Source of the DNA: Escherichia phage vB_EcoS_FFH_1
Length of the DNA: 64,000 nucleotides
Sequence record: KJ190157
Direction: 5' to 3' (one strand)
In this document: positions 1-64,000 of the stretch, one piece after another
Numbering within the stretch: position 1 is the first letter of the stretch
Layout: each line of letters begins with the position of its first letter
Notes under the pieces: model-generated
Database searches by the model: none
The model's input: the letters and a program-made list of their open reading frames with translations, nothing else
Told to the model about the DNA's origin: nothing
Translations under genes and position numbers: made by a program

Positions 1-322
1 TAACTGCTTTCTCGTAATCTTTCATGGCCATGCCATTACGAGGGAACAATTCTGCTCCAGCATTGAAACTCAGTGCTACTGGAACAGATTTGTGACCATA
101 ACCCTGTACATAGGTCACAAGGCGGGCTACAGAACGAGTGGCATTCTTAGCCTTCGGCTTTTGACGAATCGGAGCCGGATTATTCAGTGCTTGAGCAGCC
201 TGAGCATCAGTAGGGTGCTTGCGCAGGTGGCGTTCCAGACGAGCTTTGCGGTTAGCCTCAGTCTGCGGGAAAGTTTTAACTGTAGTAGCTGCTTGAGTTT
301 TTGCGTTTTTCTGCTTAGCCAT
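1..322 (-). CDS. hypothetical basic protein, N-terminal 107 codons only; CDS runs off the window start
   Basis: ATG at 322-320 (minus); frame stays open to position 1; translation begins MAKQKNAKTQAATTVKTF; codon usage strongly biased to ctg/cgt/gct/ccg, unlike the AT-rich neighbours. Confidence 0.45.
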   Translation of the reverse strand, partial: MAKQKNAKTQAATTVKTFPQTEANRKARLERHLRKHPTDAQAAQALNNPAPIRQKPKAKNATRSVARLVTYVQGYGHKSVPVALSFNAGAELFPRNGMAMKDYEKAV

Positions 323-405
323 TATTTGTTTTCCTTTTTGTTTATCAATTTATGAAGTATATTATACAAGAATTTGAAGCGTTTAGCAAATGAATTTTTT
401 AAAAA

Positions 406-684
406 TTATCTACCAACCATCTTGGCTTGTTCTGCATCGGAAACATATTGATACGCTCCTTTATTATACGCTGGAGCAGTACACATTTTCTTACGCTCAA
501 TCTCTTCTTGAGCTTTTCTTTCGCGTTCAGCTAATTCTTCATCCAGATAAACTAAACGTTGTTCTGGAGGAGGTGGAAGACGTGTTTCTGGCTCACCAAT
601 ATTAGCCTTTCTTATTTGACGAGGTGATTGTGCACGTTTTCTCAACGGTTTAAATCCTAATGAATTTGAGTTATAAATTCGCAT
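406..684 (-). CDS. hypothetical protein (92 aa), Arg/Pro-rich with charged helical C-terminal part
   Basis: ORF preceded on minus strand by TTGCTT-N17-TATAAT promoter and GAGGAG Shine-Dalgarno; overlapping plus-strand ORF 390..605 has no such signals. Confidence 0.45.
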   Translation of the reverse strand: MRIYNSNSLGFKPLRKRAQSPRQIRKANIGEPETRLPPPPEQRLVYLDEELAERERKAQEEIERKKMCTAPAYNKGAYQYVSDAEQAKMVGR

Positions 685-711
685 AAAGCCCTCCTCACTT
701 TCAATACGAAT

Positions 712-740
712 ATTATACTAAATTAGAGGGCTTTAAGCAA
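712..740 (-). promoter_or_regulatory. sigma70-type promoter (TTGCTT-N17-TATAAT) for the 406..684 gene
   Basis: minus-strand -35 at 740-735, -10 at 717-712, 17-nt spacer. Confidence 0.5.
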
Positions 741-760
741 GAAGATTTTTAATTTATTTA

Positions 761-1237
761 TCACATCTCGGCAAGTTCTTGCTCAGTAATAACTGTGTTA
801 CACAATGCATCTACAGCTTCATTACCACTAATACCAGAATGTCCTTTAACCTTAATAAAGGTAGGATTAGTATTATGAAAGTTGATATACTGCTGTGTTA
901 ATTTAAATGCTTCCTGCCAAAGTTCTAGATTAAGAGGAACTTCACCATCTGCTTTCTTCCAGCCTTTCCTTTGCCAAGAAAACATCCAACTTTCCATACC
1001 ATTTTTGCAATAAGCAGAGTCAGTATAGATAGCAATTGGTCTATTATCTTTTTTAACAGACCAACGTAGAGCTTCTACAATAGCTGTGAGTTCCATCTCA
1101 TTATTTGTAGTTTTAGGATTATAACCAGATTTAGAACCTAAACGATCGTCGTTATCATCATAGACAATAAAACCCCAAGCACCTGGACCTGGGTTAGACT
1201 TACAAGCACCATCTGTGTAAATGTGGAAAACCGACAT
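761..1237 (-). CDS. rnh: ribonuclease H (RNase HI family)
   Basis: MSVFHIYTDGACKSNPGPGAWG N-terminus typical of RNase HI; start ATG overlaps upstream stop as TAATG with GGAGG SD; the ORF-track start at 1249 lies inside the upstream gene. Confidence 0.85.
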   Translation of the reverse strand: MSVFHIYTDGACKSNPGPGAWGFIVYDDNDDRLGSKSGYNPKTTNNEMELTAIVEALRWSVKKDNRPIAIYTDSAYCKNGMESWMFSWQRKGWKKADGEVPLNLELWQEAFKLTQQYINFHNTNPTFIKVKGHSGISGNEAVDALCNTVITEQELAEM

Positions 1238-1518
1238 TATACCTCCCAACTAATTTTAAGACCCATGTCTACAAAGGCGGCTTCTCGGTAGTATTGTGAG
1301 AGATGATACCCCTTATCCGATAAGGTTTTTAGTACCGATTTAGCTGCTCCTGGCATTTCTCTAGGATTATATAGCCACCTAGCGTAAGGATTATCTCGAA
1401 TAATTACTTCTGTATTTCCAGACTTAGCAGCTTCTACAATCTTTTCTTCTATAAACTTTAGAAATGCGGGTACTTCTGTTAATCCTGCAAGTTCTTGGGC
1501 TTCTTTGGCTGAAATCAT
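1237..1518 (-). CDS. hypothetical protein (93 aa)
   Basis: ORF with own promoter (plus coords 1544..1572) and GGAGG SD; translationally coupled to rnh. Confidence 0.5.
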   Translation of the reverse strand: MISAKEAQELAGLTEVPAFLKFIEEKIVEAAKSGNTEVIIRDNPYARWLYNPREMPGAAKSVLKTLSDKGYHLSQYYREAAFVDMGLKISWEV

Positions 1519-1543
1519 TGTATACCTCCAATTTATAAAATAT

Positions 1544-1572
1544 ATTATATTTAAATTTCACTAAATAAGCAA
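1544..1572 (-). promoter_or_regulatory. early promoter TTGCTT-N17-TATAAT with downstream ATAAATTGGAGG box
   Basis: minus-strand -35 at 1572-1567, -10 at 1549-1544; just downstream of thyA terminator. Confidence 0.55.
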
Positions 1573-1580
1573 ATGAAATT

Positions 1581-1608
1581 TAAATATAATAGCCCCCGAA
1601 AGGGCTAT
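1581..1608 (-). terminator. intrinsic terminator after thyA
   Basis: hairpin TAGCCC-CCGAAA-GGGCTA (1590-1607) followed on minus strand by U-rich tract. Confidence 0.55.
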
Positions 1609-1613
1609 TTGAG

Positions 1614-2453
1614 TTAAGAAGACATCTTAGCTTTAAGAGCTGGGTGAGGATCGTACCCCTCTAAATGGAATGACCAAGCTGCCGTATTATTTTCTAGTAA
1701 GTCGTAAAGATCTACAAACTCTGGCATTACTAGAGTTGGTAAAGGACGAGGTTTACGTTTTACCTGTTCTTCTACCTGTTCCATGTGGTCATTATAGATA
1801 TGAGTATCACCGCCACTAAAGATAAGATAACGAGGTTTTAATCCTGTCAGTTTTGCTAATATATGCGTTAATAAAGCATAACTAGCAATATTGAAAGGTA
1901 AACCGAGGAAACAATCCACAGAGCGTTGTGTCCATTTAAGATCTAGGTATCCATCGTTACTTACATAGCACTGGAAGCCGTAGTGACAGGGTGGTAATGC
2001 CATTTTATCAAGTTCAGCTACGTTCCATGCAGAAACTAGATGTCTGCGGCCATGAGGATTATTCTTGAGTCCTTCAATAAGTTCTAGAATCTGATCTCGC
2101 CCACCAAAGTTGCGCCACTGTTTACCATATACTGGTCCTAGATTACCCTTATCATACCCCATACTTATAGCTTGGTCTTCATAATTTGGAGTCCAGATGG
2201 TCCACTGTCCTTCGTCACGACCAAATGTGAATACACGTAGATCATGGAGATTTGTGGAACCAGACAAGAACCATAAGAGTTCTCCTACTACGGATTTCCA
2301 AGCTAGACGTTTGGTAGTTACAGCCGGGAACCCTTCACGTAGGTCGAACTTAGCATAGGAATCAAAAATTGAAACTGTGCCTGTTCCTGTACGGTCATTA
2401 CGGGGTTCACCTAGTAAAATTACATCTGTCAAAATTTTTAAGTATTGTTGCAT
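1614..2453 (-). CDS. thyA: thymidylate synthase
   Basis: 279 aa; conserved LPPCHYGFQCYV active-site Cys-His motif and RNDRTGTGT N-terminal region. Confidence 0.9.
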   Translation of the reverse strand: MQQYLKILTDVILLGEPRNDRTGTGTVSIFDSYAKFDLREGFPAVTTKRLAWKSVVGELLWFLSGSTNLHDLRVFTFGRDEGQWTIWTPNYEDQAISMGYDKGNLGPVYGKQWRNFGGRDQILELIEGLKNNPHGRRHLVSAWNVAELDKMALPPCHYGFQCYVSNDGYLDLKWTQRSVDCFLGLPFNIASYALLTHILAKLTGLKPRYLIFSGGDTHIYNDHMEQVEEQVKRKPRPLPTLVMPEFVDLYDLLENNTAAWSFHLEGYDPHPALKAKMSS

Positions 2454-2986
2454 TAATAAGTAACCAATTCCTGTACAAATCGCAGGCTGTTATCACTGTT
2501 TGCGCCAACTGCATAGACTAATCGAGTGGATTCATAGTTATAATCCAGTATCATACTATCTAGGTGTATATCTGCCTCTAGCTTCTGTTCGCTAAAGATT
2601 GTAGATACAAAAGCACTTTCAATATGCCCATGTTGGTACATTTCTAGAAGAAGATTAGCTCCACCTAGAACTACTGTTTGCTGATCTTTTAGAAAAGTAG
2701 GTAATGTATCACCTATCATTGATATGGGAGTGTAAATATCATGTGTAATATCATCTGGCAGTGGACGATCAGCACGAATAAATAGGTCAGAAGCTCCAAT
2801 CATACGTTCCCTAACGGCGTATGGAAGAGCTAAATAAGTACCAGCACCAATGATGATGTTATCTGGATTCAACACGTCCAGTTGAGAATAGAAAGCATTC
2901 AGTTCTTCTTTGAAAGAGCCCCAAGGGAGCTTACCTCGGAGGCCGAACTCCCCATTCGGCCCAACTGCGTACATTGCTGTAATCAT
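2453..2986 (-). CDS. frd: dihydrofolate reductase
   Basis: 177 aa; MITAMYAVGPNGEFG N-terminus typical of DHFR; ATGA overlap with nrdB upstream and overlapping start/stop with thyA downstream (frd-td arrangement as in T4). Confidence 0.8.
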   Translation of the reverse strand: MITAMYAVGPNGEFGLRGKLPWGSFKEELNAFYSQLDVLNPDNIIIGAGTYLALPYAVRERMIGASDLFIRADRPLPDDITHDIYTPISMIGDTLPTFLKDQQTVVLGGANLLLEMYQHGHIESAFVSTIFSEQKLEADIHLDSMILDYNYESTRLVYAVGANSDNSLRFVQELVTY

Positions 2987-4128
2987 AAGAAATCTCCAAA
3001 TTCATTACCCAGATCTTTCAGAGTATCAGTAGAGGTCTCAGTTACCTGACCTACACGGTAGGCTGCACCAATCTGGATTTCTTGTGGAGCAGGCTGTAGA
3101 GAAGTAGTATCCAACCAGTTCATAATCCACGGAATAGGGTTTTTAGTGATTACTGGTAAGTGACTAGGCCATTCTACACCAATGTGCATAAATGCATTAC
3201 GCCCTACAAAGTACAAGTATTCTTCTAGAAGTTCTGCATTCAAACCAATCAGACTACGACCTTTGAAAATGAAATGACCCCATTCAATTTCAGTTTTCAG
3301 AGTTTTCAGGAGCTGTGCTGGTGCTTTAGCCACTGCTTCGTCTACCAGATCTTTGTCAAACTGCTGGAACATAATCTGGATGATTGCTTTGGACATCTGA
3401 GTGTGCAGAGCTTCATCTTTAGCGATTAATTGCAGATTTTTAGCAATACCTTGCAGAATATCGTTCTCTGCTAATGCAAAGGTACATGCAAAGGATGCGT
3501 AGAACTGCATTGCTTCCAGACCGTAGATTGCAAAATAAGCATCTAACAGTTTAGCCTGAGTTTCACGCTTAACTTCAGGGAACTCCGTTTCTGGGTATGT
3601 ATTGTCACCACGATGATCACGTACTGCGATGAAATACTGACCTAACTGGTACAGTTCATCGAATAGTTCAACAGAATCAGCGATGCGTGCGAATGCTTCT
3701 TGGTTTTTGGTTACAGAATCAATAAATTCTGCTGGATCAGTTAGCACATTACGAATAATATTGCTATAAGCACGACTGTGCAGATCTTCGAAGTAGCTCC
3801 ACTGCTTGAGCATACCTTCCAATTCTGGACGACTTACAAGCGGCATAATAGCTGCTTCAGGAGCACGACTGATGAAGGAATCTGTTTGAGTCTGCCATGC
3901 TAAGTTCAGGAGTGTAATTTCCTGAATTTCTCGTGGGAGATTAGGCCATTGTTTCTTATCTGCTTCCAGACTGATTTCAGTTTCAGTCCAAAATTGAGAG
4001 CGTTGCAGAAGTGCCAGACGTTCTAGTTCTGGATGTGCTACACGTACATAATCTGCGATACCTAGAGAATCTCCCAGGAAAAGGTCAGCGTTAGTATGAT
4101 CCCAATTCAGGTTTAGTAAAGTAGTCAT
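2983..4128 (-). CDS. nrdB: class I ribonucleotide reductase beta subunit (R2)
   Basis: 381 aa; ferritin-like R2 motifs (EAMQFYASFACTFALAEND); own TTGCTA-N17-TATAAT promoter and AGAGGA SD upstream. Confidence 0.9.
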   Translation of the reverse strand: MTTLLNLNWDHTNADLFLGDSLGIADYVRVAHPELERLALLQRSQFWTETEISLEADKKQWPNLPREIQEITLLNLAWQTQTDSFISRAPEAAIMPLVSRPELEGMLKQWSYFEDLHSRAYSNIIRNVLTDPAEFIDSVTKNQEAFARIADSVELFDELYQLGQYFIAVRDHRGDNTYPETEFPEVKRETQAKLLDAYFAIYGLEAMQFYASFACTFALAENDILQGIAKNLQLIAKDEALHTQMSKAIIQIMFQQFDKDLVDEAVAKAPAQLLKTLKTEIEWGHFIFKGRSLIGLNAELLEEYLYFVGRNAFMHIGVEWPSHLPVITKNPIPWIMNWLDTTSLQPAPQEIQIGAAYRVGQVTETSTDTLKDLGNEFGDFL

Positions 4129-4159
4129 TGATTTTCCTCTTTCTCACTATTTCAGGAAT

Positions 4160-4188
4160 ATTATAGCAAATCTGGTAGCGATTAGCAA
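4160..4188 (-). promoter_or_regulatory. sigma70-type promoter TTGCTA-N17-TATAAT for nrdB
   Basis: minus-strand -35 at 4188-4183, -10 at 4165-4160; lies at the 3' edge of the HNH gene. Confidence 0.55.
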
Positions 4189-4194
4189 ATAAAA

Positions 4195-4677
4195 TTATAA
4201 ACTATCAAGCTCCAATAGTTTAGCATCGCGCCATTCTATAGCATCCTCTAATTCTTTGAATGTTTTAGTATGTTTTACACCTTTTCTAGCAATCTGGACT
4301 TGGTAAGATCCGCTTGCTTTTTGGTGTATATTTTTAATACCTAACTTATTGTCTTTGTGCGCTCCGACATTCTTTCCATTGTTAAATCTATCAGATGCTA
4401 ATAAATTAATTGCTCTATTATCATGACGTATTCTGTTGTCATGGTCTACTTCTTTTGGAATGTATCCATGGGTGATATAGAATGCTAAGATATGTGCATA
4501 GTATTTTTTACCCCTTACTTGCATTACTATGTATCCTGAACATTTTTCTAGAGAACCTGCTTCTTTGTCAGCAAACTTAGTATTAAAGGATTTATCTTCT
4601 CTAGGTCTGTGGGTAAAGATTCCGGTTTCTGGATTATAGTCAAATAACTCAGCTATTTCTTTGTATTTTTCTTCCAT
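4195..4677 (-). CDS. free-standing HNH homing endonuclease with C-terminal AP2-like DNA-binding domain
   Basis: HNH_3-type motif VDHDNRIRHDNRAINL; C-terminal GSYQVQIARKGVKHTKTFKELEDAIEWRDAKL resembles AP2; sits between nrdA terminator and nrdB promoter. Confidence 0.75.
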   Translation of the reverse strand: MEEKYKEIAELFDYNPETGIFTHRPREDKSFNTKFADKEAGSLEKCSGYIVMQVRGKKYYAHILAFYITHGYIPKEVDHDNRIRHDNRAINLLASDRFNNGKNVGAHKDNKLGIKNIHQKASGSYQVQIARKGVKHTKTFKELEDAIEWRDAKLLELDSL

Positions 4678-4707
4678 AATCTAAAATTACAGCCGTTATA
4701 GGCCTAA

Positions 4708-4728
4708 TAAAAGGGGCTTTCGCCCCCT
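4708..4728 (-). terminator. intrinsic terminator after nrdA (hairpin usable on both strands)
   Basis: GGGGC-TTTC-GCCCC stem flanked by A4 and T-rich runs. Confidence 0.6.
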
Positions 4729-4734
4729 TATTTA

Positions 4735-7068
4735 TTATAATTGGCAACCACCTGATGCGCATCCAGCAGCAGCTTCCTCTCCTGCACCTCCACCGTTTGC
4801 GGTGTTGAAGTTAGCATAATAGAAAGTTTTCCACCCGTACTTAACAGCAGTCATGAAATCACGAACTACTACTGGGCCAGGAATAATTTCATTCTCAAAC
4901 TTGGTGTAGTCGTAGTACATATTAGTACTGATAGACTGGCTGAAGAATTTCTGCATAGTTGCTACCCATTTGATCCACTCGATACGATCTACATCATAAG
5001 CCAATTTATAGCTCATTAACGTTTCCCAATCGGTTGCACCTGGAGCAATTGCAATTACTTTATTTACTGCACTACCCTTGATAGATACAATCTTACGTGG
5101 TGGTTCGATAGAGTTAGTAACACCTAACAGAACAGAAGAACTTTCTCCCGGCATCTGAGCAGTCAGAACAGAGTTACGCATACCATATTTCAGAATATCT
5201 GCACGTAGAGACTCCCAATCCATTTCTAGACCTATGGATACCAGTTCATCAACAGTTTTCTTGTACGTGTCGATTACCAAAATTCCCTTAGATGGTTTAG
5301 TACGATCAAACCACTCACATGCACCCTGTTCTTTAGCTAGGCGTACAGAGGCTTTATGCAGGAAGTAAGACAGTTTTTCAGCCTCACGGTGAATCCAGTT
5401 ACGTGCTTCAATACCTTCATAAGCCAGACCTTCTGCGGCCATTGCACCTGCTGCGTTCATTAGGCCAATACCAACATTACGACGTTTCTTAGCCGTATAT
5501 TCCATAGTTGGGAACGGATAATCCTGAATTTCGATAATTGTATCAATGAATTTCAGAAGGATGTAGCAAGTTTTTTCCCACTCAGCCAGAGATTCCATGC
5601 GTCCAAGTACAACACCACCTAAGTTACACAGAGATACTTCACCAATATCCTCCGGCTTCATTTGATCAAGCTGCTCTTTTGTCTTATACAGCTCTGTGAT
5701 ATGATGGAACGGGCGTGTAGGCTGAGTAATCTCAACACAAAGGTTTGTCATACGGATCGGATCAAGGAAATTACCATGACGATTAGACTCCCCAATGTGA
5801 TGAGCATACATACGTCCTGTTTCCATTCGGATACGTAGCCAAGTATCTAGGATTTCTTTTGCAGAGACTTTAGGAGCTGCTGGAACTGTTTTTCCTTTGT
5901 GGTCGATCTTTGTAAGAGATGCCACACGTTTCTCCGCTGCCACATAGATTTCTTCAAATTTAGCCTCGTCATCACTATAAAACGCTTCATGAACTTCTGG
6001 AGCATAGAAGTATGACATTAGCGTAATATCTTCATTTTTCAGATAACGTTTTAACAAAAGATTGTTGAAGCTCAGAGAATAATCCATCTTATCGATTTTA
6101 TTCTCATCTGTAGCACGTTGTTGCTTAACCTGCATCAATTGAATGATTTCAGGGTCAAAGTATGGATAAGACACTGTAGCAGAACCACCACGAGTTTGCT
6201 GAGTATTGGCCTTTACTGAGCGGTCAATGTGTCGATAATATGGCAGTTTTCCGGAATGCGGGAATGCCCCATTTCGCACCGGATCAGCAATTGATCTGCT
6301 CTCAAGATGATACCCGATTCCCGCTCTGGCTGCGACCATTTTGAAGACGATGTGCTCGGCGGTGTCGATTGAATCCAACGTGTCAGTGGAATCCACGAGG
6401 CAGCAACTAGCAAATCCACGGTCACTAGAGCGCAGACCAACCAGTGGCGGCGTAGGAACGTTGATTTTGTGGAGCGACATTGCGTTGTAGAGGTCGATTG
6501 CATCTAGAATTGTCCAGTTAGGTTGAGATAACATCGCCATTGCCATACCCATGTAGGCAAACTGCGGGGTTTCATAAATTTCACCAGTGGCTATGTTACG
6601 ACGGGAATACTTATCAAAGAACTGCTTCAGCCCACCACTAGTAAAAAGACGGTCACGATCATGGTCGATAACCTGATTCAGAGCTTCAAATTGCTCATCG
6701 GTAATCCATGCACTCATGTCTTCCCATGCACCTACGCTAACCATGTGGTCATGGAAGAAACGTAGAGAAGGTGGTTCGAAGGAGTCATAAAGGCGCTTAC
6801 GCATTTGCGCAAGACGTAATTCCTTTGCTGGCACATCGTATGCTGGGTTATCTTTGATAAGACTTTCAGCAGCTTTAATTAATGCGTCCATCAGAGTGTC
6901 GGAATCTACAACCCCTTTAGGTAGAGTTTTTTGAGCAGCCATAGTAATGGCTGACCAACTTACATCAACTGTTTTGCAACCATACTCTGCCCAACCATTG
7001 AGTTTTTCAGGAGCAAAGTCTTCTACAGTACCGTCACGTTTAATTACTTTTTCAATGCGATGGCTCAT
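4735..7068 (-). CDS. nrdA: class I ribonucleotide reductase alpha subunit (R1)
   Basis: ATP-cone-like N-terminus (VIKRDGTVEDF), NLCVEIT active-site loop, C-terminal Cys pair CASGGCQL; start placed at internal ATG 7068 (AAGGAAA SD); the longest ORF extends to 7173. Confidence 0.88.
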   Translation of the reverse strand: MSHRIEKVIKRDGTVEDFAPEKLNGWAEYGCKTVDVSWSAITMAAQKTLPKGVVDSDTLMDALIKAAESLIKDNPAYDVPAKELRLAQMRKRLYDSFEPPSLRFFHDHMVSVGAWEDMSAWITDEQFEALNQVIDHDRDRLFTSGGLKQFFDKYSRRNIATGEIYETPQFAYMGMAMAMLSQPNWTILDAIDLYNAMSLHKINVPTPPLVGLRSSDRGFASCCLVDSTDTLDSIDTAEHIVFKMVAARAGIGYHLESRSIADPVRNGAFPHSGKLPYYRHIDRSVKANTQQTRGGSATVSYPYFDPEIIQLMQVKQQRATDENKIDKMDYSLSFNNLLLKRYLKNEDITLMSYFYAPEVHEAFYSDDEAKFEEIYVAAEKRVASLTKIDHKGKTVPAAPKVSAKEILDTWLRIRMETGRMYAHHIGESNRHGNFLDPIRMTNLCVEITQPTRPFHHITELYKTKEQLDQMKPEDIGEVSLCNLGGVVLGRMESLAEWEKTCYILLKFIDTIIEIQDYPFPTMEYTAKKRRNVGIGLMNAAGAMAAEGLAYEGIEARNWIHREAEKLSYFLHKASVRLAKEQGACEWFDRTKPSKGILVIDTYKKTVDELVSIGLEMDWESLRADILKYGMRNSVLTAQMPGESSSVLLGVTNSIEPPRKIVSIKGSAVNKVIAIAPGATDWETLMSYKLAYDVDRIEWIKWVATMQKFFSQSISTNMYYDYTKFENEIIPGPVVVRDFMTAVKYGWKTFYYANFNTANGGGAGEEAAAGCASGGCQL

Positions 7069-7106
7069 TTGGCTTTCCTTTTTATAGTTATCAGGATTTA
7101 AGGAAT

Positions 7107-7135
7107 ATTCTACTTTATTATCGGTCATTAGGCAA
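7107..7135 (-). promoter_or_regulatory. putative promoter TTGCCT-N17-TAGAAT for nrdA
   Basis: minus-strand hexamers with 17-nt spacer in the 7069..7209 intergenic region. Confidence 0.4.
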
Positions 7136-7209
7136 ATAAAATTTTCTGATAGAAAAGGCCCGAGTATTTTCATACCCAGGCCTGTATATTACCAGTCTAG
7201 CTTTTTAGC

Positions 7210-7431
7210 TTATTCAATTACTTTAGCTCTAGCTACTTCTTTTAATAGAATATCTATAGAGGTGCTCAGCTCATTATAATTGAATGGTTTATTTGGATTT
7301 GAGGTTACAATTTTCCACGCTAGGGTTGTCTTAGGACTTTCTTCCCCTTCCTTACGTGTAATCATATTAGCAGCACTCAGTGAAGTACGATGTATTTTAG
7401 TTTTACGGCTCAGATGAACGACGTTTCCCAT
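7210..7431 (-). CDS. hypothetical protein (~73 aa), translationally coupled to phoH
   Basis: ATG one nucleotide after phoH stop (TAATATG); longer ORF-track version (to 7500) would overlap phoH by 68 nt. Confidence 0.4.
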   Translation of the reverse strand: MGNVVHLSRKTKIHRTSLSAANMITRKEGEESPKTTLAWKIVTSNPNKPFNYNELSTSIDILLKEVARAKVIE

Positions 7432-7432
7432 A

Positions 7433-8194
7433 TTACACCTTCCCCATGTCTTTAAAAATGTCATAGAATGCTTTAGACTCAACAGAACGAACGTTATCAA
7501 TCAATTCGATCATTGAGAAGGGGGCATTTTCGTATTTCTCATAGACTTCCATAAGGAGTGCTAGACCTGAGTCACCTTTAATGTCTTTCTGAGCTATATC
7601 TCCGCAGATAATTAAACGGCAGTCTTGTCCTACACGGGTTAGGAGACAAATCATTGCCTCAACGGAAATATTCTGAGCTTCATCGACAATTACATAGGAG
7701 TTGTTGAAAGTTCTGCCACGAGCATGTTCGATAGCCAAAAATTTAATTTTCTGACGTTCGACATATCCTTTATATGCATGATCGCCGATGGCCCATTTCA
7801 TACCATCAGCTATTGGCTCCAACCAAGGCTCTAGCTTTTCCGCTAGATCACCAGGAAGCATACCAAGAGACTTACCTAGAGGTTCATTAGGACGTACGAG
7901 AATCACTTGCTCAATATCTGAGTGAATGTCTACTAGTTCCTGAGCTGCAAGAACGGACGGAATAAAGGTTTTACCAGTACCTGGCTCACCGATACCCACA
8001 GTCACTGTGTTGTTCTTGATCATATTGATATATGATTTTTGCTCGCGGTTTTTACCTACTAGGGATTTAGCAACTGGGTTAGCGTAATCATTAGAAAAAT
8101 CAGCCTGAATTACGTTATTCTCATATTTGTTGCCACGCTTTCTTGAACCATTGCGGTTCTCTCTTTTTTGACGTGCTTTTCCCATAAATAACAC
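7433..8194 (-). CDS. phoH: PhoH-like ATPase
   Basis: Walker A GEPGTGKTF and Walker B VIVDEAQN; 253 aa. Confidence 0.85.
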   Translation of the reverse strand: MLFMGKARQKRENRNGSRKRGNKYENNVIQADFSNDYANPVAKSLVGKNREQKSYINMIKNNTVTVGIGEPGTGKTFIPSVLAAQELVDIHSDIEQVILVRPNEPLGKSLGMLPGDLAEKLEPWLEPIADGMKWAIGDHAYKGYVERQKIKFLAIEHARGRTFNNSYVIVDEAQNISVEAMICLLTRVGQDCRLIICGDIAQKDIKGDSGLALLMEVYEKYENAPFSMIELIDNVRSVESKAFYDIFKDMGKV

Positions 8195-8261
8195 TCCTAT
8201 AGTGTACTTCGCTTCTAACAGAGGATCAACAAAGAGATCTTGTTTATCAACTTACAAATAT

Positions 8262-8290
8262 ATTATAACAAGGTTTACAGCAAAAAGCAA
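8262..8290 (-). promoter_or_regulatory. sigma70-type promoter TTGCTT-N17-TATAAT for phoH operon
   Basis: minus-strand -35 at 8290-8285, -10 at 8267-8262. Confidence 0.55.
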
Positions 8291-8482
8291 GTATAATTTT
8301 AAATAAACCTATGATATTGCTTTTAAGTAAAAAATTTACTTGCTTTTAACGTGAGATGTACGATACTAGATAATCATTTTATATCGCGTGCACGAGTGCG
8401 TGATTATACAATTTTTAATAGAGGTTGGCAAATAAAATTTTTTGACTCAGATCATGTTACAGAACTTTATAGTAAAATATTA

Positions 8483-8511
8483 TTGACATCCGCCCTCGAA
8501 TGAGTTATAAT
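8483..8511 (+). promoter_or_regulatory. consensus sigma70 promoter TTGACA-N17-TATAAT for nrdD
   Basis: perfect -35 (8483-8488) and -10 (8506-8511) hexamers, 17-nt spacer, ~30 nt upstream of SD. Confidence 0.65.
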
Positions 8512-8540
8512 AGTAGTCTTAGTTAGAGAAGGAGGGTGTA

Positions 8541-10415
8541 ATGAATCGTAATGAAGAACTAAAATATAAAGAAATGCAGGCGTTAATTAGAAACTGCAAA
8601 GAGATTATCGAAGGGTCAGCAGATGAAGAGCTGCTGTTTAATAATGCTAATAAACCCTCAGAACGTTTCCCTACACAAAGGGATATGCTTGCAGGTGAAT
8701 TGAGTAAGTATCTAATTCTAGAAGAAATGCCTATCCAGATTCGAAATGCTCATATGATTGGGGATATTCATTTCCACGATGCTGATTATGCTGCATTAGG
8801 CATGACTAACTGTTGTCTGGTAGCTTTGGAAGATATGTTGAAGAATGGTATGAAGGTTGGTAATGCTGAAATTAGCACTCCAAACTCTATCACTACTGCG
8901 GCGGCTATTACTGCTCAGATTATCACTCAGGTTAGCTCCCATCAGTATGGCGGTACTTCTGTAGATCGCCTTGATGAAGTATTAGCCCCTTATGTTCGTA
9001 AATCCTATGACAAAAATCATGCGTTTGCAAAACGTTGGACTAAGGATGAAGCCAAAGCATCAGTAATGGCTACGGAGATGACTGAAAAAGAAGTCTATGA
9101 CGCTTGTCAGGGTTTAGAATATGAAATCAATACCATGTTCAACTCTAATGGTCAGAGTCCATTTATTACCTTTGGTTTTGGTCTAGGAACTTCCTGGGAA
9201 GCACGTCTAGTACAGAAAGCAGTACTGAAAGTACGCATGGATGGTTTAGGTATCAATAAACGTACAGCTATCTTCCCGAAACTGGTATTTGTACTTCGCG
9301 ATGGCGTAAATATGAAACCAGGAGATGTTAATTATGACATCAAGAAGTTAGCTATGAAATGTACTGCTGAACGTATGTATCCAGATTATATCAGCTATGA
9401 CAAGGTTGTAGAAGTTACTGGAGACTATAAAGTTTCTATGGGCTGCCGTTCATTCCTAGCTGCTGCAGAAGATGGTGAAACTGCTGGCCGTAATAACTTA
9501 GGTGTTGTTTCTGTAAACTTGCCTAGAATTGCTATCGAAGCTGAAGGAAATATTGATCTATTCTTTGATTTGCTTGAGCTACGTGTGGATACAGCGTTAA
9601 AAGCATTGGAGTGGAGAGTTGATCGCTTAAAATACATCCAAGCTAAAGCTGCACCCATCCTCTATATGTCAGGAGCCTTTGGGTTACGCTTGGAGCCTGA
9701 TGAATATGTATTCGATCATTTCTATAACCGTGCTTCTGTATCTCTAGGGTATATTGGTTGCCATGAAATGCTACAGTTCATGTTCGGCAAAGATGTAGAC
9801 ACAATGTCAGAGACCTGCATCAAGTTTGTTCAGCGTGTATTGCAGTACATGCGAGATAGAGTCGATCAGAAGAAGGAAGAGACTAAGTTAGGTTATAGCC
9901 TGTATGCTACACCGTCAGAGTCCCTATGTGATAGGTTTTGCCGTTTAGACCGTGAATATTTCCCAGAGCATGAAGATATTCTGTCTAAAGGATACTACAC
10001 TAACTCGCACCACCTTGATGTAGAGCGTAAAGTTGCTCCTAACGTGAAATTTGATTATGAATCTAACTTTACGCCTATTGCTTCTGGTGGGTGCATTTCC
10101 TATGTAGAACTACCGGATATGAAACGATTCCCAGATGCACTGGAATGGGTTATTAATTATGCTGCTAGTAAGGTTCATTACTTCGGTATTAATACCCCAG
10201 TGGATTCTTGTGGTAAATGTGGATTCTTAGGTGAAACAATAGCATCCGAAGATGGATTCAAGTGCCCTATCTGTGGTAATCATGACCCCGAAACTCTTGA
10301 AGTAACTCGTCGAGTTTGTGGGTATCTTGGAAATCCAGGTGCTCGTCCGTTTAACCCAGGAAAACAACATGAGGTTATGGGCAGGGTGAAACATCAGGAT
10401 ATTCGAGCTAAGTAA
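8541..10415 (+). CDS. nrdD: anaerobic (class III) ribonucleotide reductase catalytic subunit
   Basis: C-terminal glycyl-radical motif RVCGYLG and Zn cluster CGKCGF...CPICG; consensus TTGACA-N17-TATAAT promoter and GGAGGG SD upstream. Confidence 0.9.
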   Translation: MNRNEELKYKEMQALIRNCKEIIEGSADEELLFNNANKPSERFPTQRDMLAGELSKYLILEEMPIQIRNAHMIGDIHFHDADYAALGMTNCCLVALEDMLKNGMKVGNAEISTPNSITTAAAITAQIITQVSSHQYGGTSVDRLDEVLAPYVRKSYDKNHAFAKRWTKDEAKASVMATEMTEKEVYDACQGLEYEINTMFNSNGQSPFITFGFGLGTSWEARLVQKAVLKVRMDGLGINKRTAIFPKLVFVLRDGVNMKPGDVNYDIKKLAMKCTAERMYPDYISYDKVVEVTGDYKVSMGCRSFLAAAEDGETAGRNNLGVVSVNLPRIAIEAEGNIDLFFDLLELRVDTALKALEWRVDRLKYIQAKAAPILYMSGAFGLRLEPDEYVFDHFYNRASVSLGYIGCHEMLQFMFGKDVDTMSETCIKFVQRVLQYMRDRVDQKKEETKLGYSLYATPSESLCDRFCRLDREYFPEHEDILSKGYYTNSHHLDVERKVAPNVKFDYESNFTPIASGGCISYVELPDMKRFPDALEWVINYAASKVHYFGINTPVDSCGKCGFLGETIASEDGFKCPICGNHDPETLEVTRRVCGYLGNPGARPFNPGKQHEVMGRVKHQDIRAK

Positions 10416-10422
10416 GCTAATC

Positions 10423-10456
10423 AGCCGGGTTGCTAGTCGACCTGGCTTTTATTTTA
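10423..10456 (+). terminator. putative intrinsic terminator after nrdD
   Basis: imperfect hairpin AGCCGGGTTGCTAGTCGACCTGGCT followed by TTTTATTTTATTT. Confidence 0.45.
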
Positions 10457-10457
10457 T

Positions 10458-10486
10458 TTGCTTTCAGCCAAAAATTTATATATAAT
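10458..10486 (+). promoter_or_regulatory. early promoter, PN25-like (TTGCTT-N17-TATAAT + ATAAATTTGAGGAGG)
   Basis: -35 10458-10463, -10 10481-10486; AT-rich upstream tract. Confidence 0.6.
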
Positions 10487-10515
10487 AGATTTATAAATTT
10501 GAGGAGGTAGGAATT

Positions 10516-10896
10516 ATGACTTTAAAACCGTATATAGTGGAGTCTACGTGTGGCAGTTTCCACCTGGGTGTGGATGATATTGCTGAGGCTGTCTTTGCTG
10601 CCACAGGTGATTACTCTCATATAGGGGGTGCTGGGTACCCCACCGTTATTGGCGATTGGGTGGAAACAAATCTAGATGTGTCGCCTTATAACCCGTATTG
10701 CTTGTTTGATGAAGACAGAGATGAGGTAAAGTGTAATCTTGAATTTGTGTATAATAGAGTATTAAAAGTATACCAACGTAGTCCCGAGGGGTACGGAGAT
10801 ATTACTTGTAGTATTAAACAGTATCTTAAAGATGTATACTCTAGTTTTTCTGACGAAGGCCTAGAAACAGTTGCAGTGGAGTTTAATAATGACTAA
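10516..10896 (+). CDS. hypothetical protein (126 aa)
   Basis: ORF preceded by PN25-like early promoter and GAGGAGG SD. Confidence 0.5.
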   Translation: MTLKPYIVESTCGSFHLGVDDIAEAVFAATGDYSHIGGAGYPTVIGDWVETNLDVSPYNPYCLFDEDRDEVKCNLEFVYNRVLKVYQRSPEGYGDITCSIKQYLKDVYSSFSDEGLETVAVEFNND

Positions 10897-11095
10897 GAAT
10901 GTGAAACACCTTAAATATCGCTTAATCTATAACGGACGTATGGAAACAGAAGATCTGGCCCAATTAGCTATTAATTCTAATGAGGTTATGGTGCGTGCGC
11001 TAGCAATTGAAAAGTTGCGTGCTTCTTATGAAAATCGTGTTATGGAACTAGAGGAGAAACTGTATGGACTTCTTGAATCAGAGTCTAAAAAGTAA
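10871..11095 (+). CDS. hypothetical protein (74 aa)
   Basis: ORF in operon context, overlaps neighbours by a few codons. Confidence 0.35.
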   Translation: MQWSLIMTKNVKHLKYRLIYNGRMETEDLAQLAINSNEVMVRALAIEKLRASYENRVMELEEKLYGLLESESKK

Positions 11096-11258
11096 TCCAG
11101 AAAACATGCTTATTGAGCAATGGAACTTTGGTTATAATGCCGGTATAGCTACTTGTATTGCTAGATTGGATATGCTTATTAAGCAAGAAAAGGTACGCCC
11201 GGAGGAAGCAATTTTACTCCGAAATATTATCGAAGGATTTAAGCAAGGAATCGTATAG
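11064..11258 (+). CDS. hypothetical protein (64 aa)
   Basis: ORF in operon context. Confidence 0.35.
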   Translation: MDFLNQSLKSNPENMLIEQWNFGYNAGIATCIARLDMLIKQEKVRPEEAILLRNIIEGFKQGIV

Positions 11259-12082
11259 TGCGTAGACTAATTATTATTAGCGGTGCGGGTTTGAGTGTTG
11301 AAAGTGGTGTACGAGCTTTTCGTACTGATACTGCTAGTGGTAAAGCATTGTGGGATGATTATAATCTAGAAGAAGTATGTAATATTCATGCCTTTCGTGG
11401 TAATTTTTATCATAAAACCCATATGTTTTACAACAAGCGACGTGAAGAGTTAGAAACTGTTGAACCTAACCTTGCGCATCTTCGTATTGGTGAGTGGTAT
11501 AAGAAATATCCGGGTCAAGTAGTAAATTTGACTACTAACATTGATGACCTTATTGAGCGTGCTGGTGTTCCACATAATGATATTCTCCACATTCATGGAT
11601 ACTTAAAGGAGGTTGTTGTAGCTGATAGCTACAATAGTAGTAATAAACGAATTATTGATGTTGGGTATAACTCTATTGACCCAGAGGATTATAAATGGGT
11701 TAAACCTAACGTTATCTTCTTTGGTGAGCATGCTCCAGCATATACAGAAATGTACAATGTTTTTGATGGTATTACCAGTCAAGATATGATCATTGTGGTT
11801 GGTTGCTCTAACCAAGTAATTAACTTCTACTGGGAATTATTTCCTGTTCTTAATTTGACTGCTGCCAAATTAATGGTAGTTAACTACTACGATAGTGCCC
11901 TAGCGGCAGAACCAGGCTATCAAGGTATGACTCGTAGTGAGATGTACCAGTTGGAAGATCGTGGTATTCCTTACTGGAGTAAAGGTGCGGTAGATGCTTT
12001 TAGTGACCCTGATTTTATTGCTCGTGTGGAAGCCCATTTAGAGGGTAGACCTTACGTGCCAGGGAAACAAATATGTCCATAA
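11258..12082 (+). CDS. Sir2-family (sirtuin-like) NAD-dependent enzyme, lacking the Zn-ribbon cysteines
   Basis: Sirtuin motifs in order: GAGLSVESGVRAFR, TTNIDDL, catalytic LHIHGYL, PNVIFFGEHAP, VVGCSNQV; no CxxC...CxxC; GTG start overlapping upstream stop. Confidence 0.75.
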   Translation: MRRLIIISGAGLSVESGVRAFRTDTASGKALWDDYNLEEVCNIHAFRGNFYHKTHMFYNKRREELETVEPNLAHLRIGEWYKKYPGQVVNLTTNIDDLIERAGVPHNDILHIHGYLKEVVVADSYNSSNKRIIDVGYNSIDPEDYKWVKPNVIFFGEHAPAYTEMYNVFDGITSQDMIIVVGCSNQVINFYWELFPVLNLTAAKLMVVNYYDSALAAEPGYQGMTRSEMYQLEDRGIPYWSKGAVDAFSDPDFIARVEAHLEGRPYVPGKQICP

Positions 12083-12255
12083 TTAAATCTGTGTATACAC
12101 ACCCTGATGATATATTTGTATGGGCGGACGGTAGTTGGTGCTATCGCTGTGAACTGTGGGAAATGGACTATAAATCCGATGACTATGGTGTCATATATGT
12201 TGATACGGCTGAGTATGATACGTTCTTAGAAAGGAACAAAAATGGAAATAAGTAA
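12073..12255 (+). CDS. hypothetical protein (60 aa)
   Basis: short ORF overlapping both neighbours; no motif. Confidence 0.3.
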   Translation: MSIIKSVYTHPDDIFVWADGSWCYRCELWEMDYKSDDYGVIYVDTAEYDTFLERNKNGNK

Positions 12256-12748
12256 TACTCCAATTATTTTTCTAGACATTGATGGGGTGCTCAATTCGAG
12301 CATCTCCCACCATCATGCACCTGATGATGAAAAGATTTTCTTTGGAAGTGACTGGGTTTTCAAACCGCTTCTCAAGGCTTTTCAGGACTTTATTCGTCCT
12401 TCTCCGATAATGATTGTTGGGGTATCCTCATGGTTCTCTGTCAGGAATGAGATGGAGAACGTTCAGATTATGACCGGATTAGGTCTTATCGATCGTTTTC
12501 TTGGTACAACGGATTTTACTGGTGGTGGGCTATCTAGGGGTAATTCTGTTCTTCGCTTCGTTGAAAAGCATAAGCTCAAACATTGGTGTGTACTGGATGA
12601 CGCTGGTGCTATGATGTATCAGTATCCAACGGTTATAGTCAATGGTAGAACTGGAATAAATCTTCAAGATTTAAAAGCTGTTAGCTATATGCTAGAATTT
12701 AGCCCAGATCTTGAAATGTGTAAATCCTTACAACAATTTAAGGTGTAA
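12242..12748 (+). CDS. HAD-superfamily hydrolase-like protein (putative phosphatase/nucleotidase)
   Basis: HAD motif I FLDIDGVLN near N-terminus and motif IV-like WCVLDD; 168 aa. Confidence 0.55.
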   Translation: MEISNTPIIFLDIDGVLNSSISHHHAPDDEKIFFGSDWVFKPLLKAFQDFIRPSPIMIVGVSSWFSVRNEMENVQIMTGLGLIDRFLGTTDFTGGGLSRGNSVLRFVEKHKLKHWCVLDDAGAMMYQYPTVIVNGRTGINLQDLKAVSYMLEFSPDLEMCKSLQQFKV

Positions 12749-12750
12749 AT

Positions 12751-13179
12751 ATGTTCAATAATGTATTCTCTAAAGAAGCTAACCCAATTTTGGTTAACTT
12801 TTGGCGTACTCTCCCAGCTAGCCTGTATAATGAGGCTATTAACTCTTTGAAAATATGGTGTGAGAATAACGAAATCTCCTTTGCTTTTAAAGATGATATT
12901 GATGAGGCTCCCTGTATTGTTTTAATTGTGCAGGTAGAGGAGGGTCTTGAAGAGATTGTGGGCTGGAAAGAGTTAGACGAAATGGGCTTAGTTTTTGCGT
13001 TAAATTATAAACTGTTTATGCCTGCTAAGCATCGCCTTGTTGTTAACTATAAAACTAGTGAATCTCCTGGTTTTCAGGTTAATGAACGTTATGGTTGGTC
13101 TTACTCACCGGAAGAAGTAAATGAGGGGATTCAGAAACTTCGACGTTTCGGGTATATGATCCCGGGTTTAACTGCTTAA
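12751..13179 (+). CDS. hypothetical protein, paralog A of tandem pair
   Basis: 142 aa; shares conserved blocks (SF.F...PCI, MGL..ALN..LF.P, L.R.G..PGL) with the next ORF. Confidence 0.5.
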   Translation: MFNNVFSKEANPILVNFWRTLPASLYNEAINSLKIWCENNEISFAFKDDIDEAPCIVLIVQVEEGLEEIVGWKELDEMGLVFALNYKLFMPAKHRLVVNYKTSESPGFQVNERYGWSYSPEEVNEGIQKLRRFGYMIPGLTA

Positions 13180-13188
13180 GGAGGCAGG

Positions 13189-13581
13189 ATGGAACAAGTA
13201 TATTGGCGTCAGATTGACCCTAGTTTGGTGAAACGTGCGGAGAAGCTGCTACAACGTTGGTTGGGGGTAAGGCAAGCCTCCTTCTCTTTTCCGGAGCAGC
13301 AAACGGATGATCCATGCATTGGCGTTTTCCTGTCTGGATATGCCGGGGAATGGGAGATGGATTGGAATGAATTGTCCGCTATGGGTTTAATTGTTGCCCT
13401 AAATTTCTCTTTGTTCCATCCACGTGGTTTGGCCATATGTCGTGTGCCTGATGACGGTTGTTCGCCCCATCTTTTACAGGTGGAAGATGATATTTGGGAG
13501 TACACTCCAGATATTCTCAAAGAAGCTAAAGAACAATTAAACCGTGTTGGGATTTATGTTCCAGGCCTAAATGATGAATGA
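13189..13581 (+). CDS. hypothetical protein, paralog B of tandem pair
   Basis: 130 aa; AGGAGG SD; homologous to 12751..13179; followed by intrinsic terminator. Confidence 0.5.
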   Translation: MEQVYWRQIDPSLVKRAEKLLQRWLGVRQASFSFPEQQTDDPCIGVFLSGYAGEWEMDWNELSAMGLIVALNFSLFHPRGLAICRVPDDGCSPHLLQVEDDIWEYTPDILKEAKEQLNRVGIYVPGLNDE

Positions 13582-13605
13582 TTTTTACTAGCTGAACTCT
13601 GATTA

Positions 13606-13628
13606 CCGAGTCAAAATGACTCGGTTTT
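13606..13628 (+). terminator. intrinsic terminator after paralog B
   Basis: CCGAGTCA-AAA-TGACTCGG 8-bp stem followed by TTTT. Confidence 0.65.
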
Positions 13629-13672
13629 ATCCGTACTCAAGACCAATGATAGCACCATCCGGAAAATTTTAC

Positions 13673-13701
13673 TTGCAGGATGCCCAAAATCTTGATATAA
13701 T
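13673..13701 (+). promoter_or_regulatory. strong sigma70-type promoter TTGCAG-N17-TATAAT with TGn extended -10, no ORF downstream
   Basis: -35 13673-13678, TGA 13693-13695, -10 13696-13701. Confidence 0.5.
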
Positions 13702-14193
13702 ATTTATATTGAGAGACATTAGTAAAAATTGATTTTGCTAATTTTTCTTGTTTACAATCCGCGATACGGAACAGTTAGGCTGCCCCATTAAGGGTTGTTT
13801 TAACTATTACTAGTGTTTATATTGCATTAGTTAATCTTCAATTAAGTGATCTGTGTACCCTGAATTCGGAAAGGTAAATCCAAACCGTGCATATTTAGCT
13901 CGTTATATAGGCAGAGCTTTATATGGGGGTGCGAACGAAAAGAGCAGCGAATGGCGGCACGTACAGTAGTCACCTACCAATAGGATAGTGAGGACAAATA
14001 GAATCGGCTTAGCGGCCAATGACCTAGGTTCTATTCTGTATATGAGCGAAGAGAGCACAGCACTGAGATATGATAACTTATTCATATTGTTTGATGATAA
14101 TTGATGTTTACGTAAATAGTAGTAATAGTTGTTCTATTCTTTCTGAATAGTCCTAAAGAAAAGATTTCTATTAATCAACACAGGAGTATTGTT

Positions 14194-16983
14194 GTGTTTT
14201 CTATCCTCCAAGGTCACGCCGGTTTTTCTCGTGATTTAGCAACAGGTATTTGGCGAGAAATCAAAGCGGAAGATTATACCTTTGCCAAACGATTCTCGAA
14301 AGAGCATCCAGAAGGTAAACCAGCTTCTATGCCCTTCAAATTTGATGTAATAGAAGAGCACGACCCACAAAGCCTTGCCGAAATGTTACCACTTATGAGA
14401 CGTTTAACGTCTGACCCTCATATCGTTGCGGTACGAGGTCGATGTCTTGCACCTAAAAATAATGTGCGACGTAAGAAAGGTAACTTTAATGTATCCAACC
14501 CTAGCAATATTATTGCTATGGACGTGGATGGTATCCTAGATACCGGTGGGTATGACAAGTTTAATCTTGTAGGTATGGCTCGCCACATTATTAAGATGTT
14601 GAATAGTATTAGTGAGGATATGTTTCCTCTTGATGCAGGGTTTATTGCTCATGCATCGTCTTCGGCTGGCCTAAAACCAGGTATCCGAATGCACTTAATG
14701 CTAGAATCTAACGTCAAGGTAACTCAAGGTCAGTTAAAGTTCTTATTTACGTCTATCAATGATAGTAGTAAGCAAAAATTCGGTTTTGATATTGCCGACT
14801 TAGCTTATTACTCATCTGTCCAGCTTCACTATTTTGCCGACCCTTTATTTAGCGATGGTATTGTTGATCCGTTTAAAGCGGAGAGTAAGCCACGTCTGGT
14901 ATATGTTAAAGGTTCGAAGGTAAATTTGCCCAATAATCTGGTTGACTATGAAACAACTAGAGGGGAATTTAAGGAAGAGTTTTATTCTTTACTTGATCAA
15001 ATTAAAGGCAAAAAGATTGCTTCTGATAAAGTAGAAGAAACCATCAGCGAATTGGAAGAAGCCGAGGATGGGGTGTACTTGCGTATTATCCCCAAACTCT
15101 ACCATAGAGCATTAGAGGATGGTGTTGATTTCGCATGGCTAGAACGCGAGATTAAACCCGCTTTATCTGAATATATTGCAACTAAAGATAACAGTCGTAA
15201 TATTCAAGATTACTTTAATAACGGTCGTAAGCAGGCTCTCAAAGCGTTTGTTAATAATTCTAAACGTGAGATCCCATTAAATCTGAAGGGTGTTCCACTC
15301 AAGAAATTAGAAGTGGATTCTCCACCAGAAGTTCCGTACCTGAAGATTAACATTGTGCCTCCAAAAGGCCATATAACATTTGTTAAGGCAAGTCTTGGTA
15401 CTGGTAAGACTACGGCAGTAACTAAATGGCTGGACGCAGGTGTTCTTCCTGGCAACTTTTTAGCAGTTACAAATACTAGAGCACTGGTATCTTCAAACGC
15501 TAAGAAATTTAGCGCAGGACAATATGATAAGTCTGTAGATATGCTCAACTTTAAACGTGGAGCTATTGATCGTATGTCTACAACTATCCACTCTTTGCAT
15601 AAGTTCAAAAGTTTTATTGGTCAAATAGATACCATTTTTATTGATGAATGTGATGCTGTAATGAATGATCTATTATTCGCACCTGTTGTTAAGCAACGTC
15701 GCGAATGTATTCAAGTTCTACGTGACATCCTCATGACAGCTAAAACTGTAATTCTATCAGATGGTGATATTAGTGCCGAAACTATTGAAGCATATGGTTC
15801 TCTAATTGATTTTGATAAACCAGTAGCATTTTATAATCATCACCGTAAGATGCTGTCAAAAGCTCATGCTTATGAGTTCCCGGATGAATCCAGTATTTGG
15901 GTTGCACTTCAGACCTCTCTAGAGATGGGTGAGAAATCTATCCTAGTATCTGATTGTGGGCCGGATGAACTGAATGAGAAGGGCATGGCATTGCGTCGTA
16001 ATACGGGTGCGCTAGTTAAGGAAATCCACTCAAACTCCACTTCAGATGTGGATATTAGACGTATTCTGGATTATACGACTAATGAGTTAATTGATCAACA
16101 AATTGACTGCTTATTATGTAGTCCATCCGTAACGAGTGGCGTTGATTTCAACTATTTTGATAACGTATTTGTTATTACTAGAACTAGTAATCAAGCGCCA
16201 AACATGCGTTTCCAAGCAATTAGGCGCGACCGTGGTGCTCAGAATATCTATTATTTTATTGATAAATCTACGAGTGGATTCTCCGCAGGTTCTGAACAAT
16301 ATAATATTGATGAGGGTTGGCTGGAGTTAGCACAGCAATTATACGCACGTCGCAGAGAGCTAGAATCTAGGAACTATACTAGTACTTTACGTTATTACTT
16401 GCTTGATCAGGGTGCAACTATTGATATTTTCAGTGAAAGTTGGGGAACTATTGAAGGTGCTGGTAAAGAGTACACAGAAGAGCGAATTAAAGCTATTCTA
16501 CATTCAACTCCTGATTATTGTGCTCCACGTCATGCGGATGCGTATGAAGCTAAACTACTTCTTGTCCGCTATTATCATCTTGAGTCTATTAAAGATGTAA
16601 CAGTTGAGCATGTTGAACAATATATCAAAGATAAACCGAATGATCGAGCTGCATTCTTCCATAAGATGCACGAGATGTTCTGGGAAGATATTAAGAAGTG
16701 TTCAAATGTGACCATTAAACCATTCATAGAGGCTCTGAAAGGTAAGAAGAAAGACTTCTTCCTTAAAACAGGTCAGAGTGCTAACCCAAAATATGCTAGA
16801 ATGTATCTTGGTATGATGGGTATTGGTAAGGATATGAACACTGAAAATATTGTAGACTGGTACAGAACCTATTGTAAAATCGAGTGTATGCCAATCCCAT
16901 ATAAGTTTATGACTGATGAGGAGAAACATATGCATGATGAAGCAATGGCAGAGCTAGGTGCTAGAAATGACAGTGAAGAATAA
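14194..16983 (+). CDS. large P-loop NTPase (929 aa), putative replication initiator / origin-binding helicase-like protein
   Basis: GTG start with AGGAG SD; central Walker A LGTGKTT and Walker B FIDECDAV; ~380-aa N-terminal domain of unknown fold. Confidence 0.55.
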   Translation: MFSILQGHAGFSRDLATGIWREIKAEDYTFAKRFSKEHPEGKPASMPFKFDVIEEHDPQSLAEMLPLMRRLTSDPHIVAVRGRCLAPKNNVRRKKGNFNVSNPSNIIAMDVDGILDTGGYDKFNLVGMARHIIKMLNSISEDMFPLDAGFIAHASSSAGLKPGIRMHLMLESNVKVTQGQLKFLFTSINDSSKQKFGFDIADLAYYSSVQLHYFADPLFSDGIVDPFKAESKPRLVYVKGSKVNLPNNLVDYETTRGEFKEEFYSLLDQIKGKKIASDKVEETISELEEAEDGVYLRIIPKLYHRALEDGVDFAWLEREIKPALSEYIATKDNSRNIQDYFNNGRKQALKAFVNNSKREIPLNLKGVPLKKLEVDSPPEVPYLKINIVPPKGHITFVKASLGTGKTTAVTKWLDAGVLPGNFLAVTNTRALVSSNAKKFSAGQYDKSVDMLNFKRGAIDRMSTTIHSLHKFKSFIGQIDTIFIDECDAVMNDLLFAPVVKQRRECIQVLRDILMTAKTVILSDGDISAETIEAYGSLIDFDKPVAFYNHHRKMLSKAHAYEFPDESSIWVALQTSLEMGEKSILVSDCGPDELNEKGMALRRNTGALVKEIHSNSTSDVDIRRILDYTTNELIDQQIDCLLCSPSVTSGVDFNYFDNVFVITRTSNQAPNMRFQAIRRDRGAQNIYYFIDKSTSGFSAGSEQYNIDEGWLELAQQLYARRRELESRNYTSTLRYYLLDQGATIDIFSESWGTIEGAGKEYTEERIKAILHSTPDYCAPRHADAYEAKLLLVRYYHLESIKDVTVEHVEQYIKDKPNDRAAFFHKMHEMFWEDIKKCSNVTIKPFIEALKGKKKDFFLKTGQSANPKYARMYLGMMGIGKDMNTENIVDWYRTYCKIECMPIPYKFMTDEEKHMHDEAMAELGARNDSEE

Positions 16984-17200
16984 AAAATGGGAAACAAGGA
17001 AGTTCCCAGTAAAAGAACGTAAAGTTCCTGTTTATGATACTTCGGAAAAGCTATGTAGGGTGGTACCGCATAGATTAGCTGGTATCCCTAACATATCCGA
17101 ATGGTTACTTAAACAACGGAAAACAAACGTGTCTCTTCGCATCGGCTTTGAGTTAGATAAAGTCTATGCTGAACTTGCTTCTTTGCTCAAGGAATCGTAA
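16958..17200 (+). CDS. hypothetical protein (80 aa)
   Basis: ORF overlapping the end of the 929-aa gene; no motif. Confidence 0.3.
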   Translation: MLEMTVKNKKWETRKFPVKERKVPVYDTSEKLCRVVPHRLAGIPNISEWLLKQRKTNVSLRIGFELDKVYAELASLLKES

Positions 17201-17208
17201 AAATTTAT

Positions 17209-17237
17209 TTGCATAGTTCAAAAAATTTCTGTATAAT
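17209..17237 (+). promoter_or_regulatory. early promoter nearly identical to T5 PN25 as remembered
   Basis: AAAATTTATTTGCAT...TTCTGTATAATAGATTCATAAATTTGAGAGAGGAGTT; -10 17232-17237. Confidence 0.7.
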
Positions 17238-17268
17238 AGATTCATAAATTTGAGAGAGGAGTTTAAAT

Positions 17269-17973
17269 ATGGCTGGTTCTCGCAGAAAGAAACATATCCA
17301 TGAAATCCCGGATGAAGTCTTTAAAAAAGTTATAGAGCATCTGGAGAACGGTGGTACTAAGAAAGCAGCATGTGAAATGCTTGGCGTATCATCCAACCCA
17401 ACTATGGAAAGGATGATAGAAGAGTGGCAAGATCGCCAAATTCAAGTTGCCGAGATGAAGAAAAAGAAACGTGGCACACTCATTGAAGGCATTGAGTTGG
17501 CCAACGTTATTGAACAGTATCTATCTGGCGATTCTTTTGAAGAGATTGCCGATCGTAATTACCGCTCTGTAGCAATGGTTAAATCTGTTCTGGAACGCTA
17601 TGGTGCTCTGCTTCGTTTGAACGATATTGTAGATCCATTGAATCCACCAATTATTCCTGATGATGCTGTAGCAGAAGAATTTGAGGTAGGTGAGCTTGTT
17701 TGGGTTCCTGGATACCAGTGTATCGGTGAAATCAAAAAAGCAATGGATACCCCTGTTGGTTGTTACCGTGTATGGCTTCTATCAGAAGGCAAACAACAGA
17801 ACGTTCATTATATGAATTATGAGTTGGCTTCTGTTAAACATCTGGAAAAGCTAGGGGTTGATGTAAAATCTCTAGGGTATAAGTGGACTCGTGAAGAAGT
17901 TATTACGTTGATTAACGAAGCTGTTAAGGCTGCCTTGAAACTTGATAAAGAAAAAGGAAAACGCCGTGAGTAG
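17269..17973 (+). CDS. helix-turn-helix protein, putative early regulator
   Basis: Downstream of near-PN25 promoter and GAGAGGAG SD; HTH-like segment TKKAACEMLGVS near N-terminus. Confidence 0.55.
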   Translation: MAGSRRKKHIHEIPDEVFKKVIEHLENGGTKKAACEMLGVSSNPTMERMIEEWQDRQIQVAEMKKKKRGTLIEGIELANVIEQYLSGDSFEEIADRNYRSVAMVKSVLERYGALLRLNDIVDPLNPPIIPDDAVAEEFEVGELVWVPGYQCIGEIKKAMDTPVGCYRVWLLSEGKQQNVHYMNYELASVKHLEKLGVDVKSLGYKWTREEVITLINEAVKAALKLDKEKGKRRE

Positions 17974-18217
17974 ACTAACTGATTTACTTAAAGATGGGGA
18001 AATAAAAACACTATATCGTAGAAGCTGGGATAACGATAATAACGGCTTAGTGTTACTAACTTTAGATGCTGACTCGGATGTAGCTACTCAGCATACCTGG
18101 GTAGCCGGTAACTATCCATATAGCGAGGTTGTTTCATTAACAGTATGCGAAGCTATTGCAGATGATTGGGAGGTTGCCAGCATCGAGGATATGCTCGCTG
18201 TTGGCCTGGTGGAGTAA
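17942..18217 (+). CDS. hypothetical protein (~83-91 aa)
   Basis: ORF; alternative GTG start at 17966 overlapping upstream stop. Confidence 0.35.
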   Translation: MIKKKENAVSRLTDLLKDGEIKTLYRRSWDNDNNGLVLLTLDADSDVATQHTWVAGNYPYSEVVSLTVCEAIADDWEVASIEDMLAVGLVE

Positions 18218-18234
18218 CTACTTAAAAATTTCAG

Positions 18235-18263
18235 TTGCTTAATCCTACAATTCTTGATATAAT
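18235..18263 (+). promoter_or_regulatory. early promoter TTGCTT-N17-TATAAT with TG extended -10
   Basis: -35 18235-18240, -10 18258-18263. Confidence 0.6.
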
Positions 18264-18320
18264 ATTCTCATAGTTTGAAAGAACTATTCTGTTTAATTCT
18301 TAATTAAGGAAATATAAAAT

Positions 18321-18731
18321 ATGACTACTCCAACTCAGTGGACTGATGAACTGTTCGAAAAAATGTCTTCCGAATACGTTGCTCGTATGGAGCAATTCCC
18401 AGAGGATGAACGTCCGGGTGTTAGCATGGAAATTGTTAGCGAAATTGCCCAGGAAAACGGTGTAACTCCGAACGGTTTTCGTATGAAGCTGACTAAAGCA
18501 GGTTTGTATATTAAGAAAGCTGCTGGTTCTACTTCTAAATCTAGCGCATCTACTGGAGAAAAAGCTTCTGGTGGTTCTCGTACCTCCAAAGCTCAAGCCC
18601 ATGCCGACCTTCGCGCAGCATTCTCTGACGCTGGCTTAGCACCAGATTTTCTGGATGATGCAATTATCGACAAACTGACCGGTAAAGCGGCTGCTCATCT
18701 GGCAGAAGCAATCCGAGCTATCACTAAGTAA
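18321..18731 (+). CDS. hypothetical protein (136 aa), probably highly expressed
   Basis: TTGCTT-N17-TATAAT promoter with TG extension upstream; E. coli-optimal codon bias; Ser/Ala/Gly-rich linker. Confidence 0.55.
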   Translation: MTTPTQWTDELFEKMSSEYVARMEQFPEDERPGVSMEIVSEIAQENGVTPNGFRMKLTKAGLYIKKAAGSTSKSSASTGEKASGGSRTSKAQAHADLRAAFSDAGLAPDFLDDAIIDKLTGKAAAHLAEAIRAITK

Positions 18732-18767
18732 TTTTTAGATAAATCCACCAACAAAAGGAACACAGTT

Positions 18768-19064
18768 ATGACCAAAGCTGAAATTATCGCACAATGTGAA
18801 AAATTTGGTGAGTTTTATCTTCATTACGAGAAACTTCGTCAGAAAGGAACCACGTACCTTCAGGGTACGATGGAATTTGATCCAGCCCAAGATAAATATC
18901 TGGCTGAGCGTATTAAACGTGAACGTATTCGTAAAGCGAAAGATGATGAGATCCTTGTCTTCTCTCGTACTAATGATAGCTTCCGTTTTATTCCTGTTGA
19001 GAAAGTCCGTCGTGTGACTAGCCTCCAATCAGAGTTAGATCGTGCTTCTCCAGTAGGCCGATAA
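18768..19064 (+). CDS. hypothetical protein (98 aa)
   Basis: ORF with AAAGGAA SD followed by intrinsic terminator; overlapping alternative-frame ORFs judged spurious. Confidence 0.5.
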   Translation: MTKAEIIAQCEKFGEFYLHYEKLRQKGTTYLQGTMEFDPAQDKYLAERIKRERIRKAKDDEILVFSRTNDSFRFIPVEKVRRVTSLQSELDRASPVGR

Positions 19065-19074
19065 GAAACCAATT

Positions 19075-19096
19075 AGCCCCTATATGGGGCTTTTTG
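19075..19096 (+). terminator. intrinsic terminator
   Basis: AGCCCC-TATAT-GGGGCT hairpin followed by TTTTTGTG. Confidence 0.6.
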
Positions 19097-19114
19097 TGTA
19101 TTTGGGATATGTAA

Positions 19115-19423
19115 ATGAGCGAACAGGTAAATCAAAACTATGAAGGACACGTTGATGACCAGTCCATCATACTTTGGGAGAAGGAGGGGGAACAAGTAAG
19201 ATTAACAGTATCGGAATTTCGTGGGAATCTATACATGGGTATTCGTTACTGGCTTCTTGATATTAATGATGAATGGTTTCCAACGAAATCTGGCTTCTCT
19301 TTTCCTTACACCCTAGAAACAACATCACAGCTTTTCTACGCGTTTACACAGATTCTTAGTGAATCTGAGGTTTTACATGAGGTACAGAAACGAGCTGAAG
19401 AACTCAAAGCCAAGAATGCCTAG
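19115..19423 (+). CDS. hypothetical protein (102 aa)
   Basis: ORF whose stop lies within an intrinsic terminator hairpin. Confidence 0.5.
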   Translation: MSEQVNQNYEGHVDDQSIILWEKEGEQVRLTVSEFRGNLYMGIRYWLLDINDEWFPTKSGFSFPYTLETTSQLFYAFTQILSESEVLHEVQKRAEELKAKNA

Positions 19424-19440
19424 TTCTTGGCTTTTTCTTT
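19408..19440 (+). terminator. intrinsic terminator overlapping stop codon of 19115..19423
   Basis: AGCCAAGAA / TTCTTGGCT 9-bp stem followed by TTTTCTTT. Confidence 0.6.
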
Positions 19441-19450
19441 ATAAATGTAT

Positions 19451-19479
19451 TTGCTTTCAACTCAGTTTTGTTATATAAT
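19451..19479 (+). promoter_or_regulatory. early promoter TTGCTT-N17-TATAAT + ATTTATATAAATTGATGAGAG box (ligase A)
   Basis: -35 19451-19456, -10 19474-19479. Confidence 0.6.
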
Positions 19480-19510
19480 ATTTATATAAATTGATGAGAG
19501 ATACAAATAA

Positions 19511-20482
19511 ATGACTAATGTAAAAAACTTTATTAAACGTTGCCAAGAAGCGTACTACCAGGGAATGTCTTTAATCTCTGACGAAGAATATGATCGTCTG
19601 ATTAAAAGATTTCCGTTAGAAGAAGAGATCGGTCCTAAGGGCGATATTCCACATCTGTATCGTATGTATTCTTTACAGAAAGTTTATTATAATCGTGGAG
19701 ATAAACCTCCGTTTAACCCATTAGGTCAGGTAGAAACTGATAAGTTAGATGGTTGTGCGATTTCTCTGCTATATATTAATGGCGAATTTGTTCAAGCACT
19801 AACTCGTGGTAATGGTATTCTAGGGAATGATGTCACAAGCAACGTAAGATTGCTGAACATTCCTAAAAAGATTTCCCAAAAAGTACCTACTCAAATCACT
19901 GGTGAAGTTCTAATTACAAAAGAAGTAGAAAATAAACGTAACTTTGCCTCTGGTGCTATTAACCTCAAAGATAGTGATGATTTCGTACAACGTATCGGGG
20001 AAGGTGGTTTAATCTTTGTTGCATATGGTATCCAGTGTTCTGCTGAATCTGTAGGTATTACAGAAGCATATTTAAAAGATATGCTTTGGCTAGAGAATGA
20101 GAACTTCTTAACAGTTGTTAATGTACGTTCCTTCTTTAAATGGATTCCGACGGACGGTAAAGTTGTTCGTATTAATGACAACAACAAATTCTTCCGCGAA
20201 GGCTGGACTAATAAATTCCCTCGCGGGGCGTTCGCTATTAAAGAGGATGAAGAAGGCGAGATTACAACTCTTACTAAAGTTGAATGGCAGGTAGGGGCTT
20301 CTGGTAAAGTAACTCCAGTTGGTTATTTCGAACCGGTAATTATTGATGATGCTACAATTGTTAAAGCGACTCTTAATAACGTTGATTATATTAACTCTCT
20401 CTATCTAGAGATCGGTTGCCAGATTCGAGTGATTCGTGCTGGTGGTGTAATCCCGTGTATAGTAGAGCGAGTATACGATTAA
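19511..20482 (+). CDS. lig: NAD-dependent DNA ligase, adenylation-domain subunit (N-terminal half of a split LigA)
   Basis: KxDG adenylation motif TDKLDGCA; 323 aa ending before Zn-finger/HhH/BRCT region; PN25-like promoter upstream. Confidence 0.8.
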   Translation: MTNVKNFIKRCQEAYYQGMSLISDEEYDRLIKRFPLEEEIGPKGDIPHLYRMYSLQKVYYNRGDKPPFNPLGQVETDKLDGCAISLLYINGEFVQALTRGNGILGNDVTSNVRLLNIPKKISQKVPTQITGEVLITKEVENKRNFASGAINLKDSDDFVQRIGEGGLIFVAYGIQCSAESVGITEAYLKDMLWLENENFLTVVNVRSFFKWIPTDGKVVRINDNNKFFREGWTNKFPRGAFAIKEDEEGEITTLTKVEWQVGASGKVTPVGYFEPVIIDDATIVKATLNNVDYINSLYLEIGCQIRVIRAGGVIPCIVERVYD

Positions 20483-20532
20483 TACATAACCCTTTGCTAC
20501 CCATCTACCATATCGGAATTATAAAGTGGTTA

Positions 20533-20561
20533 TTGACATTTTCGCCGCTTAGGTATATACT
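20533..20561 (+). promoter_or_regulatory. sigma70-type promoter TTGACA-N17-TATATA in inter-ligase spacer
   Basis: -35 20533-20538, -10 20556-20561. Confidence 0.45.
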
Positions 20562-20625
20562 ATTATCATTCAGTTGAGGGATAGAAAGTTATGGCGAGGG
20601 TAAGCAAAGTTAGTTAAAATTGTAG

Positions 20626-20654
20626 TTGCTAAATGCTTAAATACTTGCTATAAT
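20626..20654 (+). promoter_or_regulatory. early promoter TTGCTA-N17-TATAAT + ATTTATATAAATTGATAAGGAAG box (ligase B)
   Basis: -35 20626-20631, -10 20649-20654. Confidence 0.6.
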
Positions 20655-20684
20655 ATTTATATAAATTGATAAGGAAGAAATTTG

Positions 20685-21464
20685 ATGAAAATCGAAATTC
20701 CAACACAATGTCCCTCTTGTGGTTCTAAGCTAGATCTTGTCAACGGACAATTATTCTGTCGTAATAAGTCCAACTGTCCAGCGCAATCAAGCAAGTTAAT
20801 TGAGAACTTCTGTTCAAAAATGAAGTTAAAGGGCTTTGGCCCAAAAACTATTGAGAAGCTGGAGCTGACGAAGATTTCAGAACTATTTTACCTAACCGAA
20901 GAAGATTTGGTTAGAGTCGTGGGTAGCAAGGTTGCCGCTAAGTTAATTAGCGAATTAAATACTAAAGTTCGCGGAGACATTGACTTTGGTTCAGTTCTCG
21001 GTTCTTTAGGAATCCCTCTAATTGGAGAGGTTGCAGCAAAGAAATTATCCCAAAATTGCACTAGCTTCCACGATGTGAAGGCTGACGGCAAGGCTGGAGA
21101 AAATTACAAAGCCTGGCTAAATTCCCCACAAGGCAAGGATGTTATTGAACTACCGTGGAAATTTTCAACTGGTATTAAGGGCACTAAAGCTGACGTCATC
21201 ATTACAGATGAATTAGTTGCCCAGCCAAATGGAATCGCGGTATGTATTACCGGATCTTTGCAAGATTTTGCAAATCGAACGGATGCAACAAACTATTTAG
21301 AAGGTCTAGGGTATACGGTTAAGAAATCCGTTACTAAAGACGTCAAATACCTAATCTGTGAGGATGAATCAAAACGTTCTTCCTCATCTTATAAGAAAGC
21401 CGAAACGAATGGGATAGAAATCCTGTCGATTAAAGAACTATTGGAGAAAAATAATAATGTCTAA
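20685..21464 (+). CDS. lig: NAD-dependent DNA ligase, C-terminal subunit (Zn finger, HhH, BRCT-like)
   Basis: Four-Cys finger CPSCGSKL...CRNKSNCP, helix-hairpin-helix-like GFGPKTIEKL, BRCT-like C-terminus; own promoters in the 200-bp spacer. Confidence 0.75.
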   Translation: MKIEIPTQCPSCGSKLDLVNGQLFCRNKSNCPAQSSKLIENFCSKMKLKGFGPKTIEKLELTKISELFYLTEEDLVRVVGSKVAAKLISELNTKVRGDIDFGSVLGSLGIPLIGEVAAKKLSQNCTSFHDVKADGKAGENYKAWLNSPQGKDVIELPWKFSTGIKGTKADVIITDELVAQPNGIAVCITGSLQDFANRTDATNYLEGLGYTVKKSVTKDVKYLICEDESKRSSSSYKKAETNGIEILSIKELLEKNNNV

Positions 21465-22224
21465 ACTGAACTGGAACGTAGAAGGTGTAACCGAGTCTCT
21501 GAAAGCAAAAGCCACTGCTCTGGGTGTTGCTGTAATCTCTCAAGAACAAGTAGCTGCTATCGCTGCTGAACTGGCTGCTGAAACTGGTAAAGACGTTACA
21601 GCTCGCTCTGTTGGCTCTAAACTGCGTAAAGAAGGTTTTGAAGTACAGAAAGCTAACGAAGTACAGAAATCCCCGTGGACTCCTGAGCAGGAAGCTGAAC
21701 TGGTTGATTTCCTGAACGCTCATGCTGGTCAGTATACCTATGCTGAAATCGCTGCTGCTGTAGCTGGTGGTCAGTTCGGTGCTAAACAGGTACAGGGTAA
21801 GATCCTGAGTCTGGAAATGACCGCTTCTGTTAAACCAACTGAAAAAGCTGCTGCTGTTCGTTCCTTCACTCCTGATGAAGAAACTGATTTTGTTAATCAG
21901 GTTGTTGCTGGTGCTACTATTGAAGCTATCGCTGCTCACTTCGGTCGTAATATCAAGCAGATCCGTGGTAAAGCTCTGAGCCTGCTTCGTGAAGGTCGTA
22001 TCGCTGCTATGCCGGTACAGGAAACCTCAAGTGCTAAAACTCGTGAAGATCTGTTAGAAGGTCTGGATCTGGCTAACATGACTGTTGCTGAGATCGCTGA
22101 GAAAACTGGTAAATCTGAGCGCGGTGTTAAATCTATGCTGTCTCGTCGTGGTCTGGTTGCTAAGGACTATGATGGTGCTGCTAAGCGTGCTAAACTGGAT
22201 GCAAAAGCTGCGGCTGCTGAATAA
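21457..22224 (+). CDS. abundant repeat-containing HTH-like protein, putative DNA-binding protein
   Basis: Four ~60-aa internal repeats each ending in an HTH-like segment (e.g. TVAEIAEKTGKSERGVKSMLSRRGL); extreme codon bias; followed by strong terminator. Confidence 0.55.
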   Translation: MSKLNWNVEGVTESLKAKATALGVAVISQEQVAAIAAELAAETGKDVTARSVGSKLRKEGFEVQKANEVQKSPWTPEQEAELVDFLNAHAGQYTYAEIAAAVAGGQFGAKQVQGKILSLEMTASVKPTEKAAAVRSFTPDEETDFVNQVVAGATIEAIAAHFGRNIKQIRGKALSLLREGRIAAMPVQETSSAKTREDLLEGLDLANMTVAEIAEKTGKSERGVKSMLSRRGLVAKDYDGAAKRAKLDAKAAAAE

Positions 22225-22241
22225 TCTGGTAAATTAAACCT

Positions 22242-22276
22242 AAGGGGAGGGGGCTATGCTCCTTCCCCTTTTTGCA
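22242..22276 (+). terminator. intrinsic terminator after the HTH-repeat protein gene
   Basis: AAGGGGAGG ... CCTTCCCCTT hairpin followed by TTTTGC. Confidence 0.65.
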
Positions 22277-22306
22277 TTTAGAAGGCACGAAAGCGTGCAA
22301 AGGAGA

Positions 22307-23779
22307 ATGACCTTGTTTAACGTGCAAGCTGTAGTGTTGAAGATGCTTCTAGCTTCCGAACAGAAGCAGATAGCATTGGAAACATTCTCAAAACTGCATA
22401 AAGATCATTTTAATGACGCTTTCTCCTCAATTTACCAAGCCGTCCAGAATTATTATAAAAAATATAACACAATGCCGTCCATTGACGCACTGATGCTTGA
22501 GGCTAATAGGAACGCCCGCCTTTCTCAAGCTCTAGTCGTTTTAGCTAACACTCAAATTCCAGAAGTTAGCATGGAACAGGCACTTGAAGTCCTAGAGGCC
22601 GAGTATACACAGGATTTATTCCTGAAGCTTCTAGAAACAGACGTGCTTCAAGATTTAACAATGCTGGATCAGGGAGAAATTCTTAACCGAGTTGCCTCCC
22701 TTCACTTAAAATTAGAAGAGAAAGTAACGAATACTGGAAAAGTATTCAACGCAGATAACATGCGTATTTTCCAGAGAGAAGAAGATACCAAACTGAACTT
22801 AATCGCTCTTGGTATTTGTAATGAGTTCGACGCTCAAATTGGTTTAGCTCGCACAGAAACGTTACTGCTTGGTGGTTGGCGTGGTACTGGTAAATCCATT
22901 ATCTGTTCAAACATACAGGTTCAGCAATATTTGAATGGAGATATTGCTCCATACTTCTCAATTGAGATGAAAGAACATGAAGTATTTAGACGTAATCTAG
23001 CCATGTTAGCTGGTGTATCCGCACTAGCAATGCGTAATAATACTCTAGAAGGTGCAGCTCTGTTGAGATTAGCCAGAACTAGAGCTAGGATGTTTAACGG
23101 TGGTGAAGAGCTTTTCGATAACTTCGTTAAACAGTACACAATGGCTAAGATGAGTGATTTCTACGATATGGAGAGTAAGCTAATAGAAGGATATGAGCTA
23201 CATACTCCTATGATTATTGTTTATGATCCTGAGCTGTCTATTACAACAGTTGACGTAGAATTAAATAAATTAGTTGCTAGATATGGAGATAAAGTTACAG
23301 TAGCTTTACTGGACTATATTAACCAAACCCGACTTCCAGACTCTAAAACCATTGATATGTATGACTGGAAAGAACAGATGGTTGTTAGCTCGTCTTTCAA
23401 ATCTATCTGCCAGAAACATAACGTGGCTGGTGTAGCTCCTTACCAGATCGATCAAGATGGTAGAACACGTATGTCAAAGGGGATTCTTGATTCCGCAGAC
23501 ATGGCTGCTAATCTTAATGCTGCAAAAGCTGATAATGGTCAAGGTGCTATTATGTTTGACTTCGTTAAGACTCGTTCTTCTGATAGCGTGAAGTTTATGC
23601 CTAAGATGAACTGGGAAACTCTGCGAATGGATAATACAACTAACCTAGCAATGGAAGATATATCTCAAATGGAAGCTGAGTTCGTTATCCCTATTGAGAA
23701 GGATAAGCCGGCTCAACCTAAACGTGCTAAGAAAGACAAAACTGAAAATTCAACAGGTGAACAGGCCAGCGATATATGA
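22307..23779 (+). CDS. DnaB-like replicative DNA helicase
   Basis: Walker A GGWRGTGKS, LLDYINQ (H2-like) and downstream H3/H4-like blocks; start at ATG 22307 with AAAGGAG SD (the upstream ATG at 22256 sits in a terminator loop). Confidence 0.7.
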   Translation: MTLFNVQAVVLKMLLASEQKQIALETFSKLHKDHFNDAFSSIYQAVQNYYKKYNTMPSIDALMLEANRNARLSQALVVLANTQIPEVSMEQALEVLEAEYTQDLFLKLLETDVLQDLTMLDQGEILNRVASLHLKLEEKVTNTGKVFNADNMRIFQREEDTKLNLIALGICNEFDAQIGLARTETLLLGGWRGTGKSIICSNIQVQQYLNGDIAPYFSIEMKEHEVFRRNLAMLAGVSALAMRNNTLEGAALLRLARTRARMFNGGEELFDNFVKQYTMAKMSDFYDMESKLIEGYELHTPMIIVYDPELSITTVDVELNKLVARYGDKVTVALLDYINQTRLPDSKTIDMYDWKEQMVVSSSFKSICQKHNVAGVAPYQIDQDGRTRMSKGILDSADMAANLNAAKADNGQGAIMFDFVKTRSSDSVKFMPKMNWETLRMDNTTNLAMEDISQMEAEFVIPIEKDKPAQPKRAKKDKTENSTGEQASDI

Positions 23780-24666
23780 GTAGAATAACAGAACTACTTG
23801 ATCTGAAAGGCATTGAATATAAAGACACAGGTGGGGACATCCTCATCTGTTGTCTCAATCCAGATCATGACGATAAACACCCAAGTTTGCGTATTGATCC
23901 TGAAACAGGTATTATGCACTGCTTGAGTTGTGGCTTCGGTAAAGGTATACCGAGCATTTACCATTATTTTAATGAGACTCAGTACCGACAGTCTCCAAGA
24001 CTATCACAGGTACGTAAAAAGATTTCAGAGATTAGGAATGGATCAACGAATCTTGCAATTCCTGAATCTGCTTACCTTTTCGAAGGTGATTTCCGAGGTA
24101 TAAGTTCTAAGACCTTGAAGAAATATTTTGCTTTCCAACACCAAGCAGACTGGGAAGGCAGAATTGTATTCCCAATCACAGATGCTGTTGGACGCAATAT
24201 CCTATTTTTGGGTCGTTCTATAAACAGTTCTGCCCCTCCTAAATACTTAGTAAAACCAAAACAAGTTTCACCGCCAATTTTTCCTGTACGATATAATACT
24301 CCAGTTCTTATTCTAGTTGAAGGCATCTTTGATATGCTGAACCTAGAGGATAATGGTATAGACTATGCTTCTTGCTGCTTTGGTACACATCAGTTTACTT
24401 CGGATAACATTGCAGATAAGTTCAGTCCTTATATTATTGCTGGGGTAAAAGTTGTTGTTATCTTACTAGATAATGATGCTTCTGGTAATAAAGCTGCACA
24501 AGCATTGGCTAAGCTAATTCGTACAAAAACGCGTTTAACACCTGTAGTTGCTAACTTCCTCCTGCCTGAAGGCAAAGATCCAGGTGATTTAAACAAAGAT
24601 GAAATTGATATGTTAGCAAAACGTATTGAAATTTTAGTTGCTGAATCGCTTAAAGATTTGGTATAA
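23776..24666 (+). CDS. DNA primase (DnaG-like, zinc-binding + Toprim)
   Basis: Zn motif CCLNPDHDDKHP...HCLSCG and Toprim motifs EGIFDMLNL / LLDNDASGNKAA; ATGA overlap with helicase. Confidence 0.8.
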   Translation: MSRITELLDLKGIEYKDTGGDILICCLNPDHDDKHPSLRIDPETGIMHCLSCGFGKGIPSIYHYFNETQYRQSPRLSQVRKKISEIRNGSTNLAIPESAYLFEGDFRGISSKTLKKYFAFQHQADWEGRIVFPITDAVGRNILFLGRSINSSAPPKYLVKPKQVSPPIFPVRYNTPVLILVEGIFDMLNLEDNGIDYASCCFGTHQFTSDNIADKFSPYIIAGVKVVVILLDNDASGNKAAQALAKLIRTKTRLTPVVANFLLPEGKDPGDLNKDEIDMLAKRIEILVAESLKDLV

Positions 24667-24728
24667 TATATTGGTAAGTTAGAGAAGAAACACTGAAGTT
24701 ATACTTACTTACCAAGAGGAGATTAAAT

Positions 24729-27296
24729 TTGAAAATCGCAGTAGTTGATAAAGCTCTAAATAACACTCGTTACGATAAACATTTCCAGCTATACGGCGAG
24801 GAAGTTGATGTATTCCATATGTGTAACGAGAAGTTATCTGGTCGTTTGCTTAAAAAGCACATTACTATTGGAACACCAGAAAACCCATTTGATCCGAATG
24901 ATTATGATTTTGTTATACTAGTAGGTGCTGAACCTTTCCTGTATTTCGCAGGTAAGAAAGGCATTGGTGACTATACTGGTAAACGTGTAGAGTATAATGG
25001 ATATGCTAACTGGATTGCGAGTATCAGCCCAGCCCAGTTACACTTTAAGCCTGAAATGAAACCAGTTTTCGATGCAACAGTAGAGAATATCCACGATATT
25101 ATCAATGGTCGTGAGAAGATTGCAAAAGCTGGTGATTACCGTCCTATTACTGACCCTGACGAGGCGGAAGAATATATCAAGATGGTGTATAATATGGTTA
25201 TCGGACCTGTCGCATTCGACTCCGAAACCTCAGCACTATACTGTCGAGATGGTTATCTGCTTGGTGTTTCTATATCTCACCAAGAGTATCAGGGTGTATA
25301 TATCGATTCTGATTGTCTCACAGAGGTTGCAGTATATTATCTCCAGAAAATTCTGGATAGTGAAAACCACACTATTGTTTTTCACAACTTGAAGTTTGAT
25401 ATGCACTTTTATAAGTACCATCTGGGACTTACTTTTGATAAGGCACATAAAGAACGTAGGCTCCACGATACCATGTTGCAGCACTACGTTCTAGATGAAC
25501 GTCGTGGTACTCATGGCTTGAAATCTCTAGCAATGAAGTATACCGATATGGGTGACTATGACTTTGAACTAGATAAGTTCAAGGAGGATTACTGCAAAGC
25601 ACATAAAATCAAGAAAGAAGATTTCACATATGATTTAATTCCGTTTGATATTATGTGGCCTTACGCTGCAAAAGATACCGATGCCACCATACGTTTGCAC
25701 AATTTCTTCTTACCAAAAATTGAGAAGAATGAAAAACTTTGCAGTCTGTATTATGATGTTCTAATGCCTGGTTGTGTATTTCTCCAGCGTGTTGAGGATC
25801 GTGGTGTACCTATTTCTATTGATCGTTTAAAAGAAGCTCAGTACCAGTTAACCCATAATCTGAATAAAGCTCGTGAAAAGCTGTATACTTATCCAGAAGT
25901 CGTTCAGCTAGAGAAAGATCAGAACGAAGCGTTTAACCCAAACTCTGTTAAGCAGCTACGTGTTCTTCTGTTTGATTATGTTGGCTTAACTCCAACAGGT
26001 AAATTGACGGATACTGGAGCAGACTCTACAGATGCAGAAGCTCTGAACGAACTGTCTACGCAGCATCCAATTGCTAAAACTCTGCTAGAGATTCGTAAGC
26101 TAACTAAGCTGATCTCTACTTACGTTGAGAAGATTCTTCTGAGCATTGATGCTGATGGTTGCATTCGTACTGGCTTCCATGAACACATGACTACTTCTGG
26201 TCGTCTGAGTTCTTCTGGTAAACTGAACCTGCAACAGTTACCTCGTGATGAATCTATTATCAAGGGTTGTGTAGTAGCTCCTCCAGGGTATCGTGTAATC
26301 GCATGGGACTTAACAACTGCGGAAGTTTATTATGCTGCTGTTCTATCTGGTGATAGAAATATGCAACAAGTATTTATCAACATGAGAAATGAACCTGATA
26401 AATACCCTGACTTCCACTCTAACATCGCCCACATGGTATTTAAACTGCAATGTGAACCTCGTGATGTTAAGAAGCTGTTCCCAGCTCTACGTCAAGCAGC
26501 TAAGGCAATTACCTTTGGTATTTTGTATGGTTCTGGCCCGGCTAAAGTAGCACATTCTGTTAACGAAGCATTGCTAGAACAAGCAGCCAAAACTGGTGAA
26601 CCGTTTGTTGAATGTACTGTTGCAGATGCTAAAGAGTACATTGAAACTTACTTCGGTCAGTTCCCGCAGCTTAAGCGTTGGATTGATAAGTGCCACGATC
26701 AGATCAAGAATCATGGATTTATCTATAGTCACTTTGGTCGTAAGCGTCGTCTGCACAATATCCACTCCGAAGACCGTGGTGTTCAGGGTGAAGAAATTCG
26801 TTCTGGATTTAACGCAATCATTCAGTCTGCTTCCTCTGATAGCCTTCTTTTAGGTGCTGTAGATGCAGATAATGAGATCATTTCTCTTGGCCTGGAACAA
26901 GAGATGAAGATTGTTATGCTAGTTCACGACTCCGTAGTTGCTATTGTTCGTGAAGACTTGATTGATCAATACAATGAAATCCTGATTCGTAATATTCAGA
27001 AAGACCGTGGTATCAGTATTCCTGGCTGTCCGATTGGTATTGATTCAGATTCTGAAGCTGGAGGTTCTCGTGACTACTCTTGTGGTAAGATGAAGAAACA
27101 GCACCCATCAATCGCTTGTATTGATGATGATGAATATACTCATTATGTCAAGGGTGTATTACTTGATGCAGAATTCGAGTATAAGAAACTAGCTGCAATG
27201 GATAAAGAGCATCCAGATCATAGCAAATACAAGGATGATAAGTTTATTGCTGTATGTAAAGATTTGGATAACGTGAGAAGGATTCTCGGTGCTTGA
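24729..27296 (+). CDS. DNA polymerase, family A, with 3'-5' exonuclease domain
   Basis: 855 aa; Exo I FDSETSAL; pol motifs A (DLTTAEVYYAA), B (RQAAKAITFGILYGSG), C (LVHDSVV); TTG start with AAGAGGAG SD. Confidence 0.95.
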   Translation: MKIAVVDKALNNTRYDKHFQLYGEEVDVFHMCNEKLSGRLLKKHITIGTPENPFDPNDYDFVILVGAEPFLYFAGKKGIGDYTGKRVEYNGYANWIASISPAQLHFKPEMKPVFDATVENIHDIINGREKIAKAGDYRPITDPDEAEEYIKMVYNMVIGPVAFDSETSALYCRDGYLLGVSISHQEYQGVYIDSDCLTEVAVYYLQKILDSENHTIVFHNLKFDMHFYKYHLGLTFDKAHKERRLHDTMLQHYVLDERRGTHGLKSLAMKYTDMGDYDFELDKFKEDYCKAHKIKKEDFTYDLIPFDIMWPYAAKDTDATIRLHNFFLPKIEKNEKLCSLYYDVLMPGCVFLQRVEDRGVPISIDRLKEAQYQLTHNLNKAREKLYTYPEVVQLEKDQNEAFNPNSVKQLRVLLFDYVGLTPTGKLTDTGADSTDAEALNELSTQHPIAKTLLEIRKLTKLISTYVEKILLSIDADGCIRTGFHEHMTTSGRLSSSGKLNLQQLPRDESIIKGCVVAPPGYRVIAWDLTTAEVYYAAVLSGDRNMQQVFINMRNEPDKYPDFHSNIAHMVFKLQCEPRDVKKLFPALRQAAKAITFGILYGSGPAKVAHSVNEALLEQAAKTGEPFVECTVADAKEYIETYFGQFPQLKRWIDKCHDQIKNHGFIYSHFGRKRRLHNIHSEDRGVQGEEIRSGFNAIIQSASSDSLLLGAVDADNEIISLGLEQEMKIVMLVHDSVVAIVREDLIDQYNEILIRNIQKDRGISIPGCPIGIDSDSEAGGSRDYSCGKMKKQHPSIACIDDDEYTHYVKGVLLDAEFEYKKLAAMDKEHPDHSKYKDDKFIAVCKDLDNVRRILGA

Positions 27297-27786
27297 TTTC
27301 AAATTGCCCGTATATGCTTTACGGGCTTTTGTATCAATTGAGCAAGAAGGTGATTATTCCGTAATTACAACAAGATATAATAAATATGTGCTAGATAACA
27401 GGAAGTTGCCTGGCACGTTTTCTCAACGTAGGCTTATTCTATTTGAGAAACGGAAAGAATTACCATACAAGCTCTATCCTATTAGGGGTAGAATATCAAT
27501 GTTGTCTCAATTAGTTGGGTCAAAGCGTAACCAATTTATAGATTCTGATGGAAATCTTATTAATTGGAAGAAAACTACGTTCTATGATGTTGTCACCTCT
27601 AAAGTTTTGCATTCAGCTAGAATTTATAATGGAAAGTACCAATGCTATGTGGCTAAAGTTCCTTATCCATTTGTACTATCCTATGTTCCAGCTTATATAA
27701 GCTATATTCTGGTAAATAATAGCCCTGTTATTTATCAAGTCCATCAAGAGGAGCCTGAAATTCCTAGACTTAGAATAAAATTATGA
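27289..27786 (+). CDS. hypothetical protein (165 aa)
   Basis: ORF between polymerase and helicase, overlapping both ends. Confidence 0.4.
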   Translation: MLDFKLPVYALRAFVSIEQEGDYSVITTRYNKYVLDNRKLPGTFSQRRLILFEKRKELPYKLYPIRGRISMLSQLVGSKRNQFIDSDGNLINWKKTTFYDVVTSKVLHSARIYNGKYQCYVAKVPYPFVLSYVPAYISYILVNNSPVIYQVHQEEPEIPRLRIKL

Positions 27787-29135
27787 AGGTTGTTATATCT
27801 AATAAAGCCTATTTCAAGCCCGATGATGAACTTTGGGATTATTGTAGTAAGCAAACCACTTATCATATAGAGACAATGACTAGTAAATACCCTATTATGT
27901 ATAAGAATAGTGGTGTTGTTGCCAAAGAGATTAAGTGGATTCCTATTACGCGTCTGGACTTACTGGATGCTAAAGGAGTAAAATACGAATTAGTCGATAA
28001 ACGCACATTAGCTCCGGTAGGTATACCAAAACCTAAGTTCAAGCTGCGTGAAGAAGATCAGCTTCCAATATACGAAGAATGCGATGATACCTGTATTATT
28101 AATGGTAAGCCTGGATTTGGTAAAACTATCCTAGCCCTTGCACTTGCGTATAAATTTGGCCAGAAAACTTTGGTAATTTGTACCAACACATCTATTCGTG
28201 AAATGTGGGCGGCAGAAGTTCGTAAATGGTTTGGGTTTGAACCAGGTATCATAGGTTCTGGGAAATACAATATTGATCCACCAATTGTGGTCAGTAATAT
28301 TCAAACAGTGAATAAACATGCGAATAATCTTTCTAAAGTATTCGGTACTGTTATAGTTGATGAAGTTCACCATTGTGTGGCTACAACTTTCACTAACTTC
28401 CTAGAAATATCATGTGCTCGCTATAAGATTGGGCTATCTGGAACATTAAAACGTAAAGATGGTCTACAAGTTATGTTCAAAGATTTCTTTGGATATAAGA
28501 TATTTAGCCCACCGGTTAATAATACTGTTGCACCTACAATCCATAGATACTCCGTACCTGTTGAGTTATCAGGGAACCAAAACGTACCATGGGCATTACG
28601 TGCTAACGATGTATATAATCATCCTGAATATCGAGAGAATATTATAAATCTAGCACATTTATATGTGAATATGGGGCATAAAGTACTCATTGTAAGTGAC
28701 AGAACAGAGTTAATCCAAACAGTACTAGAAGCTCTTGCGCAGCGTGGTGTTACAACATATGAAATTATAGGGGCAACTCACTTAGATGACCGATTAAAAA
28801 TTCAGGAAGATATAGCAAAAGGTGGACCTTGTGTACTTGCAGCAGCTCAAAGTATCTTCTCTGAAGGTATTTCCCTTAATGAGCTATCTTGTTTAATAAT
28901 GGGAAGCCTCATTAATAATGAATCTCTCATTGAACAGCTTGCAGGCCGTGTTCAACGTATTGTCGATGGTAAACTCGACCCTATTGTTGTGGATCTGATT
29001 ATGAAAGGTGGCACTGGACTAAGACAGGCTTCTGGACGTATGGCAGTATATCGTAACAACGGGTGGAAAACTATTACTATGACTCCAGAGAAAGCAGTTC
29101 AATTAGCTAAAATTGCATTTGGCAACAGCTTATAA
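27783..29135 (+). CDS. SF2 DNA helicase (DExH-box)
   Basis: Walker A GKPGFGKT, DEVHH box, C-terminal helicase motifs; 450 aa. Confidence 0.8.
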   Translation: MKVVISNKAYFKPDDELWDYCSKQTTYHIETMTSKYPIMYKNSGVVAKEIKWIPITRLDLLDAKGVKYELVDKRTLAPVGIPKPKFKLREEDQLPIYEECDDTCIINGKPGFGKTILALALAYKFGQKTLVICTNTSIREMWAAEVRKWFGFEPGIIGSGKYNIDPPIVVSNIQTVNKHANNLSKVFGTVIVDEVHHCVATTFTNFLEISCARYKIGLSGTLKRKDGLQVMFKDFFGYKIFSPPVNNTVAPTIHRYSVPVELSGNQNVPWALRANDVYNHPEYRENIINLAHLYVNMGHKVLIVSDRTELIQTVLEALAQRGVTTYEIIGATHLDDRLKIQEDIAKGGPCVLAAAQSIFSEGISLNELSCLIMGSLINNESLIEQLAGRVQRIVDGKLDPIVVDLIMKGGTGLRQASGRMAVYRNNGWKTITMTPEKAVQLAKIAFGNSL

Positions 29136-29147
29136 ATGATGTATAAT
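29119..29147 (+). promoter_or_regulatory. early promoter (TTGGCA-N17-TATAAT + ACATAAATTTGAGAGAG box), first of tandem pair
   Basis: -10 29142-29147; conserved downstream box. Confidence 0.55.
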
Positions 29148-29218
29148 ATATACATAAATTTGAGAGAGAAAGTTTCGGATTGATAAGAAAGTCCAAAGCA
29201 GAAAAATAAAAATTTTAG

Positions 29219-29248
29219 TTGCTAAATTCTCTCGAAATATAGTATAAT
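29219..29248 (+). promoter_or_regulatory. early promoter (TTGCTA-N18-TATAAT + ACATAAATTCGAGGAG box), second of tandem pair
   Basis: -10 29243-29248; ~100 bp after the first copy. Confidence 0.55.
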
Positions 29249-29631
29249 ATATACATAAATTCGAGGAGAAAACAAAATTAAATTCTTCAATTATGAAAAG
29301 CTATACTTATTAGCTAGAGGAAATTCCGACCTAATTATTAAGCTATTCAAAAGAATGCTTACAGAGCCTGATGCTCACCAATTATTGGTAGGTTCCTCAT
29401 TCATTTTGAATGAATCAACAATAGTTGATAATCCAAATAAATTGTCTAATAGACAACTGGCAGAATATCTAGGAATTTTAAGTCTACGAAATTATGCCGA
29501 ATACAAGTTTACAAACGATCCTAGTTTGGACATACAATATGTTCCAGTATGGATACCACGTTTAGTAATCGACACTAACCCACTAATCGCAATTAACAAA
29601 TCGAAATTAATCTTTAAAGAGGAAATAAAAT

Positions 29632-30405
29632 ATGGCTAAGTCTTGGGGCGAAACTACTGGCGGTTCTAACGATAAAATCGAATTCCTGAAGTTCAACAAC
29701 GGTATCACTCGTGTTCGTATCGTTTCTGGTGTTCTTCCACGTTATGTCTATTGGCTGACTAATAAAGAGGGTAGCGTAGCTCCTTTCGAATGTCTTCGTT
29801 TCAACCGTGACAAAGAGAGCTTTGTTCGTGGTAAAGCTGATCCGGTTCATGAGATGGGCTTCTTTGAGAAGGAGCTGGATAAAGATGGTAATCGGGTTCC
29901 GCTGAAACCGAAGAAAAACTATATCGCTTTTGTTATTGACCGTTCTGATAACAAACTGAAAGTAATGGAAGTCAAGGCTACTATTCTGAAAGGCATCCAG
30001 TCTATCATGAAGCAGTTGAACCTGGCAACTCCGTTTGATATTGATATTTCTATCGAGAAAAAAGGTAAAGGTTTCGATACTGAGTATGATGTACAGCAGA
30101 TTGCTGCTATGCAGTTCCAGATTAAGCTGCAAGATCCTAACAGTGCGGAATCTAAGCAATATGCTGCGGATGTAGATCTGATCGGTGAAGCTATGTGTGA
30201 TGAAGATGGCGACATCATTAAGTTCGAAAAAGTTCCTTCTCTGGAACAAACCTATCCGGTTCCTACCTATGAAGAGCAGAAAGAAGCAATTCTAGCCTTC
30301 ATGGAAGGTCGTGAGAATAAAGATGATGATGCCAAATCTGGTAATAGCAATGCAGGTTCCCAGAAAGGTATTGACTCAGAAGCTGCAAGCGATCTGGACG
30401 ACTAA
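29632..30405 (+). CDS. abundant early protein with acidic C-terminal tail, candidate ssDNA-binding protein
   Basis: Strong codon bias, AGAGGA SD, tandem upstream promoters, terminator downstream; acidic tail ...EAASDLDD. Confidence 0.45.
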   Translation: MAKSWGETTGGSNDKIEFLKFNNGITRVRIVSGVLPRYVYWLTNKEGSVAPFECLRFNRDKESFVRGKADPVHEMGFFEKELDKDGNRVPLKPKKNYIAFVIDRSDNKLKVMEVKATILKGIQSIMKQLNLATPFDIDISIEKKGKGFDTEYDVQQIAAMQFQIKLQDPNSAESKQYAADVDLIGEAMCDEDGDIIKFEKVPSLEQTYPVPTYEEQKEAILAFMEGRENKDDDAKSGNSNAGSQKGIDSEAASDLDD

Positions 30406-30412
30406 TAAATAG

Positions 30413-30436
30413 AGGGGCTTCGGCCCCTTTCTTTTT
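30413..30436 (+). terminator. intrinsic terminator after SSB-like gene
   Basis: AGGGGC-TTCG-GCCCCT hairpin followed by TTCTTTTT. Confidence 0.7.
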
Positions 30437-30441
30437 AACCA

Positions 30442-31419
30442 ATGAGAATATTATTTAGTGCTGATCATCATATCAAACTAGGACAAGATAAAGTTCCAAA
30501 GGAATGGCAGAAGCGTCGTTTCCTGATGCTAGGAGAACGGTTAAATGATATATTCCATAATCATAACTGTGATCTTCATATTGCTGGTGGTGATATACTT
30601 GATGTTGCCGACCCGTCGTCAGAAGAAATAGAACTGCTTGAACAGTTCATGTCAAGACTCGACCATCCAGGAAAAATCTTTACTGGAAATCATGAAATGC
30701 TAACTAAAACCATTTCATGTCTATATCATTATGCAGGAGTTATTAATAAAGTAACTAGTGGGAAGTGGGAAGTAATTACCAAACCATATCGTTCCCCTGA
30801 ATTTGATATTGTTCCGTATGATGAGATTCATAAACCTAAGTGGAAACCATCTGAATCAAAACTATGTTTCACGCATGTTCGTGGTGAAATCCCTCCGCAT
30901 GTAAAACCAGAAATTGATCTAACTAAGTATAACTGTTATGATACTGTAATTGCTGGCGATTTACATTCTTATACTAATAGTCAGACTATCGGATCTACTA
31001 GACTTCTCTACCCAGGGTCTCCATTAACTACATCGTTCCATAGAGAACGCACAAAAGGTACAAATGGTTGCTTTATCGTTGATACCGACACATTAAAAGT
31101 AGAATGGATTGAACTAGGTGATTTACCACAACTGATTCGTAGAACAATCGGAGCCGGTGAAGAGATGGAACCTAGTGATTATGATCGTGTAGTCTATGAA
31201 GTTACTGGTGACGTTGTTCAATTAAAGTCTATCAAAGACTCTGATTTATTAGATAAGAAGATTAACCATCGAGTTACTAAAGACGCTAAGTTAAATCTTG
31301 TTGATCTTGATATGTTAGGTGAACTTGAACTTTACTTCCGTGAAGTCGAGAAGCTATCTCAAGGCGACATTGATAGAATCTTGGCTAGAGCTGCGAAATA
31401 TGTCAAAGATTACAATTAA
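30442..31419 (+). CDS. SbcD/Mre11-like nuclease (calcineurin-like phosphoesterase)
   Basis: Phosphoesterase motifs SADHH, GGDILDV, GNHE in order; 325 aa. Confidence 0.8.
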   Translation: MRILFSADHHIKLGQDKVPKEWQKRRFLMLGERLNDIFHNHNCDLHIAGGDILDVADPSSEEIELLEQFMSRLDHPGKIFTGNHEMLTKTISCLYHYAGVINKVTSGKWEVITKPYRSPEFDIVPYDEIHKPKWKPSESKLCFTHVRGEIPPHVKPEIDLTKYNCYDTVIAGDLHSYTNSQTIGSTRLLYPGSPLTTSFHRERTKGTNGCFIVDTDTLKVEWIELGDLPQLIRRTIGAGEEMEPSDYDRVVYEVTGDVVQLKSIKDSDLLDKKINHRVTKDAKLNLVDLDMLGELELYFREVEKLSQGDIDRILARAAKYVKDYN

Positions 31420-33238
31420 GACACTAAAATTTAGTAACGTTATGTCTTACGGTAAAGACATCGTAATTCATTTCGATAAGAATCCAGTTACTCAACTAAT
31501 TGGTGGCAATGGGCTAGGGAAATCTACTATCGCCACGGTTATAGAAGAGCTATTCTATAATAAAAATTCTCGCGGTATTAAAAAGGATGCATTGTTCTCT
31601 TGGAATGCCCCTAAGAAAGAATATGATATGCACGCTTATTTCTCGAAAGATGATGATGAGTATGAGCTGCATAAAGTAGTTAAGTCAACTGCTAAAGTAA
31701 CGTTGATTAAGAATGGGGAAGATATTAGTGGACACACTGCAACCCAAACATACAAGATGATTGAAGAGATTATGGGTGGTGACTTTCAAACATTCACCAA
31801 ACTGATTTATCAATCAGTGGGTTCCAACCTAGATTTTCTAAAAGCAACGGATGCAACACGTAAGGCTTTTCTTGTTAACTTGTTCAATCAAGAGCAATAC
31901 AAAGAAATGTCGGAAACTGTTAAGGCTGACCGTAAAGAAATAGCAAATACCTTAAATAATTTGCAGGGCCAGATGGCTGTAATTACGAAAATCCTTAATG
32001 GGAAAAATAATCTAGGAACTTTGCAGGAACCTGTAGAAGTACCGGAGTTTGATGAAGAACCATTAGCACAAGAACTTACTGAATCGAAAATTAAGGCGGC
32101 ATTAGCCAAGTCTCAAGAGGCTAATATTACTAAATTGCGTAATTTGGACAAAGCTGTACAAGTTGCCGAACAATCTTTCGAGCCTTTCAAAAATTTGCCT
32201 GCGCCCACTGACCAAAATGAAGAGATCTCGAGTGTTACGCGTGACCTAACGATTGTGACCTCACGTGCGAGCGAAGTTAAGAAACGTTATCAGAAGTTCA
32301 AGCAAGAGGCTTCAAATACTGAATGCCCTACTTGCGGTACTCACCTGGATACAACTGCTGCTAAAAAAGCAATGGATATGGCTAGAGTAGAATATGATCC
32401 TCTGTTCAAAGAGAAGCAATCTCTTGAAGCTAAGCTAGAACAGTTGAAGAAAGAACAACTTGAGTACGTTGCGTATACTAGAGCAAAGGATGCTTTGGAT
32501 AAAGCAGTGGTAGCTAGAGACGAGTTCAAAAATTCAATGAGTGATGCTTCTTTTGAAGAACTCAATGTGCAAATCCTACAGGTGCAAATCCGACAATTAG
32601 AACAGGAAATCGCTGATGGCCGCTCTAAAGTTGCAATTGCCAAAGAGCATAATGCAAATGTTGAATTAGCCAATGCAAAATATAAAGCGAAACTAGAACA
32701 GATTGAGAAAGCTGAGGCAGAAATGTCTGAGATTACTTCCAAACTGGATGGAGTATCAGAGGCTGTTGCTGATCTGGATATTCTGATCGCCGCATTGAAA
32801 AATCTGGTAGGGTATAAACTAGAACATAGTGTGAAAGTATTTGAAGAGCTTATCAATAAATACCTTTCCATTATGACTGGCGGTAAGTTCGCACTTGGAT
32901 TTGAGCTTGATGAAACAAAATTACAAGTAGTAATCTTCAATGATGGAAACCGTACCAGTATGGAGAACTGCTCTACTGGCCAGCAAAGTCGAATCAACCT
33001 AGCAACTCTGTTAGCTATTCGAATGCTACTAACATCTATTAGTAAAGTTAATATTAATCTTCTATTCCTTGATGAAGTAATTAGCTTTATTGATACTAAA
33101 GGACTTGACACTCTTGTTGAACTATTAAATGAGGAAGAAAGTCTAAACTCTATCATTGTTTCTCATGGGCATACGCATCCATTAGCTCATAAGATTACTG
33201 TCAAAAAAGATGCAGAAGGATTTTCCTACTTAGAATAA
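31400..33238 (+). CDS. SbcC/Rad50-like ATPase with zinc hook
   Basis: N-terminal Walker A GGNGLGKST, central coiled coil with CPTCG zinc hook, C-terminal Walker B LLFLDEV; start at ATG 31400 (MSKITIKTLKF), not the upstream in-frame ATG at 31319. Confidence 0.8.
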   Translation: MSKITIKTLKFSNVMSYGKDIVIHFDKNPVTQLIGGNGLGKSTIATVIEELFYNKNSRGIKKDALFSWNAPKKEYDMHAYFSKDDDEYELHKVVKSTAKVTLIKNGEDISGHTATQTYKMIEEIMGGDFQTFTKLIYQSVGSNLDFLKATDATRKAFLVNLFNQEQYKEMSETVKADRKEIANTLNNLQGQMAVITKILNGKNNLGTLQEPVEVPEFDEEPLAQELTESKIKAALAKSQEANITKLRNLDKAVQVAEQSFEPFKNLPAPTDQNEEISSVTRDLTIVTSRASEVKKRYQKFKQEASNTECPTCGTHLDTTAAKKAMDMARVEYDPLFKEKQSLEAKLEQLKKEQLEYVAYTRAKDALDKAVVARDEFKNSMSDASFEELNVQILQVQIRQLEQEIADGRSKVAIAKEHNANVELANAKYKAKLEQIEKAEAEMSEITSKLDGVSEAVADLDILIAALKNLVGYKLEHSVKVFEELINKYLSIMTGGKFALGFELDETKLQVVIFNDGNRTSMENCSTGQQSRINLATLLAIRMLLTSISKVNINLLFLDEVISFIDTKGLDTLVELLNEEESLNSIIVSHGHTHPLAHKITVKKDAEGFSYLE

Positions 33239-33241
33239 AAC

Positions 33242-33724
33242 ATGGCTGTAGATAGTAGAGAGAAAGGTAAACGTGGTGAATATCAGGTAAGAGATATTTT
33301 ACGTGAACGTACGGGTCTTGAGTGGGAACGTGTTCCTGGTTCTGGTGCTTTTGGCCAGAGCCACGGATTGAAGGGTGACATCTACCTTCCACCACAAAGC
33401 GGACACATTAGTAAATACTGCTTCGAAGTTAAGTGGTATAAAGATGATAATATATCAAGTAATTTATTTAATGTTGGTGAATCCACTCTAGAGAAATGGT
33501 GGCAGCAGTGCTCACGTGAAGGTGAGCAGATGAACTCTAAACCTGCATTAATATTCAAAAAAGACAGAGGACAGTGGTTAATAGCTTTGGATAGCTCAGA
33601 CCCGATGGTTGACAACTTAATGAGTCGTACCCATATGGTGTTAAATAAGAAAGACATGGAAATCGTAATTGGTTTATTTGAGCCGTGGCTACATCATGCA
33701 TCTGTTGAGGACTTAGTTAAATAA
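33242..33724 (+). CDS. putative junction-resolving nuclease-like protein (160 aa)
   Basis: Position between SbcC-like and flap endonuclease genes; N-terminal REKGKRGEY...GSGAFGQSHGLKGD reminiscent of small resolvases; weak. Confidence 0.4.
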   Translation: MAVDSREKGKRGEYQVRDILRERTGLEWERVPGSGAFGQSHGLKGDIYLPPQSGHISKYCFEVKWYKDDNISSNLFNVGESTLEKWWQQCSREGEQMNSKPALIFKKDRGQWLIALDSSDPMVDNLMSRTHMVLNKKDMEIVIGLFEPWLHHASVEDLVK

Positions 33725-34599
33725 TGAGTAAATCCTGGGGAAAATTTATTGAAGAAGAGGAAGCTGAAATGGCTTCCCGTCGTAACCTAATGATTGTCGA
33801 TGGAACTAACTTAGGCTTTCGCTTCAAACATAACAATAGTAAAAAACCATTTGCCTCAAGTTATGTTTCCACTATTCAGTCTCTAGCAAAATCTTATTCT
33901 GCTAGAACTACAATAGTTTTAGGGGATAAAGGGAAGTCTGCATTTCGCCTAGAACATCTTCCAGAGTATAAGGGGAATCGAGATGAGAAATACTCTCAGC
34001 GTACGGAAGAGGAGAAAGCGTTAGATGAGCAGTTCTTCGAGTATTTGAAAGATGCTTTCGAACTATGTGAAACTACATTCCCAACCTTCACTATTCGTGG
34101 CGTAGAAGCAGATGATATGGCAGCTTATATTGTTAAGCTGATTGGGCATCTATATGATCATGTTTGGCTAATTTCTACCGATGGTGACTGGGATACTTTA
34201 TTAACTGATAAAGTTTCTCGCTTCTCTTTCACAACACGTCGTGAATATCATCTTCGTGATATGTATGAGCATCATAATGTTGACGATGTAGAGCAGTTCA
34301 TCTCCCTGAAAGCAATTATGGGTGATCTAGGGGATAATATCCGAGGTGTTGAAGGTATTGGGGCAAAACGCGGATATAATATTATTCGTGAATTTGGTAA
34401 CGTTCTGGATATTATTGATCAGCTTCCACTGCCTGGAAAACAGAAATATATACAGAATTTAAATGCTTCGGAAGAATTGCTTTATCGAAACCTAATTCTG
34501 GTTGATTTACCTACCTACTGTGTGGATGCTATTGCTGCTGTAGGTCAAGATGTATTAGATAAGTTTACAAAAGATATTTTGGAGATTGCAGAACAATGA
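33724..34599 (+). CDS. D15: 5'-3' exonuclease / flap endonuclease
   Basis: 291 aa; FEN-family acidic clusters (VDGTNL, EADD, DGDWD) and H3TH-like GIGAKRG; size matches T5 exonuclease from memory. Confidence 0.85.
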   Translation: MSKSWGKFIEEEEAEMASRRNLMIVDGTNLGFRFKHNNSKKPFASSYVSTIQSLAKSYSARTTIVLGDKGKSAFRLEHLPEYKGNRDEKYSQRTEEEKALDEQFFEYLKDAFELCETTFPTFTIRGVEADDMAAYIVKLIGHLYDHVWLISTDGDWDTLLTDKVSRFSFTTRREYHLRDMYEHHNVDDVEQFISLKAIMGDLGDNIRGVEGIGAKRGYNIIREFGNVLDIIDQLPLPGKQKYIQNLNASEELLYRNLILVDLPTYCVDAIAAVGQDVLDKFTKDILEIAEQ

Positions 34600-35042
34600 T
34601 TAAAATTAAACTAACCCATCCAGATTGTATGCCTAAGATTGGTTCCGAAAATGCTGCAGGTATGGATCTGCGAGCATTCTTTGGTACTAACCCTGCTGCA
34701 GATTTACGTGCTATTGCACCAGGCAAATCCTTAATGATTGACACCGGTGTCGCGGTGGAAATTCCGCGAGGTTGGTTCGGTTTGGTAGTTCCACGTAGTT
34801 CTTTAGGTAAACGCCATCTGATGATTGCAAATACCGCAGGTGTGATCGACTCAGATTATCGTGGGACTATTAAGATGAACCTGTTTAACTACGGTTCTGA
34901 AATTCAAACTCTGGAAAATTTTGAAAGACTTTGTCAGTTGGTAGTAGTACCACACTACTCAACACATAATTTTGAAATTGTTGATGAACTAGGGGAAACT
35001 GATCGTGGTGAAGGCGGGTTTGGAAGCTCCGGAAGCAGATAA
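34596..35042 (+). CDS. dut: dUTPase
   Basis: 148 aa; dUTPase motifs AAGMDLRA, PRSSLG, GVIDSDYRG, C-terminal GGFGSSG. Confidence 0.9.
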   Translation: MIKIKLTHPDCMPKIGSENAAGMDLRAFFGTNPAADLRAIAPGKSLMIDTGVAVEIPRGWFGLVVPRSSLGKRHLMIANTAGVIDSDYRGTIKMNLFNYGSEIQTLENFERLCQLVVVPHYSTHNFEIVDELGETDRGEGGFGSSGSR

Positions 35043-35268
35043 TTTTAGTGATCCTAATATGGTAGGTATTGATACTAGTATGTCAGCTTATCAGATTAAA
35101 ACTACTAAACCAGAAACGTTTGTGCTAAAAACAGATAAAGAAGGTAATGTTACTTTCTGGGATCCTGAAGGTTTTGTAGAGTTTTGTACTAATACTAATA
35201 ATGAGCATTTAAAAATACTATTAACTATCTATAATCTTGGTATTATAGAAGGTTGTAGAAGCAAGTAA
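35005..35268 (+). CDS. hypothetical protein (87 aa or shorter)
   Basis: last plus-strand ORF before bidirectional terminator; start uncertain. Confidence 0.3.
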   Translation: MVKAGLEAPEADNFSDPNMVGIDTSMSAYQIKTTKPETFVLKTDKEGNVTFWDPEGFVEFCTNTNNEHLKILLTIYNLGIIEGCRSK

Positions 35269-35272
35269 TATA

Positions 35273-35310
35273 AAAACCCCAGCGGACAAAATCCGCTGGG
35301 GTTTCTTTTT
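35273..35310. terminator. bidirectional intrinsic terminator at the early/late convergence point
   Basis: AAAAA-CCCCAGCGGA-CAAAA-TCCGCTGGGG-TTTCTTTTT; U-tracts available on both strands. Confidence 0.75.
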
Positions 35311-35391
35311 ACTATGCGTATATAATTATCTATCTGGATTATTGAGCTGGTTCACAAGTTTTTCAGTTCGATTAATTCTTGCTCAAATTTG

Positions 35392-37134
35392 TTAGGAACC
35401 ATTCGCTTCTTTTAATGCAGCTAATTCTGCTTCTAGGTTTTCCACCTTTTCCATCAAAGCAAGTATCGCCTCGTGGTGCAGTGCAGCTGCTACACCTGGC
35501 GTATTAACAGATTTTATGTTATCCAACGTCGAACCGTCGCGCAGAGTAACAGGTGATGACTGAGTTTCAGATACTGCTTCAGGAAAGTCTTTCTCTACAT
35601 CCTGAGCAATAAATCCATACCCAACTGAGCCGTTTGTTTCTAGCACCCATTTAACCCCTTTAATGTTTCGCATCTTAGATAGTGGATCGTTTATACGCTC
35701 AATATTACTTTTAATGCGTTTGTCGGATAAGTTTCTCCATTCTTGACCTTTTGCTATACCATCCGTCCCAAAAAGATAAGATGCAGCTCCTCCGATTCCG
35801 TTATAGACATTAAGCTGTACTCTATCTAACAACGTATTACCGGAGCGAATACCACCAAACATCCAGTTTCCATCGTACCAATCGCCGCTTATAGTGTTTA
35901 CATAATACCCTTCTGACACATTCGCGTAGTTAATCATTCTGATGGCGTTTCTTTCTATAGCGGCAACTCCAACAGAGTTTAATGGCTGTGCAACGAAGTC
36001 TTTTGCTCGTATGTATGCGTTAACCTGTAGCTCGCCATCAGACCTTAGCGTGCCAATTTGAGTTTCTGCGCTTGGGAAGTACAAAGTCCCAGCTTGATTA
36101 AATGACCACTCTTGAACCCCGTTTGATATAACTGCACCTTGTTCAGACGTCAATCCATCAATCTTTCCGTAAGATTGCAGATATGCTTGATGCGTAGTAG
36201 TTGTGCCAATCTTGTATTCTGACTTCACACTACCACCCCTTACAACTGTCCCAGTAGGAGGTTTGACAGCATCAGCGTTTATTACACTCCATGATGTATT
36301 TGCCGCAACGAAACCACCGGACGCCCGTATTACCCACACCCCGACAAAGTTTCGTGTAAGAATCTCGTCGGTTGATGCTCCGTAAATCGGACTTGACATT
36401 GAGGCATTGAAGTCGCAGGTATTATAACGCCCGGCGAGCGCCGCTGTGCCTGGGGGTATACCGTCTCCTTTTCCTTCCGGAAATACATTATTACTTGCGG
36501 TAAAAGAACCGCCTGTCATACCTAATACCTGGCCGTAAGTTTGAGCGGAATATGTGGTGAAAAAGCCTGTAATATTAGGCGCAGCAGATTCGAACAGTTG
36601 CCCATTTGCACCACTATTCCCGCCATCTCCACGGCCATAAAGAGCACGTATTGATCCCTCCTGCACCCCATTCTTATCTGGAACACGAAAAGTTGTTGCT
36701 CCGTCACCATTAGAGTATTTGCCACGCTGGAATTTATCCGCTAACCATACGGAATCCTCTATAACACCAACCATTTGAGCGTATGCCCAAAGCTCCGGCC
36801 AGTCAGCCCTGTTAAGAAGCTGCCCATCAGAAACTACTTCATAAGGTTGAATATACGCACGGCTATCGCGAAGGTGGAAATCACCAACACCGTAATTCAT
36901 AACACCATTCATAGTGGGACCGACTGTACCGGTGTTAATCTTATTCTCTACCCAACGTTTAGTTGCGGCATCATAGTCCCCAACAGGATCTCCCGCAAGA
37001 GGGGTGGACCCAATAGGACGCACATTTAACCATGCTGCTGCACGGTCTGCAAGATCGGATAAATTGTTGTTTTTATCCATCTTTTCGTCTTTAAGTTTTG
37101 TAATATCCTGGGGGATATTAGTATAAGTAGTCAT
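35392..37134 (-). CDS. tail fibre protein with tail-collar-like domain and C-terminal S74-type intramolecular chaperone
   Basis: Collar-like segment (WPELWAYA...GDGATTFRVPD); C-terminal SDKRIKS...GYGFIAQDVEKDFPE...LEAELAALK typical of auto-cleaving chaperone domains. Confidence 0.75.
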   Translation of the reverse strand: MTTYTNIPQDITKLKDEKMDKNNNLSDLADRAAAWLNVRPIGSTPLAGDPVGDYDAATKRWVENKINTGTVGPTMNGVMNYGVGDFHLRDSRAYIQPYEVVSDGQLLNRADWPELWAYAQMVGVIEDSVWLADKFQRGKYSNGDGATTFRVPDKNGVQEGSIRALYGRGDGGNSGANGQLFESAAPNITGFFTTYSAQTYGQVLGMTGGSFTASNNVFPEGKGDGIPPGTAALAGRYNTCDFNASMSSPIYGASTDEILTRNFVGVWVIRASGGFVAANTSWSVINADAVKPPTGTVVRGGSVKSEYKIGTTTTHQAYLQSYGKIDGLTSEQGAVISNGVQEWSFNQAGTLYFPSAETQIGTLRSDGELQVNAYIRAKDFVAQPLNSVGVAAIERNAIRMINYANVSEGYYVNTISGDWYDGNWMFGGIRSGNTLLDRVQLNVYNGIGGAASYLFGTDGIAKGQEWRNLSDKRIKSNIERINDPLSKMRNIKGVKWVLETNGSVGYGFIAQDVEKDFPEAVSETQSSPVTLRDGSTLDNIKSVNTPGVAAALHHEAILALMEKVENLEAELAALKEANGS

Positions 37135-37144
37135 TAATCACCTC

Positions 37145-37411
37145 TTATGCCCATTTGCGTACACCGGGATTCTCAATAATGAATTGTTCGATGTCTGACA
37201 AGTCTATATTATCTCCTACTATCCTTATATTTATGTAATAACCTTCTTTACCAATAATAGCAGGGGTTTTACTTTTAGGGTCGTCTACCACAGGGATAAA
37301 ACCAATTTCATCTATAAACACGTTACCGTAGTTTGTCTTAAGCCACCCACTATCAACGACAACATCCAGATAATGTTTTTCATCCTTGAATTGTAAATTA
37401 ATATCTTTCAC
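37145..37411 (-). CDS. small hypothetical protein between the two fibre genes (88 aa)
   Basis: ORF filling the gap between fibre genes; stop/start adjacency with both. Confidence 0.45.
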   Translation of the reverse strand: MKDINLQFKDEKHYLDVVVDSGWLKTNYGNVFIDEIGFIPVVDDPKSKTPAIIGKEGYYINIRIVGDNIDLSDIEQFIIENPGVRKWA

Positions 37412-39862
37412 TTAAACTTTCTCCCGCATTTGACTATCTGTTAATACTCTATTCCATATTCTAAGGTTTCGCACATGACCATATAATTTAGTTGAATCGG
37501 AGGGTCTTCCTCCTATCTCCAGCAAGGAATCCGGAGGTAGCCCTTCCCACGTTGAACCGGAGGATGTTATATTCTTAAGACCATTCAAAAACGATGTTAC
37601 ATCTCCATCTTTTGTATGAATGAACCCCCATATAGACGGGACACCTACCCCACTAAATGAAGATCCGTTCGATCCTATGGAGGTTCCAGTTTCTTTATTT
37701 AAAAAGTAAACGCTGGGAACCCTTGTACCTATGACAACTTCGGATACAAAAGATTCACCAGCAGTATTGTAACGGTTGTTATCAATTATCATCGGGTATG
37801 TATTATCCAATTGAAAGCTATCCCAGTTAGTGCTTACCTCAACAAGGAATGAAATGTTCAACCCTGAGAAATTATTTCTTGCGGGTATAGTAACATAATC
37901 TAGAGCCCTTGTTGCAGGAGTGCTTCCCGTAATAATGAAGGAGGATGCACAAAAACCCTTTTCAAATTGTGGAGTACAAAATGATATCGTGTCCCCAACT
38001 TGCACAGGTTGATCATTATTCCGACAATAATTTACAGATCCAATAGAACTACCTCCACGTTCTACAAATTTACACATAGCTTCAACTTTCAACCATCCGT
38101 TGTCTTCTCTATATATTCTATGTGCTATAGTCCCTCTCCCTTCTACTATAGAAGAAACTTCGCCGGTTTCGCAATTTATGAAAGATCTAGCGCCGAGAAT
38201 AAGACCCCCATCCTCACCTACTAAATAAAATTGTGGGGTGATATAGATATCCAAGTTTGCCTTTACTCGTATAGATAAAGAAACGTATTCATTTTGCTGA
38301 CAGTTGATTGCATTTACTGTTTCACAATAAAATAATGGGGGATACTCACCTTGTGACTTTTCGTTTGCTGTCGCCGTTGCATATGCAAAACCATACTTAT
38401 CGACATTATAAGTAACATCACTACGGTATTTATCTGTATTTAATGAAGCGGGGTCATTACTGAAAGTAATGTGATTTGTCCTCTGGCCCTCAATCAAGAG
38501 TCCTTGCTTTTCAAATCTAGGTTCATCGATATTAGCAATGCAAAATTCACCATGCTTATTTATGTATGTTGCATTTGACGCACGTGAGAAACTAACAACC
38601 TTATCAGAAGGCATTGTAATAACATCTGCACCAACTGTTATTTTCTTATAGCCGGGTGAGTAACCTGCTAGCATATCAAGCGAGTCATTAAATGGAATCC
38701 ATACGTCAGGGAATGGTTGAAGATCCGGAGCCCTGTTAGCTGCAATTTCCGCACGGTCTGCTTCTGCTTTTGCACGGTCTGCTTCTGCTTTAGAGCTGTT
38801 TGCACTACCAGCAGCATTGCTAGCTTGTTGCCCGGCCTCAATAGCACTATTACCAGCTTGTGTAGCAGAAGCAGCAGCTTGGTTTTTTAAAGCTGTTGTA
38901 TCAGATACCGCGCTATCCTTAATACCTTGTGTATCCGTTTTTAATTGCTCAACATCTGCTTTTAAAGTTGTTATCTCGGATACCGCGCTATTTTTAATGG
39001 CCTGGGTATCAGATTTTAACTGTTCTACATCCGCTTTTAAAGCTGTTGTCTCTGTTACAGCACTATTTTTAATGGCCTGGGTATCAGATTTTAACTGTTC
39101 GACATCTGATTTAAGTCCTTGAATAGCAGCTACAGATTGGCTGGCAGAAGTTGCAGATCCCGCAGCATTAGTTTCACTAGCCTTAGCTTTTGTTTCCGAG
39201 GTTTTTGCATTGGTTTCAGAGATTTTTGCCGCAGATGCCGATGCAGCAGCTTGCCCAGAAAATATTTCCGCCTCATTCCTAAAACCGCTAGAATCATCCG
39301 CTGATTGAGCTGCATTAGTCTCACTGACCTTTGCGTTACCCTCGCTAAGTTTTGCATCAGCCGCTGATTGAGCTGCATTAGTCTCACTTGCCTTTGCATT
39401 AGTCTCACTAATTTTTGCAGCAGCAGCTGATGCGTCAGCGTTAGTTTCACTAGTCTTTGCATTAGTTTCACTAGTCTTCGCATTAGCTTCACTAGTCTTC
39501 GAGTTAGTCTCGGATGTTTTAGCTGCGGCAGCGGATTCTGCAGACTTATTGGCTGATGCTGCAGACTGAGTAGCAGAAGTAGCTGATTGAGTAGCAGAAG
39601 CTTCTGAAGCTCCAGCGGAAATAGCAGCATCATTTTCAGATTCTTTAGCATTAAGTTCTGAGGTTTTAGCAGCTACTTCAGAATCTTTTGCAGCCGCAGC
39701 AGATTTAGCGGCGGCCTCTATAGAAGATACTAACTCATTAGCAGTAATAGAGCTAATAGAATTTCCAAGAGTTACTGTGTATCTAGGAAATTTACTAGCA
39801 GTAGTTTTAGTATCATCAATATTTAATATTTGTTGTACAATAATCTTAGTAGTTATTGCCAT
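37412..39862 (-). CDS. ltf: L-shaped tail fibre-like protein (proximal part) with fibre repeats and C-terminal LamG-like domain
   Basis: 816 aa; N-terminal repetitive SETNAK(T/A)SETN units, three 25-aa tandem repeats, C-terminal jelly-roll-like segment ending HVRNLRIWNRVLTDSQM. Confidence 0.7.
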   Translation of the reverse strand: MAITTKIIVQQILNIDDTKTTASKFPRYTVTLGNSISSITANELVSSIEAAAKSAAAAKDSEVAAKTSELNAKESENDAAISAGASEASATQSATSATQSAASANKSAESAAAAKTSETNSKTSEANAKTSETNAKTSETNADASAAAAKISETNAKASETNAAQSAADAKLSEGNAKVSETNAAQSADDSSGFRNEAEIFSGQAAASASAAKISETNAKTSETKAKASETNAAGSATSASQSVAAIQGLKSDVEQLKSDTQAIKNSAVTETTALKADVEQLKSDTQAIKNSAVSEITTLKADVEQLKTDTQGIKDSAVSDTTALKNQAAASATQAGNSAIEAGQQASNAAGSANSSKAEADRAKAEADRAEIAANRAPDLQPFPDVWIPFNDSLDMLAGYSPGYKKITVGADVITMPSDKVVSFSRASNATYINKHGEFCIANIDEPRFEKQGLLIEGQRTNHITFSNDPASLNTDKYRSDVTYNVDKYGFAYATATANEKSQGEYPPLFYCETVNAINCQQNEYVSLSIRVKANLDIYITPQFYLVGEDGGLILGARSFINCETGEVSSIVEGRGTIAHRIYREDNGWLKVEAMCKFVERGGSSIGSVNYCRNNDQPVQVGDTISFCTPQFEKGFCASSFIITGSTPATRALDYVTIPARNNFSGLNISFLVEVSTNWDSFQLDNTYPMIIDNNRYNTAGESFVSEVVIGTRVPSVYFLNKETGTSIGSNGSSFSGVGVPSIWGFIHTKDGDVTSFLNGLKNITSSGSTWEGLPPDSLLEIGGRPSDSTKLYGHVRNLRIWNRVLTDSQMREKV
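38885..39109 (-). repeat. three tandem 75-bp direct repeats inside the tail fibre gene
   Basis: units start at 38885, 38960, 39035; each encodes a 25-aa repeat (..DVEQLKSDTQAIKNSAV..TALKA). Confidence 0.8.
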
Positions 39863-40284
39863 TATCTAGTTACCCCATCACTGATAAATACTTTACCCTC
39901 CATTATACGAAAAGAGCTAATAGCTGATCCTATGACATCTCGTGTCATAATTATATCATAGTATCCTGCAAAACGTTGGCGAGGGTTATACTTATCTCTC
40001 TCTTTGGTAGCTTTTTCGCCGATATTATCTACCGCCTCTACAGGTAAACTTATAGCTATAGCACCTTGAGCAGCATCAATAATTTTAGTAGTAAAAGATG
40101 CCAAAGTTTCCGCGTCCTCATCAAGCCCGGCCTTTATAGTACCCCTTAGGGAATACCCTGTTAAGTTAACAGGGGTATTTGTAGGTGGATAAGTACTATC
40201 ATCAACATCTAAGAATTGCATCATTAGACCATAAGGTACTTTCTCATCTATCACTAAGTCTATAACTCTATTTTCAGTACTCAT
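39862..40284 (-). CDS. small tail (collar-like) protein (140 aa)
   Basis: Position between fibre and baseplate genes; size matches T5 p132 from memory. Confidence 0.45.
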
Positions 40285-40290
40285 TATTTA

Positions 40291-42348
40291 TTACCTTATA
40301 TGGATATACCCACTATTTAGGTCTATCTTCATCTTGTAGTATGCCTCAGGGTTTCCGGATAATGCAGCGTTCCTATCATAAATGATGTTAACACCGATCT
40401 GGGATAAAAAAGCATTTCCTGCTACAATTTTATCTGCCGTCACCGTTCCGTTAACAATCATGTTTCCGTGGAGAACCATTGCAGGGTTAACCCACCCAGA
40501 TCCATTCCATTGTCTGGTAAATGCTGATTGGGGGGCATTACTATTAAATTCAGTTAATACATCGTATTTAACTGGTGGAGAACCGAAGTTACTTTGAAAG
40601 AAGGAATTAGCTTGTCCATCATCCCAACCACCTAAACCTGCTATACCTACAGAATACATCCCAGGACCACGTTGTCCATCATGCCCTATAGTACCTTCAG
40701 TACCACTCCACTGAACTACATCCGACCAGCTAGTACCCTCTAATAACCTATTAGTAACTGGATCAAGCGTACCTGTAGTGGCATAGATATTTTGTGCCAT
40801 ATCTGTACGGTTAGGCGGAGTTTTTGACCAACCAGGAGGCGGATAATCTTGTTCTAGTGGTTTAGCAGGTAGAGATGTTGCTAACTTATAAACAAATACT
40901 GTTTGCTTACCTTGCATACCAGTACCCAGATCTACATCGCCATTAGGAGTTCCAATTACTACACCACTAGAGATACGCAAAGTAGTACCATCATAACGTA
41001 TCCATTGTGTAGCGTTACCAATGTCTAGTTTAGCTTTGGCAGAAGTATTATCCATACCCATCCAAATACCGGAGTTATTATCACCCCAAGATTTACCTTG
41101 AGTGTAAATTGCTGGATTATCCTTACCAGATAAGTTAGTCATGATAAAGCTCGCAGCATTAATATCTCTAGTAATTACTTTACCATCAACGTTAACAACA
41201 CGGTTTATAGGGTCAAAAGAAATAGGTGCTTTTCCTTCTTCATCTAGCAGACCAATGTTAATAGCACCAGTAGCTGCGTCGATTAAGAATGTCTGTCTCC
41301 AGATTTCTCCATCTTTCATGCTGCCCTTAATAAAGGCATAGTTAACATCAATACCAGTCTCATTGACAAAGCTGTTGTCTAGAGGAGTATCTTCATTTAA
41401 TATAAATGTTACAGGAGCTGATTCTGTTATATCTTGCTTATTTGGTCCCCAGGCAATTGATGATACCTTAAAAGTATGCTCAACTTTCCACGGGAATGAT
41501 ATAATCGTTGCAGCTCTAGCAGCCCCAACGTTTATCTTTTGAGCTTTAGCCCAGCCAGTCTTAGCGTATTCTTCAGAGTTTATATAAGTAACCAGAAATT
41601 CACGGACATTAGCACCCGCACCACGTTCCCAGTCCCACTCTATTCTGACATCATATCGTTCCTTACCATCTGCAATTCGTGCAGCTTTAAAGGCAATGTT
41701 AGTAGGTGCAGTAGGTGGTACAAAATTATAAGCTACAGTGAAAATGCTAGGATATTCATAATAACCAGATGAGTCAACTGTAACACCATCTGGCATCGTA
41801 ATTTGACCAGATATTCTGATCTTATAGTCGCCAACAGGAACACCACCAAATTTGATAGTAGGTCCCAGTGCGCCTATATAATATTTAACCCATTCACTAT
41901 CTTCTGATGCAGTACTTTTTAATTCAATAGTGCAGTAACTAGCTTCACCAGCAGTCTCTACAACAACTATTGGAGCACCAACACCAACGTCAACGGGTTC
42001 TGATTCAGATCTTGCTGCAGTAATTATTGGCTTTTCCTTTGTTCTAAAGTTAGTTTCATTAGAGAGGTTGATACCAATCTTAGCTTCCAGTAACTCTGAG
42101 TCAATAATTGAGTCATAGAAAGCCCCCTGAATCTCATAGGAGGTAGAGGGGGTTAGATTATTAATCATTACGAAGAAAGTATCTATACCGGTGTAATCAC
42201 GTCTATCTATACTTTCTCCTATTTTTAACCAAAAAGATCTACCAATAACATCATAATCAGTATAAATGGAGTGCTGGACATAAGCCAAAGTATATCCAGT
42301 CATTATACTATTTAAGACCATTTTGGCTGGTGCATTATTTGAAATCAT
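40291..42348 (-). CDS. tail tip / baseplate protein (pb4-like)
   Basis: ~685 aa in tail module; ATG overlaps upstream stop (TAATG); ORF-track GTG start at 42363 is the alternative. Confidence 0.55.
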   Translation of the reverse strand: MISNNAPAKMVLNSIMTGYTLAYVQHSIYTDYDVIGRSFWLKIGESIDRRDYTGIDTFFVMINNLTPSTSYEIQGAFYDSIIDSELLEAKIGINLSNETNFRTKEKPIITAARSESEPVDVGVGAPIVVVETAGEASYCTIELKSTASEDSEWVKYYIGALGPTIKFGGVPVGDYKIRISGQITMPDGVTVDSSGYYEYPSIFTVAYNFVPPTAPTNIAFKAARIADGKERYDVRIEWDWERGAGANVREFLVTYINSEEYAKTGWAKAQKINVGAARAATIISFPWKVEHTFKVSSIAWGPNKQDITESAPVTFILNEDTPLDNSFVNETGIDVNYAFIKGSMKDGEIWRQTFLIDAATGAINIGLLDEEGKAPISFDPINRVVNVDGKVITRDINAASFIMTNLSGKDNPAIYTQGKSWGDNNSGIWMGMDNTSAKAKLDIGNATQWIRYDGTTLRISSGVVIGTPNGDVDLGTGMQGKQTVFVYKLATSLPAKPLEQDYPPPGWSKTPPNRTDMAQNIYATTGTLDPVTNRLLEGTSWSDVVQWSGTEGTIGHDGQRGPGMYSVGIAGLGGWDDGQANSFFQSNFGSPPVKYDVLTEFNSNAPQSAFTRQWNGSGWVNPAMVLHGNMIVNGTVTADKIVAGNAFLSQIGVNIIYDRNAALSGNPEAYYKMKIDLNSGYIHIR

Positions 42349-45197
42349 TAAATGGATGCCCACTCCACAGACTGTTCTCCATCATCCCCTTCAGCCCTAA
42401 TACGAAAATACAATTTTCTATTTATACCTAGAGCACCACTGTTCTGGAGAGCAAAGTCTGCCTTATTATACGTTAATAAATAGTCATAAGTATACTGATT
42501 TTCAATACGTACACTTCTTAACATCCTATTTTGTGAATCGTGTATTTCAAGGGTATAAAATATACTCTCTATTATATCTTCTTCAGGTATTCTATCCCAG
42601 GCTAGTTTCACATCTGGGCCAACAAACTCAGTTACATCTCCGGAAGCAGTATTAGTTACCCTAAAATTAGATACTACACTAAGGTTTTTAGCAGAGTTAA
42701 GTTCTATAGACAGAGTCACCGGGGAACTTCTTCTACCATTAATATCTACTGCCCTTATCTCAAATATAGCCAGACCTGCTGGTTCTCCAATTATTTCTTG
42801 GATCATACGTTCGTTAGGGTTGGTCTCTAACTGTTGTACTATGTAAGGTTCGGCATGGCCTGAGTGCACGATAGAGTAATAAACTACATTATTGGTTAGA
42901 CTCGGAAGCCAGGATAACTCACCATTTTTACCTATAGAACCAACTAAGCCACCGGGTGTAGGAGTATACTTAAAATCTCTAGGAGGAAGAACATTGTTAC
43001 TAATATCTGGTATATCATTACCGCTATTATCAACCTGCTCAGAGTTAATGAATACATCTTCTCCATACTCCTGTAGAGTAACATTTATCTTACCCTCTCT
43101 AGAGTTTTCAACCTCATCAACTAGGAAATACTTTTTGTCCCATCCATAACGATCATATGTGAATGCAATAGCATCATTAGGCTCAATACCAATGAATTGA
43201 TATGGCAATGAGAAAGAAAGTGTTCTTGAGTATCTGGATTTCTTAAGTTCTCTATCCGCAAAACTTCTTGCAGTATAGTAATTAGTAATATTAGCAAAAG
43301 ATAGTTGTAATTTTTTATCCAGGTTCTTGTCCTGTTCCTTATACTTGGAGTTATAGAATGTAATGGAATTAGTTTTCCAGCTAAGGGCTGGGTCTACGAT
43401 AGATGCTTGAACTGAGTTGAATTTATTTCTACCAGTAGTATCTGATAGCTCCAAATCACCATAAGTATCTAGAAAATTAATCTCTAATGGAGTATTAGAG
43501 TATTTTTCTACAGTAACCCTGTACTGGCCAGATAAGTTGTTAATAGCCCCACCGTAGGACTCTAATAAACCTTGCACATTTTTAAATACTGATTCAGATG
43601 TATCCAGAATAGTATTCATTTGTACTATTTGTCTATTTTCTGCTAGTGGATCAGTCCACCCAACGTATCTCCAATATGGCTGCCAAGATACCTGATAGGA
43701 TTCATCTATAATATCTAAAATAGCTGCTTCCTGTATTAATTGCTGAAGGGGGAACTGATCAATGGTAATATTAGCGCCATATCTATCAGAGGTTAAGTAA
43801 TCAAGTGTTTGCCAAATACCATTTAAACTAGTACTATTAGCAGTTACTCTACCATCAGAATGATAGACTTTTACTTTTTTACCTTGAATTTCAGCACTAA
43901 CTTCAGGAATCTCAGTCCTATTTTCATTAATAGTGAAGCGCACCACTGCGTATGCAGTATCTAATAGTTTATACCTAGCATCCCAGTACTCCGGTCCATT
44001 GCCATTCATATTCTGAAGGTAGAACCCACGTTCTTTAGCTATATCTACTAGTACTTCAGAAGCCGTTTGATCAGATTTTCCATGATACGTCCAAATTCTT
44101 ATGTCACCATTACCATCATTATACTTATATTCCTGCCCATGCACGGAAGGACTACTAGAAGGTGTTCCTGACGCTATTCTTTGCATGGTGTCCCCAGCCA
44201 CTTTTTTAGTACCAAAGCAGGTTCTAGCGGAGCTATCATTAGCATCTACGCAGATCATAGGGTTATCACCAAAGGAGAAATCAAGAAAACCATCAATCTC
44301 CCCCTCAGCAAAGGCATATACGACATAAACTATGTTGGGATTGTGTAGTTCTGTATCAGCAAAAATGGGTATTCCAGGAATTTTTTGAACTCCATAAACC
44401 ACCGGTATGTATTTAGCAGCAAGGTTAAAATCTATATCCACTTCCTTAGTGACAGTTTCATAGTATTTTTTAAGGCTGTAGCTTCTAGATAAACCAAATA
44501 GCTTTTTCTTAGACTTTAGCTTGTATCTTTCTTCCTGTACCTGATATTTTGCTAGAATAGAGATACTTTTATTGGCATGAAAGAACCCATAATCTTCTTG
44601 GTATTCAAGTCTTTTAGCCCCGTTAGATGGAACTAACTGCCCTGCTACAACCTCAAGCCCTCTATGAGAAGCATCATCAGTAAATCTACCATTAACCCTA
44701 TCAAAATCATAGAACTGGTTAGAACAATTCCAAGTAATTGTGGATGTTCCAACCCCAGAAGTACTAATGTTGTCCTTAATACCACCACCGGTAATTCTTC
44801 CTCTAAAGTATAATAAAGGGCCATTTGTGTCTGGGTCTACCGGTAAAATAGAACCATCTTCTGTAATAATTGCTTGGTGGATTGATACTATTCTATCTAA
44901 AAAGGACACACCATTCTGCACTAATTTAAGTACTTCATCCTGCGCTGTACCTGTAATAGTAAAAGATAGACTGCCAATAGATAAATCTCTATTTTGTTTA
45001 TGTGTGCTAATGGACTTAACCTTACCGGCCTGGTACAAAATACCATTATATAGTACATCTCTAAAATAATCAGTTAAATAAATAAAAGCAGTACTAGTAC
45101 CAGTAGAGCCAGGTAATTCTAGGGAAATTAGACTAGCAGTTTTTATTCTGCTATTATTTTTTAAGTAGTTTCTAGCACTATCTAGTATTTTCTTCAT
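42348..45197 (-). CDS. baseplate hub protein (pb3-like)
   Basis: 949 aa, downstream of Dit-like gene with ATGA overlap; size equals T5 pb3 from memory. Confidence 0.6.
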   Translation of the reverse strand: MKKILDSARNYLKNNSRIKTASLISLELPGSTGTSTAFIYLTDYFRDVLYNGILYQAGKVKSISTHKQNRDLSIGSLSFTITGTAQDEVLKLVQNGVSFLDRIVSIHQAIITEDGSILPVDPDTNGPLLYFRGRITGGGIKDNISTSGVGTSTITWNCSNQFYDFDRVNGRFTDDASHRGLEVVAGQLVPSNGAKRLEYQEDYGFFHANKSISILAKYQVQEERYKLKSKKKLFGLSRSYSLKKYYETVTKEVDIDFNLAAKYIPVVYGVQKIPGIPIFADTELHNPNIVYVVYAFAEGEIDGFLDFSFGDNPMICVDANDSSARTCFGTKKVAGDTMQRIASGTPSSSPSVHGQEYKYNDGNGDIRIWTYHGKSDQTASEVLVDIAKERGFYLQNMNGNGPEYWDARYKLLDTAYAVVRFTINENRTEIPEVSAEIQGKKVKVYHSDGRVTANSTSLNGIWQTLDYLTSDRYGANITIDQFPLQQLIQEAAILDIIDESYQVSWQPYWRYVGWTDPLAENRQIVQMNTILDTSESVFKNVQGLLESYGGAINNLSGQYRVTVEKYSNTPLEINFLDTYGDLELSDTTGRNKFNSVQASIVDPALSWKTNSITFYNSKYKEQDKNLDKKLQLSFANITNYYTARSFADRELKKSRYSRTLSFSLPYQFIGIEPNDAIAFTYDRYGWDKKYFLVDEVENSREGKINVTLQEYGEDVFINSEQVDNSGNDIPDISNNVLPPRDFKYTPTPGGLVGSIGKNGELSWLPSLTNNVVYYSIVHSGHAEPYIVQQLETNPNERMIQEIIGEPAGLAIFEIRAVDINGRRSSPVTLSIELNSAKNLSVVSNFRVTNTASGDVTEFVGPDVKLAWDRIPEEDIIESIFYTLEIHDSQNRMLRSVRIENQYTYDYLLTYNKADFALQNSGALGINRKLYFRIRAEGDDGEQSVEWASI

Positions 45198-45808
45198 AAA
45201 CTTTCCCGTAAATTTAATGAGATGCCGGAATATGTTCCGTTATTATTTAATGTAGATCCGAAAGCATCACCATTCATGAGTTTTGTTCTAAATAGTATTC
45301 CGTTAAATACGGGTTTCTCAGCCCCAGTAGTAGTTATAAATAAATCAGGATATAAGTTTATAGACCACGTATTACCTGATTTATTGAATGATGTTATTTT
45401 ATATACTTTTGGATGGTTAGATAGCTTAAATAGATCCCCTGGTTTTGGAGTACCGATAAGAAGTCCTTTTGTATCCATAGTTATATTAGAACCCTTCTGT
45501 CCAGCAGGTATATTTACTAGACTAGTATTACCTCTAACTCTAAAAGCTTCGTATTGTGGTAATATAACATCTATATAACTACCAGTCCTTTTGTATTCTA
45601 GAATAAAAGCATCTAGAACATTATATTCATCTGGAAATAATTCTGGATAAGAAATATTTATACCCCAGTATTGAGCAGATACCTTAACTTCGTTAACTTT
45701 ACCATTTGGTAACTCATCACGAATTACTGGGTCATTATCAATCAGGTTAACACTTTCGAATCCTAATCCTGAAAGTTCTGGATTCGTGTATGGGTCTGGT
45801 AATCTCAT
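45194..45808 (-). CDS. distal tail protein (Dit, pb9-like)
   Basis: 204 aa immediately after tape measure gene; TTGATA-N17-TATAAT promoter upstream. Confidence 0.55.
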   Translation of the reverse strand: MRLPDPYTNPELSGLGFESVNLIDNDPVIRDELPNGKVNEVKVSAQYWGINISYPELFPDEYNVLDAFILEYKRTGSYIDVILPQYEAFRVRGNTSLVNIPAGQKGSNITMDTKGLLIGTPKPGDLFKLSNHPKVYKITSFNKSGNTWSINLYPDLFITTTGAEKPVFNGILFRTKLMNGDAFGSTLNNNGTYSGISLNLRESL

Positions 45809-45835
45809 AGTTAATTTCTCCTCTTTAATAACAAT

Positions 45836-45864
45836 ATTATAATAGTATTAGAAAATTTTATCAA
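45836..45864 (-). promoter_or_regulatory. sigma70-type promoter TTGATA-N17-TATAAT upstream of Dit/baseplate genes
   Basis: minus-strand -35 at 45864-45859, -10 at 45841-45836; just after tape-measure terminator. Confidence 0.45.
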
Positions 45865-45883
45865 GAAATTTTTATTTTTCCAT

Positions 45884-45911
45884 AAAGAAAAGGAGGACTC
45901 AAAGTCCTCCT
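45884..45911 (-). terminator. intrinsic terminator after tape measure gene
   Basis: GGAGGAC-TTTGA-GTCCTCC on minus strand followed by TTTTCTTT. Confidence 0.65.
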
Positions 45912-45917
45912 CCAGTT

Positions 45918-48900
45918 TTAAGAATTTCCTAATGTTTTCAGACTAGCACCGTTCTCATTCAGAGCTAATTCTACTGCGTCTCTTAGAGCACCACTATTAC
46001 TAGAAGCAAACTCTCTAAAACTTGCAGCATCCATAGCACTAATATTCAGGATGATAGGTCTTCCTGAAGTTGAGTTAGACGAGGTTTTTAGCTCATCATT
46101 AGGTGTAGCTTTCATAGGAACCATAGGGGTAACTACTTCTGTACCATGCTCACCCATTTGATAGCTAACCCCTGGATACATATTACCACCCTCAGCACGA
46201 GGAACGAAAGAGTTGGCACTACCTATACCTTGATCGCCACGAATATAAGATAGTTCACCTGCATTAGCAGACATGGACACATCTATATTCTTCTGACGCT
46301 CTCCTAAGGTTAAGTAACTAGTTGTATCCGCCCCAGAATCAGCAATACTTGACATACCAGATGCAGAAGATGCTTGTGCTAATGCCAATGCACCCGCTAA
46401 ACCTGCCGCAACCATTAAAGGAATAGAGAACGGGTATGGTACAGCTGTTGCCGCTTGCATTACAGCTACTGCAGTTTGGATGATAATCTGCTTCTTAGCT
46501 GCGTCTTGTTGAATCTTCAGCTTTTCAGCTTCCAACTTCTTCAACTTAGCTTTAGATGCTTCTGATTTACCATCACGTTTCTGTTCTGCTGCGATAGCTG
46601 CATCAATAGCACTAACCTGTTGACTAGTACTATACTGAATCATAGAAGATACAGTTTGCATGCCAGAAGCAATCAAGGAGGTAGTATCTAGGGATCCCTG
46701 AGAGAACTGGATCATAGCGTTAGTTAAGTTACCCATACTTTGAGCCACAGCGGTTGCTTCAGAATTTAATTCAGATAGCTTAGAGATTGCCTGATCATAA
46801 GAAGCCATTCTATTTTGCATATCTGCAAAATCTTTGTCTTCCCCCGATAGTCCAGTTGTAGGAGTGTACACAGCACCCACAGAAGATCCTACCTGTTGCT
46901 GCATTTGGCCTTCTCTTTGCTTTCTAAGTTGCTCTAGAGCAGCAGCAGTTTTATAGATCTCATTACGATACTTGATCTCTTCTTCGGTATTGCCCTTAGA
47001 TAGTTCTAGCTGTTCTTGCAAAACAGATAATCTTTCCGTAAGAATCTGAGCTTGGCCAGTAACATTTCTTTGTGTTTGGCTGACTTCTAGTGCATCCATG
47101 AGAGCTGATACATGTGAGGCAGTTGCCTGCTTCTCCGTTTCCCATAGTTCCCTACTTATTTGTGCTTGAGCACGTCTAGACTGTTCCGCCTCTTTCTGTT
47201 TGTCCGCTTGTTTTGTATACCATTCGTACTTCTCTTTCTCTACAGTTAGTTCTAGTTTTAGCTGAGCTAATCTATATTGAGTAGTAGTCATAGTACGGTC
47301 ATTCAGAAGAGCTATCTCACGATCTACACCAAGAATTTTATCTGTGTAATCCTTGACCTTCTTCTGAGCTTCCATACCCTGATTGGTAAGTTTAAGTTTC
47401 TCCAGCTGAATTTTTTCAATTTCTTTCTCAACAGCTTTATTCCCCTGGTTTGTTTGAAGAACACGGCGTAAAGCAGCTTCTTGCTCTTCTAACTGTTGCA
47501 ACTCTAAACGTCTACCAGCTTCCTGAGCCTTTTCCTTATCCTTAGTTTGAGTGTATACATCAGCTATCTTCTGTTGAACTGCTAACTGATTTTTAGTTTC
47601 ATTACCAGTTAGTTTAACATACTCAGATAGAGCCTGAGATGCAGTTTTCATTTCAGACAGGGTGTTATAACCCAGGTTAAGGTTTTTAACATACTCATCG
47701 GCACTCTTACCGGTACCTAAGGATAGAGATTCTATATTTTTTATAGCATCAGCTAAAGTGGCACTAGTTTTAGCCGCAGTATCTGTATTCTGAGCAACGT
47801 TCTGTATATCATTAGCTAAGTCACTAGCAGTTTTCTTAGTTTGATTATACGCTTTCTGTTGTTCAGTTAGTCCTTTTAATACTGTGGAGTTAAAGTCATA
47901 TACAGCACCAGGATCAGTAGTATCCCTCTGTAGATTAATTTGCTTCTGAAACTCTGGACTAGCCTTTGCAGCAGCGGCCCCAGCAGCTTGATACGCTGAT
48001 TTCCAAGCATTGAGATTCTCTGTAGAATCCTCTACTTCCTTACCAAGTCTAGTTACTTGTAGACCCATAGCTGCAGTTTCTGCTACAAATTGCTTATTGG
48101 CCTCCGAAGCACCTGCTGCTGCAAGACCAACAGGAATACCTTCACCAACTTGACGTATAGCTAGTTTTGTATAGAAATCTGCTTGTTCCATTCGTTTATC
48201 GAACTCAGATTTTAGCTTATTACGCTTATCAAGAGATTCCTTATACATATCTAGAGCTTTATTATACCCTTCTTCAGAAGCGGCTAAACTTAAAGCAACA
48301 GCACCAACGTTGGTAGGATCTATCTGTCTATTAGTTTTTTCTTGAGCTCTAGCTGCTTCAGCAGATACAGAAGCCTGAGAAGTATAAAATACTGTGTTGA
48401 TAGCATCAATTACGGGCCCTAAGTATTTAGCAGCAGCCTGCTGAATCTTTCTCAGTGCGGCATCAGCATTAGCGGCAAATTGCTCCCACGGAGTAGCACG
48501 TAAAACTTCATCTAAGTAGCCAAAACGTTTAGTAGACTCTGCTATAACAGCATTAGCATACGCCTGCTGTTTCTGGAAAGTAGTAAGGCTGTTAATATTA
48601 TATGTTATACCTGTGTTTGCAGCATTTAACTGCTTAACGTAATCAGCATAAGCATCATTAAGACGAATAGTAACACCAAGTTCATCCAGAAGTTCGATTT
48701 CTTGTTTAGATACACCCTTAATTACACGGTTAAGTGCATCAGTCATATCAACGCCAAGAACAGCAGCAGCACGACGAGCTACTAAACCAAATTTATTAAG
48801 TTGTTCGGCGTCAAATCCATAAGCGGACGCTGAGGATGCTTGCCTCATAGCTTCTTCAAAAGAGATTGCATAGCCAGCTGCCTCTTGTAGTGATCTAGCA

Positions 48901-49598
48901 AGGGACTGAACAGGAGTACCTGTCTGAGTACCTACTATAACACCAAATTTTTCTAGACGATTTAGCTGATCACCTAGTTTAAGTTGCTCGAATGCAGATT
49001 GCAAAACGAAGATGTTGGAAGCAAGAGCTGCGTACATAATAGGTAAACTACCACCGATCTTAGCCATTGCTGCAAAATCACGAGTTGCACCGCGTGCCGA
49101 ACCAGAAGTATTACCGATAGCTCTGGAAGCTCTTCCAGCAGCACCAGTAGTATCATTAAAGCCCTTAGCTGTACCACCTAAAGCTCTATTAGTATCGTAT
49201 AACCTATCTTGAACTTTCTCTGTTGCAGCTGCAACATCATTGCCCATTGTTTTAACAGATCTAGAAACTCCATCGAATCCAACTTCTAGTTTATCTGCTA
49301 CTTCAATCATTGTAATAGCTAGGTCATCCAGCTTAGTCCCTATATCATTAATAGATTTAGTAATACTAAGCATGCCCCTACTAGCCTGCATTTTAGTAAG
49401 ACTTTTCGCTGCTCTATCTGCTGCCCTCTCAATGGAATAAAGAGTTCTGGGCATTTTACCTAACTGCTCATTTGTCAGTTCGGAAGCAGCAGCAGCATTT
49501 TCCAACGCATCAGATACGTTTTCAATAGACTTTGCAGTACGAGTTGCCCCCTTCTGTTTAACGTCTATTAGTAATTCTCGTATTAGCTTATCAGTCAT
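45918..49598 (-). CDS. tail tape measure protein (pb2-like)
   Basis: 1226 aa, long helical/coiled-coil stretches, Ala/Gln-rich, hydrophobic segment near C-terminal third; between chaperone-sized ORFs and Dit. Confidence 0.85.
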   Translation of the reverse strand: MTDKLIRELLIDVKQKGATRTAKSIENVSDALENAAAASELTNEQLGKMPRTLYSIERAADRAAKSLTKMQASRGMLSITKSINDIGTKLDDLAITMIEVADKLEVGFDGVSRSVKTMGNDVAAATEKVQDRLYDTNRALGGTAKGFNDTTGAAGRASRAIGNTSGSARGATRDFAAMAKIGGSLPIMYAALASNIFVLQSAFEQLKLGDQLNRLEKFGVIVGTQTGTPVQSLARSLQEAAGYAISFEEAMRQASSASAYGFDAEQLNKFGLVARRAAAVLGVDMTDALNRVIKGVSKQEIELLDELGVTIRLNDAYADYVKQLNAANTGITYNINSLTTFQKQQAYANAVIAESTKRFGYLDEVLRATPWEQFAANADAALRKIQQAAAKYLGPVIDAINTVFYTSQASVSAEAARAQEKTNRQIDPTNVGAVALSLAASEEGYNKALDMYKESLDKRNKLKSEFDKRMEQADFYTKLAIRQVGEGIPVGLAAAGASEANKQFVAETAAMGLQVTRLGKEVEDSTENLNAWKSAYQAAGAAAAKASPEFQKQINLQRDTTDPGAVYDFNSTVLKGLTEQQKAYNQTKKTASDLANDIQNVAQNTDTAAKTSATLADAIKNIESLSLGTGKSADEYVKNLNLGYNTLSEMKTASQALSEYVKLTGNETKNQLAVQQKIADVYTQTKDKEKAQEAGRRLELQQLEEQEAALRRVLQTNQGNKAVEKEIEKIQLEKLKLTNQGMEAQKKVKDYTDKILGVDREIALLNDRTMTTTQYRLAQLKLELTVEKEKYEWYTKQADKQKEAEQSRRAQAQISRELWETEKQATASHVSALMDALEVSQTQRNVTGQAQILTERLSVLQEQLELSKGNTEEEIKYRNEIYKTAAALEQLRKQREGQMQQQVGSSVGAVYTPTTGLSGEDKDFADMQNRMASYDQAISKLSELNSEATAVAQSMGNLTNAMIQFSQGSLDTTSLIASGMQTVSSMIQYSTSQQVSAIDAAIAAEQKRDGKSEASKAKLKKLEAEKLKIQQDAAKKQIIIQTAVAVMQAATAVPYPFSIPLMVAAGLAGALALAQASSASGMSSIADSGADTTSYLTLGERQKNIDVSMSANAGELSYIRGDQGIGSANSFVPRAEGGNMYPGVSYQMGEHGTEVVTPMVPMKATPNDELKTSSNSTSGRPIILNISAMDAASFREFASSNSGALRDAVELALNENGASLKTLGNS

Positions 49599-49612
49599 GT
49601 TTTATTTTTCCC

Positions 49613-49646
49613 AATAAAAAAGGCTCTGGGCAAATCACCCAGAGCC
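49613..49646 (-). terminator. intrinsic terminator immediately upstream of tape measure start
   Basis: GGCTCTGGG-TGATTTG-CCCAGAGCC on minus strand followed by TTTTTTATT. Confidence 0.65.
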
Positions 49647-49681
49647 AAGCCTCATCGTGGAACGCCCATTGGAGGAAACTT

Positions 49682-50050
49682 TTACCGTGCACGAGATCTA
49701 GCATGTGGCTTAACGTTAGGAATCCTTCCGTTTTGCGGTTTATGCTTCTCAGCACGTTTACGTGCAGCATCTACAGCTTTAGCATCAAATATATTGATAA
49801 TGTGTAGAACAAATTCTTTCTCTATAGGATCAGTAATCCCATAAATATCAAATAAAACACCTAGAGCAGCCTTATCTTTACCTATAAAGATAGGAAAGTC
49901 ACCTGGTATGAAGCAGTCAATTAGACTGTTATAAATATTCATACTAGTAGCTACAATAGGTGGAAAGTCTTCAAGTTCAACAGGCATGGCCTTAGGATCA
50001 GGCTCTATACCCATTGATTCACAAAGTATTAAATATTGTTGTTTAGTCAT
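49682..50050 (-). CDS. hypothetical tail-module protein (122 aa), possible tail assembly chaperone
   Basis: Position directly upstream of tape measure gene; basic C-terminus. Confidence 0.4.
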   Translation of the reverse strand: MTKQQYLILCESMGIEPDPKAMPVELEDFPPIVATSMNIYNSLIDCFIPGDFPIFIGKDKAALGVLFDIYGITDPIEKEFVLHIINIFDAKAVDAARKRAEKHKPQNGRIPNVKPHARSRAR

Positions 50051-50111
50051 TTTAGATGCTGAGCTTTTAATACACTTATCTGCAAAATCAGCAACAGCAT
50101 CTAGGAGTTCT

Positions 50112-50531
50112 TTACGCTTTTGGGCTACGAAAAGTGTCTAAGTGGAACACTGTCTGGTTGATCCAAGAATCAAACGCAGCAGAGTTCTGCATGAGCATTA
50201 TAGCATTATCGCGGCTAAAAGGAACTTCAGTAGCAGGATCAGCATCTGTTTCAATCAGCATCAGTTTTTCAACGTCACCTACAGTCAAACCGGTCCAACC
50301 TTTAATAGCTGCGTCAACGAAGGCTTCAATGAACTTATCATCATCCTGTACCTGAATCAAAGTACCATTAACCCATTCATCGCGTTTAGCAGAAGAAATA
50401 ACACGTTTAGAGGTAGCACGAGACATATAGTTAAGTTCTAATTTAAAGTTCGGCATACCTGGGTAGGAAAGAGTAATAGTACGAGTATCAAGAGTAATAT
50501 CTTTTAAATTAATCATTTTTAATTTCTCCAA
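50112..50531 (-). CDS. hypothetical tail-module protein (139 aa)
   Basis: ORF between tail tube and tape measure genes. Confidence 0.4.
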   Translation of the reverse strand: MEKLKMINLKDITLDTRTITLSYPGMPNFKLELNYMSRATSKRVISSAKRDEWVNGTLIQVQDDDKFIEAFVDAAIKGWTGLTVGDVEKLMLIETDADPATEVPFSRDNAIMLMQNSAAFDSWINQTVFHLDTFRSPKA

Positions 50532-51411
50532 AGAAATCTATTCTCACTGGGTCTGAAGAAGCAGTAGGTATAATATCCCACTCAACTCTATACACATCTG
50601 AGAAATCTAGGCGTTTTGTAATACGTGCTGAAGGAAAATCTATAGAAATATTATTATTTCTTATATTTAAAGGTACATCTGTCTCCGGTTCGATATTGTA
50701 AACCATACCTCCTGCAAAACGTTTTAAGTAATATAGAGAAATGGTTGCCGAAGCATTCATTTCATTTACATAAGCTCTTTTATTATTATAAATTTTATTT
50801 ATATCAAAAACACTCTTATCCTCTCTCCAGGAGCACTGCTGTTGGAAAGATAAAGAGGCAGAAATAAGACCGGGTAAGATGCTGCCATTAGTAGAAGCTA
50901 TTACTGGGCTGTAAGACATTACTTCACCCTGTATAATAGAAGCTGCTTCTCTATAGGTAGATACTTCTGAGAATTTCCCAGACTCAATACCAACATTAAG
51001 AATTGGTATGTTCTTATCTAAAGAAAAATCTACCGTAGATACATAACAGTTTTCAAAATATACACAGTTATTATCTTTATTTACTATATAGATATTGAAC
51101 ATAATAGGTTCAATATTACTACTATATAGTGGGAGTAAGAAAGTATTACCTTTTCTATCAAAACCTAACCATTCAAAGAAGTTAGCCTCTGTAAGAGTAT
51201 TACTGAAATTTATTGCTAGAGAGATAGAAGAGGGGGTTTGAGCATTTATAATAGAGTCTGCATAGTTAGTTCTACGATGAACAGTCCTACGAAGAGTCTT
51301 GAATTCCTCGTAGGAAGTCTGTATATCATAGTTTGATAGGGCATCAAAATGAAATGCCCTACCATCATACTCAACTATAACTTTTGACTCTCGCATTAGA
51401 GAGTAGTACAT
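50509..51411 (-). CDS. hypothetical tail protein (300 aa)
   Basis: ORF immediately after tail tube gene. Confidence 0.4.
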   Translation of the reverse strand: MYYSLMRESKVIVEYDGRAFHFDALSNYDIQTSYEEFKTLRRTVHRRTNYADSIINAQTPSSISLAINFSNTLTEANFFEWLGFDRKGNTFLLPLYSSNIEPIMFNIYIVNKDNNCVYFENCYVSTVDFSLDKNIPILNVGIESGKFSEVSTYREAASIIQGEVMSYSPVIASTNGSILPGLISASLSFQQQCSWREDKSVFDINKIYNNKRAYVNEMNASATISLYYLKRFAGGMVYNIEPETDVPLNIRNNNISIDFPSARITKRLDFSDVYRVEWDIIPTASSDPVRIDFFGEIKND

Positions 51412-51415
51412 TTAT

Positions 51416-52822
51416 TTAACCACCAGCACTAACTGTGATAGTTTTAGTACCTTCTACACCAGAACCGTCTTTAGCTACAGCCTTCACAGTAACTGCACCA
51501 GTTTTAGAAACATCAGCAGTTAATAGTCCAGATTCTGCGTCAATCGTAGCTGCGTTACCACTAGAAATAGACCAAGTTACAGCCTTATTAGTAGCTTCTG
51601 GAGGTGTTACCTCAACAGACATCTGTAAAGTATTACTATTTGTTACAGAAACAGCTTCACCTGCTGATTTAACTGTAATGGATTTAACGGGAACTGGAGG
51701 AGTTTTAGCACCATCCCCCGTAGCAATCAGATTAGCTACAGTAGTTTTTGTATACTTATTAGAAAATCCAAGATAACCTTCGTCACCAGTATCCAAATCA
51801 GTAGGAATAGCTTTAAACTCTACTGAAGTACCAAGTACATCATCAGTCTCAATAGTAGGGATATTAACGTGCGCCTGTTTAGCAACTAACACAGCTGCCG
51901 GACGTTCCTCGTCATATTCTCCACCCAAAATAAGTGCGATTTCAAAACGGTTAACTACCTTAAGGGTTTTAATCAGATCTTTGTACAGTTCCATAGAACC
52001 AAGAGACTTATCATTAAGGTATGCTGTCAAAGAACCCGTTAACTCAAACGCACCCGTAAATGAGCCGATTGGAATATTTACACGTGACATAATATTCGGG
52101 GTTAGGTACGTGATGTTGTTATTAATGGTAAAAGTACCACCAGTAATAGGAATATCATATGCCTTATCAGAATCCATATCCTTAATTTTTAGGATAGTTA
52201 ACTTGTTCTTAATGTAAGAACTCTGAATAGTCATATAAGTTTCATCATCAATACCTAATGCATCAGGGTCAAATGGTTGGCTATCTAACGGAATGAGCTG
52301 ATTACCGTTACCAGACCAAGTTACACGACCAATATCTTCAATATCAACGTTAACTTCTGCCTGGTTGATCTGGCAAGAGTCAATGTAACTCCACGCATTG
52401 TCAGTTAGAATGTAAATATGCAGCATAGCCAGTTCGTGATATGCGTTATCTTTGAAGTTAACCATGAAGTTAGTAGCATTATTATGTGCTCCAGTATTTC
52501 CCTCAAGATTAATAGCTTTACCACTAGAAAGTGCATGCCATAACATATAGTCAGGAACAATTTGTTTGCTAGTAGTTTTATCCTTGTAGGGCAGGATATA
52601 GGTGGAGAAGCTCCACTCAGCCGCATTCAAGGAATCGTTAAAACGTTTAGAACCACGAGTAGGACGCGGACCAGCTTCATTAACAGTAATATCTGTTGAG
52701 TTACTGTCCTGACCCCAAGAAATATCATCCTGAACTAGAATCTCTTGCGTGTTGGTCTTATTATGACCAGTCTTAACCGTAGACACGAAGATTCGAGTAT
52801 TACGTAATAGTTGTAAAGACAT
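51416..52822 (-). CDS. major tail tube protein with C-terminal Ig-like (Big_2-type) domain (pb6-like)
   Basis: 468 aa; AGGAG SD; C-terminal ~90 aa VKSITVKSAGEAVSV...KAVTWSISSGNAATIDAESGLLTA...TVKAVAKDGSG typical of Big_2 Ig-like domains. Confidence 0.7.
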   Translation of the reverse strand: MSLQLLRNTRIFVSTVKTGHNKTNTQEILVQDDISWGQDSNSTDITVNEAGPRPTRGSKRFNDSLNAAEWSFSTYILPYKDKTTSKQIVPDYMLWHALSSGKAINLEGNTGAHNNATNFMVNFKDNAYHELAMLHIYILTDNAWSYIDSCQINQAEVNVDIEDIGRVTWSGNGNQLIPLDSQPFDPDALGIDDETYMTIQSSYIKNKLTILKIKDMDSDKAYDIPITGGTFTINNNITYLTPNIMSRVNIPIGSFTGAFELTGSLTAYLNDKSLGSMELYKDLIKTLKVVNRFEIALILGGEYDEERPAAVLVAKQAHVNIPTIETDDVLGTSVEFKAIPTDLDTGDEGYLGFSNKYTKTTVANLIATGDGAKTPPVPVKSITVKSAGEAVSVTNSNTLQMSVEVTPPEATNKAVTWSISSGNAATIDAESGLLTADVSKTGAVTVKAVAKDGSGVEGTKTITVSAGG

Positions 52823-52848
52823 TTAATTATTTTCTCCTAATCTGTAAC

Positions 52849-53334
52849 TTATCTGCGAAGTGACCTACGTGGAGGCTGATACCTCACTGTTACATTTATT
52901 TCTGCTAAACCATATGGGGCCAGTAGACCCTCATCTGTACTAACTGATGTAATGCTCATATCAGTCGCCTCACATGGGAAGGTCGATCCATTAGGTTTAC
53001 TAACAGTATATTCTAAATTTCCACCTGTGTCAATAACGGTTTTTATATCCGCTACGAGTTTTTCAAGTTGCTCTTGAATGTCTGTTTTCTCTTTATCGTA
53101 TACCAGGATAGGAAGTTCTAAAAACATCCACTGTTGACCTGAGGGAAGATACTGCCCAGTTTCAGTTCCGATATGAACTGCAACATAAGGAAACTCTCGT
53201 ATCTCCTCAAACTTATAAGTTTGACGTGAGACGTTTCCATACAAGTTATTAAAATATTCATCTGGTTGGGAGCCATCCATTTGTTTGGCTATTCGATCAA
53301 CCAGAGCTTGTGCTATACTTGTTCTGTGATCCAT
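52849..53334 (-). CDS. head-tail joining / tail completion protein (161 aa)
   Basis: Position between capsid and tail tube genes. Confidence 0.4.
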   Translation of the reverse strand: MDHRTSIAQALVDRIAKQMDGSQPDEYFNNLYGNVSRQTYKFEEIREFPYVAVHIGTETGQYLPSGQQWMFLELPILVYDKEKTDIQEQLEKLVADIKTVIDTGGNLEYTVSKPNGSTFPCEATDMSITSVSTDEGLLAPYGLAEINVTVRYQPPRRSLRR

Positions 53335-53337
53335 TTA

Positions 53338-54105
53338 TTAGGTTCCTTGATTAACCTTAATTTTGTATCTGGAGTGAATTAAGTCTCTTGCAGCTTTAGC
53401 TATCGCCTCTCCAATTAGTCTTTGAGGGTTTCTAGCACCTGGGTAGGGTCGTAATGACAATCTTCGATATGTGGATACTGCAGGATTAAATACTGAATAT
53501 GGACGTACCATATAATTATATGTAACATTTAATTCAGGAGCACCTTTGCTAGTTCCAGCATCTCTAAGCATAACATCTTTAACTTTTAGAGAATTTGCAA
53601 AACGACCTGTTCTAAATTTAAGTGGAGCTCCTGCTTTTTTCATATCCTTTATTAAGTATTCTTTAGCAACCAATTCCAGAATAACCTTCATATTACTATT
53701 TGATACAAAACGACCAGAAGCACCTGTTACTGCACCAGAATATCCGTCTTCTACGTCTCTAGGATCCCCAAAGTTTACTTGAACCCTACCAGTAGAACGT
53801 TTTTTACCTACAGAGGATTTTTTACCAGCGGTTGCTTGAATAAGACTTTCTAAAGCACCTAAATCTCCAGAAAGATCTAAACTAGAGGATACAGCTTTTA
53901 ATATAGAAGCTGTTCTAATGTTAAGTAGATCTTGTGATACAGGTTTTGAGAATTTAAAAGATACCTGAGCAACAGTACCATCTCTAGTAGGATCTTTCAG
54001 TCCTGTTTCAACAAAGTATACAACAGTATTCTTATTGTTCTCGGAACGCCCAACATTATCTAGCTGCTCCTTAATAATTTGTGTAGCTAAATCAGAAAGA
54101 GACAT
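53338..54105 (-). CDS. head-tail joining protein (255 aa)
   Basis: Position in neck-gene block. Confidence 0.4.
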   Translation of the reverse strand: MSLSDLATQIIKEQLDNVGRSENNKNTVVYFVETGLKDPTRDGTVAQVSFKFSKPVSQDLLNIRTASILKAVSSSLDLSGDLGALESLIQATAGKKSSVGKKRSTGRVQVNFGDPRDVEDGYSGAVTGASGRFVSNSNMKVILELVAKEYLIKDMKKAGAPLKFRTGRFANSLKVKDVMLRDAGTSKGAPELNVTYNYMVRPYSVFNPAVSTYRRLSLRPYPGARNPQRLIGEAIAKAARDLIHSRYKIKVNQGT

Positions 54106-54617
54106 TATACTCTCCTGTAAACTTCAATAATAGTACGAATATGCTCTGGAATACCAGACTTAGTATTATTAAAAGTAACTGTTTCTCCGCCAATTGTTTT
54201 AGCTTGACGGTAATCCTGTTTGTGCCAATGATCTACTAGCATACATGCTGCAAGTTTGAGATCCTCAGGTATTGGATTAAATCCACCTTGTGTGTATTCT
54301 ATATCCATATAACCTTCTGGAGGGTTAAATTTAAGAAGTATAACCCCATCAGAATACAACCTATACTGTTCGGGATCTATCTCCTTGTCGTTAATAGTCA
54401 TTTTGGTTACTGAAGTAGCCGAGGGAGAACTTAAGAAGTATTTTTTACGAGTAGGTTTTGTATTGATTAACTGGTCTACCGCATCAGCATCATCCATACC
54501 TAAAAGGCTAGTAATCAGCGCATTGGCAGCAGTAATCATCATCTCTACTCCCGATTCTAGTTCAGGTCGTTTTAACCCGCCATATAATCTATAGTCTTCA
54601 GCTGTGATTATTTGCAT
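54105..54617 (-). CDS. head completion / connector protein (170 aa)
   Basis: First gene after capsid-gene terminator; ATGA-type overlap with next gene. Confidence 0.45.
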   Translation of the reverse strand: MQIITAEDYRLYGGLKRPELESGVEMMITAANALITSLLGMDDADAVDQLINTKPTRKKYFLSSPSATSVTKMTINDKEIDPEQYRLYSDGVILLKFNPPEGYMDIEYTQGGFNPIPEDLKLAACMLVDHWHKQDYRQAKTIGGETVTFNNTKSGIPEHIRTIIEVYRRV

Positions 54618-54628
54618 TTATTTTTCCC

Positions 54629-54657
54629 AATAAAAAAGGAGAGCCGAAGCTCTCCTT
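54629..54657 (-). terminator. intrinsic terminator after major capsid gene
   Basis: AGGAGAGC-TTCG-GCTCTCCT on minus strand followed by TTTTTTATT. Confidence 0.7.
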
Positions 54658-54676
54658 ATCGGCTGAAAAGCCTGTA

Positions 54677-56053
54677 TTAAGATGCAGCGTAAGCACCAGA
54701 TACAACACCATTACTAAAGTAACGTTGCAGGTTAACACGCTGAGTAACATAGTATGCATCACGCTGTTTACCAGCTTGACGCTCACGTTCAACAGTAACA
54801 GCACGCTGACGTGGCATTACGAAGTTATCTTTATAAACGATAACTGCGAACTCTTTATCAGCAGCTTTAGCTGGGAAGTACTCAGAAACTACAACCGGCA
54901 GACCGTAAATACGACCAACCTGACCCTGTAGTTTAACAGCATCATTACCAACCTGGGCAACATCCTGCCATTCTTCATCTTCCAGCAGATCGTAGTAAGC
55001 ATCCATAGATACGATCAGTACTAGTTTGCTCAATTTCAGACCATGACGGCCCAGTTTACGACGCAGTTTAGAGATAGTTTTAGCAGTTACCAGTACGGAA
55101 CCATCAGCTTTAGCTTCAGTAGTAACTTTAGCACTATCTTCACTAGCCAGAGTCAACAGACCTTTCGGCTGACCCGTACCATTACCAGTCATAAACGCTT
55201 CTTCGATAGAAACAGCATGTGCTTCGATCAGACGCTTACGCAGCAGAGGCAGCAGGGAGAAGATTGCATCTTCTTCAGTTTCGTCAGTGATGAAGGACTT
55301 AGCAGCCAGCTTGTAAGTTTTGAAGCTGATTTCAGTCAGGGCACCTTTAACTTCGTCACCAACAGTTTCGTCAGTACCAAATTTGGAAGCATCTACCCAA
55401 GTAGCTTTTCCAGCTTCTGGTTCAACGAGCATAGTAAGAATTTTGCTGGACATTGGCAGTTCATCGAACAGTGCACCAACTACTAATTCTTTCTGCAGAT
55501 CACGGATAATACGGGTGGAGAAGATAGTTTCGTATGCTTCGCTAGACATAGAAACGGAAGAAGAACCATTGACAGCCTTAACGTGGGCTTTACCATGTTC
55601 AGTTTCGAATACGTCCTTCTCCATCATATAAGACAGAAGAACTAGTTTTTCAACTTCATCTTCAAAAGCTTCCTGAGTACCGTATAGTGCTTTAGCTACG
55701 CTATCACCGACGAAGGAACGTCCTTCACGAGCTGCCAGCAGAGATTTGATTTCGTCCTGAAGACCAACAATAGTTTCCTGCTGCTTTTCTACAGTCTGTG
55801 CGAACAGTTCTGCACTCTTTTTAGATTTTTCATCCAGGGACTTAACCAGTTCCAGAGCTTCTTCTAGCTTCTGACGATCTTCGCCAACTGCTTTAGAAAC
55901 CAGATCATTCATACGAGCCAGTTCTTTTTCTTCCTGCTCTTTGCGCATACGTTCAGCTTCAGCAGCTTTCTGAGCAGCGGTCAGACCTTCCAGAGATTTA
56001 GCCAGATCACCCAGACCAAGTTCTTCTTTCAGCTTATTAATATCAATAGTCAT
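54677..56053 (-). CDS. major capsid protein with N-terminal scaffolding (delta) domain (pb8-like)
   Basis: 458 aa; first ~150 aa is a charged coiled coil (KLKEELGLGDLAKSLEGLTAAQKAAEAERMRKEQEEKE...), then globular domain; follows prohead protease gene; strong terminator downstream. Confidence 0.85.
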   Translation of the reverse strand: MTIDINKLKEELGLGDLAKSLEGLTAAQKAAEAERMRKEQEEKELARMNDLVSKAVGEDRQKLEEALELVKSLDEKSKKSAELFAQTVEKQQETIVGLQDEIKSLLAAREGRSFVGDSVAKALYGTQEAFEDEVEKLVLLSYMMEKDVFETEHGKAHVKAVNGSSSVSMSSEAYETIFSTRIIRDLQKELVVGALFDELPMSSKILTMLVEPEAGKATWVDASKFGTDETVGDEVKGALTEISFKTYKLAAKSFITDETEEDAIFSLLPLLRKRLIEAHAVSIEEAFMTGNGTGQPKGLLTLASEDSAKVTTEAKADGSVLVTAKTISKLRRKLGRHGLKLSKLVLIVSMDAYYDLLEDEEWQDVAQVGNDAVKLQGQVGRIYGLPVVVSEYFPAKAADKEFAVIVYKDNFVMPRQRAVTVERERQAGKQRDAYYVTQRVNLQRYFSNGVVSGAYAAS

Positions 56054-56070
56054 TTTTAAATAATTCTCCG

Positions 56071-56703
56071 TTATTCTTTAACGTAGCCTAAAGCTATCGC
56101 AAGTTTTTCTAGTTCAGAAAGATTACGTTCTTGAGCTGGGACAGCTTTAGAACTTATTGCAGTAAAAGATTTACGCCATTCAGTATAATCATGACCATTC
56201 ATGCTCTTAGCGAGATTGAACGTTGAGTCCTGATTACAAGGTACAGAAACTACCGAAACTTCGTATAGCTCTAAATCTTTAATAATAAATATATCAGTAG
56301 CTTCATCCCACTCTGCATCCAGGCAGCGGAATCCGATACTAAAAGTTTTCAGTACACCGTTTTTAATTAGTGAAAAGATAGCCGGGTCAGAACTTTCATA
56401 GATCTCGCATTCGATTTCGAGACCCATTTCAGTAGGGTTAAGATCAATACACTTACCGATTGGACGACGATGATCGTGTCCGAAAAGAATAATCGGGTTT
56501 TTCATATAGTTAGTAAGTGCATTAGATGTTTTCCATGCGGAAGCAGGGATTACATCGCCAGCGCGATCTTTACTAATTGTATTAGCGAATCCACGTATTT
56601 TTACAACGCCCTCTTTGGATTCACTATCAATAGATTTAATATAAGCATCTAAATGAACGGGTGCTGATTTTAACTTGTTATAGTCAATAGCAGCTTGTGT
56701 CAT
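56071..56703 (-). CDS. prohead maturation protease (pb11-like)
   Basis: 210 aa between portal/decoration genes and capsid gene. Confidence 0.65.
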   Translation of the reverse strand: MTQAAIDYNKLKSAPVHLDAYIKSIDSESKEGVVKIRGFANTISKDRAGDVIPASAWKTSNALTNYMKNPIILFGHDHRRPIGKCIDLNPTEMGLEIECEIYESSDPAIFSLIKNGVLKTFSIGFRCLDAEWDEATDIFIIKDLELYEVSVVSVPCNQDSTFNLAKSMNGHDYTEWRKSFTAISSKAVPAQERNLSELEKLAIALGYVKE

Positions 56704-56706
56704 TTA

Positions 56707-57201
56707 TTAGCCTCCAGGAACAGTAGGATTAACTGTCACAGCACATGCAGTAGAATCCTTACTTACTTGCTTACTATCTGTTACAGTTACTTTATAGGCT
56801 CCAGAATCCTCCGTAGCTGCTGCAGGCTTAGTATAGGTAGCTCCTGAAGCTTCCGGAATAGGAGAACCATCTTTAGTCCATGCATAAGTATATGGACTAG
56901 TACCACCAGTTGCAGTAACAGAAAGTGTTAATGCTGCTCCCTCTTCAACTGACATGCTAGTAGTTAAATCTTTAGAAAGAGTTAACGGTGGGGCCGGTGG
57001 AGCAGGAGGAACTGCTTTACCATAAGCCTCTACAAATTTCTTCCATACTTTACGGTTAGTATGCGCAGATGAAAGTCCTAGTTCTCTACGCAGAAAAGCA
57101 TAGCTAGGAACATATTTATGCGCAGCGACCGTAGCAAAGAAGATATGAGATTCTGGCAGTTTTTCACCAAAAATGGTCTTTAGACCATTATAATCAATCA
57201 T
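56707..57201 (-). CDS. capsid decoration protein with Ig-like domain (pb10-like)
   Basis: 164 aa; C-terminal Ig-like segment TLSVTATGGTSPYTYAWTKDGSPIPEASGATYTK...YKVTVTD. Confidence 0.6.
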   Translation of the reverse strand: MIDYNGLKTIFGEKLPESHIFFATVAAHKYVPSYAFLRRELGLSSAHTNRKVWKKFVEAYGKAVPPAPPAPPLTLSKDLTTSMSVEEGAALTLSVTATGGTSPYTYAWTKDGSPIPEASGATYTKPAAATEDSGAYKVTVTDSKQVSKDSTACAVTVNPTVPGG

Positions 57202-58415
57202 TCTTTATCTCCCTCGGTGGAACCTTGAGGTCTACCACCTTCTTGACCAGATACACCTGTTGCAGAACCAGCAACGTTAGCAGGAATACGAATCCTATCC
57301 ATCTGCTCATCATCTAAAGGTTCAAGGTTCAGCTCTAAACGAGCTTCGTTACCAGTCATAATACCATTATTAACCAATGAGGTTAAATGTTTAGCCTCAG
57401 CTTCTTTATCTGGTGTTAATGCAGCTACCTCCTTAGTATTAGGAGTAATCTTATAACCAAAAAAGAAAGTAAGAGAACTAGTCAGTTTGTTCAGCATAGG
57501 AATGATAGTCATATAATAGAACAATTCGATGTTTGGTCGAATATTCGCATTATTACCACCATCAAGCAGTACTTGCGGAACTCCAAAGGCTAGACAAATA
57601 GATTTATTAAATCCTTCGATGTCTTCCTTAAAGTCTAGATCTTTAAAAGAGGATATTTGGGAGTACGGTTTAGCTTTCATACCACCATCTAGAATCAGGA
57701 CAGAAGACTGACCAGTACTAGGATTATAATCGAGTTGTAATTCTTCTTGTTTACGCTCACGCAATTTCTTGTTCAGGATTTCATCCGTTTCAAGAATAAG
57801 ACCAATCACGGTTCCATTATCTAGGAATTTCTCTTTAAAGTTAAGCATCTTAGAACGCTTCTCAAGAGAATCAATAACAGTAGCAACACGAGATTGTCCA
57901 GAAATTTGAGAGTTTGTGCCGCACACGTAACTGTTATCCTTTATAAAGATAATCTCATCTACGCGATAGTCTATCTGATTATTAAATATAAATTTTTTGA
58001 TAAACTTATTGGCATCTGCCTCGACCTGCATAAGAGCAGCCGGGACATGGTAAAGCGATGTGCCATCCCAATAGATGTATGCACAACCTTCAAAAAGTAG
58101 GTCAGTGACTACAAGTCTACGGAATGTGCTTATATCCATGAATGGATTAGGTCGTACATTTAAGAGAGTGTCTAGAGTCTTTGTTTTGACGCCATTAGCG
58201 TACGTAACAATATTATATTTATCTCCGACAGTATAAGAACACTCCGCCGCACTATCTATAACCATATTGGCAGTTCGATTGAGAATCTCAATCTTGCTAT
58301 AGGCTTGTCCAGTGGTAAAAGGCTTACGGTTAGTGCGATGACTAACTGGTTCCATGTCTCTTATAATACGTTGACCCGGATTTAACTTTTCAGTAATCCA
58401 GCTTTTTAAACCCAT
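57198..58415 (-). CDS. portal protein (pb7-like)
   Basis: 405 aa downstream of terminase/HNH; overlaps neighbours (TAATG, ATGA). Confidence 0.75.
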   Translation of the reverse strand: MGLKSWITEKLNPGQRIIRDMEPVSHRTNRKPFTTGQAYSKIEILNRTANMVIDSAAECSYTVGDKYNIVTYANGVKTKTLDTLLNVRPNPFMDISTFRRLVVTDLLFEGCAYIYWDGTSLYHVPAALMQVEADANKFIKKFIFNNQIDYRVDEIIFIKDNSYVCGTNSQISGQSRVATVIDSLEKRSKMLNFKEKFLDNGTVIGLILETDEILNKKLRERKQEELQLDYNPSTGQSSVLILDGGMKAKPYSQISSFKDLDFKEDIEGFNKSICLAFGVPQVLLDGGNNANIRPNIELFYYMTIIPMLNKLTSSLTFFFGYKITPNTKEVAALTPDKEAEAKHLTSLVNNGIMTGNEARLELNLEPLDDEQMDRIRIPANVAGSATGVSGQEGGRPQGSTEGDKE

Positions 58416-58852
58416 TATAAGAACCTTGCGAATCCTGATTTTATTTCAGTCTTGACTTGTGTCTTTTCTTGAGGATTCTGTAATTTGTCTTTCTGCTTTT
58501 GAACCCACACTTTTTGCTTATTAGCAGAAAATAAAGGAGGTTCTTTTGTGTAAACCTTATGTAATAATTGGTGATGGTGTACACAAAGGGTAACAGTGTC
58601 TTCTACTAGCTCATGCCTATATCGATCATAGAATGCCGTCCTATTTGAAAGGACTATTTCTTCGTCAGTGAAATCCAATTGGAGTTCTTTAGCAAATTTT
58701 TTAACTAGTAGAGACACCGTATGGTAATGATGAAGCTCTAATTCTTCAGCACAACCGCAGATAGCACATTGAGAGTCTTTTTTATATTGACTTTTTATTC
58801 CGTCTCTCATAAGGGATATAGCATCGCGTTTATATTTTATATTGCTTGCCAT
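58415..58852 (-). CDS. HNH endonuclease (terminase-associated type)
   Basis: Cys/His-rich HNH-like motifs CAICGCAEELELHHYH ... LCVHHHQLLH; start at ATG 58852 with GAGGAG SD (ORF track extends to 58939). Confidence 0.7.
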   Translation of the reverse strand: MASNIKYKRDAISLMRDGIKSQYKKDSQCAICGCAEELELHHYHTVSLLVKKFAKELQLDFTDEEIVLSNRTAFYDRYRHELVEDTVTLCVHHHQLLHKVYTKEPPLFSANKQKVWVQKQKDKLQNPQEKTQVKTEIKSGFARFL

Positions 58853-58966
58853 AGTGTTCTCCTCAACTGTATGAATATAGTATACATAATCGTATCGAAT
58901 TTGTAAAGGGGATTTTAAAATACAGGAATGGGATACCAACTGAGTAGTATCCCATCCTATACTTAT

Positions 58967-60283
58967 TTATTTACCACGGGAAATAGAATAAATTCCATAG
59001 CGGAGCGCATCACAAAGGTGAGAGTTAGCATCATGACGTGGTTTTTCACGTGATAATTTCTCTTCACCTTCTTGGAAATCCCACTTATAGTTCTGCAGTG
59101 CATGGATTAAGGAGGAACATGAGGCATCCACAATAATCTTACCCTGCTGGAATAGCGCTTGTAGGCATGCTAGACCATCCAGGACAGATTTTTTAGCTGG
59201 AGCTGATGCAATTTCATGCTCATAAGCTAAATCCTGGCGGAACTGAGCAGCGGCAGAGTCAACAAAAATACGATCAACTTTATAACGATCTATACAGTGC
59301 TGAATATAAGCAGCATGCTGAGCTGTGGTTTTCTCCGCCTGCTGGTACTCTTCTAATACATAGTAAGTATCCGTATCATAGTGATATTTAATAGTAAGAA
59401 CTGCTGTAGGATCACGATAACCAACGTCAATACCAAGCAATGTTTCGAATGCTTCATCATCTTTAAAGAAGTGACGCATACCTTTGAGGTCTTTAACATG
59501 ATCAATAGCATTAAAGGTATCAAAGATCTGGCCTTCGAATACAGAGAAGTCAGCCTCGTATTCCTGGCGGAAATAGTTTTTACTAACCGTACGACGTGCT
59601 TCCTCAATGTCATTCAAATCAGCACGCGGGTTATCACGATATGTACCATGAATAGACACCCAATTAGGCAACGTATCATCAAATCCGTAGGCGTAAAACT
59701 CTTTAAACCAGTTACCTCCACGAGGGGTGGAAATAAATAGAGCCTTAGAATTAGGTTTATCTAGGGTAGGACGCAGCTGAACCCTGAAGGCATCACCACC
59801 CACATCGGAAATTGCCGCCTCGTCAAAGATGATAAAATCATATGAACGTCCAACCGCGGAGTCAGCCTGAGCCGCGGAAGCTAGTTTAAATAGAGAACCA
59901 TTAGCTAACTCAATCTCTTTATCTTTAGCGTTTTCACGTTCGGTTTGTAGGCCGTACTTCTTAATAAGACCACGAATCTGAGACCATCCGATATTAGCTA
60001 GTGAATAGTTAGGGGCAACTACTAGCACCTTCACATTAGGTTCCAGCAATTTTAGGAACCCAAGTGTATACGCTATAAAAGATTTACCTACACGGCGTGA
60101 TACACACGCCGTTACAAAACGATGTCTAGGGTCTTCTAGGGCATTGATAATTGCTATTTGAGGGCCATTAGGCGTGATACCTTCTTGCGCTAGTATTCCG
60201 GAAACTGGTAAACGAAAGAAACGCTTATCTATTCCGAAATCAATAACATCTACTGTGTTAACATAGGGTCTTGATACTTCCAT
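58967..60283 (-). CDS. terminase large subunit
   Basis: 438 aa; Walker A SRRVGKSF, Walker B FIIFDEAA, C-terminal nuclease-like acidic residues. Confidence 0.9.
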   Translation of the reverse strand: MEVSRPYVNTVDVIDFGIDKRFFRLPVSGILAQEGITPNGPQIAIINALEDPRHRFVTACVSRRVGKSFIAYTLGFLKLLEPNVKVLVVAPNYSLANIGWSQIRGLIKKYGLQTERENAKDKEIELANGSLFKLASAAQADSAVGRSYDFIIFDEAAISDVGGDAFRVQLRPTLDKPNSKALFISTPRGGNWFKEFYAYGFDDTLPNWVSIHGTYRDNPRADLNDIEEARRTVSKNYFRQEYEADFSVFEGQIFDTFNAIDHVKDLKGMRHFFKDDEAFETLLGIDVGYRDPTAVLTIKYHYDTDTYYVLEEYQQAEKTTAQHAAYIQHCIDRYKVDRIFVDSAAAQFRQDLAYEHEIASAPAKKSVLDGLACLQALFQQGKIIVDASCSSLIHALQNYKWDFQEGEEKLSREKPRHDANSHLCDALRYGIYSISRGK

Positions 60284-60765
60284 TACTTCTTACCTCCAGT
60301 AGCTAGGGAAGTAATTAAATCCATGTAGTTTTGATCCCCAGCTCCAGCAATAATGTTATTCTGGATATTAGTCTGATTAGCAGGAGCTCGAACGGCAGCT
60401 TTAGCTTTTTCTAACTCTACCATCATCTTCATTTCTTCCATCTTCATTTTGTGTGCTTTCCAGAGAATATCCATAATATCTTGGTCAGAACCCATGCCGG
60501 TTTCTTCCAGTTCCTCTAGTTTACGCTTGATAACTTCATCCAGAACACCAAATAAACGATCCCTATTACGGAAACCACTCTCCATAAAAATATCATTTAA
60601 GTAGTTCTTAACTTCACTACGATTCATAATATCTCGGAAAGCAATTTCGGACATTCCAAGACTACGTGCGGCAGAAGGCACATCGCTGCCGCACTGTAAA
60701 TAAGCTTCAATTACATCCATCCCTTCAGGGGACATAAGATCTGGTACTAATACATCATTTGCCAT
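60283..60765 (-). CDS. terminase small subunit (putative)
   Basis: 160 aa directly upstream of and overlapping the large subunit gene; N-terminal HTH-like [17 protein letters not shown]. Confidence 0.55.
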
Positions 60766-60775
60766 ATTTCCTCCT

Positions 60776-62698
60776 TTAGGTAAGGCGTTGAATTATAAGT
60801 TTAATATTTGGTAAGCATGCTTTCATGCCAATTATATTGCTCATAGAGGATTCTAACCAAATAGAGATATTATTATTTCCATCATTTCTCATATAGTATG
60901 TTAGAGTATAGTAACCCGTTTGACCTACGGATCCTGGCAACCCAGATACCCAGTACGGAGTTGGAGTATACCCAGCAGCCTGTAATTTACAAGCATTTAC
61001 TACAGTACCTTTAATAGTAAAAAATGGTACATATTCTCCTGCAGGTAGGGACAATATTTGGTGAAGTTTTTTATCAATAGTATTGCCACCCATTCTAAAC
61101 CTACTATCGCCATATTCAGCGCCTTTAGATAGCATTTCCGTAGGATTAAAGCAGCCAATACCTCCTGCAGACAACCATGTGTCATCTAGGAACTCCATAG
61201 TACATACAATTGCACCATTTCTGCTACTATTAAGATCTAGTCCCACGGTACCAACATGCACGGAACCATTACCCTGAAATACTATGTTACCAGATAGTAC
61301 AGTACTTCCGCTACCACCTAGAAGTCTTAAAGGTAGAAGATTTTCACTCCAAACGTCCCCATAATTACTCCCTATTTTTGGAGGATTACTAGAAACATAC
61401 CAAGATGCTGAAGGTAAAAAGTTATAAATACTAACTACATTAGTATTTAAACCACCAACGTTACCACCCTTAATACTTGGTGCGTTATTGCTTTCTGTGG
61501 TTGGTAGTCCAAATGTTGCTATGCCAGAGATCCCAGTAGAGGGGCCACCCATACTCAAGTTACACCCAACATCACGAAAATCAGCTCTGCTCCCTACATT
61601 AAAGTTTTTCTCAACAAAGTTGATAAACTTCCAAGATGTATTATTAACGTTAATACCTTTAATAATAAATTCAGTGGGGCTTAATTTTATATCATTACCT
61701 GTAAATAATCCAGCATCAATACTATAACCTGAACCATTATACACTAAGTTAGTAACATACCAGGTAATTTTAGATGGATAAATACCGAGGTGCTCACTAT
61801 ATATACCTATGGGCCCATTAGCAGCATCATTCGGATCACCCATACTTTCCCAATACGCATAGTTAGTGGGATCAGCACGTGCGAAACCTACAGAGTACTT
61901 AGGAGCCGAGGGATTGCTAGGATTAGACATAAAGTTAAGAGCCCCTGAACTCGACGCCCCATGTACAGCTCCAGCAGTGGTGTAGTTGGGCCCTTCCATA
62001 CCATAAAGAACTCTATTACAAGACCTACCACGAACATATATGGCGTTAAATCCAAAGTTTCTAGCTCCTGGATGCCTAACGTAGTCGCTAGGGATAGTTA
62101 GAGTTCCTGAATCCGGCACTACATATCCTGAACCATCCCAGGCAGATTTGTAAAGAGCGGCACCGCCTAAGTACATTGCACTAGATGCAAATCCTCTACG
62201 CCCACTAAAGGCTCCAAACATATGCTGACATCCAGTACCATCTCTAAGCTTCTGGGGGATCGTACCGCTAGTACCACTATTAAAATAGCCTACATCAAGA
62301 GATAGATCAGCACTAGCTGTTATTTGTGTTTTTAAACCACCTTGAGACATGACCTGCGGATTTATAATTCCATACGCTTTAGCTCCTACCCCCATAGACA
62401 TGCCAGATAGCATATGTCTAGAGCCATCTGAGAACTCAATTTCTGTTAGCACAACTCTATTGGGGTCATTATTATGTAGCTGTGTAATTCTACTAGGCAT
62501 CTCAGACCAGTAATAGTCACCAGCACCCTGATCCAACCTTAACCCAGTAGAATGAGTTTCCGTTATAATTACGTGCGGCATATCTGAGTGAAAGATGGTT
62601 TGGGAATCAGGGTTGATATGTTGGTTAGTATCCCCACCACTACCCCTTCGCAGTGAGAGTATAGATTTGTTATTTAGCTTACCAGCGAAAAAACTCAT
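60776..62698 (-). CDS. oad: receptor-binding tail protein (pb5-like)
   Basis: 640 aa, Gly/Ser/Asn-rich; first gene of the minus-strand late block, divergent from lipoprotein gene; size equals T5 pb5 from memory. Confidence 0.65.
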
Positions 62699-62717
62699 AA
62701 GTTCTCCAAAAATTTAG

Positions 62718-62746
62718 TTGCTTATACTGCCATAATTCTGTATAAT
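62718..62746 (+). promoter_or_regulatory. early promoter TTGCTT-N17-TATAAT for llp
   Basis: -35 62718-62723, -10 62741-62746, downstream TATTATAAATT box. Confidence 0.6.
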
Positions 62747-62777
62747 AGTATTATAAATTAAATAGAGGAGAATGTAA

Positions 62778-63011
62778 ATGAAAAAATTATTTTTAGCTCT
62801 GGCAGTGGTAATTCTTTCGGCTTGCTCTACTTTTGGGCCTAAAGATATTAAATGTGAGGCCTACTATATGCAGGATCATGTGAAATATAAGGCCAATGTT
62901 TTTGATAGGAAAGGGGATATGTTTCTGGTGTCACCAATCATGGCCTATGGATCTTTCTGGGCTCCAGTAAGCTACTTTACCGAGGGGAATACATGTGAAG
63001 GAGTTTTCTGA
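62778..63011 (+). CDS. llp: lytic-conversion lipoprotein (Llp-like), predicted receptor-blocking
   Basis: 77 aa; signal peptide with lipobox MKKLFLALAVVILSAC; TTGCTT-N17-TATAAT promoter and AGGAG SD; adjacent and divergent to receptor-binding protein gene. Confidence 0.75.
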   Translation: MKKLFLALAVVILSACSTFGPKDIKCEAYYMQDHVKYKANVFDRKGDMFLVSPIMAYGSFWAPVSYFTEGNTCEGVF

Positions 63012-63165
63012 GGAGAATCCCTCCCATAAACCCATACCACTTAGGGTGGATCCTAGGTCAAAACTAGTTCACAATGCAATTGAGGTCATTCAGAACACCA
63101 TATAAGATAAAATGTTATGACTCGTGCAATTGCTAGAATATTTCAAAAATCACAATTATAGGAGC

Positions 63166-63303
63166 ATGAAAGATATGTCAAACAAAAGAAAGAGCAGACG
63201 CGGAGAAGTGTACGAAGAGTGGATTAATATTTACGGATTTGGTTTTGTATTATTCCTAATCTTCGTAGGTTTTTGGTTAGCAGCTATGGCGGGGTGGATT
63301 TAA
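63166..63303 (+). CDS. small membrane protein (45 aa)
   Basis: Not in ORF track (too short); AGGAG SD; basic N-terminus then hydrophobic helix FGFVLFLIFVGFWLAAMAGW. Confidence 0.35.
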   Translation: MKDMSNKRKSRRGEVYEEWINIYGFGFVLFLIFVGFWLAAMAGWI

Positions 63304-63410
63304 TGGAATGGGTAATTATTGCATTACTAGGGATTGTGATTGTTGGGCAATGTATCTTAGATAATCACTTAGCTAGAATCGAAACCTTACTATCGGAGAA
63401 ATGTAAATGA
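63303..63410 (+). CDS. small membrane protein (35 aa)
   Basis: Not in ORF track; ATG overlaps upstream stop (TAATG); hydrophobic helix WVIIALLGIVIVGQCIL. Confidence 0.35.
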   Translation: MEWVIIALLGIVIVGQCILDNHLARIETLLSEKCK

Positions 63411-63598
63411 TGGAAGTAGTAGCTACACTAATAGTAATACTAGTCTGGGCAACTTTCATTGTTTCTTATAACGCGTATGTTCGCCTAAAAACTCTAGAGG
63501 CTCAGGTAAAACAACAATTTGCTCTAGAAAAATTAGTAGAACTCCAACGTTGTGATAGTACCCGTATTCTGCAAATTGAGAGGGAATTAGATGTTTAG
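63407..63598 (+). CDS. small membrane protein (63 aa)
   Basis: ATGA overlap with upstream gene; N-terminal TM helix VVATLIVILVWATFIVSY then amphipathic helix. Confidence 0.4.
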   Translation: MMEVVATLIVILVWATFIVSYNAYVRLKTLEAQVKQQFALEKLVELQRCDSTRILQIERELDV

Positions 63599-63836
63599 TA
63601 TTATAATTGCTTTTATTATCGGGGTACTTGCGGGAATTTTCGGAATGACCGCGGCAATCAACAAGCATCGTAAATATATTGTGGAAGTATCGCGGGAGAT
63701 TGCGGAAAGGGAGCGGAAGTTTGACGAGAAACGTGAGAAGTTTGAGCGGGAGTGGTCAGATGGATCTCGGGCGTCGCGGAAGAGATTTCGTGAGTTTAGA
63801 CCCGAACACCGGTTTGATGACCCTTCTATGCGCTAA
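63591..63836 (+). CDS. small membrane protein with charged C-terminal domain (81 aa)
   Basis: Overlaps upstream gene by 8 nt; N-terminal TM helix FSIIIAFIIGVLAGIFGMTAAI, Arg/Glu-rich tail. Confidence 0.4.
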   Translation: MFSIIIAFIIGVLAGIFGMTAAINKHRKYIVEVSREIAERERKFDEKREKFEREWSDGSRASRKRFREFRPEHRFDDPSMR

Positions 63837-64000
63837 TTAACTTTTTGCCAAATTTCATAAGATTACACATGAGGATGTGCTCACTGCCTCCGGCGAAAAT
63901 ACTTAGTCTGCTAACCGCCACCCCTGTTACTATTACCATGCTAACTGTTTCACCCTGCAACCATTTTAATTGCAAGGTGAAACAATTTCAACTTTAATTA

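Follow-up and report, generated by a model that had tools for sequence, protein, structure and literature searches.

The gap between T5.107 and D2

The window analysed here, a 64,000-nt stretch of Escherichia phage vB_EcoS_FFH_1 (KJ190157), comes from a T5-like phage (Tequintavirus). T5 is a founding model phage, and we know of no definition at the sequence level of its replication origin or of the control of its initiator-like helicase, D2. Positions 13582 to 14193 of the window are the gap separating T5.107 from D2. T5 GenBank records already mark a terminator and the early promoter T5P32 in this gap. The new finding concerns the ~490 nt that run from the promoter up to the start codon of D2, here called the leader: they are a conserved structured RNA, as judged by comparison of related phages.

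The terminator, which is Rho-independent and closes the upstream operon (T5.105-107 homologues), maps to 13605-13629 on the plus strand, almost exactly where a sequence-only reading had placed it (13606-13628), and is defined by a perfect 9-bp inverted repeat, a T run and the T5 annotation. Its arms, ACCGAGTCA (13605-13613) and TGACTCGGT (13617-13625), enclose a 3-nt loop and are followed by TTTT. The structure is retained with compensatory stem changes in Sugarlandvirus (IME260) and My1, and was overlooked by the consensus scan solely because greedy stem extension consumed one T.

The early sigma-70 promoter T5P32 (13673-13701, plus strand) comprises a -35 box TTGCAG at 13673-13678, a 17-nt spacer, TG at 13693-13694 and a perfect -10 box TATAAT at 13696-13701, giving the extended -10 sequence TGATATAAT. 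The earlier description of a near-consensus extended -10 promoter at this position is borne out by the sequence, by two T5 GenBank records that label it as early promoter T5P32, and by its conservation in five genus-level groups. The promoter scan skipped it because the -35 box matches at just 3/6 positions. The initial-transcribed motif TATAAT-N-TTGAGA is common to T5P32 and two other promoters in the window, and transcription is predicted to start near 13706-13708. The minus strand has a single promoter-like site (13726-13697, 9/12 match), which is directed away from the leader and no better than expected by chance. No terminator-like site was found on the plus strand between the promoter and D2 (13702-14193).

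As anticipated, no plausible plus-strand ORF precedes the D2 start codon: none of at least 60 aa was found from 13582 up to that GTG (14194). The four shorter ones, of 38-60 aa, are each intact in 11-17 of 37 leaders, all from close relatives with the type A described below, and in type B the longest plus-strand ATG ORF is 3 aa. Small protein-coding genes in the gap were rejected, since no ORF is conserved intact and in frame among relatives. Several T5-like genomes carry spurious small "hypothetical proteins" annotated over the leader, or a D2 gene extended into it.

Directly downstream is the D2 gene (14194-16983, plus strand), in which the 929-aa ORF first noted as a putative initiator ATPase was recovered. 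It encodes a bipolar SF2 helicase by Pfam, PDB and T5 annotation, the last naming it "replication origin binding protein". The Pfam family Herpes_ori_bp matches at aa 389-533, and the PDB matches are to UL9-type proteins only. For aa 1-390 no Pfam match was found; this part hit only the phage's own PHROG and 2 partial homologues in the protein search, and a single-sequence AlphaFold model of the N-terminal part was unusable (pLDDT 39.7). The biochemistry of D2 has been studied, and the authors propose a role in initiation, citing electron microscopy evidence for internal origins (PMC3632103).

The leader is carried by more than 400 sequenced T5-like genomes, always directly upstream of D2 and in one copy per genome; it was never found away from D2. 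Conservation in related genomes, which had been proposed as a check, extends across T5-like phages, Sugarlandvirus, My1 and locus L042, and in Sugarlandvirus, My1 and Vibrio phages D2 is likewise preceded by a promoter and 600-1100 nt free of ORFs. The leader is not described in the literature searched; it may be among the more than 10,000 candidate viral structured RNAs of one survey (PMC10690425).

Architecture and conservation of the leader

From 5' to 3', the predicted leader consists of hairpins H1 and H2, a ~330-nt domain closed by an interrupted rod of 45 bp, hairpin H16, an A-rich spacer and a hairpin containing the ribosome-binding site. All the elements that the sequence-only reading had listed are present, with slightly shifted coordinates, including a GC-richer island inside AT-rich DNA, found at 13900-14099 (43% GC, vs 32-36% on either side).

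H1, the 5' hairpin of ~20 bp (13704-13757, plus strand as for all helices below), has 19 pairs with 95% of cells paired; seven pairs are changed on both sides across genera, and the hairpin re-forms from different sequence in IME260, My1 and L042. H2 (13754-13798; 16 pairs, 97% of cells paired) contains the nearly invariant GAUACGGAACAGUUAGGCUGCCCCAU at 13763-13788, a motif that is single-copy per genome in 31 IMG/VR contigs. The exact fold of H2 is provisional because alternative pairings are predicted: GGAACAG could pair with UUGUUCU near 14128-14134 (approximate, from alignment columns 478-484), and the type-A-only consensus predicts a different local fold.

The rod that closes the central domain is formed by a 5' strand at 13801-13856 (H3-H4, inverted repeats I1 and I2) and a 3' strand at 14055-14131 (H4-H3); in the type-A consensus its three segments add up to 45 bp. 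Its two strands are also the AT-rich tracts of the region (13797-13850 and 14066-14147). Pairing is supported by the inverted repeats and by covariation, with six pairs changed on both sides in each of helices 3 and 4. A branch hairpin in the 3' strand, H15 (14067-14088), covaries as AUAUGA/UCAUAU in type A, AGUGG/CCACU in type B and AAGGG/CCCUU in My1.

Within the rod lies a multi-branch core (13857-14054), which in type A is the GC-richer island and whose fold is shared with type B, with covariation. It includes a hairpin at 13890-13925, a helix pairing 13957-13966 with 14036-14047, and a hairpin at 13969-13995; compensatory double changes within type A were found at 13897/13918, 13898/13917, 13957/14047, 13963/14039 and 13970/13994. 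The H13/H14 hairpin (13997-14035; 8 pairs, 99% of cells paired) carries at its apex the invariant CUUAGCGG (14008-14015). Seven of its pairs are changed on both sides, with up to five pair types per position, and the motif also occurs within a hairpin in loci L045, L047 and L056, and in similar form in L063/L079.

Downstream of the rod is H16 (14134-14150, CUAUUC-UUUCU-GAAUAG; 6 pairs, 92% of cells paired), whose stem is CUAUC/GAUAG in Sugarlandvirus and CUUUCC/GGAAAG in L042. No T run follows it, and it is thus not a terminator. The last hairpin, H17 (14177-14198), pairs AACACAG with UUGUGUU (14177-14183 with 14192-14198; 7/7 pairs in the window, 95% of cells), so that the GUG start at 14194-14196 is within its 3' strand; the Shine-Dalgarno sequence AGGAG is at 14182-14186. 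One pair varies as C-G/U-G/U-A. H17 is kept in T5-like phages and Sugarlandvirus, and is absent from My1 and L042. Optional extra modules were also found in the leader, namely an insert of 89 nt (51 records) and, in oselot, a tandem repeat.

The first 100 nt of the leader are 96-100% identical among T5-like phages, vs 70-93% for flanking genes (upstream gene 70-93%, D2 5' end 80-85%; the exceptions are T5 and DT571/2, the closest, at 97-98%). Of the 111 consensus pairs, 89% of cells are paired, vs 38-49% with slid partners, and 54 pairs are changed on both sides, vs 18-26, although such counts on an RNAalifold-derived structure are not decisive alone, as coding controls show the same twofold excess. 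The case therefore rests on individual helices and on a column-shuffle test of consensus folding energy, which gave z = -8.8 for 10 representative leaders and z = -6.4 without type A, vs -1.0 to -2.8 for D2 coding controls from the same phages. In type A alone, compensatory double changes occur at 13 pairs and pair-breaking variation is almost nil. Conservation of the fold holds for Tequintavirus, Epseptimavirus, Sugarlandvirus, My1 and L042; in the more distant groups, each represented by 3-4 sequences, shuffle-test support was no better than for coding controls.

Single-sequence folding energy was dropped as evidence (z = -3.4 for the leader vs -4.3 for a D2 coding control). The shuffle test was equally strong on the reverse complement and does not discriminate strands, so the strand of the leader was tentatively assigned from the promoter and the lower absolute energy; a count of G-U vs A-C was discarded as biased by the derivation of the structure.

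Searches for known RNA families gave no match to Rfam 15 at the gathering threshold in the 64-kb window, only chance-level matches in 13400-14400 at E up to 10, and nothing relevant in 11 related loci. No tRNA or tmRNA was found, and a known riboswitch class was rejected, there being no Rfam riboswitch match. A covariance model of the 5' domain (R1) matched T5-like phages only, with no match in L045-L047, Vibrio phages or other searched loci; the Sugarlandvirus, My1 and L042 leaders were in its training alignment and were left out of the search. A model of the CUUAGCGG hairpin was dropped because MAFFT misregistered the stems, and a check of motif and local fold was used instead. On this comparative evidence the leader is a conserved structured RNA absent from Rfam 15.

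Two core types and their coupling to D2

The central ~300 nt of the leader exist in two unalignable types: A, found in the window and in T5, and B, found elsewhere. The types are 43-45% identical, yet the same architecture is predicted for both, its helices held by compensatory changes. Fixed differences between types are absent upstream of 13700, present from the leader through 15499, and absent again after 15500.

The downstream end of this stretch is a hypervariable segment of D2 (15300-15499, plus strand; aa ~369-436) that flanks Walker A and whose type matches that of the leader core. It has 28 fixed A/B differences and a between-type divergence of 0.31, being 69-72% identical in amino acids between types vs 98-100% for the rest of the helicase. 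Core type and D2 segment were coupled in 34/34 loci, despite recombinant foreign patches between the two blocks. Chimeric queries against 50,697 phage records gave 260 A/A and 154 B/B combinations, no A-core/B-block and at most two B-core/A-block, so that mixed records are at most 2 of ~416 holding both blocks, within megablast sensitivity.

These sequence comparisons indicate co-inheritance of the core type with the N-terminal 436 aa of D2. The coupling could be plain linkage, the blocks being 1.2 kb apart in related genomes and highly divergent blocks recombining poorly. Since the core is always co-inherited with the front part of D2, the leader probably controls or guides D2.

Interpretation and likeness to known systems

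The first reading had left a small RNA, a long structured leader and an origin side by side. The long structured leader gained support from the compensatory helices, the shuffle test, the lack of a terminator before D2 and the position of the ribosome-binding site in the last hairpin, whereas a separate small RNA is not supported, because no 3' end signal for one was found. The leader has its own promoter, is contiguous with the D2 ORF and is separated from it by no terminator, features that suggest a cis-regulatory element.

The reading we favour, and to which we would give about an even chance, is that the leader acts in cis on the D2 mRNA and is recognised by D2. Transcription by host RNA polymerase would begin at the conserved early promoter, just past the upstream terminator, and continue without termination through the ~490-nt non-coding leader into D2. 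The leader would then set the translation of the D2 message and possibly its stability or processing: H17 could restrict initiation of translation, and RNase III could plausibly cut the long rod. The N-terminal half of D2 would bind the core type-specifically, providing feedback on its own synthesis, as known from other leaders of replication and RNA-enzyme genes, and the transcript could also help D2 start replication at the locus. The 300-nt branched core is far larger than known protein operators, which counts against reading it as a cis-operator.

A second reading is an origin of replication primed by transcription, which we regard as doubtful. The structured transcript would stay hybridised or be recognised co-transcriptionally, the N-terminal half of D2 would bind the type-specific core and load the helicase on the displaced strand, and the RNA, or an end made by processing, would prime the leading strand while the transcript doubles as D2 mRNA, as at T4 ori(uvsY). 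The locus lies at 48.4-48.9% along the T5 genome, beside the gene of the only UL9-like initiator-type helicase; its promoter is strong and conserved, and AT-rich tracts stand on both sides of the core. The strict coupling of the core with the D2 N-terminal type is as expected of an initiator and its site, making a role in initiator recognition possible, and both the proposed initiation role and the electron microscopy evidence for internal origins (PMC3632103) point the same way. However, expression control is the simpler explanation of the RBS hairpin and of the contiguity with D2, no promoter for an antisense regulator of the ColE1 kind, which would lie within the first ~110 nt, was found, and the GC skew makes no turn at 13.6-14.2 kb: it is positive between ~8 kb and 34 kb, changing sign near 7-8 kb and 34-35 kb of the window. 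This is a weak origin test in phages because skew follows gene direction. In favour of the reading, ColE1 RNA II is a known ~550-nt structured primer; against it, phage R-loop origins such as those of T4 and T7 are not known to depend on an elaborate RNA fold. It is unlikely that the leader makes up the RNA part of the T5 origin, a folded transcript with an exchangeable core that the D2 N-terminal half reads, so that RNA structure made in cis would specify origin choice in a classical dsDNA phage; if it did, matched RNA and initiator types would behave as incompatibility groups do when T5-like phages co-infect. Highly improbable is a classical double-stranded origin, in which repeated initiator sites, the decamer and AT-rich DNA would be functional and the RNA structure incidental. 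The duplicated decamer GTTCTATTCT, reported earlier at ~14027 and ~14128, does occur in exactly two copies (14028-14037 and 14131-14140), the flanks are AT-rich, the adjacent gene is of initiator type, and a single 9-mer, GTGCGAACG at 13929, the only copy in 64 kb, resembles HSV UL9 box I. But in the RNA the two decamer copies form strands of helices H13 and H16, compensatory changes favour single-strand pairing over duplex recognition, and no skew signal was seen. In type-B phages another sequence takes the place of the first decamer copy, and the repeat is therefore not conserved; that copy and the 9-mer are both missing in type B and other genera. An iteron-type origin was not supported either, as 13550-14250 has two-copy direct repeats only and no array of three or more was found.

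The leader could also act beyond D2. A stable trans-acting RNA, in which the rod is cut (e.g. by RNase III) and a core of ~250-300 nt is released to act on a host or phage target, D2 translation being secondary, would account for a long-range rod around a compact branched domain, resembling rRNA-type processing stems, for a size and complexity above those of usual cis-regulators, for the invariant apical motif, and for the 89-nt insert and oselot tandem repeat, which behave like expansion segments. We consider it decidedly unlikely, as the leader is never away from D2, and the core, whose sequence is conserved least, is exchanged jointly with D2, which suggests a phage-internal partner rather than a conserved host target. 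Very unlikely, too, is that H1 and H2 are a cis element of the transcription or decay machinery, either a put-like RNA modifying RNA polymerase so that it reads through the long D2 operon, or a 5' stabiliser, with the rest of the leader of lesser weight. This would leave the conserved fold of the 330-nt domain and its coupling to D2 unexplained; the leader has no terminator to overcome, and no similarity to an Rfam family was found. Two stem-loops do lie directly behind a strong promoter, 96-100% identical with unpaired bases included, and the TTGAGA motif is common to other early promoters.

An unannotated gap becomes in this way a concrete, testable object, an RNA of ~490 nt with defined helices and invariant loops in two natural versions, each matched to a version of the D2 N-terminus. 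The leader would add to Rfam 15 a large phage RNA family that is missing from it.

Several known systems resemble parts of this arrangement. HK022 put consists of two conserved cis stem-loops just behind an early promoter, which H1 and H2 may recall by analogy only, since put, at ~70 nt, lacks any counterpart of the 330-nt domain, and the D2 leader has no terminator farther downstream. GOLLD and ROOL, known from phages and prophages, are, like the leader, phage-borne multi-branch RNAs of several hundred nt; the leader is smaller, has no Rfam match above chance level at E up to 10, and precedes one gene rather than lying near tRNA clusters. In HSV oriS/oriL and UL9, the shared features are the UL9 helicase core of D2, a candidate site adjoining a replication gene, and one box-I-like 9-mer (type A). 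The 9-mer is not conserved, no palindromic box arrangement was found in the leader, and no counterpart homologous to the C-terminal DNA-binding domain of UL9 could be detected in D2.

Among replication transcripts, ColE1 RNA II may be compared with the leader as a promoter-driven transcript of ~500 nt with conserved folding near replication genes; the leader differs in having no antisense RNA I-like promoter. At T4 ori(uvsY)/ori(34) the transcript doubles as the mRNA of a replication/recombination gene (uvsY), as the candidate D2 leader would. T4 origins need a DNA unwinding element, not an RNA fold.

Autoregulatory leaders, such as those of E. coli rne (~360 nt) and pnp (with an RNase III hairpin) and the operators of T4 genes 32 and 43, share no sequence or Rfam relation with the D2 leader, which is much larger than the T4 operators, whose binding by D2 is putative, and in which the supposed operator core is much less conserved than the first 100 nt. 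Like the D2 leader, they are structured and contiguous with the gene, have the ribosome-binding site in or next to a hairpin and a long duplex as a possible RNase III site, and precede the gene of a nucleic-acid enzyme, and in them, as in the phages compared here, the leader variant travels with the protein variant.

The D2 leader locus and its promoter

The DNA belongs to a T5-like phage, and a nucleotide search of phage records with 13500-14300 returned matches in 444 records, the best being the Salmonella phages Kenya-K20 and L6jm (~98% identity); identity to T5 was 96.7%. Between the T5.107 homologue (13189-13581) and the helicase gene D2/T5.108 (14194-16983, 929 aa) lies a gap, equivalent to 58928-59544 of 121,750 in T5 (48.4-48.9% of the genome), that had been described in a sequence-only reading as an ORF-free region with a terminator, a strong promoter, a GC-richer island and a duplicated decamer. 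This description is confirmed, since all of these elements were found, the terminator and promoter being already known. In the terminator, arms of 9 bp (13605-13613 and 13617-13625) precede a T run, and the promoter (13673-13701) is composed of TTGCAG, 17 nt and TGATATAAT. Two T5 records annotate both elements and list the promoter as T5P32, an early promoter; both are also kept in Sugarlandvirus, My1 and other groups. The island (13900-14099) has 43% GC vs 32-36% alongside, and the decamer GTTCTATTCT lies at 14028-14037 and 14131-14140.

No plus-strand ORF of at least 60 aa was found ahead of 14194. Four small ORFs are intact in just 11-17 of 37 aligned leaders (the leader being the ~490-nt predicted RNA from T5P32 to the D2 GUG), and in leaders with the type-B core described below the longest plus-strand ATG ORF is 3 aa. 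Judged from these sequences, the leader region is non-coding. Some genome records annotate two or three "hypothetical proteins" over it, or start D2 further upstream.

The operon ending at the terminator (11258-13581) carries genes for a Sir2-family protein, for a HAD domain of the RNA-repair 'Swiss Army Knife' type and for two DUF7415 paralogues, and is highly divergent among phages (70-93% identity). On the other side, D2 matched Herpes_ori_bp in Pfam, confined to aa 389-533, and UL9-type origin-binding proteins alone in PDB, over the same stretch. Published work describes D2 as a bipolar helicase and proposes that it acts in initiation (PMC3632103).

Between the -10 box and the first hairpin (H1), the window has one ATTGA copy fewer (13702-13712, ATTTATATTGAGAG), which places the predicted start site 5 nt nearer H1. 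The other T5-like leaders of the 37-sequence alignment read ATTTATATTGAATTGAGAG, except for one with ATC for the initial ATT and another with CGAGAG for TGAGAG; Sugarlandvirus, My1 and L042 (a locus grouped alongside them) carry a different sequence. The initial-transcribed motif TATAAT-N-TTGAGA is also found at two more early-type promoters, 17232-17255 and 29142-29165 (3 matches in the window vs 0.46 expected), the former reading like the classic T5 promoter PN25 (TATAATAGATTCATAAATTTGAGA). In the Klebsiella phage vB_Kpn_3 (Sugarlandvirus; L015, 1501-1550), 50 nt identical to window 13663-13712, comprising promoter and start region, sit at another locus, preceded by fragments of a helicase gene and followed by a hypothetical gene and D11; this identity suggests a shared promoter cassette. 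Extra genes occupy the terminator-promoter spacer, immediately 5' of the leader promoter, in 8sent1748 (L014, 316-768) and Kenya-K41 (L013, 777-1292), one a free-standing HNH endonuclease gene and the other a 171-aa ORF, and the promoter-proximal sequence of both phages is also different. The nearly invariant 5' domain beside these insertions could be a homing target.

Predicted structure and its conservation

The predicted leader begins with H1 (13704-13757) and H2 (13754-13798), the latter holding GAUACGGAACAGUUAGGCUGCCCCAU (13763-13788), for which alternative pairings are predicted that may account for its invariance. A 45-bp rod in three segments (13801-13856 paired with 14055-14131) closes the core (13857-14054), which contains hairpins at 13890-13925 and 13969-13995, a helix at 13957-13966/14036-14047, and H13/H14 (13997-14035), with the invariant CUUAGCGG (14008-14015) at its tip. 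Then follow the branch hairpin H15 (14067-14088), H16 (14134-14150), an A-rich spacer, and H17 (14177-14183 paired with 14192-14198) at the Shine-Dalgarno AGGAG (14182-14186) and the GUG at 14194. Of the two decamer copies, one is accounted for by H13 (3' strand) and the other by H16 (5' strand).

Conservation in related genomes, proposed as a check in the sequence-only reading, was examined in thirteen loci aligned with their flanks, taking identity to the window per segment. The upstream gene showed 70-93% identity and the start of D2 (300 nt) 80-85% in most phages (97% in the closest relatives), while the first ~100 transcribed nt (13702-13800) were near-invariant, with 96-100% in every phage aligned. 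The central ~300 nt were bimodal: 86-99% in type A (window, T5, DT571/2, oselot, rokbiter and rutana) vs 43-45% in type B (FGS009, Gostya9, DaisyDussoix, AKM_HA2021_32, NR01, Kenya-K41 and 8sent1748). These types cut across genera, each being found in both Tequintavirus and Epseptimavirus. The motif GAGAAGUG and the loop AGUUGCCAC are common to type B, Sugarlandvirus, My1 and L042, so type A, the form of the window and T5, is the divergent version.

An 89-nt extra module between H1 and H2 (after 13741), flanked by the 8-nt direct repeat TTTTTCTT and single-copy in each record, was found in 51 phage records (for example L005 877-973, L009 and L012), whether the leader is type A (DT571/2) or type B (NR01, Gostya9); it has the look of an optional expansion segment, or of a small element inserted there. 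In Salmonella phage oselot (L004, 856-886), a 9-nt unit is repeated three times in tandem (TAATTTTGC/ATTTTGCTA) in the H1 loop and 3' strand, annotated as a repeat_region in the record.

Types A and B have the same predicted layout: 5' hairpin, second hairpin, long closing rod, branched core, 3' hairpin and ribosome-binding-site hairpin. When the 37-sequence alignment was scored against a consensus structure from 10 representatives (111 pairs), 89.4% of cells were paired vs 38-49% with partners slid, and 54 pairs were changed on both sides vs 18-26. Double changes affected 7 of 19 pairs in H1, 6 of 11 in H3 (rod base), 6 of 9 in H4 and 7 of 8 in H13, which was 99% paired with up to 5 pair types at one position. 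Among type-A leaders by themselves, changes nearly always preserve the pair, and 13 pairs have compensatory double changes, including rod and inner core.

Single-sequence folding energy was rejected as evidence (leader z = -3.4, D2 coding segment -4.3), and pair counting alone was not decisive, since RNAalifold-then-count on D2 coding alignments also reached ~88% paired, with double changes in twofold excess. The discriminating test was refolding after shuffling alignment columns within gap-pattern and conservation classes. For the leader, the observed value was -108.9 against -54.4 ± 6.2 when shuffled (z = -8.8; -6.4 without type A), and three coding controls from the same phages ranged from -1.0 to -2.8 (z = -1.9, -2.8 and -1.0). 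The reverse complement scores equally well, so the strand call rests on the promoter and the lower absolute energy of the plus strand. Conserved pairing and this difference from coding controls bear out the long structured leader offered as one option in the sequence-only reading, and we regard a conserved structured leader as well supported and very probable.

In 31 IMG/VR contigs the leader is present once per genome, always at this locus. ORF-free gaps behind a promoter also precede D2 homologues in IME260 (598 nt), My1 (590 nt), the Vibrio phages Quinn (~700 nt) and JSF10 (~1100 nt), and other lineages; the L052 lineage has just a 368-nt AT-rich gap beside a divergent gene. A CUUAGCGG-type hairpin occurs in three further related-phage loci (L045, L047 and L056), with similar ones in L063/L079. 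A covariance model of the 5' domain found no match outside T5-like phages among the loci searched (the Sugarlandvirus, My1 and L042 leaders, which helped to train it, lay outside this search), and column shuffles in distant groups (3-4 sequences each) did not outperform coding controls. The structure is thus shown to be conserved in Tequintavirus, Epseptimavirus, Sugarlandvirus, My1 and L042, and in the remainder of the family its conservation is only suggested.

Coupling of core type to D2

Thirty-four loci were sorted by core type and 7.8 kb around them scanned for fixed A/B differences. There were 0 upstream of 13700, 121 in 13700-14099, 2-12 per 200 nt over the first 1.1 kb of D2, 28 in a second peak at 15300-15499 (here called the block; divergence 0.31 between types vs 0.05-0.08 within) and 0 beyond 15500. 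Between the types, the D2 protein differs by 8-11% up to aa 368, by 28-31% in the stretch flanking Walker A (aa 369-436) and by 0-2% thereafter. Core and block types matched in 34/34 loci, despite intervening patches of the other type in L024 (14700-14900), L048 (14166-14300), L041 (15100-15300) and L037 (14194-14300).

Chimeric core-plus-block megablast queries were run against the whole phage collection. A-core with B-block matched 428 records at 428 places, with both parts in 0 records, and B-core with A-block 425 records at 427 places, with both in at most 2. The like-typed queries found both parts in 260 of 276 records (A-core with A-block, 536 places) and in 154 of 165 (B-core with B-block, 319 places). 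Co-adaptation between the leader core and D2's N-terminal half would give such a pattern; linkage of two nearby blocks too divergent to recombine could also yield it, nor are the genomes independent of one another.

Possible functions of the leader

We favor a leader that controls D2 expression in cis and is recognised by D2 in a type-specific way, a reading to which we give about an even chance. The sequence-only reading had also raised a replication origin. A duplex iteron-type origin is unsupported and, as the last-ranked explanation, highly improbable, because no repeat arrays were found at the locus, the decamer is type-A-specific, and the same holds for the 9-mer GTGCGAACG (13929-13937), which is present in all type-A leaders and missing from type B and other genera. 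This box-I-like 9-mer, the only copy in 64 kb, corresponds in reverse complement to the core of the HSV UL9 box I site. GC skew, too, changes sign near ~7000-8500 and ~34000-35000, not at the leader, and both sign changes probably reflect switches of gene direction. A transcription-primed origin ranks second and is possible, if rather unlikely. An initiation site that D2 recognises as RNA or as a single strand is possible too and would fit the coupling of core and D2. It is doubtful that the leader is the source of a processed trans-acting RNA, and more doubtful still that its 5' domain acts on the polymerase or on stability, which would be compatible with the other readings.

The leader belongs to no Rfam family by covariance-model check, and no description of it was found in the literature searched; the unnamed candidates reported in PMC10690425 may include it. 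In its working, the leader would most resemble the long autoregulatory leaders of rne, pnp and T4 genes 32/43, or else the ColE1 RNA II and T4 R-loop systems.

Follow-up and report, generated by a model that had tools for sequence, protein, structure and literature searches.

The gene at positions 14194 to 16983 of the window, by which we mean the whole stretch of 64,000 nucleotides from Escherichia phage vB_EcoS_FFH_1 (KJ190157) that was analysed, probably encodes a primase-helicase initiator of replication, composed of an AEP primase domain, a helical bundle, a UL9-like helicase and a C-terminal helical domain. We favour this combined reading because the N-terminal third of the protein is predicted to have a primase-polymerase fold in which the active site is intact. 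The gene itself, D2, is already known; what is new is the primase-type reading of the N-terminal third. How T5 initiates replication is still a puzzle, although the phage has served as a model for half a century, and D2 has so far been regarded as an "unusual bipolar helicase".

Identity and genomic setting of D2

The window belongs to a T5-like phage. According to the ORF listing and its translation, the D2 coding sequence (14194..16983, plus strand) is uninterrupted and comprises 929 aa plus the stop. It starts with GTG at 14194-14196, and a Shine-Dalgarno sequence (AGGAG, 14182-14186) was read with this start codon 7 nt downstream. Orthologs from other genera begin with ATG at the corresponding position of the alignment and have the N-terminus MF(S/T)IL in common, which supports the GTG start at 14194. 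In the GenBank record of Elw the D2 CDS begins 45 codons later; judged from the aligned sequences, that annotation is probably too short.

Compared with T5.108 of phage T5, which is equal in length, 915 of 926 residues were identical in a gapless alignment (99%). The substitutions lay mostly within the last ~25 residues and nothing material in the sequence was affected. The protein also matched PHROG 3712 from end to end (1829 bits; residues 1-926 of 927 profile positions), and a tblastn search with residues 1-385 found it in 904 phage records. The ORF is therefore real, far beyond chance, and by its sequence it is the ortholog of T5.108, the bipolar SF2 helicase "D2". Orthologs are usually annotated as "replication origin binding protein".

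The T5 protein (T5.108 / AAU05245) has been studied biochemically. A DNA-stimulated ATPase and ssDNA binding, most likely as a monomer, were demonstrated (Wong, Sayers & Sanders 2013, PMC3632103), and unwinding was bipolar, stronger in the 3'-5' direction and present in the 5'-3' direction too. The exchange K405E abolished both ATPase and unwinding, so that the Walker A residue K405 is required. Outside the helicase core the assignments were limited to an HTH at residues 308-329 and to coiled coils, and the authors proposed the protein as a replication initiator (PMC3632103). D2 amber mutants made no net DNA, as cited in the same paper. The assignment of these classical mutations to T5.108 is tentative, as in RefSeq the label D2 in T5 is given to T5.111 (234 aa).

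In the Elw, HdH2 and T5 annotations D2 follows the nrdD/Sir2 block and precedes D3, ligase, D5, the DnaB-like helicase and the primase. A Pfam scan of the neighbours in the window gave the same picture downstream, with a split NAD-ligase, D5, a DnaB-like helicase and a DnaG-type primase. D2 is conserved, single-copy and the first gene of this cluster, as the earlier note, made from the letters of the window alone, had placed it. The ORF-free region which that note saw beside the gene was also found: a stretch of 612 nt (13582-14193) without a conserved ORF precedes D2.

The N-terminal domain has a predicted AEP fold

The N-terminal and C-terminal regions of D2 remained without assignment in PHROGs, Pfam and NCBIfam. 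The earlier note had guessed that the first ~380 residues might be a primase-polymerase fold, quoting the strings IIAMDVDG and LHYFADPLF, which are indeed present as residues 106-113 and 211-219. This guess was supported by structure prediction and by two independent fold searches on the predicted N-terminal structure, which returned almost exclusively AEP enzymes with moderate scores. In the predicted structure the fold of the AEP catalytic core was recognised, and the AEP (primase-polymerase) domain was placed at residues ~25-252 (14266..14949, plus strand).

The relatives of residues 1-385 were gathered by an exhaustive HMMER search followed by a family-profile search; a word-indexed search with these residues alone gave only two fragments. 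Among 1.84 billion representative proteins 85 relatives of the AEP family were detectable, and the ten that were checked in public sources were unnamed, "hypothetical" or "predicted P-loop ATPase". The canonical motifs could be followed through the alignments. Motif I (IIAMD110VD112G; D110-x-D112, nt 14521-14529) lies inside the model strand 104-114, and both aspartates are invariant. In motif II (AS155SS157AG159LKPGIRMH167L) S155, S157 and H167 are invariant, G159 is conserved in at least 90%, and H167 is located on the model strand 164-176. Motif III is represented by D202 (ADLAYY), invariant like Y206. A candidate for motif IV is the invariant R234-L, 32 residues after D202; the "Rh" of an All3500-type motif IV is expected ~10 residues past motif III, a position that in D2 is occupied by H212 (QLH212Y). 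The catalytic DxD, His and Asp stayed invariant in relatives down to 24-30% identity and were also kept in remote PriCT-2/VapE-type homologs. Remote homologs have primase-helicase architectures, in which the AEP domain is fused to replicative or initiator types of helicase.

The available profiles did not recognise the family. AEP models of Pfam had no matches at E<=1 in 25 D2-family members and none at E<=0.01 in 47 remote homologs. No AEP or PriCT model of NCBIfam matched D2, and the Pfam PriCT models were likewise absent in family members. A sequence search of the PDB with the remote-homolog profile matched a VapE helicase only, and the D2 domain contains no zinc finger. Our literature search found no paper that ties T5 D2 to AEP or PrimPol. 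We infer from the model and the conserved residues that the N-terminal domain is probably a catalytically competent primase or primase-polymerase.

The AEP domain is followed by a helical bundle (residues ~261-356; 14974..15261, plus strand), which contains the HTH 308-329 predicted by Wong et al. and is possibly a primase accessory domain of the PriCT or pRN1-HBD-like kind.

Helicase core and C-terminal domain

The central P-loop ATPase with large regions on either side, noted earlier, was confirmed. The SF2 (UL9-like) helicase core covers residues ~389-700 (15358..16293, plus strand) and is supported by matches to PF02399, PDB entries, Foldseek targets and CyRepA1. Walker A is found at residues 399-406 (nt 15388-15411), with GTGKT at 402-406 and the lysine K405. 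Walker B reads FIDECD and includes D484 and E485, and the arginines of motifs V/VI are R672, R678 and R680. GTGKT, D484-E485 and the three arginines are invariant in the family alignments.

The Pfam family PF02399 (Herpes_ori_bp) matched residues 389-533 with 30.5 bits (gathering threshold 20; E 1.3e-7) and was found in 12 of 25 D2-family members. When the PDB was searched by sequence, herpesvirus origin-binding proteins were the only family matched. With residues 380-929 as query, the top four Foldseek matches were HSV-1 OBP chains (E 1e-15 to 1e-13), whereas generic SF2 helicases reached about 1e-10, five orders of magnitude weaker. The NCBIfam model CyRepA1 (NF042913) matched residues 392-708 with an E of 5.9e-35.

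Behind the core the AF2 model of residues 380-929 (pLDDT 90.1) contains an all-helical domain at residues ~709-921 (16318..16956, plus strand), with high-confidence helices. It is a candidate DNA-binding or oligomerisation module. In sequence no similarity of this domain to the DNA-binding domain of UL9 was detectable, and the similarity of D2 to UL9 ends at residue 532. A part of the domain may nevertheless be aligned in the Foldseek UL9 match, which extends over ~540-575 columns.

The leader of the D2 mRNA is structured

The 612 nt ahead of D2 carry the signals of a transcription unit on the plus strand. An intrinsic terminator of the preceding operon was read from the sequence at 13606..13629 (CCGAGTCA-AAA-TGACTCGG followed by TTTTA), and one is annotated at the equivalent position of T5. 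The strong sigma-70 promoter of the D2 unit (13673..13701), which is annotated in T5, consists of TTGCAG, a spacer of 17 nt and TATAAT with a TG extended -10; the predicted transcription start is ~13708. All enterobacterial T5-like lineages examined have retained a promoter of this form, 500-800 nt ahead of the D2 start.

RNAalifold covariation revealed a structured RNA of ~365 nt in the leader (13768..14131, plus strand). It has an invariant hairpin at 13768-13786, an outer helix in which 13801-13821 pairs with 14111-14131, and an inner helix between 13851-13856 and 14055-14060. Two further hairpins were found, GGCU-UAGC-GGCC at 14006-14017 with a covarying flanking helix, and one at 14067-14088. 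In an RNAalifold analysis of eight leader types 27 of 44 pairs showed compensatory changes. In the controls, 87% of cells were paired against 32-53% with the partners slid, and the observed score was reached in none of 500 shuffles. The folds of subgroups agreed with the overall structure. In the MFE fold of the leader the Shine-Dalgarno sequence and the GTG start (14182..14196, plus strand) lie in a small hairpin (CAACAC, SD in the loop, UGUUGUG), which is conserved in Tequintavirus and Epseptimavirus leaders and not in the Klebsiella and Pectobacterium types. Rfam gave no relevant match at E<=1 in the leader of the window or in seven divergent leaders, and the element was not detected by simple motif searches ahead of the Vibrio-type or metagenomic relatives of D2. 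With its unusually clean covariation the leader RNA is a separate lead.

Other explanations of the region were rejected. No ORF is common to the leader types, and a minus-strand ORF of 60 aa (13903..14085) is interrupted in a relative with 92% identity. A classical origin found no support, as iterons were missing and only weak two-copy repeats were present; nor is the region AT-rich relative to the genome (leader GC 0.36-0.45), and inspection by eye showed no DnaA-box-like arrays. A symmetric DNA cruciform was discarded as the opposite strand pairs worse (75.4% paired, compared with 87.0% on the sense strand). The ORF-free region of the earlier note thus exists, but instead of the features of a classical origin it holds a conserved promoter and a sense-strand structured RNA. 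We concluded that the leader of ~490 nt with its structured RNA most likely controls the expression of D2; it could also take part in initiation.

The role of D2 in replication

In the combined primase-helicase reading, the helicase module of D2 would open duplex DNA at the initiation site, and the AEP active site (D110, D112, H167, D202), aided by the helical bundle, would make the first primer. The separate DnaB-like helicase, the DnaG-type primase and Pol A would then assume fork propagation. By analogy this would be the logic of the primase-helicase initiators pRN1 ORF904, poxvirus D5, P4 alpha and CyRepA, and D2 would also bind an origin. The earlier label "putative replication initiator" agrees with the proposal of Wong et al. 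2013 and with HSV-1 UL9 as the top structural match, and putative it stays. Two points speak against the combined reading. The phage has a DnaG-type primase already and has no obvious need of another, and the strand bias of recombitrons in T5 suggests that replication is dominated by one genome end (PMC10055335), which is at odds with a dominant origin in mid-genome beside D2.

D2 might instead be a PrimPol-type re-priming or translesion enzyme with a bipolar helicase, serving repair or restart rather than initiation at a defined origin. It would then work at forks that have stalled, at the nicks naturally present in T5 DNA, or during recombination-dependent replication. We regard this as unlikely, although it is the alternative that survives best. 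The helicase core is closest to the bona fide initiators UL9 and CyRepA, the fusion partners of the remote AEP homologs point the same way, and D2, conserved and single-copy, stands first in the replication cluster. A failure to make net DNA, as reported for the amber mutants, also exceeds what would be expected for a repair factor.

The N-terminal domain might also be catalytically dead and serve in DNA binding, origin recognition or protein interaction, so that D2 would be a helicase only. A parallel would be SV40 T-antigen and papillomavirus E1, whose origin-binding domains arose from nucleases that had been inactivated. In favour of such a loss are the failure of all AEP HMMs, the missing zinc finger and the moderate fold scores, and the helicase core accounts for all published activities (PMC3632103). 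The invariance of every canonical AEP catalytic residue at such low identity would be unexpected in an inactivated domain, and the remote PriCT-2/VapE-type homologs keep the same residues. We therefore consider this explanation improbable. That D2 is not a replication protein at all, and instead a packaging ATPase, a transposase or a defence or anti-defence NTPase, is hardly credible, since no terminase, transposase or defence family matched, family, structure and context all point to replication, and nothing in support was found; the assignment to an unrelated family that the earlier note had named as its refutation did not occur.

A bolder version of the primase-helicase reading is that D2 opens and primes DNA by means of a previously unrecognised AEP family and that the leader RNA is part of the same device. 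The RNA might form an R-loop, or it might be the precursor of a primer, to be unwound or extended by D2; alternatively, D2 could bind it and in this way autoregulate its own synthesis. We hold this version to be speculative and rather unlikely. If true, it would define the initiation mechanism of T5 together with a new class of phage RNA.

Should the N-terminal third be active as a primase-polymerase, D2 would count among the plasmid and viral primase-helicase initiators as a rare combination of AEP with an SF2 (UL9-like) helicase, and T5-like phages would possess two primase systems, AEP and DnaG-type, that divide the labour. Recognition of an AEP family that is invisible to Pfam and NCBIfam would also improve the annotation of several hundred phage genomes.

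Comparison with known systems

T5 D2 (T5.108) is orthologous to the protein of the window, lies at the same locus and has the same Walker A/B and V/VI motifs. The difference is one of interpretation: residues ~25-252, here assigned to the AEP fold, have no such assignment in PMC3632103.

HSV-1 UL9 (PDB 9hgi, 9hgj) is the solved structure closest to residues 380-929 (Foldseek E 1e-15). Both proteins are SF2 helicases with a role at initiation that is proposed or shown. UL9 has no AEP domain, the herpesvirus primase UL52 being a separate protein, and it unwinds 3'-5' only, whereas D2 is bipolar. Their sequence similarity is confined to the first RecA-like domain (D2 residues 385-532), and a D2 counterpart of the sequence-specific C-terminal DNA-binding domain of UL9 is hypothetical.

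AEP primase-helicase fusions are found in pRN1 ORF904, poxvirus D5/E5, ASFV PrimPol and NrS-1 polymerase with hexameric SF3 helicases. D2 differs from these by its non-ring SF2 UL9-like helicase and by an AEP family that Pfam models miss. Alike in architecture is the All3500 AEP of the PrimPol-PV1 supergroup, which in bacterial mobile elements is fused to a PF02399-related SF2 helicase (Kazlauskas et al. 2018, PMC5862659); T5 is absent from the data sets and supplementary lists of that study. Membership of the D2 domain in All3500 was rejected, as hhalign against 12 primase domains gave a probability of 0.4% (E 0.14) over an irrelevant stretch.

CyRepA1 and CyRepA2 (NF042913, PMC10079941) have a homologous helicase core with a primase-related domain in front, as in D2, and suffice for autonomous plasmid replication. 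Their N-terminal domain is DUF3854 (Toprim-related), that of D2 has the predicted AEP fold, and D2 stays below the CyRepA1 cut-off (121 bits against 200), matching profile positions 2-317 of 595, the first half only. By analogy, CyRepA offers a functional precedent for an initiator made of a primase-type domain and a UL9-like helicase.

The D2 gene

The open reading frame at 14194..16983 (+ strand) comprises 929 codons from a GTG start, with a Shine-Dalgarno sequence, AGGAG, 7 bases 5' of it (14182-14186, + strand). The frame is uninterrupted. The earlier note had described a 929-aa P-loop ATPase with central Walker A and B motifs, and this was confirmed: Walker A (GTGKT) comprises residues 402-406, Walker B (FIDECD) contains D484-E485, and the strings quoted there were found in the translation. 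D2 orthologs of other genera have an ATG at the same aligned start and share the N-terminus MF(S/T)IL, and the start was therefore considered sound; one GenBank record (Elw) places it 45 codons further 3'. By megablast the region showed approx. 96% nucleotide identity to T5-like phages (Tequintavirus, Demerecviridae). The protein is identical to T5.108 of phage T5 at 915 of 926 residues, and a match to PHROG 3712 covers it end to end. The gene is already known as that of the T5 D2 helicase, because T5.108 (AAU05245) is the protein purified as "D2" by Wong, Sayers and Sanders (PMC3632103).

In that study the T5 protein showed DNA-stimulated ATPase activity, ssDNA binding and bipolar unwinding, 3'-5' more than 5'-3', all of which were abolished by the Walker A exchange K405E (PMC3632103). 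An initiator role was proposed on similarity to HSV UL9, and D2 amber mutants were cited as lacking net DNA synthesis (PMC3632103). Beyond the helicase core (389-690), the authors assigned no more than coiled coils and a predicted HTH (308-329) (PMC3632103).

Most records label the protein "replication origin binding protein", a few "5'-3' and 3'-5' helicase", "DNA primase C" or "DNA primase". Wong et al. used the name D2 for the 929-aa protein; the T5 RefSeq record gives it to the 234-aa T5.111 (product 'helicase'), and the Elw record calls the T5.111-equivalent ORF 'D2 protein'. The homolog of T5.111 in the window (17269..17973) has only a weak HTH_28 match. As the naming is inconsistent, it is uncertain which ORF bears the classical DNA-negative D2 amber mutations. 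When 16958-17200 was compared with 12319-12837 of T5 (L003), T5 was seen to have an HNH homing-endonuclease gene, hegI (T5.109), that overlaps the 3' end of the D2 gene. The phage studied here has no hegI, and D2 is directly followed by the T5.110 homolog; 9 of the 11 amino-acid differences from T5 D2 fall in the last 25 aligned residues, beside the hegI insertion point.

A predicted archaeo-eukaryotic primase fold in the N-terminal domain

Residues 1-385 of D2, used as query in an exhaustive HMMER search of 1.84 billion representative proteins, detected only 85 relatives, about 30 of them full-length D2-like proteins. The weaker matches aligned over residues ~30-260 and carried PriCT-2, D5_N, Pox_D5, VapE-like, DUF5906 or AAA_25 helicase modules; such fusions are classic primase-helicase architectures. 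Homology with the remote relatives was confirmed by hhalign across residues 25-252 (probability 99.9%, E 2.8e-37). Two alignments were made, one of 25 family members and one of 43, with identities as low as 24%; D110, D112, S155, S157, H167, D202, Y206 and R234 were invariant among the 43, and G159 was invariant among the 25 and at least 90% conserved among the 43. These invariant residues follow the order of motifs I (DxD), II (His), III (Asp) and possibly IV (Rh) of the archaeo-eukaryotic primases (AEPs), as defined in PMC5862659.

The AlphaFold model of residues 1-385, built from 43 sequences, was confident (pLDDT 89.3); in it D110/D112 lie on the strand spanning residues 104-114, and H167 on that spanning 164-176. 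Its fold-match scores were moderate, with human PrimPol (6.7), the monkeypox E5 AEP domain (6.5), the HSV-1 UL52 primase (6.0) and vaccinia D5 (5.8) followed by HP0184, pRN1 ORF904, S-2L PrimPol, NHEJ polymerase and LigD PolDom (5.4-5.6) and the pRN1 helix-bundle domain (5.4); all remaining entries were generic helical repeats matching the D2 helical bundle. Foldseek was concordant: AEP enzymes made up 48 of the top 50 matches, led by LigD PolDom (E 1.5e-3, probability 0.98-0.99). Shown by computation, therefore, is an AEP fold whose catalytic constellation is conserved throughout, with a helical bundle after it. This supports the suggestion in the earlier note of a primase-polymerase fold in this part of the protein.

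Neither Pfam nor NCBIfam covers this family, and no curated AEP or PriCT HMM matched any of its members. Of ten remote relatives checked, four are called only "hypothetical protein" or "predicted P-loop ATPase" in public sources, and six are nameless. We regard as one new element the predicted placement of the N-terminal third in an AEP family so far without annotation, its active-site residues intact; our literature search found no paper tying T5 D2 to AEP or PrimPol. This small AEP-like family, with the signatures hDhDG, SSSAGxKPGIRxHL and VQxHYxAxPxF, also occurs in bacteria and metagenomes (P0039-P0087 of the search, e.g. Paramagnetospirillum magneticum amb0656), stand-alone or fused to PriCT-2, VapE, D5-like or RepA-type helicases.

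A structured leader RNA upstream of D2

The ORF-free region 5' of D2 is no obvious origin: iterons are absent, the repeats are weak and present in two copies only, and the region is not AT-rich. Within it lie a terminator (13606-13629) and a promoter close to consensus with an extended -10 (13673-13701); all enterobacterial T5-like lineages examined have kept this promoter, 500-800 nt 5' of D2. From the promoter position D2 has a transcribed leader of ~490 nt (13708-14193, + strand) with a structured core of ~365 nt (13768-14131). Neither a conserved ORF nor a match to Rfam families was found in the leader.

Approximately ten leader types exist, only 40-64% identical to one another, and they diverge even where the D2 proteins are 94-100% identical. 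Every type keeps the island CTTAGCGG and a 5' hairpin (13768-13786); the motif of this hairpin is present once in each genome and is confined to T5-like contigs. RNAalifold, run on eight leader types, predicted on the + strand an outer helix of 20 bp that pairs 13801-13821 with 14111-14131, an inner helix formed by 13851-13856 and 14055-14060, a hairpin GGCU-UAGC-GGCC at 14006-14017 and an additional hairpin at 14067-14088. Compensatory changes were seen in 27 of 44 predicted pairs, 87% of cells were paired, compared with 32-53% when partners were slid, and the covariation score was 0.416 against 0.10-0.15 in controls; none of 500 shuffles reached the observed values. Subgroup folds were concordant, and every type has its own version of the helix that flanks the island hairpin. 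Pairing was more complete on the sense strand (87.0%, with 54 G·U cells) than on the opposite one (75.4%, with 14 G·U cells), which argues for a sense-strand RNA and against a DNA cruciform. We regard this leader RNA beside D2 as a second new element; the simplest reading is that it controls the expression of D2, and it may have a part in initiation.

In L021/L009 (other Tequintavirus) and Yersinia phage phiR2-01 (L010) the middle ~300 nt of the leader (~13822-14110) is swapped for unalignable sequence of similar length, with flanking genes 94-100% identical and the helix architecture kept overall, a pattern suggestive of fast turnover, or of cassette-like exchange, among the peripheral helices of the RNA. 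At 14176-14196 a small predicted hairpin, CAACAC...UGUUGUG, holds the D2 Shine-Dalgarno in its loop and the GTG start in its stem and could limit translation initiation; leaders of Tequintavirus and Epseptimavirus keep it, whereas those of the Klebsiella and Pectobacterium types do not. The distant T5-like Aeromonas phage vB_AdhS_TS3 (L007) has a 1.6-kb stretch without annotated gene 5' of its D2 ortholog (1219-2808), with two copies of CTTAGCGG, one tipping a long predicted hairpin. The leader RNA may have a larger relative in this stretch.

Proposed role and comparison with known systems

Helicase and ATPase activity is shown for the T5 ortholog, and together with the predicted primase fold we infer that D2 is a primase-helicase. 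It would open the DNA, synthesise the initiating primer and then hand over to the phage DnaB-like helicase (22256..23779), DnaG-type primase (23776..24666) and polymerase. The main alternative is that D2 acts in repair or re-priming, as repair AEPs are the best structural matches of its N-terminus and strand-bias data suggest that replication proceeds chiefly from one genome end. An inactivated AEP-like domain is less likely, because the catalytic residues are invariant.

The helicase core of this putative primase-helicase resembles herpesvirus origin-binding proteins (OBPs). The sole Pfam match in D2, above cut-off, was PF02399 (Herpes_ori_bp, residues 389-533), and PDB sequence searches, whether by the protein alone or by its family profile, matched these proteins only, and solely over the first RecA-like domain. 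The AlphaFold model of residues 380-929 was confident (pLDDT 90.1, pTM 0.83), with an all-helical C-terminus (709-921) that fell into no assigned family. Its best Foldseek matches were four HSV-1 OBP chains (E 1e-15 to 1e-13, alignments of ~540-575 columns), followed by generic SF2 helicases (E about 1e-10). Fusions of the All3500 AEP family to UL9-like helicases are known (PMC5862659); as a home for the D2 domain the family was rejected, being not detectably related (hhalign probability 0.4%). The plasmid-replication family CyRepA1 (NCBIfam) matched D2 residues 392-708 with E 5.9e-35, under its cut-off. CyRepA combines a Toprim-related DUF3854 domain with the helicase type matched by D2 and supports autonomous plasmid replication (PMC10079941).

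Follow-up and report, generated by a model that had tools for sequence, protein, structure and literature searches.

Putative early promoters of a T5-like phage, including a natural variant of PN25 upstream of D2, and their probable escape-promoting box at the start of transcription

Upstream of the D2 homologue of a T5-like phage, at 17200-17270 of the 64,000-nucleotide stretch of DNA analysed here (the window), lies a sequence that an earlier note took to be the T5 promoter PN25 almost base for base and, at the same time, one copy of an early promoter family in which a box downstream of the start site is conserved. The question that this locus raises is what such a box belongs to: the promoter, the leader RNA or the ribosome-binding site of the gene that follows. 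The ground is not new, in that the promoter family, PN25 and the role of the transcribed region in promoter escape are already known. Since the 1980s the early promoters of T5, PN25 above all, have been textbook strong promoters and a standard model for the study of abortive initiation and escape; the ‘T5 promoter’ of expression vectors derives from them. PN25 is also named in an mBio paper, where it is used only as a tool.

Comparison with T5 and its relatives over 24 kb places the window in Tequintavirus, with approximately 95-97% identity to T5. The RefSeq annotation of T5 (NC_005859) lists P-N25, P-N26, P-K28a/b, P31A/B and P-H207 along with unnamed promoters and, with 46 T5 promoter features as blastn queries, 20 positional orthologues were found in the window. 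All the promoter-like sites listed in the earlier note are present and map onto annotated T5 promoters, most of them with 96-100% identity; PN26, PK28a, PK28b and Ppol match T5 at 75 of 75 positions. From these alignments the flagged sites are taken to be sigma-70-dependent early promoters of a T5-like phage, and the assignment to an early family stands. The pattern TTGCTT-N17-TATAAT, with at most one mismatch, gave 12 matches in the window versus 1.18 expected, and none of 100 shuffles reached 12, whereas a generic sigma-70 consensus scan of positions 10001-30000 returned 58 sites versus 59 expected, with no enrichment. The family is invisible to the generic scan because the latter is too loose, only the specific pattern being enriched. 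A pattern match at 13004 on the minus strand was rejected as a chance occurrence, as it lies inside an ORF and has neither the A/T block nor the box described below. Departures from the claimed TTGCTT-N17-TATAAT include the copies at 17209 (TTGCAT), 29119 (TTGGCA) and 29219 (TTGCTA with an 18-nt spacer).

The AT-rich upstream tract was also borne out. A AAAAATTT-like A/T block is conserved directly 5' of the −35 element in 15 copies, with AAAAtTttA kept in columns −33 to −23 relative to the −10 hexamer. The family shows the traits of the T5 early class, namely an UP-like A/T-rich block at about −38 to −46, a TTGCT(T/A)-like −35 element separated from TATAAT by 17 nt, occasionally 18, and an A/T-rich discriminator of the ATATT type, described by Klimuk et al. 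2020 (PMC7472727) as common to all T5 early promoters. In the first two positions of the discriminator A is invariant and T is found in 12 of the 15 copies (z = 10.9 over shuffles). Within the window the family is confined to the early region.

The T5 feature ‘promoter P-N 25’ (63043..63117, before D2 at 63122), which is the published PN25 sequence (primer IM103, PMC4447248), aligns to 17189-17263 of the window. Here, on the plus strand, the UP-element-like A/T block taaaaatttat (17198..17208) starts where the preceding ORF (16958-17200) has its stop codon and directly adjoins the −35 element TTGCAT (17209..17214; TTGCTT in T5). A 17-nt spacer leads to the −10 element TATAAT (17232..17237), which is followed by the discriminator AGATTC (17238..17243), the same in T5 PN25 and in the syntenic promoter of Vibrio phage D315, and by the initial transcribed box ATAAATTTGA (17244..17253, +1 to +10). 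A17244 is the predicted start site, with +1 taken from PMC7472727. The ORF at 17269-17973 is the D2 homologue (99% to T5-like D2 proteins); its Shine-Dalgarno sequence GGAG lies at 17258..17261 and its ATG at 17269, and the GAGAGGAG tail of this copy is simply the D2 ribosome-binding site.

The claimed base-for-base match to PN25 holds from −18 to +20, where 38 of 38 nucleotides are identical, but not overall, since ungapped comparison with the 75-nt T5 promoter gives 64 of 75 identical positions. The 11 differences comprise one −35 base, seven positions of the spacer and three of the upstream A/T block, and this is the least T5-like copy among the named promoters. By alignment, the copy at 17209-17263 is a positional orthologue and natural variant of PN25 rather than the same sequence, and it may be stronger or weaker than T5 PN25, given the weaker −35 element (TTGCAT) and the altered spacer. 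Fifteen phages in the database, e.g. vB_EcoS_HASG4, have the exact variant (identity of at least 99%). The state of the nearby HNH endonuclease gene hegI, present or absent, was considered as a correlate of the diverged spacer and rejected, as Salmonella phage 1-29 is likewise without hegI but keeps the T5 spacer.

The other members are spread over both strands. On the minus strand, the P-H207 orthologue (345..389, −10 at 366; 74 of 75 positions identical to T5) has TTGCTA-N17-TATAAT, a 7-nt discriminator and the box ATAAATTGA, and the promoter 5' of the RNase H homologue (1528..1572) has TTGCTT-N17-TATAAT and the box ATAAATTGG. The orthologues of the T5 promoters at 46337 (712..740, TTGCTT-N17-TATAAT, −10 at 717) and 50061 (4160..4188, TTGCTA-N17-TATAAT, −10 at 4165) are without box, the former having ATTGAAAG in its place, and that of the T5 promoter at 53638 (8247..8290, TTGCTT-N17-TATAAT, −10 at 8267) has a degenerate box, GTAAGTTGA, and a 70-nt leader. 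On the plus strand, the orthologue of the T5 promoter at 55708 (10458..10502), directly preceded by a terminator hairpin at 10423-10447, reads TTGCTT-N17-TATAAT-AGATTT-ATAAATTTGA, and that of the T5 promoter at 58999 (13673..13720, −10 at 13696), 5' of the origin-binding protein gene, has TTGCAG-N17-TATAAT and is without box (ATTGAGAGA). Beyond D2, the P-N26 orthologue (18235..18278, TTGCTT-N17-TATAAT) has a degenerate box, ATAGTTTGA, and a 51-nt leader to the D3 homologue. The promoter of ligase subunit A (19451..19494), preceded by a terminator hairpin at 19406-19434, and the P-K28a orthologue (20626..20669) have TTGCTT and TTGCTA, respectively, followed by N17-TATAAT-ATTTAT-ATAAATTGA. The DNA polymerase promoter Ppol (24638..24682, −10 at 24662; T5 70987..71061) has TTGCTG-N18-TATAAT, a degenerate box, GTAAGTTAG, and a 55-nt leader. 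The P31A and P31B orthologues (29119..29163 and 29219..29263) read TTGGCA-N17-TATAAT-ATATAC-ATAAATTTGA and TTGCTA-N18-TATAAT-ATATAC-ATAAATTCG, respectively, and the promoter of the llp/Cor lipoprotein gene (62718..62761; T5 110349..110423) reads TTGCTT-N17-TATAAT-AGTATT-ATAAATTAA. The members with −10 elements at 366(−), 717(−), 4165(−), 8267(−), 13696(+) and 24662(+) were absent from the earlier note, as were two TTGACA-type promoters without box, at 8506(+) and 20556(+).

Where present, the box, ATAAATT(T)GA, lies 6-7 nt after the −10 hexamer. In the N25 data given by Klimuk et al. 2020 (PMC7472727), TATAATAGATTCAT corresponds to −12 to +2, so that +1 falls on the first A of ATAAATT and the box spans +1 to +9/10. 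Counted from the start of the −10 element, ATAAATT stands at offset 12-13 in nine of the 22 window promoters, versus approximately 0.16 expected (22 × 0.0071; binomial p = 2e-14), and it follows none of 93 TATAAT hexamers that have no −35 element; each of the eight ATAAATT[N]GA copies in the window is linked to a promoter. Positional conservation reaches z of approximately 10 for the discriminator and +1 to +9, a value attained by none of 5000 within-sequence shuffles, so the alignment goes beyond what a Shine-Dalgarno sequence within AT-rich DNA would give by composition. The same test yields z of only 1.8 for +10 to +20 (the GAGAGAGGAG part), and the truly conserved element is therefore about 10 nt long and not 18, the GAGAGGAG tail being a Shine-Dalgarno tract of variable position. 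As in the ‘downstream region’ of PN25, the distance to the start site is fixed and +1 to +20 is A/T- and purine-rich; at 17244-17263 the window copy is identical to the N25 initial transcribed sequence (ITS). No box accompanies PG25 and PJ5, which are late promoters, or the promoters of TTGACA type and, in the annotated T5 set, the box accompanies 22 of 31 TTGC-type promoters versus one of seven of the TTGAC type (Fisher p = 0.01). It is dispensable for promoter function, as it is exact in only 9 of 22 cases and degenerate in the active T5 promoters PN26 and Ppol.

The preferred explanation, and a probable one, is that these are early composite sigma-70 promoters with an escape-promoting initial transcribed box, the PN25 orthologue driving D2. 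Each promoter would be a composite signal for unmodified host RNA polymerase, composed, in order, of the A/T block, the TTGCT(T/A) −35 element, the 17-nt spacer, TATAAT, the A/T-rich discriminator (ATATT or AGATT) and the box at +1. The upstream parts would bind polymerase very fast and tightly, so that escape would become rate limiting; an A/T-rich, purine-biased sequence in the first ten transcribed positions would then lower the cost of early scrunching and translocation, and polymerase would clear the promoter quickly rather than engage in abortive cycling. The box corresponds to the PN25 ‘downstream region’, i.e. its initial transcribed sequence, for which the documented role is at the level of DNA and RNA polymerase. 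Where transcription starts and how the transcribed sequence affects escape are carried over here from published experiments on T5 PN25, and the other copies, as well as the window variant, are presumed to behave alike. N25 is described as an escape-limited promoter in PMC12464699, where replacement of its downstream region with the ‘anti’ sequence is reported, citing Kammerer et al. 1986, to cut productive RNA by approximately 10-fold, with more abortive cycling, and to slow escape from a half-life of approximately 3 min to approximately 45 min. More generally, the ITS can alter promoter strength in vivo by more than 10-fold (PMC5961368).

It is improbable that the box acts instead in the RNA, as an unstructured A/U-rich 5' leader aiding ribosome loading or mRNA half-life, and this estimate includes S1 binding upstream of the Shine-Dalgarno site as the proposed loading route. 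In seven copies the box does lie 18-31 nt before the start codon, with a purine-rich Shine-Dalgarno tract after it, and, for the copies with the exact box, folding predicts an unpaired 5' AUAAAUU. However, the distance to the start codon is variable, rising to approximately 100 nt for P31B and approximately 200 nt for P31A, and in T5 the same box is found in P15b with tRNA-Ser starting at +9, only 8 nt beyond it, and P16-17 drives a stable RNA. None of the 26 ATAAATT copies outside promoters in the window precedes a Shine-Dalgarno sequence and a real ORF, so that internal operon genes do not use the box. No secondary structure common to the leaders emerged among the seven that were folded (z near 0), the one nominal exception being P31A (z = −2.1), whose fold is not shared with the other copies, and an Rfam scan of the whole window gave no family at gathering score. 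Moreover, according to PMC12464699, purified transcription systems show the influence of the transcribed part of PN25. The position of the box follows the start site rather than the ribosome-binding site, and neither a merging of the element into the ribosome-binding site nor a shared 5' leader element is supported in the form that had been suggested.

Beyond the preferred escape-promoting role, the distribution of the box bears on whether the exact word carries information of its own. Per 30 kb, Epseptimavirus and the Klebsiella, Pectobacterium, Proteus and Vibrio demerecviruses have the box at 3-6 promoters (fewer than 0.1 expected), and members sharing the exact word have proteins that are only approximately 37% identical. 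Such recurrence points to purifying selection, and the recurrence across Demerecviridae, Vibrio phages included, is what these comparisons appear to add; a literature search for promoter motifs across T5-like phages returned nothing specific. In viral contigs, TATAAT-N6-ATAAATTnGAG gave at least 133 matches, counted without a composition-matched control and with a pattern that itself selects short-leader promoters; among those listed, 79 are in T5-like loci and 54 in unrelated contigs, so the word is not exclusive to Demerecviridae. Among the listed matches in unrelated contigs, 31 of 54 have a TTG −35 element, mostly TTGACA, and TTGACA-N17-TATAAT-N6-ATAAATTnGAG often stands directly before GGAG and ATG, an arrangement that would suit a role in the leader RNA but is also one that the pattern favours.

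On these data, exact ATAAATT(T)GA at +1, the TTGC −35 element and the A/T discriminator might jointly form a sequence-specific Demerecviridae class signal, which is doubtful, as is the proposal that it would be read through a sigma or core contact in initial transcription (possibly with a sigma-dependent pause) or by a phage factor for early timing. In its phage-factor form, which is likewise unlikely, the box with the TTGC −35 element and the ATATT discriminator would mark the class for a phage factor or a phage-modified RNA polymerase, with gpT5.026, D5 or A1-dependent functions as candidates for switching early promoters on or off as a group, an equally tentative addition. The box is confined to promoters of the early class, where its presence varies with the type of −35 element. 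General ITS studies find no obvious motif and composition effects only, e.g. of purine content (PMC5961368); generic easy escape is therefore insufficient to explain a family-wide exact ATAAATT, and its retention at approximately 37% protein identity goes beyond composition-based escape models. Klimuk et al. (PMC7472727) propose the early-specific discriminator as the basis of the differential effect of gpT5.026, and their account states that the mechanisms of T5 switching are unknown. Against such a mark stands the great strength of PN25, PH207 and other promoters both in uninfected E. coli and with pure polymerase; among the matches listed, moreover, unrelated phage contigs show similar ITS words at single promoters, with TTGACA as the −35 element.

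A sigma-recapture role is very improbable. On the non-template strand, TAAATT at +2 to +7 would mimic a −10 element (TAnnnT) and recapture sigma-70, so that polymerase would pause close to the promoter, at about +16 to +18. Its placement resembles that of the pause element of lambda PR', where such a pause occurs; 12 of the 15 members have T at +2 and T at +7, and 11 have A at +3. T5 is not known to have a Q-like antiterminator. No conserved pause-site sequence lies downstream, as +10 to +20 is not positionally conserved, and the account of N25 initiation in PMC12464699 has abortive products of 2-10 nt give way to full-length RNA, with no pause among the steps it describes. Shared ancestry alone, with promoter cassettes recently copied and a box without function of its own, can hardly be credited, because, although copies are alike over approximately 60 nt, spacer motifs included, the box is kept at orthologous as well as paralogous promoters of Pectobacterium, Proteus, Klebsiella and Vibrio phages with diverged spacers and flanks and the PN25 transcribed region has an experimental effect (PMC12464699).

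The natural PN25 variant, with a different −35 element and spacer and with −10, discriminator and ITS untouched, offers a ready-made test of which parts of the promoter matter. Preservation of the start-site box in demerecviruses of distant hosts, set against ITS effects of composition only, poses the modest question of why the exact word is kept; a class signal, if true, would provide a handle on the T5 early-to-late switch.

Among known systems, the sigma-70 pause elements of lambda PR' and lacUV5 resemble the present family only in that a −10-like word, here TAAATT, falls among the first 10 transcribed bases of the non-template strand; the T5 promoters have no documented pause or antiterminator. 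Similarity to rrnB P1, among UP-element sigma-70 promoters, lies in the A/T-rich block adjoining the −35 element and in the near-consensus hexamers. At rrn promoters the discriminator is rich in G+C and the open complexes are short-lived. Unlike rrnB P1, the T5 family combines an A/T-rich discriminator and ITS with limitation at escape, as described for N25 in PMC12464699. With the T5 early class (NC_005859; Klimuk et al. 2020) the window promoters share the A/T block, the TTGCT −35 element, TATAAT and a discriminator starting with AT; the text of Klimuk et al. (PMC7472727) stresses the discriminator rather than the box at +1 to +9, and in the window the promoter 5' of RNase H has acquired a perfect box, which its T5 orthologue is without. 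Closest of all is T5 PN25 itself (Gentz & Bujard 1985; Kammerer et al. 1986; N25/N25anti of the Hsu laboratory), which occupies the same position upstream of D2: the window copy differs from it in the −35 element TTGCAT, the seven spacer substitutions and the three changes in the upstream A/T block, and is identical to it in TATAAT, the AGATTC discriminator and the transcribed region ATAAATTTGAGAGAGGAGTT.

Database matches place the window among T5-like phages, since a 2-kb query around the promoter region retrieved 468 phage records, all T5-like and from Escherichia and Salmonella hosts (best match, 98% identity), and a 24-kb query (8000-32000) shared 95.5% identity with T5 and approximately 97% with relatives, among them vB_EcoD-Elw and AKFV33. 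The window accordingly belongs to a Tequintavirus, of which it covers the early (replication) and late region, and its counterpart in the T5 genome lies at about 45.9-110.4 kb. Two T5 genes for HNH homing endonucleases are absent from the window, namely hegI (16958-17200; T5 site, origin-binding protein gene/T5.110 homologue) and hegJ (23776-23779; T5 site, D6 helicase/primase).

Twelve matches to TTGCTT-N17-TATAAT with at most one mismatch were found, against 1.18 expected, a number reached in no shuffle. One of them, at 13004 (minus strand), was rejected as a chance hit inside an ORF; it lacks the upstream A/T block as well as the box, as the conserved ATAAATT(T)GA at +1 to +9/10 is called here. 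The early promoter family proposed in the earlier note was confirmed, in that every site it listed is present and these sites are annotated T5 promoters; the exact TTGCTT-N17 form, however, did not hold at 17209 (TTGCAT), 29119 (TTGGCA) and 29219 (18-nt spacer). Members that it did not list have their −10 hexamers at 366, 717, 4165 and 8267 on the minus strand and at 13696 and 24662 on the plus strand. The T5 RefSeq record carries 46 annotated promoters, including P-N25 (63043..63117, upstream of D2), P-N26 (upstream of D3), P-K28b and P-K28a (both upstream of ligase B), P31A, P31B, P-H207 and many unnamed ones. When these 75-nt features were compared with the window by blast, every one from the corresponding region had a positional ortholog. 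On the plus strand they include those of the T5.100 promoter (10458), P-N25 (17209), P-N26 (18235; 75/75), the ligase A promoter (19451), P-K28a (20626; 75/75), P31A (29119), P31B (29219) and the llp/Cor lipoprotein gene promoter (62718), and on the minus strand those of P-H207 (361) and of the promoter upstream of RNase H (1544).

Individual promoters show some peculiarities. That of the RNase H homologue (1528-1572, minus strand) combines a 17-nt spacer with a perfect box (ATAAATTGGAGG); its T5 ortholog (46937..47011) is rearranged and lacks the box. Another TTGCCA-N17-TATAAT promoter (8390-8436, minus strand), ortholog of T5 53776..53850, differs from the family in its G+C-rich discriminator and start region (CACGCACTCGTGCACGCG). 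At 10458 and 19451, the T-runs of intrinsic terminator hairpins (10423-10447 and 19406-19434, respectively) form the A/T block 5' of the −35 element, yielding compact terminator-promoter cassettes.

The PN25 copy (17198-17271) reads taaaaatttat TTGCAT agttcaaaaaatttctg TATAAT agattc ATAAATTTGAGAGAGGAGTTTAAAT ATG. PN25 as published (primer IM103, PMC4447248) is the same as the T5 RefSeq feature, and the copy is identical to it over 38 nt, from −18 to +20; 11 of the 75 positions differ, all further upstream (the −35 element accounts for one, the spacer for seven and the A/T block for three). By this comparison the copy is the ortholog and a natural variant of PN25, not the same sequence; the match described earlier as 'almost base for base' is complete from −18 to +20 but not upstream. 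It is the least T5-like of the window's named promoters, and 15 database phages carry the exact variant (identity at least 99%).

With their −10 hexamers aligned, 15 TTGC-type copies showed a conserved A/T block (AAAAtTttA) adjoining the −35 element, the latter conserved as TTGC, a GC dinucleotide kept in the spacer, and an invariant TATAAT followed directly by an invariant A and frequently by T; an ATATT discriminator is noted by Klimuk et al. (PMC7472727). ATAAATT starts 6-7 nt after the hexamer. Since the same authors give N25 positions −12 to +2 as TATAATAGATTCAT, +1 is the A of ATAAATT, and the box forms the first 9-10 transcribed bases. Exact ATAAATT at offset 12-13 from the first base of the −10 hexamer is present in 9/22 promoters (background chance, 0.007 per promoter; p = 2e-14) and follows none of the window's 93 TATAAT hexamers without a −35 element, and each of the window's eight ATAAATT[N]GA words is linked to a promoter. 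In shuffles keeping each sequence's own composition, positional information was far exceeded by that of the discriminator (z = 10.9) and of +1..+9 (z = 10.1; 0/5000 shuffles), with no such excess at +10..+20 (z = 1.8). The box is thus distinct from a mere Shine-Dalgarno tract plus A/T-richness, the refutation envisaged earlier, for approximately 10 nt; beyond these, GAGAGAGGAG represents a purine-rich Shine-Dalgarno tract that is placed relative to the start codon and not to the promoter.

Among the 46 annotated T5 promoters, 22/31 with a TTGC −35 element carry the box (at most one mismatch) versus 1/7 with TTGAC (Fisher p = 0.01). Neither PG25 nor PJ5, both late promoters with minus-strand −10 hexamers at window positions 45841 and 53010, carries it, nor do the early-region TTGACA-type promoters nrdD (8506) and PK28b (20556). 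The late PG25 ortholog (45808-45846, minus strand) has the leader ATTAAAGAGGAGAAATTAACTATGAGA, probably the origin of the synthetic 'RBSII' in pDS/pQE expression vectors.

Conservation extends beyond T5. Approximately 30 kb around the D2 homologue were taken from five demerecviruses, with D2 proteins 94% to 36% identical to that of the window; only the −35 and −10 hexamers served to pick promoters, and the box was scored at the same offset (at most one mismatch). It was present in 5/12 promoters of Salmonella phage 1-29, 3/11 of Klebsiella phage Kpn9-P3, 4/8 of Pectobacterium phage My1, 6/15 of Proteus phage Stubb and 4/10 of Vibrio phage PG07, with fewer than 0.1 expected in each. The syntenic promoter of Vibrio phage D315 (locus L009, 380-450, downstream of the origin-binding protein gene) reads TTGTCA-N17-TATAAT-AGATTC-ATAAAGTCGAG, its TATAAT-AGATTC-ATAAA being identical to PN25 with D2 proteins only approximately 37% identical. 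Spacers and flanks of the demerecvirus promoters have diverged, so that the box is kept by selection and not recently copied. A search of viral contigs for the box word, biased by its own pattern, found among the matches listed TTGACA-N17-TATAAT-AACAAC-ATAAATT(A/T)GAGAGGTAAA in metagenomic contigs without detectable T5 protein homology (L011, L014, L018, L020, L047, L049, L058, L079, L085 and others), where the start-site word thus recurs in another promoter family.

These sites are best read as composite host-polymerase promoters, in which very strong upstream binding signals would be combined with an initial transcribed sequence (ITS) that would keep escape from becoming prohibitive; this was established on PN25 and would extend to the other copies and to vB_EcoS_FFH_1. 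According to PMC12464699, N25 is limited at escape, which is fast with the native transcribed region (half-life approx. 3 min, linear DNA) and slows to approximately 45 min when +3..+20 are swapped for 'anti', full-length RNA falling approximately 10-fold (citing Kammerer et al. 1986); the native A/T-rich sequence is there thought to be easily accommodated in scrunching. More generally, the ITS can alter promoter output more than 10-fold, initiation pausing being a main route (Heyduk & Heyduk, PMC5961368). However, that work describes composition effects and no strict motif, whereas across the virus family the exact box word is preserved, and its presence varies together with the −35 type. Such a pattern would be compatible with a sequence-specific reader, either the polymerase itself (e.g. 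through the −10-like TAAATT, +2..+7) or a phage factor in the early/late switch, although a phage-only reader is at odds with the activity of T5 early promoters in uninfected cells and with similar words, among the matches listed, at single TTGACA-type promoters of unrelated viral contigs.

The 'shared 5' leader' of the earlier note gives way to an ITS anchored at the start site, as several results speak against a leader element that is structured or specific to translation. The box keeps a fixed distance from the −10 hexamer, whereas that to the start codon varies (mostly 18-31 nt, but approx. 100 nt for P31B and approx. 200 nt for P31A). In T5, P15b (TATAAT-ATATTT-ATAAATTC) has tRNA-Ser following at +9 (ARAGORN), and P16-17 has a stable RNA downstream. 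Of the 26 non-promoter ATAAATT copies in the window, none precedes a ribosome-binding site and real ORF, so that genes lacking a promoter make no use of the word. The leaders have no common fold, and Rfam gave no match in the whole window. In exact-box copies, folding predicts an unpaired 5' AUAAAUU. PN26 and Ppol have degenerate boxes, and their leaders are long (51 and 55 nt, respectively); that of the former (18270-18287) can form a 5'-terminal 7-bp hairpin from +1 (AUAGUUU-GAAA-GAACUAU), of which one of two PN26-like copies in the Klebsiella phage apparently lacks the 3' arm, as judged by reading the sequence alone, and in the latter (24674-24712) GUAAGU pairs with ACUUAC.

The observation is real and was correctly identified; the T5 early promoters and the downstream region of PN25, which it finds anew, have long been known.
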